Assembly (NCBI RefSeq): GCF_000354175.2
Contig: NC_022349.1
Span: forward strand, 2,580,001-2,612,000
Source of the DNA: Vibrio alginolyticus NBRC 15630 = ATCC 17749
Lineage (GTDB): Bacteria; Pseudomonadota; Gammaproteobacteria; Enterobacterales; Vibrionaceae
DNA: 32,000 nt
Direction: 5' to 3'
A model generated the notes under the pieces. The model was not told where the DNA came from. It worked only from the letters and a program-made list of their open reading frames with translations, and made no database searches. Made by a program: the position numbers and the translations under genes. Below, one piece after another: positions 1 to 32,000 of this stretch; position 1 is the first letter of the stretch, and each line of letters starts with the position of its first letter.

Positions 1-488
1 TTGCCGAAACCTTGCGTGCCCTTCGAAACTACGGTTCACATGTTAAATACCAGAATCTTTATCAAGGATTGAACAGTCGTTTGGATGAAATTCAGTCGGC
101 GATGTTGTCAGTGAAACTGAACTACCTTCCAGCGCAGACGAAAGCGCGTCAGGAGCTGGCGGCATTTTACTTACGCGAAATCAACAACCCGAATATTATC
201 TTGCCGGAAGTGACAGAGCCTGAGGCACATGTATGGCATTTGTTTGTGGTGCGAACTTCACACCGAGATGCATTGGTTAAGCATTTATCAGAGCATGGTA
301 TTCAAACACAAGTACATTACCCGATAGCGCCGCATAAACAGCAGGCTTATAAAGAGTTTGGTCATCTGTCATTAGCGTTGACTGAGCAGTTACAAAATGA
401 GGTGCTGTCATTGCCAATGTCGTCCTACTTGAGTGAAGACGAGAGTCAAGAAGTAGTCGATGCAATCAACTCTTTTAAGGTTGAGTAA
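1..488 (+). CDS. DegT/DnrJ/EryC1/StrS-family PLP-dependent sugar aminotransferase, C-terminal ~160 aa only (5' end outside window)
   Basis: The frame is open to the window edge, so the TTG at 12 is not a real start. The translation ([28 protein letters not shown]) fits the C-terminal domain pattern of nucleotide-sugar aminotransferases. The stop overlaps the next start (TAATG at 486-490). Confidence 0.85.
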
Positions 489-1420
489 TGACACAAGAGC
501 ATGTGCAAGTATTAGAAGACGTGGTTTATGTCTTCTTTTGTTATAAACAATCTCGTTATCTTGAGAAAACATTGCCAGCGGCATTGAACCAGACCGTGTG
601 GCCAAGCCAATTATTGATCTTGGATGACTGTTCACCTGATGATAGTCATAAAATAATTCTATCGCTTTTAGAGTTTGCGCCTAAAGGATTAAATATTGAA
701 TATCGCCACAATAAGCAAAATGTTGGTTTAGTTAGCCAAATCAACTCCTTGCGGGGGCAATACCAAAATAAGCTTATTATTGTACAAGCTGGCGATGATA
801 TAGCGATGCCGAGCCGAGTTGAGGAAACTTATGAAGCCTGGTTGAAAAATGGCAAACCAAGCTTAATTATTGGTGGTTACGACAAAATTTCTGAGCAAGG
901 CGATGTTATTGAGTCATTCGAATCGATTAAGCAAAATAAAAAGCCGTACACACTCGAAAATATTATTAATAGAAAGTGTGCAGTAGATGGTTGTTGCGCC
1001 GCTTTTACCTCTGATGTACTGAACGAGTTTGCTCCTTACAACAAAGACATCATCAATGAAGATCGCATCAATGTCCTTCGAGCCTTTTTGTTAAATGGTA
1101 TTCATCATGAAAACAAAAAATGGATCCAATATCGATTGGGTGGCATATCAACGTTCGCAAAAGAAACACGTGAAGAAAGGTATGACAACACAGTAATTAA
1201 TGCTCAGCGTGAACTGCAAGATCTTAAAATGAACTTGCGAGATGCAGAGAGTAAAAACGCCACTAAAGTTGTGAGTGCGATTAAAAAGCGTATGTGTACC
1301 GCTGAGTTTATGGCATCACTTTCACAATCAAAGTCTGCTTTGTACAGCGAAGCGATTTGTTATTTTGTTAAAACGCTGGATTATCGAACGGTTTTAAAAG
1401 TTTTGCGTAGGTTAAGATGA
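488..1420 (+). CDS. Family 2 glycosyltransferase
   Basis: 310 aa. The N-terminal GT-A signature is VVYVFFCYKQSRYLEKTLPAALNQT...LLILDDCSPDDS, followed by a later GDD acidic motif. It is translationally coupled on both sides (TAATG upstream, ATGA at 1417-1420). Confidence 0.8.
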   Translation: MTQEHVQVLEDVVYVFFCYKQSRYLEKTLPAALNQTVWPSQLLILDDCSPDDSHKIILSLLEFAPKGLNIEYRHNKQNVGLVSQINSLRGQYQNKLIIVQAGDDIAMPSRVEETYEAWLKNGKPSLIIGGYDKISEQGDVIESFESIKQNKKPYTLENIINRKCAVDGCCAAFTSDVLNEFAPYNKDIINEDRINVLRAFLLNGIHHENKKWIQYRLGGISTFAKETREERYDNTVINAQRELQDLKMNLRDAESKNATKVVSAIKKRMCTAEFMASLSQSKSALYSEAICYFVKTLDYRTVLKVLRRLR

Positions 1421-2280
1421 ATAAAATTAAAAATATAAAGCAATCGATAAGTATGAAGAGGCATTTTTCTTCAACTTTCCGTTCATTCAAAAAGCGAAGC
1501 GATAAAAGCACTGATTCACCTAAAGACTTTTATCGTACACATGAGAAATGTACGGTTTTAGGTAATGGACCATCCTTAAAGTCAGATATTAATAGTATTG
1601 GTACAGATAGTGATGTGATTGCTGTTAATCATTTCTCAGAGTCTGAGCATTTTACGGCGTTGAAACCTAATAAATATATTTTAATTGATAGCTATTTCTG
1701 GGATGAAACCACCCATAGCTCTCTGGTGGAAAAAAGAGATAAATTGTTTAAAGATCTAAATGAACTTGTGTCTTGGGAAATGCAATTGATTATTCCTGAC
1801 TTTGCTGACAGAGAGTTCATTCAAGGCAATATCAAAAACAGCAACATAGCGATAAAAGTGCTGCGAGCAATTCCTAGTAATGTAACTAATATTAAATATG
1901 GCCCAATGGCACTATCTTCTGGTATCGTCGCACCTCCAGCTGTCAATGTGCTTATCTTTGCTGTGTATGTAGCAATTCTATGTGAATATGATTCAGTGGA
2001 AATATTTGGAGCGGATATGAGCTTCCATAATGATGTCCATGTTGATCAAGAGAGCAACCAGCTTTATATGGTCTACAAGCATTTCTATGGAAAAGAAGAG
2101 AAGTTGCCGCTCCTAGAAAATCCTCAAAAGGTCAAACCTTTTAATATGACGGACTTGATGCGATTAACTTTCTTGACGTTTTATGCACATCAACTGTTAA
2201 ATAAATGGGCCGATCTCAAAGGGGTAAAAATCGTGAATAGGTCTAGTTTCTCTATGATCGATGCTTATCCTAGACGATGA
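1417..2280 (+). CDS. Putative ulosonic-acid (sialyl-type) transferase, GT42 / DUF115 (MptE-like) fold candidate
   Basis: 287 aa. VLGNGPSLKSDINSIGTDSDVIAVNHF resembles the AGNGPSLKEIDY...DVFRCNQF N-terminus of Campylobacter Cst-type sialyltransferases and Maf/DUF115 proteins. A later VEIFGADMSFH resembles the GIDFY region. The assignment rests on motif recall only. Confidence 0.5.
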   Translation: MNKIKNIKQSISMKRHFSSTFRSFKKRSDKSTDSPKDFYRTHEKCTVLGNGPSLKSDINSIGTDSDVIAVNHFSESEHFTALKPNKYILIDSYFWDETTHSSLVEKRDKLFKDLNELVSWEMQLIIPDFADREFIQGNIKNSNIAIKVLRAIPSNVTNIKYGPMALSSGIVAPPAVNVLIFAVYVAILCEYDSVEIFGADMSFHNDVHVDQESNQLYMVYKHFYGKEEKLPLLENPQKVKPFNMTDLMRLTFLTFYAHQLLNKWADLKGVKIVNRSSFSMIDAYPRR

Positions 2281-2287
2281 AATGACA

Positions 2288-2323
2288 GGTAAATAGACGC
2301 TACAATTGTAATGTCTATTTACC
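2288..2323. terminator. Long hairpin between convergent genes (candidate bidirectional terminator)
   Basis: GGTAAATAGAC (2288-2298) pairs perfectly with GTCTATTTACC (2313-2323). The loop holds the self-complementary TACAATTGTA. It lies in the 48-bp gap between the stops of the + operon and the - cassette. The flanking T/A runs are weak. Confidence 0.5.
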
Positions 2324-2328
2324 GATGA

Positions 2329-3018
2329 TCATTTATTTTTCTGTAACCACATAGATTCAGCGAAAGTAAAGTCCTCTGGCCAATCTATATCAATTGAGCT
2401 CTCTGCATCCTGTATGTACATCGAAGGCTTTAGTCCAATTCGATCATTTAGCTTTTTGTAGTTTTCTACACTATTTAAAAAGACTGAGCTATCGATTTCA
2501 TAAAGAGGTTCAATTGTCTGAGTTCTAGGCCATTTTTCTATATTACGATCGTAGCTAATTGGCTTATCTTTATTCCAAATAAACCCACGTAGTTCTTTGA
2601 CCGTCATTAATGAATCATAACCTTCCGTGAGTGCTTGATTATACTGTTTGATAATAGCGCTATAACCTGACTCGTCTAAGAATGGTGAGGTTACATGAGT
2701 CCAAAGTACGTGACCCGTAGTAATAATCGAAGGAACATATCTAATAAGATCATCAGTGCTTGTTGAACTTGCCCCTAGGTGCTCTGGGCGTTCATCTATT
2801 CGTATGCGAGAATCTTTATATGTTGAAGCAAAATCCAGTACAAAGTCATCGTTTGAAGATACGACTATCGAATCTAGGTCAGTTATATTGATTAACTGAT
2901 CCAGTTTGATTTTTAATAACCCACCTTTTACACCTGCAAAGTCTTTGGTATTTTTGTTTGGGATACGTTCACTGCCTTTCCGGCATGGTAGAAAAACATG
3001 GACACTCATGCTTACCAA
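2329..3018 (-). CDS. CMP-sugar-acid synthetase family cytidylyltransferase (acylneuraminate / CMP-Kdo synthetase-like, CTP_transf_3)
   Basis: 229 aa. The N-terminal motif VFLPCRKGSERIPNKNTKDFAG matches the (A/C)R.GSK(R/G)(I/L)P.KN signature of NeuA/KdsB/legionaminate cytidylyltransferases. It overlaps the upstream HAD gene by 7 nt. Confidence 0.8.
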   Translation of the reverse strand: MVSMSVHVFLPCRKGSERIPNKNTKDFAGVKGGLLKIKLDQLINITDLDSIVVSSNDDFVLDFASTYKDSRIRIDERPEHLGASSTSTDDLIRYVPSIITTGHVLWTHVTSPFLDESGYSAIIKQYNQALTEGYDSLMTVKELRGFIWNKDKPISYDRNIEKWPRTQTIEPLYEIDSSVFLNSVENYKKLNDRIGLKPSMYIQDAESSIDIDWPEDFTFAESMWLQKNK

Positions 3019-3647
3019 CTCCTTAGAATATTGAAACCTTCACTTTTTGATAAGCTTTCAAGCTCTTCTTTTACATTTGAAAAAGGAAGATAGCCAAGAA
3101 AATCAATATTATTCTCTTTGGCTGCGTGAAAGTCTGATAATGCGTCACCGATCATTAGAGCCGCGCCTGAAGACTCCTTTAGGATGGTTGCAACGTTATC
3201 TGCTTTCGCGGTAGGTGATCCTAGAATTAACGTAAAATATTGCGCCAGCTCTCTTTTAACAAATACTTCTCGTAATTCGTCTTGAGCAGATCCACTCGCT
3301 ACATAGAGTTTGGCTGGGCAACCTGTAATTGCTGCAATAAAATTAGGCGTCAGTTGAGCTTCCATGTATAGCTCTTCACACTGCTTTGAGTAGCAGTTTA
3401 GTATACGTTCGTACAATGCTTCATCTGCATTTGTGATGAAATGTTCAACAAAGTAACTCACATGATGAAAACGCGATTTGCCAAAATTAGCTTTAAAATA
3501 AGTGCAACACTTATCTATTTCGAGCTCTGATACTTGGGCCATGCGTAAAGCATTACGCATGGCATCAATTTTGAGGTTATTTGAGTCTAGGATCACGCCA
3601 TCGCAGTCAAAAATAACAGTATCATAGCCATTAAATAGCGGGTGCAT
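3012..3647 (-). CDS. HAD-superfamily phosphatase (subfamily IA-like)
   Basis: 211 aa. HAD motif I is VIFDCDGVILDS and the C-terminal motif is MIGDALSDFHAA. It overlaps both neighbours (17 nt and 7 nt). Confidence 0.8.
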   Translation of the reverse strand: MHPLFNGYDTVIFDCDGVILDSNNLKIDAMRNALRMAQVSELEIDKCCTYFKANFGKSRFHHVSYFVEHFITNADEALYERILNCYSKQCEELYMEAQLTPNFIAAITGCPAKLYVASGSAQDELREVFVKRELAQYFTLILGSPTAKADNVATILKESSGAALMIGDALSDFHAAKENNIDFLGYLPFSNVKEELESLSKSEGFNILRSW

Positions 3648-5241
3648 AAATAGACCCTGCTTTTACTGGATAAGTGGTTGGGGTTAACGCTTGAATTGAT
3701 GTACTTCCAAACTGCTGACTAACCATGCTAAAGATCTCATTCATTTCCATTTGGCGTCGGTCAGTCACATCATAACCATCAAAACCAACGAGAGATATCT
3801 TCTGCGCTTGACCTATAAAAGCGATACATAACGCATATGCAGCGGTATTATCATACGGTAGTGTACAGTAGTTTTTATGGGCGGTGAGAGTATCCTTCTC
3901 TATGGTGCTACTGTAATCAATCATAGAAATATTACTAAATTTACTTAGCTCGTCTTCGTCAAAGCGGTTCTTTGGCAAAAATACGGGTTTGGCTACCTCT
4001 GAGTAATGGCTGCTTTCTGACAAGTATTTAGAGTTATGAGATACAGCAAAGTAATCGAAAAGCTCAGTGTTAATCTCATGCTTTGTATTGATGCCAATTA
4101 CGATAGGCTTTCGAGTCTTAATGTATGTCTCGATCGCGACTCTATGTGTTGCAGCATTAGGCGTATTAGTGACCAGTAAAATTTCTTTTCCTGAAAAGAT
4201 CCCTGATAGGTCTGATTGGCTTTCAGTTGGTTGGCTTATTTTCCCTACAGTAAGCGCTTCTTCTAAGACATCACCATTATAGCTTGTCGTACCTTCTAGC
4301 TTTTTTAAATGCTCGATAGCACCAACAATTTCTTCTGTTCCGTAATTAGGATTAGAAAGCATATTCTGAATATAAGTTGGGTGAATATCGTTTTTGGCTC
4401 CCAAGTAATATAGAAGGCTTGAGCCCCAACCGTATCTTCTTTGCATTGGCTCAAAATGGCGAATAACTAGTTCATATATTGCTGTTGGCAAGTATTTATC
4501 TAGTCCATCAAGTTCGGCGAGCAGGTTTTCGGTCTGGGCGTTCCCAGCGCCTCGTCCCATTCCGGTAACGGTCACATCCAACCATGTAACACCATTCGAA
4601 CGAGCTGTCATCGTATTAGACATTGCTTGACCCATGTTGTTATGGGTGTGGATGCCAATGTCGCCATCCCAGTTTTGCTTTACAATTTCGGCAATGCGAG
4701 TGACTTCTGCACTATCCATATTACCGAGAGAGTCAGCAAAATAGATGACGTCAGGGTTTGCTTTTGCTACCGCCTGTACTTTTTCCGCTATAACCACGGA
4801 TGGTTTTCCGCCCGCTTGCATCAGATTTAAGCCAACGATATACCCCATTTCTTTGAAAGCTTTAATCATGCTTTCACACTGCTCTGCTTCATTGAAATGT
4901 GCCGCGATACGAACGAGATCAACTTTACTTTCTTGTGCTGGTACAAAAAGATCATTGATGGCAGCGACAACAGGTTTACCCGCATCTAGCAAAGTTTTTG
5001 CGTCAACCATTACGCCGTATGTCGGACCTTTCGGTAGGTGTAGCGTGTTTAGAAACTCTTCAGTCGTATAAGCAAATGGACCACTGTAAACAGACTTAGG
5101 ATAGTTACGAAGCCCTAACTCAACATAATCAATTTTAGCTTTTGCAACTGCTGTGAGGTAAGCGTCAACGACTTCTGGTGAAAAGTCCCAGTGGTTATAG
5201 TAGCCACCATCGCGAAGAGTACAGTCTAAAATTTTTTGCAT
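3631..5241 (-). CDS. DRE-TIM metallolyase (HMGL-like / DmpG-type pyruvate aldolase) domain fused to an uncharacterised ~200-aa C-terminal domain
   Basis: 536 aa. The N-terminus MQKILDCTLRDGGYY and the metal-binding HTHNNMG are hallmarks of 4-hydroxy-2-oxovalerate aldolase and HMG-CoA-lyase-like enzymes. Residues ~340-536 form an additional domain ending in the ISLVGFDGYD motif. Confidence 0.75.
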   Translation of the reverse strand: MQKILDCTLRDGGYYNHWDFSPEVVDAYLTAVAKAKIDYVELGLRNYPKSVYSGPFAYTTEEFLNTLHLPKGPTYGVMVDAKTLLDAGKPVVAAINDLFVPAQESKVDLVRIAAHFNEAEQCESMIKAFKEMGYIVGLNLMQAGGKPSVVIAEKVQAVAKANPDVIYFADSLGNMDSAEVTRIAEIVKQNWDGDIGIHTHNNMGQAMSNTMTARSNGVTWLDVTVTGMGRGAGNAQTENLLAELDGLDKYLPTAIYELVIRHFEPMQRRYGWGSSLLYYLGAKNDIHPTYIQNMLSNPNYGTEEIVGAIEHLKKLEGTTSYNGDVLEEALTVGKISQPTESQSDLSGIFSGKEILLVTNTPNAATHRVAIETYIKTRKPIVIGINTKHEINTELFDYFAVSHNSKYLSESSHYSEVAKPVFLPKNRFDEDELSKFSNISMIDYSSTIEKDTLTAHKNYCTLPYDNTAAYALCIAFIGQAQKISLVGFDGYDVTDRRQMEMNEIFSMVSQQFGSTSIQALTPTTYPVKAGSIYAPAI

Positions 5242-5344
5242 AATGGATATTCTTTTTAAGTTAAACAGGTAAAGTGCTTAGTACAGTAAAACATACAAGC
5301 TTAATAGTAAAAGTGAGGTATTTATCAAACTAATTATTAAGTTA

Positions 5345-6619
5345 TTACTTATCACTTTGGGGGAGTAAGCTCATTGTTCGGTTTAGAGCGCCTTGATTGG
5401 ATGAGGCCCATTTATTAGCATGCAAAGCTCGGAGTAAATATTTATCTTGTTGAGAAATGATCTCTGTAGTCCTTAGGGCAAGGGTCGTTGAGTCTGGCAC
5501 AATTAAGATACCATCCACAGCTAGTAAGTTTTCAACAATCTCCTTAAAGTTGAAATAGCTAGGGCCAGTGATTATGACTTTTTCTAACATGGCAGGCTCT
5601 AGCACATTGTGCCCACCAACCTTATCTCCAATTAGGCTTCCACCCATAAAGCAGATGTCCGCTGCGCCCATCAACGTTAGCATCTCACCCATTGTATCGC
5701 CGAGATATACTTGAGTATTCGTCTCTACTGCATGCGTTGAAGTACGACGCACAGTTTTAAATCCTTGCTGTTGGCAAAGCGTGAATACATCATCAAATCG
5801 TTCTGGATGGCGAGGAACCAAAACGAGTAAAGCATTTGGAAGAGATTTTAAAACTTGTCTATGTGCATCTAATACCTGTTCGTCCTCGCTTTTGTGGGTG
5901 CTAGCTGCAATCCAAATCGGACGATCGTTTCCAAGTTGGGCTCGAAGCTGCTGTCCTTGCTGTTTCACTTGCTCTGATATTTGAATATCGAACTTAATCG
6001 AGCCAGTAACGGATAGTTTCTTTTTCTCAACGCCTAAGCGTTCGAAGCGCTCTGCATCTGAATCCGTTTGGCAGAGTACTTGAGTTAGGCATGGATGAAG
6101 CTGGTTAAAAAGCCGCTGTATTTTGGCGTAGTTCTGACACGATTTTTCAGATAGGCGCGCATTTACGACAGTTATAGGGACACCCGCTTTGTGAACATTG
6201 TGAAGCGTGTTTGGCCACAGCTCAGTCTCAATGATCAACATCTGTTTTGGTTGCACTGCTTTAAGAAAACCTTTGATAGCAAACCCAAAGTCAATTGGCA
6301 TATAGCGGTGTTCAATTAAATCACCCAACTTAGCAATCTGTTCAGCTCCGGTACTTGTTGTTGTTGTAACTAGAATAGATTGTTCGGGGTTTTGTTCCTT
6401 AAGGGCTTTGATTAAAGGTGTTGCTGCTATGCTTTCACCAACAGATACGGCATGTATCCAAATAGGTTTGTCGTTGCTTTTTAGCTTGGGGGTTATGCCA
6501 AAATGCTCTTTCCAGCGAGAGCCGAACTTAGGCTTATTTGGTTTGCTCTTGTACAAACCAAATAAAAGCAGCGGTGACGCTAGGGCGAGTAGTAAGGTAT
6601 AAACAATACGAACTAACAT
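5345..6619 (-). CDS. waaA: 3-deoxy-D-manno-octulosonic acid (Kdo) transferase
   Basis: 424 aa. It has an N-terminal membrane anchor, the WIHAVSVGE motif, and a GT30-like C-terminal half (GGSL..KVGGHNVLEPA). It sits in an operon with waaF. Confidence 0.9.
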   Translation of the reverse strand: MLVRIVYTLLLALASPLLLFGLYKSKPNKPKFGSRWKEHFGITPKLKSNDKPIWIHAVSVGESIAATPLIKALKEQNPEQSILVTTTTSTGAEQIAKLGDLIEHRYMPIDFGFAIKGFLKAVQPKQMLIIETELWPNTLHNVHKAGVPITVVNARLSEKSCQNYAKIQRLFNQLHPCLTQVLCQTDSDAERFERLGVEKKKLSVTGSIKFDIQISEQVKQQGQQLRAQLGNDRPIWIAASTHKSEDEQVLDAHRQVLKSLPNALLVLVPRHPERFDDVFTLCQQQGFKTVRRTSTHAVETNTQVYLGDTMGEMLTLMGAADICFMGGSLIGDKVGGHNVLEPAMLEKVIITGPSYFNFKEIVENLLAVDGILIVPDSTTLALRTTEIISQQDKYLLRALHANKWASSNQGALNRTMSLLPQSDK

Positions 6620-7668
6620 GAGCTTATCGTAATGGCGTCAAGTTTTTGGATGCTATCTAGCACTTGCTTAGGCGAAAGTTCTGTCAAGCACTTAAGGTGT
6701 TTGTATTGACATTCACGCTGGAAACAAGGGCGACAATCAATATCGGTATGAACAATCTCCACTTTTTCTGCGAGTGGGGGGGTGTACTTCGGTGAAGTTG
6801 AGCCATACACGGCAACAACATTACAACCAACCGCAGCTGCCACATGCATTAAGCCTGAGTCATTCGCGACAACTGTCTTGCATGCAGCAAGTAGGTCGAC
6901 CGCTTCAATTAAGCTGGTTTGTCCTGCTAGAACATGAATGTTCTTATGGAATTGCGTCGGGACAAGTGCGCGAATATTGTTACAAGTCTCTAAGTCCTTT
7001 TGAGAACCAAACAACCAGATTTGATGCCCAGATCGAGCCATTTGCGTCGCAACTTCAGCGTAGTGTGTTTCGGGCCATTTTTTGGCAGGACCAAACTCTG
7101 CTCCTGGGCACAGTCCAATGGTTGGTTGGTCTTGCGTTAAGTTGAATTTTTGGATCGTGGCTTTTTGCTCTACTTCGTTGATTGCGAGGCGTGGGCGAGG
7201 TAAGGTTTCAAGCCCGCCAAGAGAGTTAGAATCCACCATTTCTGCTTTTGGATAAGCTAACGCTACATAGCGCTCTACCATGTACTGAAAAGACTTCATG
7301 TTAGGGCGTAAGTCATTCAATAAGCCATAGCGCATTTCTCCTTTCCAGCCAGTACGAAGAGGAATGTTGGCAAACCATGGGATCAGTGCTGATTTCGCTG
7401 ATTTAGGCAAGATATAGGCGTGGTCATATTGCTTTTCACGTAATGATTTACCAATTTCCCTGCGGCCTAATAAGTTAAACTCACCATGACCGATAGGCAT
7501 TTCAATCGCTTGGTGGATTTCTGGCATACGCTCAAGAATCGGTTTACACCATCCTGGAGCGATCACGTCAATTTGGCTATCTGGATGGCGTTGCTTTAAT
7601 ACGATATATAACGATTGCGACATTACCATATCGCCGACCCACGCAGGGCCAATGACTAAAATCTTCAT
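6613..7668 (-). CDS. waaF: ADP-heptose:LPS heptosyltransferase II
   Basis: 351 aa. MKILVIGPAWVGDMVMSQSLY, TGWKGEMRYGLLND, GLCPGAEFGPAKKWP and NDSGLMHVAAA align closely with E. coli RfaF as I recall it. Confidence 0.9.
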   Translation of the reverse strand: MKILVIGPAWVGDMVMSQSLYIVLKQRHPDSQIDVIAPGWCKPILERMPEIHQAIEMPIGHGEFNLLGRREIGKSLREKQYDHAYILPKSAKSALIPWFANIPLRTGWKGEMRYGLLNDLRPNMKSFQYMVERYVALAYPKAEMVDSNSLGGLETLPRPRLAINEVEQKATIQKFNLTQDQPTIGLCPGAEFGPAKKWPETHYAEVATQMARSGHQIWLFGSQKDLETCNNIRALVPTQFHKNIHVLAGQTSLIEAVDLLAACKTVVANDSGLMHVAAAVGCNVVAVYGSTSPKYTPPLAEKVEIVHTDIDCRPCFQRECQYKHLKCLTELSPKQVLDSIQKLDAITISSC

Positions 7669-8387
7669 GCTTTGTTTTTCCAGTATAGGAATTTCAAAAT
7701 TGACTCATAAGTTCTAAAAAGTTCAGCGTATATTTTATTCGCAAGAGTCATTTTGGATTTATCTTTTCTTTTACCACCAATCGTCGAAGCAATCTCTGCT
7801 CTAGTAAAGAGATCTGGAGACACGCTGTAAACTTGAACACCATGTCTCCATGGTTTTTCCATGTAGTCATCGACTGGTTCAATAAACTTTTGAGCATGCA
7901 TAACAAACTTTGAGGCTGCTTTAGGTGTGACAATATATGCGGTGGTACCACAAGTTCCAGCAGAGTAGCCCCCTAACATATGATTATCATCAATCGGTAC
8001 GATTGGGGTGAATGCACACTTCTGAGTGGCAGACAACTTGATATAGTCATAAGTAGAAGTCAATGGAACGGCATGTTCGAGTACTCGCTTCAGCCCTTCT
8101 ACGGGGTCGACGTTGTCTTCTAAGATGACGATCGGTTCATCAAGCTCAACACAGCGAACCCACAACTCGTAATGGCTTGCAAAGCAGGCGACTTCACTAG
8201 TTTTTAATTGATACCCTTTACGGCGTAGAGTAATGGTAGGACGACTTTTTTCTGAATGAAGAAAACGGTCAACAGAGCCATCTATTGCATCAAAAAATTC
8301 AAACGTAATGCCTTGTTGTTTTAACTTTTCTTCAATACGTTCTCGGCGATCCAGCGATCGAGCCAAGCTTACGACAAATACTTTCAC
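7665..8387 (-). CDS. Family 25 glycosyltransferase (LPS/LOS core glycosyltransferase, Lic2B/LgtB-like)
   Basis: 240 aa. MKVFVVSLARSLDRRERIEEKLKQQGITFEFFDAIDG is the typical GT25 N-terminus. It has 4-nt overlaps with both neighbours. Confidence 0.8.
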   Translation of the reverse strand: MKVFVVSLARSLDRRERIEEKLKQQGITFEFFDAIDGSVDRFLHSEKSRPTITLRRKGYQLKTSEVACFASHYELWVRCVELDEPIVILEDNVDPVEGLKRVLEHAVPLTSTYDYIKLSATQKCAFTPIVPIDDNHMLGGYSAGTCGTTAYIVTPKAASKFVMHAQKFIEPVDDYMEKPWRHGVQVYSVSPDLFTRAEIASTIGGKRKDKSKMTLANKIYAELFRTYESILKFLYWKNKA

Positions 8388-9370
8388 TGCACTTTCCAGT
8401 CGCTGTTATATCTTGGTTTAAACAAATTGTAATAGTTATTGCCGTCTTCTTGAGAGTGCAGCAACTGTAGTACCCACATATATTGTTCGGGTTTATCACC
8501 GACAAAATATTCAATGGCTTCATTACAGGTACGAGCGTCTTGCTCTTCGCCTTTATCCAACTCAAACGCCGGTAAAATCTCAATATCAAACGTACCATCT
8601 TCAGTATTCATCGACGCAAATAGAGGCAGTACTTTTGAGCGTGATAGTTTCGCAATTTTGCCTAAACCAGGTAGCGTTGCTTTACGTGTTGCAAAAAAAT
8701 CCACAAACACACTATGCTCTGGGCCGTGATCTTGATCAGGTAGATAATACCCTACATAGCCATCTCGAATGGATTTCAGAAAAGGCTTAATGCCACCTGA
8801 GCGTTCATAAACACGACCACCGTATTGGACCCTTTGCTTGTGCATCAGCCAGTCAGCAACATCATTCTTTTGCTTCTTCGCCATTGCAGAAACTGGCATT
8901 CCCATTGAAGCGAGCAAGATAGCAGGCACATCAATAGCCCAAGAGTGGGGAACCATTAAAATTACATTTTCGTTGCTATCAATGTGCTGTCGTAAAATGT
9001 CTAGGCCGCGAATTTGGCAACGGTTCTGAAGCCATTTTGGTGAGCGTAAACTTAGTAACCCGAAGCGAAAAAAGAACATGGCCGCTGTGTAGAGTGTTTT
9101 TTCTATCAAAGCTTCACGTTCTTGGAACGATTTTTCCGGAAAACACAGCTCAAAGTTAACCCTCGCTCGATGAGCTGGACCTTTGTGGGATTTAGACAGT
9201 TTTTTGGCTATGGTTTTCGCCAACCACTTTTGTAAACCCAGTGGCATTAATGATAACGGTAAAAATAAGATAACACCTAACCACGTGCCCCAGTACTTAG
9301 GCGACAGAAAGTGGCGCTTAAACTCAGGGTTATATGCTTTGGGGTCGAAGTCATCACGTTTTATTGTCAT
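8384..9370 (-). CDS. lpxM: Lipid A secondary (late) acyltransferase, MsbB/LpxM-like
   Basis: 328 aa. YYLPDQDHGPEHSVFVDFFATRKATLPGLG and PHSWAIDVPAILLAS closely match E. coli MsbB (YYLPDQDHGPEHSEFVDFFATYKATLP). The acyl-chain specificity cannot be read from the sequence. Confidence 0.85.
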   Translation of the reverse strand: MTIKRDDFDPKAYNPEFKRHFLSPKYWGTWLGVILFLPLSLMPLGLQKWLAKTIAKKLSKSHKGPAHRARVNFELCFPEKSFQEREALIEKTLYTAAMFFFRFGLLSLRSPKWLQNRCQIRGLDILRQHIDSNENVILMVPHSWAIDVPAILLASMGMPVSAMAKKQKNDVADWLMHKQRVQYGGRVYERSGGIKPFLKSIRDGYVGYYLPDQDHGPEHSVFVDFFATRKATLPGLGKIAKLSRSKVLPLFASMNTEDGTFDIEILPAFELDKGEEQDARTCNEAIEYFVGDKPEQYMWVLQLLHSQEDGNNYYNLFKPRYNSDWKVQ

Positions 9371-9496
9371 GGCGTGTCTAGTTACCTATTCGTGTACGGG
9401 CGAAGTGGTTTAAATGAGAAAAAGATAGTTAGGAATGATACAGGCTATTGCACTTGAGTAAAGGTGGCAGGTTATGGTTCTACCACCTTGTGGTGC

Positions 9497-10438
9497 TTAA
9501 CTGTTTTGGATAGTTAAGTATTCGGCAACGCCTTCTGCAACTGTCTTGAATTCAACATCACAACCTGCGGTGCGCAGTTTGGTCAGATCCGCTTGTGTGA
9601 ATTCTTGGTAAGCGCCTTTTAGGTGCTCAGGGAATGGGATGGTTTCAATTTGGCCTTTGCCATGATGCTTGATAACTGCTTTTGCTACCTCTTCAAAAGA
9701 TTCAGCACGGCCAGTACCACAGTTAAAAATGCCTGATACGCCGTTTTCTAAGAACCACAGGTTTACTTTACATACATCACCAACGTAAACGAAGTCGCGT
9801 TTGAATGATTCGCTGCCCGCGAACAATTTAGGATTTTCACCTGCGTTAAGTTGGTTGTTTAGGTGGAATGCAACTGATGCCATGCTACCTTTGTGGTCTT
9901 CACGTGGGCCATATACGTTGAAGTAGCGGAAGCCGGTGATTTGAGAAAGGGTCTCACCATGTTCTTCAGCATCTTGCCATAGGCGACGAACGTAGTTATC
10001 AAACTGCTGTTTCGAGTAACCGTATACATTCAGTGCGCCTTCGTATTCGCGTTCTTCAACGAAAGTCTCTGTATCGCCGTAAGTGGCTGCTGAAGAAGCG
10101 TATAGGAATGGAATCTCGCGATCTAAACAGTAATGCAGCAGCTCTTTAGAGTACTCATAATTGTTTAGCATCATGTACTTACCATCCCACTCAGTCGTTG
10201 CAGAACAAGCACCTTCGTGGAAAATTGCCTCAATCGGACCAAAATCATCGCCCGCCATAATTTGGGTCAGAAAGTCGTCACGATCCATGTAATCTGTGAT
10301 GTCCAGATCAACTAAGTTCTTAAACTTTTTGCCATTTTTTAGGTTGTCGACAACCAGGATATCGTTAATACCAGCTTCGTTTAGTGCTTTAACAATGTTG
10401 CTGCCGATCATGCCAGCGCCACCAGTTACGATGATCAT
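9497..10438 (-). CDS. hldD: ADP-L-glycero-D-manno-heptose 6-epimerase
   Basis: 313 aa. It has [14 protein letters not shown] (Rossmann fold), YGYSK (catalytic Tyr/Lys), and near-complete similarity to Vibrio GmhD/RfaD as recalled. It is the classic left junction gene of Vibrio O/K-antigen loci. Confidence 0.95.
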
Positions 10439-10550
10439 AGAACTTCCACCATAGATTAAAATTTTCTCAGGAATTCTAGCAAGAAACGAAAAGTAGCGCT
10501 ATTGGAAGCAGGAAGATAGGTTTGAGTCTTCTATACTCAGTATCTAGATA

Positions 10551-10575
10551 TGAAAAAGGGAGCCGCAGCTCCCTT
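10551..10575 (-). terminator. Rho-independent terminator of the yjbEFGH-like operon
   Basis: The - strand reads AAGGGAGC-TGCG-GCTCCCTT followed by TTTCA (+ strand GGGAGC 10558-10563, GCTCCC 10568-10573, A-run 10553-10557). It lies about 10 nt after the yjbH stop at 10586. Confidence 0.85.
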
Positions 10576-10585
10576 GATTACTTTA

Positions 10586-12778
10586 TTATTCCACATCCGA
10601 ACGGTTAGGCCTTTGATACCAAGGATTTCGCTCGTCGGTCAACTCAATCAAGCTGTATTTACGTCCGAGTTTCTGTCCTCCGTCACGAGTAAGAGGCTGC
10701 CAACTAAAGTTCGCACGATTGTTGCTTGGCTTAACGGTCATGATGTCAAATGGAATCGACAAGTAGAAACCTTTGGTAAAGCTACCTTCACCAAATTCAT
10801 CCGCAGACAAGTCTGTAAATGACGCAAAGGCACCAGCAATTACGCCACTCTTGAACTGCTTAGAAACATTAATTTGTGTACCAACATCACCAGCTAGGAA
10901 CTGACCAACATCGACTTGGATCATCAAATCTTGTAGGAATTCCCATTGAGGGTAGTAGTAACCAGATACAAAACCAGTGAAGCCTTTATCAATAACTTGG
11001 AACGGACGTCCATATTCTGGCACGTTTTGCCATTTATCATCGTAAACACCGAAGTAACTTTGTGGATCACGTTGAGAAATTAAGTTGACGTCAGCGCCAA
11101 TCGCCCAGTTAGCTCCTTGTGGACGGTAAAGAAACTCGGTACCGACTCCAGCAAACATACTCTCCAGATAGCCCGCGTAGAATTGCTGATCCATCGTATC
11201 GGAATACTCTTGGAACCAAGTCAATTGTAAGTTTGACATGGTTACAGCATGTTCATTTTGGTAAGCGCGGAACATGGTGCGAACACGAGGAACAGTAGTG
11301 CCATCAGGTGGAGTGACATAAATAAACTTATCGTAGTTGTTATACCAATCCCAGTATAACGAACCGCCAATTTCAAGGTTGTCCGTCAGCCAATATGAGG
11401 CATTACCGCTTAGCCCTACACTAAAGAGATAGAAATCTTCAGCGTTTCCGAGAGTTTGAACTAGTTTAGGTGCAAAGCCCCAATCAAAACGTTCAAAACC
11501 ATCGTAGATAGATTCTCCCGTAGGCTTAGTAGTAGCCCTTGAGGTTGCATCTTCTATTTTCGGATTGATGTAATTAACTTGGGCAAAGTCGCGATATTTC
11601 TCTTTGGAAATAATCGTTTGTTCACCGACTAAGCCTCGGCTACGTTCATTGATCGCATAGGTATCAATATCGTCAGGCATTTCATTATGGAGTACAGCTG
11701 CCGCTTTTTCGTGTGCCTCTGTACGGTCACGATATTTTTTCTGCTCACCAACGACAGTTACGGTATTGTTATCAACATAAACACGCGTGTTTCGATAGCC
11801 AGCAATTTTGTCTAAATCTTCTGTTACACGTTCCCAATCAACATCAGACAGTTCTTTGGGTTGGTTATCTTCCACTTCTGGGGTTGGTGTGTCTCGCCAG
11901 AATGATGGCATGTCATTGAAATTAGTGTTTAGCGTTAAGCCTGCTACTAAAGTATCGCCGCGTTCATAACTTAAACGAAAATCGGCCATGCCTAGACGGT
12001 AGAGAACACCAAAGTTCCATGGTGTGTGGGGAGACATATCTATACCGGCCTGAACAACTGGATAGTCTGTGCTGTAATCGTTACCGTCATATTCAAGCTT
12101 GAAGCGAAGAGGCTTATGAAGAGTTTGATATTCAATACCACCAAAAAGGGCAGCAGGGCCTTTAAAGGCTCTATCGAAGTTAGTTGTTCCGCCAGTAGAT
12201 AGAAATTCTGAAGGTCTATCGCAGAATTTGTCTGATGCTTTACAAAAAGGGTTTGTGACCGTATCTCTAGTTCCTAGGTAGCCCCAGCCCATACCTAAAG
12301 TAAAATCAAAAGTACCTAATTTCGAATTAGAATATCGTTTTGTCGCCGCAAGAAACTCAGCATCAAAAAGACCAGTACCAGCAAAGTCTCGTACCCCTAG
12401 GGCGATTTCTGGCATGTATTCAGATTCTTCCCATAATCTAAATTTAAAATCTATCCCCTTGTCTGTATATTCATTGTCAACATCGGGGAAGGATGACGAA
12501 TAAGGCAGATCGTGAACTCGAGTGTACCGGATAGTTGTTTCTAACCACGGCATGAGTTGCAGAGTCACATTGTAAAAAAGGTACTCATCACTACCTGTTA
12601 CAGAAAAGTTGAACTCCCCTTCATGAGCCATACGTCCGGTTGGCATCTGCATTAAGCCAACACCACCAAAGTCAGATTGAGAAGGCTGTAAAGAGGGAGC
12701 CTCAAAGGGCATGTCTTGAGCCCAAACCAATGCAGGGCCCATTAAAGAAAGGGCTAAGCTTTTTCTAATTGGCATCAT
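10586..12778 (-). CDS. yjbH: YjbH/GfcD-family outer-membrane exopolysaccharide biogenesis protein
   Basis: 730 aa with a signal peptide (MMPIRKSLALSLMGPALVWAQD). It has aromatic/Gly-rich beta-barrel-like composition and the size and position of YjbH. It is the fourth gene of an E-F-G-H order operon, with an ATGA overlap to yjbG. Confidence 0.8.
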   Translation of the reverse strand: MMPIRKSLALSLMGPALVWAQDMPFEAPSLQPSQSDFGGVGLMQMPTGRMAHEGEFNFSVTGSDEYLFYNVTLQLMPWLETTIRYTRVHDLPYSSSFPDVDNEYTDKGIDFKFRLWEESEYMPEIALGVRDFAGTGLFDAEFLAATKRYSNSKLGTFDFTLGMGWGYLGTRDTVTNPFCKASDKFCDRPSEFLSTGGTTNFDRAFKGPAALFGGIEYQTLHKPLRFKLEYDGNDYSTDYPVVQAGIDMSPHTPWNFGVLYRLGMADFRLSYERGDTLVAGLTLNTNFNDMPSFWRDTPTPEVEDNQPKELSDVDWERVTEDLDKIAGYRNTRVYVDNNTVTVVGEQKKYRDRTEAHEKAAAVLHNEMPDDIDTYAINERSRGLVGEQTIISKEKYRDFAQVNYINPKIEDATSRATTKPTGESIYDGFERFDWGFAPKLVQTLGNAEDFYLFSVGLSGNASYWLTDNLEIGGSLYWDWYNNYDKFIYVTPPDGTTVPRVRTMFRAYQNEHAVTMSNLQLTWFQEYSDTMDQQFYAGYLESMFAGVGTEFLYRPQGANWAIGADVNLISQRDPQSYFGVYDDKWQNVPEYGRPFQVIDKGFTGFVSGYYYPQWEFLQDLMIQVDVGQFLAGDVGTQINVSKQFKSGVIAGAFASFTDLSADEFGEGSFTKGFYLSIPFDIMTVKPSNNRANFSWQPLTRDGGQKLGRKYSLIELTDERNPWYQRPNRSDVE

Positions 12779-13533
12779 TGTGGTCTCTTTTTGGAATTTG
12801 GTATCAATTGAGTGAGTAGGCGGATAATATCTTGGTCCATTTCGGAATATTCAAGATCACCAAACGGAATATATAACAATGTCAGAGGTGGTAAGTAATA
12901 TTGTGTTGTTAACCAAGCTCCGTGATGCGGCTTAACTATGTGACCATCTGGATAGATCAACACTGGCGGTGTTGATAACGCACCAATATTAGTTTTCAAA
13001 TTCTCTATCTGTCTCTGCAAAGGGATGCCAGCTTGCTCCGTAATGGAATACACGCTATTTAGGTTTCCCAAGAAGTACACTTTCTCTTCGCGCAGAGGGC
13101 TTGCGAGCAGGAAATTGCCGCGCAACAGTGGGTTGTCGAATTTATTTAGTCGAATTTTATCAACATCGATCGCAGACAGTAAGCGCGGTGCAAAGCTTTG
13201 CTTCTGAATGAACTTGTAGAATGGATGTGCGACCAAATTGTGTTGAATCATTTGATTGAGCACCGAGTTCTTTAAAGCGGTTGAGGTTTTCTCGGCGCGT
13301 TCCGATTTATCAAACAAAGTGGTACCAAGAGAGTATTGCAGAGAGACGCCTTGCTCCCTAGCAAGTGCTAACACACTTTCTAAACGAGCCGTCCCTTGAA
13401 ATTGTAGCCGTTTGCCTGCTTCTAGCAATTCAACATTTAATGGTTGCAATGCAGAGGTTTCTGTTTGAGCGAAGCTAGACATGCTCAAAAGCGGCATGAC
13501 CAAACCGAATACTGTGAGTAGTTGCTTGCTCAT
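12775..13533 (-). CDS. yjbG: YjbG/GfcC-family periplasmic capsule biogenesis protein
   Basis: 252 aa with a signal peptide (LLSMSSFAQ). Operon position and size match YjbG/GfcC. It overlaps both neighbours by 4 nt. Confidence 0.7.
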   Translation of the reverse strand: MSKQLLTVFGLVMPLLSMSSFAQTETSALQPLNVELLEAGKRLQFQGTARLESVLALAREQGVSLQYSLGTTLFDKSERAEKTSTALKNSVLNQMIQHNLVAHPFYKFIQKQSFAPRLLSAIDVDKIRLNKFDNPLLRGNFLLASPLREEKVYFLGNLNSVYSITEQAGIPLQRQIENLKTNIGALSTPPVLIYPDGHIVKPHHGAWLTTQYYLPPLTLLYIPFGDLEYSEMDQDIIRLLTQLIPNSKKRPQ

Positions 13534-14210
13534 GATTTGCTGTATCCCTTCAAAATGGTTAACTCGACCGGAATCATATTTGGCCCTAGATGTTGTATGG
13601 TTTTAACAACTTGACCTTGTTCATTGACCCAATAGTAGTTTTCGACCGATTGAGAAAGACTGCTAAACTCAACAACTTCTTTATATACGTTGGTCATAGT
13701 GCTAGAAATAGGTGTTGTTAACGTTTCTTGGCCTGAGTAAGAACGCGTTATATTTGCAGGAAAGCCATAACGGTATTGTGTTGCCCAATCGTATGAAAGT
13801 GCGTAGTTGACAGAGGTTGAGTGTAAAGAAAAATCTGGAACGTCACCGTAAACACCCGCTAAGTCGCCACTCTGTAGTCCAATCGTTTTGACGATGTGCC
13901 CATTTTCTGTAACGATCATGGCTTTATCGGCGCTTACCCATTTCAATTGTATTTTTCCATTTTGCGGATTTCGTTCCGCGAAAGCTAAAACGACAAACAC
14001 CTGCTTCTGATTTCCAAGTTTCAAATAGGCACTGGCATATGGAATAGCATTGATTTCTTCTGGTGTCATCTCTACATCGATGTAGTTACCGTAGGCTTCT
14101 TGGACGGTTGCTGAAACATCGTTGAATTTCTGTGTACAGCCAAAGAGTACAAGGAGTAATGGAAGAATGAGGAGTTGGCGTATCCATTTAGGTATTCGGA
14201 AGATATTCAT
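13530..14210 (-). CDS. yjbF: YjbF/GfcB-family lipoprotein
   Basis: 226 aa. It has a lipobox LLVLFGC at the end of a signal peptide and a good RBS (AGAGGGA) upstream of the ATG at 14210. Its position sits between the yjbE-like and yjbG-like genes. Confidence 0.75.
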   Translation of the reverse strand: MNIFRIPKWIRQLLILPLLLVLFGCTQKFNDVSATVQEAYGNYIDVEMTPEEINAIPYASAYLKLGNQKQVFVVLAFAERNPQNGKIQLKWVSADKAMIVTENGHIVKTIGLQSGDLAGVYGDVPDFSLHSTSVNYALSYDWATQYRYGFPANITRSYSGQETLTTPISSTMTNVYKEVVEFSSLSQSVENYYWVNEQGQVVKTIQHLGPNMIPVELTILKGYSKS

Positions 14211-14221
14211 TGATCCCTCTT

Positions 14222-14256
14222 ACAAATAAAATCGCCCTGACTTAATCAGGGCGATT
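14222..14256 (-). terminator. Intra-operon rho-independent terminator/attenuator between the yjbE-like gene and yjbF
   Basis: A perfect 10-11 bp stem, ATCGCCCTGA (14231-14240) with TCAGGGCGAT (14246-14255), has a 5-nt loop. On the - strand it is followed by TTTTATTTG. It sits 24 nt after the yjbE stop and immediately before the yjbF RBS. Confidence 0.8.
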
Positions 14257-14279
14257 GGCTTCTGTTCTACAAAACGAAA

Positions 14280-14498
14280 TTAGTTAGAAGTAGAAGTAGA
14301 AGTAGATGTCGAAGTAGATGTTGAGTCGCTATCTGACGCTGCAACTGCTACTACAGTTACTGCGGCTGCTGCACCTACACCTACAGCTGTAGTGCCAGTT
14401 GCTGACGCAGAAGCTGCGCCTGTTGAGCCTGCTTCTTCTGCTGCAAATGCAGTTGTTGCGCTTAGAGCCATAAGAATAGCTAGAGCTGTATTCTTCAT
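14280..14498 (-). CDS. yjbE: Small secreted Ala/Gly/Ser/Thr-rich protein, YjbE/GfcA-like
   Basis: I prefer the internal ATG at 14498, which has AAGGA 7 nt upstream and gives MKNTALAILMALSATTAFA as a signal peptide. The mature peptide is low-complexity A/G/S/T and ends in SDSDSTSTSTSTSTSTSN. It is the first gene of the yjbEFGH-like operon. Confidence 0.7.
   Translation of the reverse strand: MKNTALAILMALSATTAFAAEEAGSTGAASASATGTTAVGVGAAAAVTVVAVAASDSDSTSTSTSTSTSTSN
14286..14321. repeat. Hexanucleotide tandem repeat (AGAAGT)n encoding the (Ser-Thr)n tail
   Basis: There are six consecutive hexamers. Three are perfect AGAAGT (14286-14303). They are followed by AGATGT, CGAAGT and AGATGT. Confidence 0.9.
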
Positions 14499-14779
14499 TA
14501 TTAATCCTTGTGTATCCGGTATAAAAACATCGATGTTTGGTAGCATAAAAAATGCTCCAAATTATATTCTAGATAAAAAAGCCTTAGCATGTAAATAGTT
14601 TCTTATTTTGCTATGGCTTTCGATCTCATTTCTAACACCAGCGTGACATTGCACGGTTATCTTGCTCCCTTGCTTGCTGATAAACTATCAAGAGTGCATA
14701 ATTTGTCTGCCTATTTCCTTCAGCACTAGAGGTTTGAAGTCAATAGGTCGTTTTTACTTAGACCATATAGAAAGCGATA

Positions 14780-14816
14780 CAGTGGCTTACGCTCCATGCC
14801 TCAGGGCGGTAGCGTG
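14780..14816 (+). promoter_or_regulatory. JUMPstart element containing an ops site (RfaH-dependent antitermination signal)
   Basis: CAGTGGCTTACGCTCCATGCCTCAGGGCGGTAGCGTG. It starts with the JUMPstart-type CAGTG and ends with the ops core GGCGGTAGCGTG (14805-14816). It is on the + strand, in the untranslated leader upstream of the long + operon. Confidence 0.9.
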
Positions 14817-14903
14817 CCAGCTCTTCAGTATTTAATGATCTGCATAGCAAAATTTAACTTTGCCTTGTCAGTCAATATTATTACCAGTACTAGGAACTTT
14901 TAC

Positions 14904-15422
14904 GTGATAAGAAAGCAGCATTGTTTGGGAATACTTGGTGCACTGGGCTTGAGCCTGAGTTCTTTTTCAGCGTCAGCCGATTTTTACGCAGGCGCTCTAG
15001 TGAGCTACTCAAATGCAGAACTGAAAAGCTCATCTTCTGAGTCCGTGAAAGAGGGAAGCCCCTTTCTTCTTAGTGCTCAAGCAGGATACTTCTTTAATGA
15101 CTACATTGGTTTAGAAGGTCGTTACGGGACATCAGTTCAACGTGACAGTGGTCTTGCCGTTGATAGCGCTTTGAGCGGCTTTGTTAAGTTGAATATGCCG
15201 GTTTCAGAGCGAGTTGCACTTTACGGTTTAGCTGGGTATTCAAGCGTTCAGCTTGATCTACAAAATGTAGGTTCTCACAAAGAACAAGGATTTAGTTTTG
15301 GGTTAGGTATGCACTACGCTTTAAATAACCAAAGCGCGGTGATATTTGAGTTCGTTGATAACGTCTCTGAAGACCAAGTTCGCCTTAACTCGATTACACT
15401 GGGTTTTCAGCACCGATTCTAA
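14904..15422 (+). CDS. Small outer-membrane beta-barrel protein (OmpA-like/opacity-porin family fold)
   Basis: I prefer the GTG start at 14904, which has AGGA upstream. It gives the signal peptide ...LGLSLSSFSASA/DFYAG. The protein shows an alternating amphipathic pattern and a C-terminal ITLGFQHRF with terminal Phe, typical of OMPs. The longer ATG-initiated ORF would overlap the ops element. Confidence 0.75.
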   Translation: MIRKQHCLGILGALGLSLSSFSASADFYAGALVSYSNAELKSSSSESVKEGSPFLLSAQAGYFFNDYIGLEGRYGTSVQRDSGLAVDSALSGFVKLNMPVSERVALYGLAGYSSVQLDLQNVGSHKEQGFSFGLGMHYALNNQSAVIFEFVDNVSEDQVRLNSITLGFQHRF

Positions 15423-15486
15423 TTTAAATACCTAGAGCTCAAACTTGGGGCTAGGGTCTTTTATTCAATTATTATAGTGACATACC

Positions 15487-18189
15487 ATGTTTAAAGGATA
15501 TTTCTCTATTGCCGCTTTTATATTGGCAAGTACGTTTGCGTCTTATTCAATGGCACAAACACCCACTCCAGAACAAATGAAAATGTTTCAAAATCTACCC
15601 GCCGACCAACAAAAGGCCTTGGCGAGTAAGTATGGTTTCTCCATTCCTTCTAGTTCATCTTCAAACAAGTCTCCTTACGAAAATCCTCAAGTAATCCAAC
15701 CTAGAACTGAAGCTAGTGGCGCTGCATCTTCCAATATCGAAGAACAATGGCTCAAAAAAGGTGAGCAGGAAGAGATTAAACGCTTTGGTTTAGATCTTTT
15801 TGCTGGTTCTCCAAGCACCTTTGCTCCGATCAGTGATGTTCCTGTGCCAGCAAATTACACCGTGGGTGCAGGTGATGAAATCATTGTGCAGTTATTTGGT
15901 AAAGATAATGAAACGCATCGTTTACGCGTAAATCGTGCGGGCACAATCAACTTCCCTTCACTTGGGCCAGTAAATGTTGCAGGCATGCACTTTTCTGATG
16001 TTCGAGACTCTCTGACGCAACGTGTAAAAGAGCAAATGATTGGTGTGCGCAGTGATATCTCATTGGGTGAATTACGCACCATGCAAGTGTTTGTAATGGG
16101 GGATGCATATAAACCTGGTGCCTACACGGTTAGCGCATTAACGACAATTTCACAAGCTATCTATTACAGTGGCGGTTTTGGTGAAAGTGGGGCGCTGAGA
16201 GATATCCAGCTAAAGCGTGATGGTAAAATCATTCGTAAGTTGGATATGTATGACCTTTTACTAAAAGGTGATGCAAGTAATGATGTGCGCTTACTACCGG
16301 ATGATGTTGTTTTAATTGGTTCTGTTAAGGATACAGTGTCTATAGAAGGGGAGATCAACCGTCCGGCAATTTATGAAGTCAAGGCCGGTGAAACTTACCA
16401 ACAACTTATTCAGATGGCAGGTGGTTTTACTGCGAATGCTCATGTCGAGCAGTTGGAGATAAAACGCTACGCTTCACATGACGCTCGTGAGGCTTTGACG
16501 CTTGATTTCAATAAAACGCAAGATCGAAAGAGTAAAGTTAAAAATGGCGACGCCATCAAGATCTTGAAAAAAAGCGAAGAGCTTACTCGTTACGTGCAGA
16601 TAGAGGGGGATGTTCGTCATCCTGGCTATGTGGAATGGCGCAATGGGCTTCGTGTTGCTGATCTTTTCAAGTCTGTTGACTCAGCTTTTAATTCTACAGC
16701 TGATGTTAACTATGCTGTTGTGGTAAGAGAGATTAATCCGCAACGTGATATTGAAGTGTTCCAACTAAGCTTAGCCAACGCAATTCTATCACCAGGTAGC
16801 CAAGACAACCTCCAGTTACAATCACGAGATCGCATATTGGTTTTCAACCGCTTTAATAACGAAGACTTGGATACATTCGCAACACAAGAGTCTGTTTCAA
16901 AAGCAAAAACGCTAGAACAAGCGCAAGAGCAAGCTGAGCTAGAACAACAGAAAGAACAAGAAGTGATGAGTTCTTCTGTTGCCGTTTCGCATTCAGTAAA
17001 CGGTACGTTGAACAACCAGAGCACCACAGAGCAAGCGAAACCAGCTAAAATCATTTTCCGTGGTAAAGAGATTACAGAGGAAGACTTTGAAAAGCTGAAG
17101 CAAAACACTCGTCGCACTTTGCTTGCACCAGTATTGTTACAACTCCAACAACAGTCTCGTTTGGGGTTAGCCCCTCAAATTGCTGAAGTCTTTGGTGAAG
17201 TGAAGCACCCAGGACGCTACCCGATTACTCCAAGAATGACGGTATCAACGCTTATTGAAGCAGCTGGTGGTTTGACTTACAACGCATTCACAATTAATGC
17301 AGAATTAGCACGAACCGCGATTAATAGTGCGGATGAGCGTGCGTATATTGATGTTGAGCGTATTGATTTGCGTAAAGCAATCCAAGGCAGTGCTTCGGAC
17401 GATGCAATTATCGTAGGCCGAGATCGTTTGAACATCCTAGAAAAGCCAAATGTGAAGCTACAAAGCACAGTCACTTTACAGGGTGAAGTTCGTTTCCCTG
17501 GAACCTATACCGTGCGCCAAGGTGAAACCTTAAGTGAGCTATTGGATCGAGCGGGTGGTCTCACAGAGTTCGCTCACCCCCAAGGAGCGATATTTACGCG
17601 TGAAGCATTGCGTTTACAAGAGCAGAAGCTTTTAAACCAATACGCCGCAGATATGCGAAAAGAAACAGCGAAGAAGACGTTCCGAGCCGATAGTAATATA
17701 GGTTCTGTAATTTCAGACCCAGAAAAAACACTAGCATTTGTTGAGGAAGCAAGTCGCAGCAAAGCACTTGGCCGTATGGTGGTACAGTTAAACCGTATCT
17801 TAAAGGGGGAACGCTCAGCAGACTTTATGTTAGAAGATGGAGACTTCCTCTTTGTTCCGACTTTCCGAAACACCGTTTCGATAATGGGTGAAGTTCAGGT
17901 TCCAATTACCTACTTGTTAGACAACAAGCTTGACGTCGATGATTACCTGAACAAAGCGGGTGGTGCTAAAAAACAAGCGGACGAAGACCGCATTTTTGTA
18001 GTGCGTGCAGATGGTTCTGTTTATAAGCCTTCATCTGGTTATTGGTTCGGAAATAGCAAAGAAGAACTAAAAGCTGGTGATACTATTGTTGTACCAATTG
18101 ATACCGACTACCGTGATGCATTAAGCACATGGACTGCAGCAACGCAGATTCTTTATCAGACGGGTGTTGCGATTAATGCTCTGAAGTAA
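15487..18189 (+). CDS. wza: Wza-family outer-membrane polysaccharide export (OPX) protein, long form (WbfF/OtnA-like)
   Basis: 900 aa with a signal peptide (ASTFASYSMAQ). It has a Poly_export-like segment (YTVGAGDEIIVQLFGKDNE...GTINFPSLGPVNVAG) and several SLBB-like repeats (V.IEGEI/V.HPG.Y). It sits immediately upstream of wzz, as in V. cholerae O139. Confidence 0.9.
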   Translation: MFKGYFSIAAFILASTFASYSMAQTPTPEQMKMFQNLPADQQKALASKYGFSIPSSSSSNKSPYENPQVIQPRTEASGAASSNIEEQWLKKGEQEEIKRFGLDLFAGSPSTFAPISDVPVPANYTVGAGDEIIVQLFGKDNETHRLRVNRAGTINFPSLGPVNVAGMHFSDVRDSLTQRVKEQMIGVRSDISLGELRTMQVFVMGDAYKPGAYTVSALTTISQAIYYSGGFGESGALRDIQLKRDGKIIRKLDMYDLLLKGDASNDVRLLPDDVVLIGSVKDTVSIEGEINRPAIYEVKAGETYQQLIQMAGGFTANAHVEQLEIKRYASHDAREALTLDFNKTQDRKSKVKNGDAIKILKKSEELTRYVQIEGDVRHPGYVEWRNGLRVADLFKSVDSAFNSTADVNYAVVVREINPQRDIEVFQLSLANAILSPGSQDNLQLQSRDRILVFNRFNNEDLDTFATQESVSKAKTLEQAQEQAELEQQKEQEVMSSSVAVSHSVNGTLNNQSTTEQAKPAKIIFRGKEITEEDFEKLKQNTRRTLLAPVLLQLQQQSRLGLAPQIAEVFGEVKHPGRYPITPRMTVSTLIEAAGGLTYNAFTINAELARTAINSADERAYIDVERIDLRKAIQGSASDDAIIVGRDRLNILEKPNVKLQSTVTLQGEVRFPGTYTVRQGETLSELLDRAGGLTEFAHPQGAIFTREALRLQEQKLLNQYAADMRKETAKKTFRADSNIGSVISDPEKTLAFVEEASRSKALGRMVVQLNRILKGERSADFMLEDGDFLFVPTFRNTVSIMGEVQVPITYLLDNKLDVDDYLNKAGGAKKQADEDRIFVVRADGSVYKPSSGYWFGNSKEELKAGDTIVVPIDTDYRDALSTWTAATQILYQTGVAINALK

Positions 18190-18371
18190 ATGACTCCACC
18201 CTAGTTCTAGTTTGAATTAGGGTGGGAATTATTCATTGATAGCAATAGGTTCAGGCTCAGATATCTGAGTATACCTAATGGCTATAGCTATTGATTTATT
18301 GGCTGGAGCTCAGCCTCATCAAAGTCATTCTATTAGCGAAGATTTCGCTATAGCGAAGGAAATTTGATTAA

Positions 18372-19349
18372 ATGGAACCACAACAAGAAAAGCAGGCTCA
18401 ACAATTGGTTAGATATCCACATTCCAATGAGTTATACGACGCGCCTATTGATTTGCGCGAATTATTCAAGTCCTTGTGGCGAGGCAAATGGGTTGTAATT
18501 GCAACAACTTTTACTTTTGCTGTTGGCTCTGTGATCTATGCATTGAGCCTACCAAATGTTTATAAAGCGGATGCGCTGTTATCTCCAGCGGAAAGTGCTG
18601 GCGGTGGTGGGCTCTCGAAAATGGCAGGCCAATTGGGTGGGTTGGCTGCTCTTGCAGGAGTAAATCTTGGTGGAGGAGGTGCGTCTCAGACAGACCTTGC
18701 TGTCCAAGTTATGAAATCTCGTCAATTTGCTGAAGCGTTCATTGAGAAGTACGATCTATTGGTTCCTTTAATGGCGGCAAAAGACTGGGACCTAAGCAAG
18801 AATCAGCTTGTTTTAGATGACGAAATATATAACTCTAAGACTGGCATGTGGGTGCGAGAACCAGATGGTTTAAGAGGACCTAAACCAACACCACAAGAGG
18901 CTTATGAGGTATTTAGTAAAAATGTCTTAAGCGTAAATAAAGATGATGAAACTGGTTTGTACACAGTATCTGTACAACACTTTTCTCCTTATTTAACAAA
19001 GCAGTGGGTAAACTGGTTGATTGAAGATATTAATAAGGTTATGAGAGAGAGAACTATTTCAGAGGTATCTCAAAACCTTACCTACTTAAATACTCAATTA
19101 CAAAAAACTTCAGTTGCTGAGATGCAAAGCACTTTTTATAGTCTAATTGAGGAACAAACAAAAAGCTTAATGTTAGCTGAAGTTCAAGATGAGTTTATAT
19201 TTAAAACAGTAGATCCTGCTGTTGTTCCTGAGCTTAAGAGTTCGCCAAATCGTGCATTAATTTGCGTAATAGGAACTCTTTTAGGGGGGATATTAGGTAT
19301 GATAATTATACTTGTAAATTATTCTTTTAAAGAAGATGAGATAAGTTAG
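18372..19349 (+). CDS. wzz: Wzz-type polysaccharide chain-length determinant (PCP without kinase domain; OtnB-like)
   Basis: 325 aa. It has an N-terminal TM (WVVIATTFTFAVGSVIYAL), a periplasmic coiled region, and a C-terminal TM with a Gly-rich segment (LICVIGTLLGGILGMIIILV). No Walker or tyrosine-rich tail is present. Confidence 0.85.
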   Translation: MEPQQEKQAQQLVRYPHSNELYDAPIDLRELFKSLWRGKWVVIATTFTFAVGSVIYALSLPNVYKADALLSPAESAGGGGLSKMAGQLGGLAALAGVNLGGGGASQTDLAVQVMKSRQFAEAFIEKYDLLVPLMAAKDWDLSKNQLVLDDEIYNSKTGMWVREPDGLRGPKPTPQEAYEVFSKNVLSVNKDDETGLYTVSVQHFSPYLTKQWVNWLIEDINKVMRERTISEVSQNLTYLNTQLQKTSVAEMQSTFYSLIEEQTKSLMLAEVQDEFIFKTVDPAVVPELKSSPNRALICVIGTLLGGILGMIIILVNYSFKEDEIS

Positions 19350-19430
19350 AGCTATAAATTTAAATAGGCTTAACAGATCTTTTATTATTAACTATATAAT
19401 AACGAATTATATTTTATTAAGATAAGATAA

Positions 19431-20708
19431 TTGAATATTTTTAAGAGCAATAAGAACTCCGAAGTTGCAAGTGTATTCAAAGGAATGCTTACTCTGGCAA
19501 AAGGTGCTGTGTTTGCCAGAATTATAGGTTTAGTTAGTATTCCAGTTTTAACCCGAATCTATTCTCCAGAAGATTACGGTGTTTTAGCTCTTTACACGTC
19601 ACTGATAGCTATATTAGCGCCTATTTTTACCTTTCGGTATGTGCAAGCAATTCCTTTACCCAAAACTGATAAGATGGCAATAAATCTTTTTTCGGTATGT
19701 CTAGCTCTGATATTGATGAGTTCTCTTTTTATTGCAGTAATACTATTTTTCTTCAGTGAAACTATCCTGAACTGGTTTGATATGAGAGCGCTTGCTCCAT
19801 GGTGGCCTGTAATTGTACTTGGTGCAGCAGGAACTGCCTTATATGAACTATTTAGTCTTTGGGCTACTAGGAAAAAGCAATATAAAATAATAGCCAAAAC
19901 ACAAGTAACTCAATCTTTTTTTGGCAATCTTACAAAAATTTTAATGGGTTTGTTCAGTTTTAAGCCTGCAGGTCTACTGATCGGTCAGTTTATTGCTCAA
20001 AGCGGTGGTGTGGGAAGTTTTATTAAACAATCATTGCCAGATTTTATAAAGCTAAAAAGTCAGGTTACTAAGAGTCGTTCTACTTTTATATCTAGTTATT
20101 ATCGTGGCTTTCCAGTATTTCGATTGCCATCTCAAATTCTGATGTCTTTGTCATTACAAGCTCCAACCTTAATGATGGCAGCATTATTTAGTAAAGAAAG
20201 TACAGGACAACTTAGTCTAGCTATGGTTGCACTAAATCTACCTATAACCCTTATAGTTAGGGCTGTATCTAAGGCTTATTATGCTGAAATATCGTCAATA
20301 GGAAAGAATAATATTGAAAAAATCCGCAGAATTACATTCTCTGTACAAAAGAAATTATTTTTAATTGGATTCCCTTTGACGATAGTGACGATGTTTGTGG
20401 CTGAGTATGCGTTTGTTGTCATTTTTGGTAATGAGTGGTTAAAAGCTGGACAAATGGCGGTAGTGTTAGCTCCTTTTATGTTGTTACAATTTACTTCCTT
20501 ACCCTTGATTGAAGCAATAAATGTTGTTGGTTCTCAAATTCATTTTCTTATTTTAAGCATTGTCAGAGTGTTAGGTCTAATAATTATGTTTGTAGGTTCG
20601 ATTTATTTTCATGTTCAAGAATCTACTTTTTTGATTATGTTAAGCGCTTATCTTACTTTATTTTACCTGTTCACATCTTTTTTTGTTGTCTTTTCTATGA
20701 GAAAGTAA
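19431..20708 (+). CDS. wzx: Wzx-type oligosaccharide flippase (polysaccharide biosynthesis/MOP superfamily)
   Basis: ~425 aa and hydrophobic throughout, with roughly 12 predicted TM stretches. Size and position are typical of Wzx. The start is uncertain (TTG at 19431, alternative ATG at 19485). Confidence 0.7.
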   Translation: MNIFKSNKNSEVASVFKGMLTLAKGAVFARIIGLVSIPVLTRIYSPEDYGVLALYTSLIAILAPIFTFRYVQAIPLPKTDKMAINLFSVCLALILMSSLFIAVILFFFSETILNWFDMRALAPWWPVIVLGAAGTALYELFSLWATRKKQYKIIAKTQVTQSFFGNLTKILMGLFSFKPAGLLIGQFIAQSGGVGSFIKQSLPDFIKLKSQVTKSRSTFISSYYRGFPVFRLPSQILMSLSLQAPTLMMAALFSKESTGQLSLAMVALNLPITLIVRAVSKAYYAEISSIGKNNIEKIRRITFSVQKKLFLIGFPLTIVTMFVAEYAFVVIFGNEWLKAGQMAVVLAPFMLLQFTSLPLIEAINVVGSQIHFLILSIVRVLGLIIMFVGSIYFHVQESTFLIMLSAYLTLFYLFTSFFVVFSMRK

Positions 20709-20762
20709 GTTAGTCTCAGTATTTATTAAAAGCACAAGAACGAAATATTAATTGGAGAAAAA

Positions 20763-21779
20763 ATGTTAGCTATTCACTCTCGTTCGGGTAGCTTCAGTGA
20801 CAAATGGATTGATTATTGTCAGCTGAATGATATTAACTATAAAATAGTGGATTGCTACTCCGACGATATTATTGAACAACTAGAAGGTTGCTATGGTGTT
20901 ATGTGGCATTGGGGACACAATGATCACAGGGCCGTATTGTTTGCGCGTCAATTAAGCTACTCATTGGCGGCAGCTGGTAAGCGAGTATTCCCAGATCCTG
21001 CAACAGCTTGGCACTTTGACGATAAAGTAGGTCAGAAGTATTTATTAGAAGCTATAAAAGCTCCATTAGTTCCTAGCCACGTCTTTTATGATAAAGATGT
21101 GGCTTTAAATTGGGCTTCAACAACAACCTTCCCTACGGTATTTAAACTTAGAGGAGGAGCTGGAGCTGAAAATGTGCATATTGTAAGGTCCGAAAGTGAA
21201 GCTCAAAAATTCATAAGAAAAGCCTTTGGAAAAGGGTATAAAGTAAAAAATAGGATCAACTTTTTAAAGGAGCGCTATTGGCACTTTAAACGCGATAAAA
21301 CTCTAAGCAGCTTTTTAAATATTAGTAAGGGCTTTGCTAGGTTAGTTATTCCGAAAGAGGCTGAAAAAAACTTTCCAGTAGAAAGAAATTACGCATATTT
21401 TCAAGAGTTTATTCCTAACAACGATCATGATATTAGAATCATTGTTATAGGTAAACGAGCGTTTGCGATCAAGCGAATGGTAAGGGAAGGAGACTTTCGA
21501 GCTTCTGGTAGTGGTAATATTATTTACGACCCGCATCAAATACCCAAAGAATGTTTGAAAATTGCTTTTGATGTAACAAAGAAGTTGAACTCCCAGTGTC
21601 TTGCTTTTGACTTTGTTACGTTGGATGACAAACCTCTCATTGTTGAGTTGAGTTACTCTTTTGCGCGAAAAGGATATCTTGACTGCCCCGGGTATTGGAA
21701 CAATGAACTAGAGTGGATTGAGGGAGCATTTTCTCCTGAATTCTTCATGATCGAAGACTTCATAAGCAAGAAGCTTTAA
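20763..21779 (+). CDS. ATP-grasp domain protein (carboxylate-amine ligase type)
   Basis: 338 aa. FDDKVGQKYLLEAIKAPLVPSHVF...FPTVFKLRGGAGAENVHIV...HDIRIIVIGKRAFAIKRMVREGDFRASGSGNIIYD...LAFDFV...IVELSYSF follows the ATP-grasp pattern. A GGAG RBS lies upstream. Confidence 0.7.
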   Translation: MLAIHSRSGSFSDKWIDYCQLNDINYKIVDCYSDDIIEQLEGCYGVMWHWGHNDHRAVLFARQLSYSLAAAGKRVFPDPATAWHFDDKVGQKYLLEAIKAPLVPSHVFYDKDVALNWASTTTFPTVFKLRGGAGAENVHIVRSESEAQKFIRKAFGKGYKVKNRINFLKERYWHFKRDKTLSSFLNISKGFARLVIPKEAEKNFPVERNYAYFQEFIPNNDHDIRIIVIGKRAFAIKRMVREGDFRASGSGNIIYDPHQIPKECLKIAFDVTKKLNSQCLAFDFVTLDDKPLIVELSYSFARKGYLDCPGYWNNELEWIEGAFSPEFFMIEDFISKKL

Positions 21780-21890
21780 GCGTTTATATTCTTCTCTCAA
21801 ATTAGTATAAATATTTAGAGTGGTAATTATTTTCAGGGCGGAACAAATTAAAAAACTTCGCCTATAGCAGTTTATTAAGGTTTTAGTAGC

Positions 21891-23336
21891 ATGAGTAAGC
21901 TAGGTCTGGGAACTCGAACTTTCTACTCAGAGGGTGAGAATTGTATCAACTATAAAAAGCATATTTCTAAGTTTGATCTTCAAGGGCGTTTAGTAGATCC
22001 TATTTCGGTTATGGAGTTTTTGATGAAAAACTACATATTCTCGAACCGAACTATGGTTCAAGGAATTGAACGAACACCTTGGATGGCAAAGCGTGCGTCA
22101 AAAGATAGTGAGTCTTGGAGTTATTTAGATTTGCCTCCTCATCTTAAAGATAAAAAAAGTTCTCCAGAAGTAGCAAAAAAGCTAAAACAGTTACTAGAAA
22201 TTGAAGCCCTTGAATTCCTTAACGGAAAAAGGAATATAGGTATTCTACTATCTGGTGGTATGGACAGCCGAATTGTTGCTGCTATCGTGAGGGAGCTACA
22301 GGTTACAGGTAAATATACTGGCGATGTTACCGCTTTAACATGGGGTTTAAAGGACTCTCGTGATGTAGTATATGCGCAGCGAATTGCACAAAGCTTTGGC
22401 TGGGAATTCAGCTATAAGCCTTTGACTGAAGAGGTGCTTTACAACAATATTTTTCTCACAGCTGAACGAGGCGCAGAATATTCTCCCGTGCATTTGCATG
22501 CAATGGCAGATGTTTCAAAAACTATTGGTATCGATGGAATTTTGGCTGGTAGTTATGGTGACAGTATTGGTAGAGGCGAATATTCTGGCAGAAAAACTTC
22601 TGAGCTGCCTCATATACTTGACCGACATATGAATCATTTTGCTTTTCTTCGAGCTTCTGTTGAAAAGGCGGCTATTCATGGTGTTCGAGCAGACTTAGAA
22701 CGTGAGCGGTCTCGATTCCCTGGGCGAAGTGAGATGTCTTATCGAGAGATAGAAATGCAACAGCATTATATGCGCCGCCAGTTGAACGCTTGCATGGAAG
22801 TTATTGATGACAGAATTCCTTTGTACCAGATGTTTACTTCACCGGATGTATTTGGGTTTATGTGGTCGTTAGATCCTAGTTGTCGTACAGACGATAACTA
22901 TGAACACTTACTTGAGTTGTTGCCTGGAAACTTATTGGATATTCCTTGGGCTAGGACAGGGCGTCGTTACAACAAAGCTAACAGTATCGTAGAAGATACG
23001 CTCACTAGTCGTAACAATTGTTATGGGAAATGGTTGAGACACGACCTAAGGAGCACCGTTTTGAATGAGATTAATAGTGGTGTATTGCAAGAGTTAGGTA
23101 TATTTAATGAGAAGTCTTTAGATATGTGGGCAAAGCACTGGCCTAAAACAACTTATGCTAAGGCAGATCGTCTTGATGAAAAAATGGCATGGTTAGCATC
23201 ATTTTCAGTTTTCGTTAGAAACAATAACCTTAAGTCACAAGTAAACAAATATAGTGCACTTGATGACTTCAATCGACTAAAGGCTTTTGCTTACACCAAG
23301 CTATATCATACAGCACTGAAGGTCAGCAAACGATGA
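21891..23336 (+). CDS. Asparagine synthetase (AsnB) C-terminal synthetase-domain protein lacking the glutaminase domain
   Basis: 481 aa. The PP-loop ILLSGGMDSR sits at residues 121-126 (nt 22251-22268). The N-terminus MSKLGLG has no Cys2 nucleophile, and too few residues precede the PP-loop to hold an Ntn glutaminase domain. Confidence 0.75.
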   Translation: MSKLGLGTRTFYSEGENCINYKKHISKFDLQGRLVDPISVMEFLMKNYIFSNRTMVQGIERTPWMAKRASKDSESWSYLDLPPHLKDKKSSPEVAKKLKQLLEIEALEFLNGKRNIGILLSGGMDSRIVAAIVRELQVTGKYTGDVTALTWGLKDSRDVVYAQRIAQSFGWEFSYKPLTEEVLYNNIFLTAERGAEYSPVHLHAMADVSKTIGIDGILAGSYGDSIGRGEYSGRKTSELPHILDRHMNHFAFLRASVEKAAIHGVRADLERERSRFPGRSEMSYREIEMQQHYMRRQLNACMEVIDDRIPLYQMFTSPDVFGFMWSLDPSCRTDDNYEHLLELLPGNLLDIPWARTGRRYNKANSIVEDTLTSRNNCYGKWLRHDLRSTVLNEINSGVLQELGIFNEKSLDMWAKHWPKTTYAKADRLDEKMAWLASFSVFVRNNNLKSQVNKYSALDDFNRLKAFAYTKLYHTALKVSKR

Positions 23337-24445
23337 GAAAATCAATAACATTTATTATTGGTGGCTTACGTGGCGGTGGTGCAGAGAAAGTTTGTGTAAC
23401 TTTAGCGAACGGTCTTGTTAATCAGGGGTACTCTGTAGACTTAGTCGTATTGAGTCTAAACGGTGCTGTCAGAGAAAAAGAGCTAGCTTCCGAAGTGAAC
23501 TTAATTAATTTAGACGTTAAGCATACCCGTTATTCAGCCGTTGCTATTTCTCGCTATCTTAAGCAAGCAAAGCCTAAAATAGTTTTATCTTTTAACCGCC
23601 AAATATCAGTAATGTTGGGTCTGATACGAAGTATCATGAGACTGAAATTTACATTGATTTCAAGAAATATCATTTTCTTATCTATAGCTGAATCAAAGAA
23701 AAAAGGCCTATGGCACGGTTTTATTGTTAAACATTTGATTAAGAAGTTTTATGCACTGTCTGATTATTTTATCGCTCAATCTTCTGCAATGAAAGTAGAC
23801 TTGATTGATTACTTAGGTGTCGAAGCATCCAGAGTTGAAGTGATCAACAATCCTGTTTGCCAAATTGTTGCGAACTATCAGAAGCAAGTGTCACTTGGCA
23901 CTATCGTAAATGAAGCCAGTATTGAAGACTATTTGCTATGTGTGGGAAGACTGGAAGAGCAAAAAGCTTTCCATTATGCGATTGAAGCCTTCTCGAAAGT
24001 GGCACCAAGGTATCCAGAGCTCCGCTTGAAGATTGTTGGGCAAGGAGGCTTGGAGAGTGAACTGAAGAAGTGCGCCGCTAAGTTTAATGTACTTAAAAGA
24101 GTAGACTTTGAGGGGTTTCAGGGTGATATGATTCCTTATTATGCCAATGCAAAGGCAACGTTATTAACTTCATTATTTGAAGGCTTCCCAAACGTGCTTG
24201 TTGAATCGATAACACTTGGGACTCCAGTTGTTTCATTTGATTGCCCAAGTGGTCCAAGCGAAATCATTGAAGATGGCATAAATGGATATTTAGTCGGCTA
24301 TCAGGACGTAAATGAGTTAGCAGAAAAAATATCACTAGTCTGTGATGGCAGTATTATTAGAAAAAAAACACAAAGTACATCTGAACGATATACTATAGAG
24401 AAAATTTTGCAAAGTTATCAGTCTTTAATTGAAGCTAAGTCTTAA
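23333..24445 (+). CDS. Family 4 (GT-B, group 1) glycosyltransferase
   Basis: 370 aa. The N-terminus has GGLRGGGAEKV, and the C-terminal half has LLTSLFEGFPNVLVESITLGTPVVSFDCPSGPSEIIEDGINGYLV (EX7E-type region). It overlaps the upstream gene by ATGA. Confidence 0.85.
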   Translation: MRKSITFIIGGLRGGGAEKVCVTLANGLVNQGYSVDLVVLSLNGAVREKELASEVNLINLDVKHTRYSAVAISRYLKQAKPKIVLSFNRQISVMLGLIRSIMRLKFTLISRNIIFLSIAESKKKGLWHGFIVKHLIKKFYALSDYFIAQSSAMKVDLIDYLGVEASRVEVINNPVCQIVANYQKQVSLGTIVNEASIEDYLLCVGRLEEQKAFHYAIEAFSKVAPRYPELRLKIVGQGGLESELKKCAAKFNVLKRVDFEGFQGDMIPYYANAKATLLTSLFEGFPNVLVESITLGTPVVSFDCPSGPSEIIEDGINGYLVGYQDVNELAEKISLVCDGSIIRKKTQSTSERYTIEKILQSYQSLIEAKS

Positions 24446-24478
24446 TGCTCTTATCTTTTTACTAAAGGTTGAATTATA

Positions 24479-25561
24479 GTGGCAATATACTTCTTTCCAT
24501 TCTTTCTGATTATGTTTTTTTCTATTATTTCTGTTAATAGAAGTCAGAGTGTAATCAATTTATCGCCAGCACTTTATATATTACTTGTGCTTTTTGTTGG
24601 CATTAGATATGCCTCAGTTGATTACTTTAACTACGAAGAAATTTACTATTATGTCGACAATGTTTCAGAGATGGGATTTCCAAACTATATCCCATCTTCT
24701 GGAGAAAAACCGACGGAAAGCCTTTATGCATTCTTAACACTATTTATTAAGTCATTTGGTGGTAGTTTCGAACTATTTGTTTTTTTTATTGCTTCTATAT
24801 CTATAGGGATAAAGCTCTATGCATTTAAAAAAATGTCGAACTTCTTTTACTTATCAGTACTTTTATACATAGCTATCTGGATGCGGGCAGACTTAGGGCA
24901 AATACGGAATGGTTTGTCTTCTGCGATTACTTTAATGGCCGTCTACTATTTATACCATAGCAGGAAGTTGATTTTTACTCTCGCCGCGACATCATCTTTA
25001 CTGGTACATATTGCTGCAGTGTTATCTTTTTTATTGATTTTTATGAAAAAGCTCGCGCGTCCGTGGATGCTGTCTTCAGTGCTCGCAGCATCCTTTGTTA
25101 TGGCTGCTGCTGGTGGGTTCGGGATGACAATTGTTCTCTATATTGCTGAGTTTATGGGGCTGGGTAATGAATTTAGACTCGTCAGATACATGGATTCAAA
25201 GTTTGCTGAGTCATATTCTATATTTGGCGGTACCGTTTTAGTTCATTTATTAATTTCTGTATTAATCCTCTTGTTTTACAAGAGATTGGTTAAGGTAAAC
25301 AAATATAATTCTATTCTAATACCCATGTATGTTTATGGATTTTCGATGATGCTGTTTTTTATCGATTATGGGATTATGTTTGCTCGTATAAAAGATCTTT
25401 TCTGTACACCAGCTTCCATCATAATATTGCCTTCTATTGTGTTGATTTTTCATAGAAGGTCTAGGCCGCTTATATATTTATCTTTAATAGCATTTTCTGC
25501 ACTAATGTTTGTCACTACAGTTCAAAACGCAGAACCATATCAAACAATAATATTTAATTAG
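24479..25561 (+). CDS. wzy: Wzy-type repeat-unit polymerase candidate (EpsG-like polytopic membrane protein)
   Basis: 360 aa, very hydrophobic with about 10 TM stretches, AT-rich and poorly conserved-looking. It is the only remaining polytopic membrane protein in a locus that already has wzx and wzz, so the assignment is by elimination. The start is GTG. Confidence 0.6.
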   Translation: MAIYFFPFFLIMFFSIISVNRSQSVINLSPALYILLVLFVGIRYASVDYFNYEEIYYYVDNVSEMGFPNYIPSSGEKPTESLYAFLTLFIKSFGGSFELFVFFIASISIGIKLYAFKKMSNFFYLSVLLYIAIWMRADLGQIRNGLSSAITLMAVYYLYHSRKLIFTLAATSSLLVHIAAVLSFLLIFMKKLARPWMLSSVLAASFVMAAAGGFGMTIVLYIAEFMGLGNEFRLVRYMDSKFAESYSIFGGTVLVHLLISVLILLFYKRLVKVNKYNSILIPMYVYGFSMMLFFIDYGIMFARIKDLFCTPASIIILPSIVLIFHRRSRPLIYLSLIAFSALMFVTTVQNAEPYQTIIFN

Positions 25562-25569
25562 GTACAAAC

Positions 25570-26658
25570 ATGAGAATCCTCTTTGTTGTCAGTACATTGA
25601 AACACTCTGGCCCAACAAATCAATTGCTTAATATCATAAACAACCTTGATAGAAACATTTTTGAACCACACTTGATCACATTGTCTCCGGAGCCTCAACA
25701 TAATAGCCGCTGGAAAGACTACGAAAGTGCAGGGGTCAATCTGTATTCTTTGAATCTATCTAGAATTAAAGGCATGTTTCTAGCTAGCTCAACACTGAAG
25801 AGTTTAATCAAAGAGATCCAACCAGACTTAATCCATACTCAGGGCATCCGAGCTGACAGTCTTGCCTCTTCAATTGCAGGTAGCATTCCATGGGTTATGA
25901 CATCGAGAAACTTTCCACCTGAGGACTATATTAGTAAGTTTGGTCGAATTAAAGGAGCGTTGATGGTTAAGCAGCACTTTTCTGCTATGAAAAAGTGTCA
26001 CAACTTAGTGTCATGCTCTAAAACGATCCAAGCACAGCTAAAGAGTGTTGGCATCGAGAGTGATGCGATTCAGAATGGTGTAAAAGACTTTGTAGAAAGC
26101 TCACAGGCTCCTTCGGTTTTGCAAGAATACGAGAAACCGGTTTACATTTCTGTGGGAAGTTTAATTCCAAGAAAAAACATGGAGTTATTGATAGATGCGT
26201 TTAATAGGCTACCCAATAAAAGTGCAGGTAGTTTGATTATTCTTGGCGATGGCCCTCTTAAAAATGACCTTCAGGTCAAAGCTGGGCCCAACGTGGGTCT
26301 TTTGGGCAATGTATCCAATGTAAATGAATATCTTGCTGCTTCGGATTATTTTGTATCTACTTCATTATCTGAAGGCTTACCAAATACAGTCTTAGAAGCT
26401 CTATCCGCAGGTTTGCCTGTAATATTATCAGACATTGACTCCCACCAAGAGATAGCACAAGAATCTAAACAAGCGTGTCAATTATTTTCTTTAGATTCCG
26501 GTACGCTTCATCTTAAACAAAAGTTGTCTCAAGCACCGATCGACTTTGATGAAAACTCAAAAAAAGAGGCGAGACGACTCGCAACAGAAGTGTTTTCTGC
26601 GAAGCAAATGTCTGAAAAGTATCAAGAACTATATCGTAAAATTTTGGAGGCACAGTGA
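25570..26658 (+). CDS. Family 4 (GT-B, group 1) glycosyltransferase
   Basis: 362 aa. It has MRILFVVSTLKHSGPTNQ and a C-terminal FVSTSLSEGLPNTVLEALSAGLPVILSDIDSHQEI region typical of GT4. Confidence 0.85.
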   Translation: MRILFVVSTLKHSGPTNQLLNIINNLDRNIFEPHLITLSPEPQHNSRWKDYESAGVNLYSLNLSRIKGMFLASSTLKSLIKEIQPDLIHTQGIRADSLASSIAGSIPWVMTSRNFPPEDYISKFGRIKGALMVKQHFSAMKKCHNLVSCSKTIQAQLKSVGIESDAIQNGVKDFVESSQAPSVLQEYEKPVYISVGSLIPRKNMELLIDAFNRLPNKSAGSLIILGDGPLKNDLQVKAGPNVGLLGNVSNVNEYLAASDYFVSTSLSEGLPNTVLEALSAGLPVILSDIDSHQEIAQESKQACQLFSLDSGTLHLKQKLSQAPIDFDENSKKEARRLATEVFSAKQMSEKYQELYRKILEAQ

Positions 26659-27917
26659 GTAGTTATAGCGGGTTGGAACGTAATATTGCCAGAGTACTGA
26701 GGCGCTTTCCTGCGATCAAAGAGTTTGCAAAGTTCTGTTACTCTAGATTAATGTATGTTCGAGCTAAAAAGTCTTACAAGTTCAAATCTGAAGTGAGCCC
26801 TATCGCTTATTCCAACCAATCAAGGGAAAGCTTTTTTGGCTACTACGATAAGTCCCCGGAAAACAGCCTAGGAATGGTAATTACCCAATTATCTAGTCGC
26901 TCAACTAGTCTTTTACCTTCAATAGAAAAAAGTGTAGAAGTTGCTGTATTTGATAATAATCAAGAAATGTTATTAAGCTTGTCTGTCAATGCCTACAACT
27001 GGCAGCAAGGTTGCAGAGCGCATTGGCTAAATGAAGATCTTTTCATTTTCAACGACTACGATAGCGAAAGAAACATTTACATTGCGAAAATCTATTCAGT
27101 AAGTGAAAGAAAGCAAATTAAAGAGTTTAGCCATGCGGTGCAGGATTCTTTCAAAGACGAGTATTTTATTTCGCTAAACTATAAACGTCTGATGACTTTA
27201 AGGCCGGACTATGGTTACCGAAATACCTCACTACTAAAAGACAAAGAATTGCGTGATAATACCCAAGATGGATTATGGTTTGTAGATATTAAAACTGGTA
27301 ATACGAAACTATTATTTTCTCTAGATGATGCTTGTAAAATAAATCCCACTCCAGACTTTCAGAGTGCGGTGCATAAATTTAATCACGTGATGATCTCACC
27401 ATCAGGTGAACACTTTATATTTATGCATCGATATTTACTAGGTAAGCGTCGTTTCGATCGCTTGCTCAAGTTTGATATTACAACAGGAAATGTCACCTTG
27501 TTGAGTGACTTTGGTATGGTAAGCCACTGTTTTTGGGTTAACGAGTCAACGGTGCTTGGTTTTATGCGGGGTCCTAATGGAGTTGATGGTTATTGGCTTA
27601 TTGATGTGGCTTCTGGCAACTTTACTCCATTCCAGCATGAGAAACTTTCAGGTTATGGGGATGGGCATCCTCATGTAGTCGGAGATTGGTTTGTGACTGA
27701 TACATATCCAGACAAAGCTAGAATGCAGCATCTTCTTCTCTGTAACCTTGTCACTGGTGAAGTTAAACCAATTGGTGAGTTTTTCCATGGATTTGAGTTT
27801 TCAGGAGAAACAAGGTGCGACCTCCATCCTCGATTATCATCATGCGGGACGGCCGTTTTCTTTGATTCGGTATTTAGCGGTAAGCGTCAACTTTACAGAA
27901 TGGATCTACCTAAATGA
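26655..27917 (+). CDS. Uncharacterised cytoplasmic protein, predicted beta-propeller-like (TolB / oligogalacturonate-lyase-like blade motifs)
   Basis: 420 aa with a GTG start, a GGAGG RBS and a GTGA overlap with the upstream GT4. It also has an ATGA overlap with the downstream GT2. There is no signal peptide or TM. Repeated strand-turn motifs (FFGYYDKSPEN, ISPSGEHFIFMHR, CDLHPRLSSCGTAVFFDSVFSGKRQLYRMDL) resemble propeller blades. I recognise no specific family. Confidence 0.4.
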   Translation: MSSYSGLERNIARVLRRFPAIKEFAKFCYSRLMYVRAKKSYKFKSEVSPIAYSNQSRESFFGYYDKSPENSLGMVITQLSSRSTSLLPSIEKSVEVAVFDNNQEMLLSLSVNAYNWQQGCRAHWLNEDLFIFNDYDSERNIYIAKIYSVSERKQIKEFSHAVQDSFKDEYFISLNYKRLMTLRPDYGYRNTSLLKDKELRDNTQDGLWFVDIKTGNTKLLFSLDDACKINPTPDFQSAVHKFNHVMISPSGEHFIFMHRYLLGKRRFDRLLKFDITTGNVTLLSDFGMVSHCFWVNESTVLGFMRGPNGVDGYWLIDVASGNFTPFQHEKLSGYGDGHPHVVGDWFVTDTYPDKARMQHLLLCNLVTGEVKPIGEFFHGFEFSGETRCDLHPRLSSCGTAVFFDSVFSGKRQLYRMDLPK

Positions 27918-28723
27918 AATTTAGTGTTTTGCTCTCTGTCTATACCCAAGAGAGTCCCTCATACTTAAAAGAAGCAATGGAAAGTATTTGGGAGCGGCAG
28001 ACCTTAAAGCCAGATCAGATAGTTTTAGTGAAAGATGGGCCTCTATGTTCTGAGTTAGAAGATGAAATTGTATCGTGGAAGGTCAAGCTTGGTGATGTTC
28101 TAACACTTGTTGAGTTGCCACAGAACATTGGGTTAGGGGGTGCATTAAATGCGGGCTTGAAAGCTTGTCGAAACGAATTAGTTGCGAGAATGGACACCGA
28201 TGATATCGCATTGCCGCAACGTTTCGAAAAGCAAGTTGAATTTATGCTTCGAAATCCGAGTATTGCTGCCTCTAGCGCAACGATTGAGGAGTGGGATGAG
28301 AGTTTTAGCTTTCGTATTTCTGAACGCAAGTTACCAGTTAGTTCAGCAGAGTTACGCAAGTTCGCTATTCGTCGTAGCCCTCTTAGCCATCCAGTTTCTA
28401 TTTTCCGAAAGTCGATTATAGAATCCGTAGGTGGGTATCCAGACTTACGGAAAGCTCAGGATTATGCTTTGTGGAGTCTTTTATTGAGTAAAGGATATCA
28501 GCTAACTAATTTACCTGACACATTGTTGAAAATGCGCTCGGGCAAAGAGATGCTTACTCGCAGAGGGTATTTTTACTTCAAGCAAGAGTGTAGGTTAATG
28601 CGCTATCAAAAAAGAATAGGTTTCTTATCAACGAAAAACTTGATAGTAAACACTTCATTAAAAGCGGTGCTGAGGCTTTCTCCAAGGTTTACTAAAAAGA
28701 TTATCTATAGATTTGCAAGATAA
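27914..28723 (+). CDS. Family 2 glycosyltransferase
   Basis: 269 aa. MKFSVLLSVYTQESPSYLKEAMESIWERQTLKPDQIVLVKDGPL and ARMDTDDIALPQRF (DXD) are typical of GT2 enzymes of the AmsE/WcaA type. It is the last gene of the + operon. Confidence 0.85.
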   Translation: MKFSVLLSVYTQESPSYLKEAMESIWERQTLKPDQIVLVKDGPLCSELEDEIVSWKVKLGDVLTLVELPQNIGLGGALNAGLKACRNELVARMDTDDIALPQRFEKQVEFMLRNPSIAASSATIEEWDESFSFRISERKLPVSSAELRKFAIRRSPLSHPVSIFRKSIIESVGGYPDLRKAQDYALWSLLLSKGYQLTNLPDTLLKMRSGKEMLTRRGYFYFKQECRLMRYQKRIGFLSTKNLIVNTSLKAVLRLSPRFTKKIIYRFAR

Positions 28724-28765
28724 TTGTTAGCATACTTTTTAAGATATAACTAACTAAAGTAAATA

Positions 28766-28802
28766 CAAAAAGAGCAGCGACCGTAAGGCGCTGCTCTTTT
28801 TT
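28766..28802. terminator. Bidirectional rho-independent terminator between convergent operons
   Basis: AGAGCAGCG (28771-28779) pairs with CGCTGCTCT (28789-28797) around a 9-nt loop. It is flanked by CAAAA upstream and TTTTTT downstream, so it can terminate transcripts from either strand. Confidence 0.85.
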
Positions 28803-28838
28803 CATATCTATGATCCGTTCGATTAAATTCGCCGTGTT

Positions 28839-29846
28839 TTAGCGACCCATCCCAAATAACACCGTTTTGACTGTAAGGAAAAGAATCTTCACTTCCATCA
28901 TCCAGTTTTGGTGTTTGATGTAATAGACATCGTATTTATGCTTCCAAATAGCATCTTCTACCGATGCGCCGTAAGGGTATTTTACTTGAGCTAGGCCAGT
29001 GACCCCAGGTTTAACGGCGTGACGAAAGCGATAGTAAGGAATGGCTTTTTCTAACTCAGAGATGAACACTTCACGTTCTGGGCGAGGGCCAACCATCGAC
29101 ATCTCTCCCTTTAGTACGTTGATTAACTGAGGGAGCTCATCAATGCGAGTTTTACGAATAAAACAGCCGACTTTCGTTACGCGAGCGTCATTTTTTGTTG
29201 CCCATTGGGCTCCGTTCTTTTCTGCATCGTTTCGCATCGAGCGAAACTTAATCACTTCAAACTCTTCATTATACTGGCCGGTACGACGCTGTTTAAAGAA
29301 TACCGGACCTGGCGATTCAAGCTTGATGAGTAGTGCCGTAATAAGCCCTACTGGAATAGCAACCCATGACAGCATGAAAACAAACAACAGATCGATGAAG
29401 CGTTTTTGCCAGCTGTTCTTACGATTAGAAAGGATAGAAAAAGCTTTTTGGTGTAAGAAGTAGCCGCTGTGCAAAAGCTCAGTTTCAGTATATCCGAGTG
29501 AACGGTCAAAATAGCTCACTAATGGCTCAACCCAAGCACCTAGCTCTGTCGCCGCGACAAGAAACGCTTGCTGTTCAGGATCTAGATGCGAGCTTTTGAA
29601 GTGGCAAAGCGTTTTGCTCTTGAAGTCTCTAAGAGAATAGTTATTAACCTGAGCGTTAATCTCAGGATGCCTCTTAAGTACTTGAGCAATTTTTGCTTCG
29701 TCTTCTTTTGGACAGTAGATATAAAGGCAAGCATTTGATTCACTTGCGGATAACTCGTCCAATGCTGATGTTATGCTGATAGAATTATGCTTAGTTAATT
29801 CAGAAGCTTCTCGTTCTTGAAGCGTGTCGCTCATACTGTCTGTCAT
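28839..29846 (-). CDS. Initiating polyprenyl-phosphate sugar-phosphate transferase (bacterial sugar transferase family, monotopic PGT) with an extra ~150-aa N-terminal domain
   Basis: 335 aa. The C-terminal ~185 aa (FIDLLFVFMLSWVAIPVGLITALLIKLESPGPVFFKQRRTG...KFRSM...DELPQLINVLKGEMSMVGPRPE...PGVTGLAQV) is the canonical WbaP/PglC-type catalytic domain. The N-terminal 150 aa are soluble and unassigned. Confidence 0.85.
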   Translation of the reverse strand: MTDSMSDTLQEREASELTKHNSISITSALDELSASESNACLYIYCPKEDEAKIAQVLKRHPEINAQVNNYSLRDFKSKTLCHFKSSHLDPEQQAFLVAATELGAWVEPLVSYFDRSLGYTETELLHSGYFLHQKAFSILSNRKNSWQKRFIDLLFVFMLSWVAIPVGLITALLIKLESPGPVFFKQRRTGQYNEEFEVIKFRSMRNDAEKNGAQWATKNDARVTKVGCFIRKTRIDELPQLINVLKGEMSMVGPRPEREVFISELEKAIPYYRFRHAVKPGVTGLAQVKYPYGASVEDAIWKHKYDVYYIKHQNWMMEVKILFLTVKTVLFGMGR

Positions 29847-30085
29847 AGGAATGGAATAAGTTGTTATCGACTAGCCAATTGCTTACAAGTCGGCGATTAT
29901 AATTTATTTCGTATAGAAATTATATCCCTGAATCCAGAACATGCTCATAACTTTGTTAATTTTCTTGAACCTGAGTCCTTGTTCATGACTTGTTTTTGAA
30001 TCTTAACGTAATTATATCAATGAACTCGAAAAACTATGTTTGCGATATATTATATTGTCTCGAAATTAAATGATTGTTCATTTCA

Positions 30086-31402
30086 CTATATAACGCAGTT
30101 ATATCCGAGGGTTATCAGTTGTTGATAAAGCGATCTTTTCGACGCTTGTTCACCATGAATAAGGTGAACTTCTTTCGGAGGAGTAGGAATACCAGAAACA
30201 AACTGTATTAAATCTTCCCTATCCGCATGTGCAGAGTAACCTGACATGGTATGTACTTGAGCCTCCACTCTAACGCGCCTTCCTTCAATCAATATGTTCT
30301 CTTCTCCATCCTGAATTCGCCGACCTAGCGTCCCTTCTGCTTGATAGCCTGCAAATAACACATCATTTCTTTTATCTGGCAGCAATGCTTCTAAATAATT
30401 GACGACACGTCCACCTTCACACATACCAGAGGCCGCAACTACGATAGCAGCTTCTGCCGTGCTCGCGAGTCGATTGACGAGCTTTAAATGGTCAGTGTGG
30501 CTTTCGACGGTAATACATTGATCAAACGCAAGAGGGTGTCGGTGATGCTCGAGCCGCTCTTTCGCTTCAGCTCCCCAAAGCTTTTTAAATTGCCTATAGG
30601 TAGTAGTTACCTTTTTAGCCAAAGGAGAATCGAGAATAATAGGCAGAGAATCTTGCAAGGCGTGCTCATGAATAAGCTTTTCTATATCAAACAGTAACTC
30701 TTGAGTTCTCCCGACGCTAAAAGCAGGTATAACAATTACGCCACCATCCTGAAGTGCGTGCTCAATAATAGAAAGCAATCGCCTACTGCGAGACTCAACA
30801 TCTTCGTGAACTTTATTGCCGTATGTTGACTCGATAAACAAATAGTCAGCTTTTTCAGGCGATACCGGGTCAGGTAGGAGAGGCGTGTTGCGAGGTCCCA
30901 AATCCCCTGAGAACACAACAACTTCATTGTTTGATAAATGAAACTCAACATATGCAGACCCTAAAATGTGTCCTGCTGGTTGAAAGCGAAGATAGGTATG
31001 TTCTTCTATCTCTATCCATTGGGAGTAAGAGCAAGGGCGAATAAGCGTTCGAATAAAATCGAGCAAGCTTTCCCTTTGATGGCGCCTCATGCCTAATTGG
31101 AGCTTTAATCCATCTTCTAACATAAGCGGTACGAGCTCAGCGGTGGCTTTCGTACAGTAGATAGGTCCCTTATAACCTGCAGCCAATAGCCAAGGTAGCC
31201 GACCAACATGATCGATATGAGAATGGGTTAGAGCAACCGCTTTGAGATCAGAGATAGAAAAGTCGATATTCAAACTCTCCTGCTGAGCATTATCTTGACC
31301 TTGTAGCAAACCACAGTCGATCAGCACACTTCCATTTTGTAATACGAGCTCGTGACAAGAGCCTGTAACCGTATTTTTCCCACCGTGGTGCAGTACTTTC
31401 AT
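30086..31402 (-). CDS. rjg: Metallo-beta-lactamase / beta-CASP family hydrolase (putative RNA-processing nuclease); right junction gene of Vibrio O/K-antigen loci
   Basis: 438 aa. It has the HxHxDH motif (LTHSHIDHVG), GHILGSA, beta-CASP-type motifs (FIESTYG, PAFSVGRTQE) and a C-terminal MSGYSAHADREDL...HLIHGE. Its position opposite hldD across the polysaccharide cluster matches rjg. Confidence 0.8.
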   Translation of the reverse strand: MKVLHHGGKNTVTGSCHELVLQNGSVLIDCGLLQGQDNAQQESLNIDFSISDLKAVALTHSHIDHVGRLPWLLAAGYKGPIYCTKATAELVPLMLEDGLKLQLGMRRHQRESLLDFIRTLIRPCSYSQWIEIEEHTYLRFQPAGHILGSAYVEFHLSNNEVVVFSGDLGPRNTPLLPDPVSPEKADYLFIESTYGNKVHEDVESRSRRLLSIIEHALQDGGVIVIPAFSVGRTQELLFDIEKLIHEHALQDSLPIILDSPLAKKVTTTYRQFKKLWGAEAKERLEHHRHPLAFDQCITVESHTDHLKLVNRLASTAEAAIVVAASGMCEGGRVVNYLEALLPDKRNDVLFAGYQAEGTLGRRIQDGEENILIEGRRVRVEAQVHTMSGYSAHADREDLIQFVSGIPTPPKEVHLIHGEQASKRSLYQQLITLGYNCVI

Positions 31403-31927
31403 AACGAAACGACGCCTTTTCCTTTGTTAACCCACGCTTACGAGTATTTGCTTTTATATAGCGACACCTCGCGACGTAAAGACGGCTCAGTCAATCGCGC
31501 AATGAACAAGGTAAGCAGAAAGTGGTGAATAAGTGAGCGCATTGTAGGCAAGGATAATGAGAGTAAGAAAACAGCAAAACCGAAAGTTTAGAGAGACTTA
31601 GATATTCGTCATAAATTTGACTGTGTAGTATTGCAACCTGTTGTGATGCAATTCATATTATTGCAACTATTTTCACTTAGGCTTCTGAGATTAACGCGCT
31701 AGCTATACAAACATCAGCTATGCCGGAAGGAGTTTAATAATTAGTAAGTCAACAAAAAAGCGTCACGTTTATGGCGAGTTAAGTGTCAGAAAAAAGACAT
31801 TTTTTTGCAAGCTTTTTGCACGTTCTACTTTTAGTTGCAACGTGTTTACTATACAATTCGTCTCCTGTTTGGAAACGCAACCATTAAACACTACGTATAA
31901 AACTTGCTTCTAGGAGCCAGACCTAGG

Positions 31928-31939
31928 GGCGGTAGCGTG
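31928..31939 (+). promoter_or_regulatory. Second ops element (GGCGGTAGCGTG) in a JUMPstart-like context
   Basis: GCCAGACCTAGGGGCGGTAGCGTGCC. The 14-nt GGCGGTAGCGTGCC is identical to the first copy at 14805-14818. It is on the + strand in a non-coding leader, 60 bp from the window end. Confidence 0.85.
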
Positions 31940-32000
31940 CCTAAATCATCTGTTAGTCTCTTTCCTAACAGAAGAGAGACCAAGCAAGATAATTATTTAA

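Follow-up and report, generated by a model that had tools for sequence, protein, structure and literature searches.

The window, a stretch of 32,000 nucleotides from Vibrio alginolyticus NBRC 15630, harbors a cassette of three genes on the - strand. It is placed in the lipopolysaccharide (LPS) core locus because the Kdo transferase gene waaA (5345..6619, - strand; NCBIfam equivalog NF004388, 603 bits, above cut-off) lies directly upstream in the same orientation. Beyond waaA come genes for a GT9 heptosyltransferase, a GT25 enzyme, a lipid A acyltransferase and a gmhD-like epimerase. The first cassette gene, ALD (3631-5241, 536 aa), carries the motifs DCTLRDGGY and HTHNNMG. It is followed by HAD (3012-3647, 211 aa; FDCDGVILDS), a HAD-IA-type phosphatase, and by CTF (2329-3018, 229 aa; LPCRKGSERIPNKN), a CTP_transf_3 protein equal to wvcP of V. 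parahaemolyticus. All three converge on a + strand gene (1417-2280, 287 aa) with a GNGPSL motif, whose DUF115/GT42-like product is named WvcO in UniProt. This arrangement and its motifs, first described in a sequence-only reading of the DNA, are confirmed by the open reading frame (ORF) list. The start of wvcO is overlapped by 4 nt by the end of wvcN (488..1420, + strand), a GT2 glycosyltransferase gene (Pfam Glycos_transf_2) that marks O7 in V. parahaemolyticus. This gene is given as context and may belong to the core-decoration module as well. A NeuB- or KdsA-like ORF, which the reading had likewise described as absent from the window, was not detected there by tblastn (best E = 0.015).

ALD had been taken for a DRE-TIM/HMGL-like aldolase. 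This holds for the N-terminal region (residues 1-335; 4237..5241, - strand), a class II (metal-dependent) pyruvate-aldolase-like TIM barrel with a DmpG-type helical 'communication' region, which matches Pfam HMGL-like at residues 3-247 (E = 7.7e-30). What was overlooked is a C-terminal DUF115/MptE-like domain, roughly 200 aa long (residues 338-536; 3634..4230, - strand). Both PF00682 and PF01973 are present in ALD homologues, and PGAP names the protein 'aldolase catalytic domain-containing protein / pyruvate carboxyltransferase'. The best NCBIfam matches of the N-terminal domain are DmpG-type 4-hydroxy-2-oxovalerate aldolases (118 and 108 bits, residues 3-248, below equivalog cut-offs), whereas homocitrate and isopropylmalate synthases reach at most 71 bits in NCBIfam and 38 bits in the PDB, over part of the domain only. 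PDB sequence matches are 3dxi (207 bits) and the DmpG-type 1nvm (84 bits). The AlphaFold model of ALD has a pLDDT of 83.8; Foldseek ranks 3dxi first for the aldolase domain, followed by 4lrs, 1nvm, 4jn6 and 8ih7 (E 1e-14 to 1e-20). The metal and enolate residues R10, D11, H198 and H200 (H198-x-H200) are kept. ALD has RDGGYY in place of the RDGSH of DmpG and the RDGEQ of LeuA and the Claisen enzymes. DmpG's catalytic His21 is replaced by Tyr14, and its Tyr291 by His287. The hydrophobic aldehyde pocket LLLPGI of MhpE and DmpG is replaced by a polar GVM[VI][DN]xx. A Priestia plasmid encodes a short homologue of the RDGG clade within a cluster for aromatic meta-cleavage, a setting in which a pyruvate aldolase would be expected. 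By these comparisons the N-terminal domain groups with class II pyruvate aldolases and not with Claisen-type acetyl-CoA synthases.

Enzymes of other chemistries also belong to the HMGL-like superfamily, and ALD matches them less strongly. ALD could be a Claisen-type synthase, a lyase or an oxaloacetate decarboxylase, with CTF activating a non-ulosonate for decoration with an organic acid or polyol phosphate. The loss of His21 and scores that all lie under the curated cut-offs leave some room for this, but it is considered highly improbable. Among full-length matches, pyruvate aldolases rank best by sequence and by fold, and ALD has neither the Claisen RDGEQ nor RDxHQS, the motif of carboxyltransferases. 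The adjoining GT42-like enzyme points to a CMP-ulosonate donor, and to our knowledge all characterised CTP_transf_3 enzymes make a CMP-ulosonate.

HAD matches Pfam HAD_2 (1.8e-11) and Hydrolase as well as NCBIfam HAD-SF-IA-v1 and, weakly, the NCBIfam families of beta-PGM and phosphoglycolate phosphatase. It presumably strips phosphate from a ulosonate phosphate. CTF belongs to Pfam CTP_transf_3 (E = 1.1e-10) and scores 45 bits with PseF and 18 bits with KdsB in NCBIfam; the nearest PDB entry is the CMP-Neu5Ac synthetase 1qwj (1.3e-6). No named NCBIfam equivalog is reached by ALD, CTF or HAD, whose scores all stay far under the curated cut-offs. By its matches CTF is NeuA/PseF-like, nearest to PseF and CMP-Neu5Ac synthetase and not to polyol-phosphate cytidylyltransferases, and it is presumed to be a CMP-ulosonate synthetase. 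MptE-like (PF01973), another of the Pfam families proposed for a search, matches WvcO weakly (5.5e-4, under the gathering score). The WvcO sequence alone found no match in the PDB; a profile of the WvcO family matched Cst-II (1e-10), Cst-I (3e-8) and the LOS sialyltransferase 9c08 (1e-7). WvcO is presumed to act as a CMP-ulosonate-dependent GT42-like glycosyltransferase.

An ALD relative is encoded in 513 GTDB species genomes. Linkage was analysed in 81 loci, comprising 80 genome loci and this window. ALD and CTF occur together in 69 of the 81 loci and ALD and HAD in 63. With few exceptions they are direct neighbors in the same orientation, and the flanking genes differ from locus to locus. 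The cassette is found in gammaproteobacteria, alphaproteobacteria, Bacillaceae, cyanobacteria and Pelagibacter, and also in an alphaproteobacterial plasmid polysaccharide locus. Natural fusions such as P0178 (781 aa) unite HMGL-like, DUF115 and CTP_transf_3 domains in one protein, and a partial fusion (P0221) joins the DUF115 C-terminus of ALD to HAD. Within 10 kb, a NeuB-like gene is present in only 9/81 loci and a KdsA-like gene in 5/81. A second cytidylyltransferase accompanies 9 of the 14 loci with NeuB or KdsA, compared with 2 of the remaining 67. It is thus usual where these synthases are present, and the cassette CTF therefore serves the aldolase product. The same cassette recurs in this way across hundreds of bacterial species without an assigned function; public annotation is generic, and full-text searches of the literature found no published pathway for the aldolase/HAD/CTF combination.

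Entry P13266, which we take to be E. coli NeuA, annotates a gene that accompanies the aldolase in V. parahaemolyticus. Among the LPS clusters of this species the cassette, seen as this pair, occurs in O7 and O12 only (2/12; VPsero supplements). The best Swiss-Prot match of the O7/O12 aldolase is TTHB246/Q53WI0 (VPsero supplements). The O7 wvcN probe of V. parahaemolyticus (PMC6868019) aligns to 581-643 of the window with 63/63 bases, and the O12 wvcP probe aligns to 2600-2667, within CTF, with 2 mismatches.

The cassette is probably, though by some way not certainly, a self-contained pathway to a CMP-3-deoxy-2-ulosonic acid, in which a class II DmpG-like pyruvate aldolase and not a PEP-dependent KdsA or NeuB provides the skeleton. 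We infer substrates, product and order of steps as follows. The N-terminal domain of ALD would join pyruvate to a phosphorylated aldose in an aldol condensation; the aldose in Vibrio is most likely D-glyceraldehyde-3-phosphate, which would yield 2-keto-3-deoxy-6-phosphogalactonate (KDPGal; 3-deoxy-D-threo-hexulosonate 6-phosphate). The HAD-IA phosphatase would then remove the phosphate and pull the reversible aldol reaction forward. The resulting KDGal would be converted into the CMP-ketoside, CMP-KDGal, by the NeuA/PseF-like cytidylyltransferase (wvcP), and the GT42-like WvcO would move the acid onto the LPS core oligosaccharide. The D-threo acid is named KDGal and the D-erythro acid KDG, in agreement with the title of Trigalo et al. 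A CMP-ulosonic acid interpretation had already been put forward for these genes. It is supported, since none of the computational checks on it turned out against it: the aldolase domain sides with DmpG-type enzymes, the cytidylyltransferase with ulosonate-type enzymes, and the exact cassette is unpublished as far as the search reached. Conservation of the cassette across phyla, the natural fusions, the match of the WvcO family to Cst-II and the O7/O12 restriction add support.

The same logic may lead to another product, and the cassette may make C6, C7, C8 or C9 acids in different lineages. Pyruvate could be joined to a larger (phospho)sugar to give a known or other ulosonic acid, e.g. Kdn-9-P from mannose-6-P, 3-deoxy-heptulosonate from erythrose-4-P or a nonulosonic acid from a 6-deoxy-hexosamine. 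CTF is nearest to nonulosonate enzymes, the WvcO family resembles sialyltransferases, and the substrate pocket of ALD is not readable from sequence. The breadth of the ALD family also sits uneasily with 3-deoxy-hexulosonic acid, which has rarely been reported. However, hexosamine and 6-deoxy-sugar precursor genes are not adjacent to the cassette in most loci, and NeuB/KdsA pathways usually bring their own cytidylyltransferase. Kdo is disfavored by the complete Kdo pathway that already adjoins the cassette in Bacillaceae loci. The O7/O12 restriction fits hexulosonic acid, a correlation that spans only two serogroups (about 1 chance in 66). A chemical report by Kondo et al. is said to link 3-deoxy-hexulosonic acid in V. 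parahaemolyticus LPS to O7/O12. Reports of nonulosonic acids in this species concern O2, and none is known for O7 or O12. A product other than hexulosonic acid is rated unlikely.

The DUF115 domain, fused to the aldolase without exception, has no necessary role in the proposed scheme, so a step may be missing or wrong. The domain (residues ~338-536) bears its own NGPS-type and GxDGY motifs, and its model reaches a pLDDT of 92. In a library of 1.84 billion proteins it occurs almost exclusively in this fusion, which is carried by about 200 cluster representatives (E<1e-30), almost all of them close to 535 aa in length. Some 33 positions, many of them polar, are invariant in 22 sequences. The domain is conserved and integral to the system; it may bind CMP-sugars or nucleotides, serve as a second CMP-sugar transferase, sense CMP-sugar for feedback or have a kinase-like activity. 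It is possible, though on the doubtful side, that this domain is in fact the conserved CMP-acid transferase, or else an aldose kinase, and that WvcO is an accessory, lineage-specific transferase. As a transferase it would let the three-gene cassette alone make, activate and transfer the acid. The conservation and the invariable fusion speak for such a role, as does hhalign, which relates the domain to the standalone DUF115 family including WvcO (94% probability) and pairs its NGPS and VGFDGY with GNGPSL and the GxD motif, respectively. Just 18/81 loci have a standalone DUF115/GT42-like gene, and 63/81 lack one. The loci without it hold other unclassified candidate transferases, though (clusters 18 and 34, no Pfam match). 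Instead of Cst-II or Maf, the top Foldseek matches are SteA (6e-5) and the archaeal pyrophosphokinase (HPPK) MptE (5e-4), at a weak level (TM about 0.5); hhalign gives just 14% probability for Cst-II. A glycosyltransferase so conserved across loci that build different glycans would also be unusual.

Two overlaps had been described within the cassette. The 17 nt of ALD and HAD (3631-3647) stand. The 7 nt of the HAD and CTF ORFs (3012-3018) need a TTG start for CTF, and the ATG at 3009, which lies after an AGGAG site, is the more likely start. HAD and CTF would therefore be separated by a 2-nt spacer. Hand counts of GC (22/60 and 23/60) proved exact, and the lower content proposed for the cassette was found, at 0.392 over 1417-5241 compared with 0.436 in the core genes (5345-10438), a modest difference. 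The 48-nt gap separating the converging CTF and WvcO genes contains a hairpin (2288-2323) with a 12-bp outer stem (an 11-bp perfect inverted repeat by eye) and a 3-bp inner stem. Its folding energy of -18 kcal/mol (z = -6.4) was equalled in 0/200 shuffles, and it is probably a bidirectional terminator.

The cassette comprises three genes on the minus strand, encoding an aldolase fusion protein (ALD, 3631-5241, 536 aa, Pfam HMGL-like), a predicted HAD phosphatase (HAD, 3012-3647, 211 aa, Pfam HAD_2/Hydrolase) and a cytidylyltransferase (CTF, the product of wvcP, 2329-3018, 229 aa, Pfam CTP_transf_3). A plus-strand gene (1417-2280) converges on them. Its 287-aa product, named WvcO in UniProt, has a sub-threshold MptE-like match and carries the motif GNGPSL at residues 49-54. 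ORF calling and Pfam searches reproduced the reading frames, motifs and geometry of the cassette and the convergent gene as the sequence-only reading had described them. The gene overlaps of 17 nt and 7 nt given there both exist, the latter requiring a TTG start of CTF. An ATG at 3009, which leaves a 2-nt spacer instead, is the more likely start because it is preceded by an AGGAG site. A strong hairpin (2288-2323) occupies the gap between the convergent genes. Hand counts of GC content were exact on recount, and the cassette region is modestly AT-richer than the neighboring core genes (GC 0.392 versus 0.436). Directly upstream of the cassette lies waaA, in an LPS core locus that also contains a GT9 heptosyltransferase, a GT25 enzyme, a lipid A acyltransferase and a gmhD-like epimerase. 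Identical ALD, HAD and WvcO proteins are recorded for Vibrio alginolyticus, V. parahaemolyticus, V. diabolicus and V. antiquarius (UniProt), and the ALD of the V. diabolicus reference genome is 99% identical. Public annotation of the cassette proteins is generic.

Residues 1 to ~335 of ALD form an aldolase barrel and a DmpG-like helical region. The best NCBIfam matches are DmpG-type class II pyruvate aldolases (118 and 108 bits, residues 3-248); Claisen-type synthases reach at most 71 bits in NCBIfam and match part of the domain only. The closest solved structure is 3dxi, the N-terminal domain of a putative aldolase (BVU_2661) from Bacteroides vulgatus obtained by structural genomics (207 bits, TM 0.85 on the target), followed in the PDB sequence search by DmpG (1nvm, 84 bits); homocitrate and isopropylmalate synthases scored at most 38 bits. 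The protein behind 3dxi shares the motif RDGGYY with ALD, but its N-terminal domain alone has been solved and the entry description gives no function. Foldseek returned a ranking identical to that of the sequence search, with fold matches to 1nvm, 4lrs and 4jn6 at E values of ~1e-15. R10, D11, H198 and H200 do not vary among 57 homologues, and MhpE and DmpG carry the equivalent residues at the aligned positions. ALD hence combines an HMGL-like TIM barrel with the Asp and His-x-His metal ligands and the enolate-stabilizing Arg of class II pyruvate aldolases. Its motif RDGGYY corresponds to RDGSH in DmpG and MhpE and to RDGEQ in LeuA; ALD has neither the RDG-E/L-Q motif of the Claisen-type HMGL-like families, which comprise isopropylmalate, homocitrate and citramalate synthases and HMG-CoA lyase, nor its best similarity to them. 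A clustering with Claisen synthases acting on acetyl-CoA, an outcome that the sequence-only reading named as speaking against its hypothesis, was found neither in NCBIfam, PDB and Foldseek comparisons nor in the motif.

ALD shares with the DmpG, BphI and MhpE aldolases of aldolase-dehydrogenase complexes the fold, the metal ligands, the Arg-Asp enolate motif and the helical communication region. However, it stays far under the TIGR03217 equivalog cut-off (108 versus 286 bits), carries a fused DUF115 domain and is encoded in a biosynthetic glycan locus, unlike those catabolic enzymes of aromatic degradation. The catalytic His21/Tyr291 pair of DmpG is not kept by alignment: His21 is replaced by Tyr14 and Tyr291 by His287, both invariant, and the two may represent a swapped acid/base pair. 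The hydrophobic aldehyde pocket sequence LLLPGI of DmpG and MhpE is replaced by a polar GVM[VI][DN]xx. A gene for an adjacent acylating aldehyde dehydrogenase (DmpF/MhpF-like) is absent from the window and from 80 related loci. Because of the family and fold matches, the metal-binding residues, the RDGGYY motif, the altered catalytic pair and the polar pocket, ALD is pyruvate-aldolase-like, though not a DmpG equivalog. D80 and K82 were considered as a conserved phosphate-binding pair and rejected; they are invariant in close relatives only, the wider family having D or N and a variable residue, respectively. A short homologue (319 aa) that belongs to the RDGG aldolase clade but lacks the DUF115 domain is encoded on a Priestia megaterium plasmid (L085:5986-6945), next to an extradiol dioxygenase, a 4-oxalocrotonate tautomerase, a fumarylacetoacetate hydrolase-family protein and an aldehyde dehydrogenase. 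The cluster resembles a meta-cleavage pathway, in which a pyruvate aldolase is expected, but has no DmpF partner.

The assignment of a DRE-TIM/HMGL-like aldolase in the sequence-only reading was right for the first domain but overlooked a second one. ALD is a two-domain fusion, with a DUF115/MptE-like domain at residues ~338-536. PF01973 is precomputed on many ALD homologues. Foldseek with the whole ALD model gave TIM-barrel matches only, and the C-terminal domain was therefore modeled separately (pLDDT 92). Its best solved structural neighbors are SteA and the archaeal pyrophosphokinase MptE, both weak (MptE 8sd5, E 5e-4); Cst-II and Maf were not among the Foldseek neighbors, and hhalign against Cst-II gave 14% probability. 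A BLASTP comparison of WvcO with the C-terminus of ALD yielded no match, their homology being visible only by profile-profile comparison. Aligned by hhalign with A5, the profile of the standalone DUF115 proteins that include WvcO, the domain reached 94% probability, with xNGPS placed on GNGPSL and VGFDGY on the GxD strand. Homology and the NGPS-type and GxD motifs place the domain in the DUF115/MptE-like superfamily. Among 1.84 billion protein representatives, this domain type is found almost nowhere but in the ~535-aa aldolase fusion. Its candidate roles are a second transferase, a sensor through which the CMP-sugar feeds back on the first committed enzyme, and a kinase-like activity.

HAD belongs to the HAD_2/Hydrolase family with the DxD motif FDCDG and is IA-type rather than KdsC-type. 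Neither a PDB sequence match nor a close characterized relative was found for it in NCBIfam and the PDB. CTF exceeds the cut-off of PF02348 (42 versus 22.6 bits), which assigns it to the CTP_transf_3 family. It scores 45 bits with PseF and 18 bits with KdsB, below both equivalog cut-offs, and its nearest solved relative is the mouse CMP-Neu5Ac synthetase. By these comparisons CTF is NeuA/PseF-like. The WvcO sequence alone is too divergent for a meaningful PDB match. The family profile A5, however, matches Cst-II (1.2e-10 over profile positions 44-244), Cst-I (3e-8) and a LOS sialyltransferase (1e-7). The GNGPS motif and the profile similarity assign WvcO to the GT42/DUF115 group, although its PF01973 score of 20 bits lies below the cut-off of 34.6 bits. 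The similarity to Campylobacter Cst-II covers ~200 residues, GNGPSL and the G-x-D strand among them; around His188, the catalytic His of Cst-II, the alignment is gappy. GT42 sialyltransferases act on LOS/LPS cores, as proposed for WvcO. In contrast to these enzymes and the Maf/DUF115 nonulosonate transferases, WvcO would use a CMP-hexulosonate as donor in place of CMP-Neu5Ac or CMP-Pse.

A NeuB or KdsA homologue was not detected in the window by tblastn (best E 0.015) or Pfam, which bears out the initial observation that no such ORF is present. In place of a PEP-dependent synthase (KdsA DAHP_synth_1 or NeuB), the cassette has the HMGL-like aldolase. ALD relatives are encoded by 513 GTDB species genomes. 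For a comparison of gene neighborhoods, the ORFs of the 80 best loci and the window (81 loci) were clustered. ALD occurs with CTF in 69 and with HAD in 63 of the 81 loci, almost always adjacent and co-oriented in the order ALD-HAD-CTF or ALD-CTF-HAD. This linkage recurs across gamma- and alphaproteobacteria, Bacillaceae, cyanobacteria and Pelagibacter, with Shewanella, Pectobacterium, Colwellia and Neobacillus among the cassette-positive organisms, and the other neighbors vary, comprising rml genes, flippases, assorted glycosyltransferases and ABC transporters. Standalone DUF115/GT42-like genes lie alongside the cassette in 18/81 loci. Natural fusions include HMGL-like, DUF115 and CTP_transf_3 domains in one 781-aa chain (P0178) and also DUF115 with HAD; the fusion proteins P0178, P0184, P0186 and P0221 are Rosetta-stone links for the cassette.

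NeuB-like genes are present in 9/81 and KdsA-like genes in 5/81 loci. An accessory function of the cassette in a NeuB pathway was rejected on the counts from the same 81 loci: both genes are absent from 67, and a second cytidylyltransferase accompanies them in 9 of the 14 NeuB- or KdsA-holding loci versus 2 of the remaining 67. An alternative Kdo route was likewise rejected, since a complete KdsB-KdsA-KpsF-KdsC set adjoins the cassette in Bacillaceae. Because of the conserved linkage, the fusions, the rarity of NeuB and KdsA and the second cytidylyltransferase where these are present, the cassette is predicted to be an independent pathway that brings the enzyme for CMP activation with it.

The Bacillaceae loci come from Neobacillus and Bacillus (L058, L060, L062 and L065, ~4000-12400). 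Two or three GT42/DUF115-like genes and the full Kdo set (KdsB, KdsA, a KpsF-like SIS+CBS protein and a KdsC-like protein) lie directly upstream of ALD-CTF-HAD, and large proteins (~560 and ~710 aa) come next. This arrangement suggests a glycan with two different ulosonic acids. A second class II aldolase, of the HpcH/HpaI family (~255 aa), is inserted in or beside the cassette in L049, L055, L061, L080 and L029, loci that include cyanobacteria, a methanotroph and Glaciecola. In L059 and L066, as well as L056, L063, L072 and L074, no CTF was detectable adjoining ALD. An LdpA-like 4Fe-4S protein is encoded near ALD in L059 and in L049, which retains CTF; a HisF-like cyclase and NeuB are also found in L049 and L066. 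These arrangements may represent a variant pathway.

A 3-deoxy-hexulosonic acid was reportedly described chemically in the LPS of V. parahaemolyticus serogroups O7 and O12 more than 30 years ago. Accession P13266, used in the annotation of V. parahaemolyticus LPS clusters, is presumably E. coli NeuA. The aldolase orthogroup, whose best Swiss-Prot match is TTHB246/Q53WI0, is present in the LPS clusters of 2 of the 12 O-serogroups, and the aldolase and the P13266-annotated gene were assigned to the O7 and O12 genotypes only, the O10 reference lacking both (VPsero, PMC8443796). The survey of the cassette across Vibrio O-serotypes, suggested at the outset, accordingly points to O7 and O12 alone among the 12 V. 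parahaemolyticus clusters of that study. 3-Deoxy-D-threo-hexulosonate 6-phosphate is KDPGal, the aldol product of pyruvate and D-glyceraldehyde-3-phosphate, and the name agrees with a published title. The cassette and the reported sugar coincide in two serogroups only (~1 chance in 66). In Chen et al. (2010), the sole composition reference is Iguchi/Kondo/Hisatsune 1995. Published O-serogroup marker gene probes for V. parahaemolyticus (PMC6868019) match the window: the O7 marker wvcN is identical to the GT2 gene (488-1420, plus strand) in 63/63 bases, and the O12 marker wvcP has 2 mismatches with the CTF gene. The same study, MLMA, uses wvcP as an O10 marker. A location of the cassette in serogroup O10 was rejected, as it is lacking in the O10 reference (VPsero). 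The wvcP-positive strains serotyped as 'O10' have LPS clusters of O12 or O7 genotype (PMC8443796 Data Sheet 1), and the MLMA 'O10 wvcP' marker probably detects O12/O7-like loci.

In the proposed pathway, the N-terminal domain of ALD would condense pyruvate and glyceraldehyde-3-phosphate to KDPGal. HAD would remove the 6-phosphate, rendering the reversible aldol step effectively irreversible. CTF would form CMP-KDGal from the resulting acid, and WvcO would attach KDGal to the core. In other lineages the aldose, and hence the chain length, may differ. The main gap of this scheme is that it gives the fused DUF115 domain no necessary role. All in silico tests run support the pathway interpretation of the sequence-only reading. 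The specific hexulosonate route in Vibrio is considered moderately probable, and greater confidence is placed in the general claim that a CMP-3-deoxy-ulosonate would be made via a pyruvate aldolase. The reaction proposed for ALD is that of the KDPGal aldolase DgoA of the DeLey-Doudoroff pathway. DgoA is a catabolic class I (Schiff-base) aldolase and belongs to an unrelated family.

The cassette is filed as a variant of the CMP-ulosonate pathway, with the same working order but lacking the defining PEP-dependent KdsA/NeuB synthase. As in the Kdo pathway (the Kdo8P synthase KdsA, KdsC, KdsB and WaaA), a C3 unit and an aldose phosphate would yield a 3-deoxy-2-ulosonate phosphate, followed by dephosphorylation by a HAD enzyme, CMP-activation by a CTP_transf_3 enzyme and transfer to LPS, and the cassette adjoins waaA. 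However, a metal-dependent HMGL-like pyruvate aldolase fused to DUF115 replaces the PEP-dependent DAHP_synth_1 synthase, the phosphatase is IA-type instead of KdsC-type, CTF resembles NeuA and PseF and not KdsB, and the transferase is GT42-like instead of GT30. A triad of synthase, HAD phosphatase and CMP-synthetase is also found in the Neu5Ac-9-P/Kdn route of vertebrates (NANS-NANP-CMAS) and Bacteroides thetaiotaomicron (Kdn-9-P synthase, phosphatase and CMP-Kdn synthetase); human NANP is a HAD-IA enzyme too. Unlike this route, the cassette has no NeuB-family synthase and its product is probably C6, not C9. Its condensation would use pyruvate instead of PEP and would therefore be reversible, requiring the pull of the phosphatase.

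A full-text literature search retrieved no published pathway for this exact cassette and no publication assigning a function to it or dealing with 3-deoxy-hexulosonic acid in Vibrio. If correct, the proposed pathway would assign genes to 3-deoxy-hexulosonic acid of a bacterial glycan for the first time and would be the first CMP-ulosonate pathway that obtains its carbon skeleton from a pyruvate aldolase and not from a PEP-dependent synthase. It would explain the markers wvcN, wvcO and wvcP already in molecular serotyping, and give a function to a family of "domain-containing proteins" in hundreds of species, abundant marine bacteria included. The aldolase, phosphatase, CMP-synthetase and GT42-like transferase would form a compact enzyme set for the chemoenzymatic synthesis of unusual ketosides. 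More tentatively, and with slightly less than even confidence, the cassette could represent an unrecognized, widespread glycan pathway whose carriers number at least 500 species, among them Vibrio, Shewanella, Bacillaceae, cyanobacteria and Pelagibacter. Pyruvate and triose or tetrose phosphates would be converted into short, CMP-activated 3-deoxy-2-ulosonic acids of the KDGal/KDG type, by a class II aldolase to which a DUF115 domain with a new catalytic or regulatory role is fused. This domain may then have a novel activity, such as feedback sensing of the CMP-sugar, or transfer coupled to the enzyme that opens the pathway. Bacterial surface glycans would in that case contain acid-labile hexulosonic acid residues far more often than chemical studies imply.

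A capsule locus of the K-antigen type (10586-29846) comes after the core locus, with an rjg-like beta-CASP gene (30086-31402) at its boundary. It contains YjbH/YjbF-like genes, an outer membrane protein, a 900-aa Wza-like exporter, Wzz, a flippase, an ATP-grasp protein, an Asn-synthase-like protein, an EpsG-type polymerase, two GT4s, one GT2 and a Bac_transf initiating transferase. Its GC content falls to 0.33-0.37 at ~18.5-21.5 kb and ~23.5-26 kb. Two ORFs of this region (12775-13533, minus strand, 252 aa, and 26655-27917, plus strand, 420 aa) had no Pfam match at E <= 1e-5. At the opposite end, 12-488 on the plus strand encodes a C-terminal fragment of a DegT/DnrJ/EryC1 aminotransferase, truncated by the window edge. 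It may belong to a pathway for a dTDP-3-amino-3,6-dideoxyhexose, because the O7 and O12 clusters hold FdtA/FdtB-type genes (VPsero table). The V. diabolicus locus (L001) has no such aminotransferase gene at the corresponding position. In the V. diabolicus reference, wvcO is split into ORFs of 97 aa and 178 aa (L001:13440-13560 versus window 1680-1800) by a 1-nt deletion within an A6 run, changing GGAAAAAAG to GGAAAAAG. Either a sequencing error or a true event, inactivation or slippage, may lie behind this frameshift.
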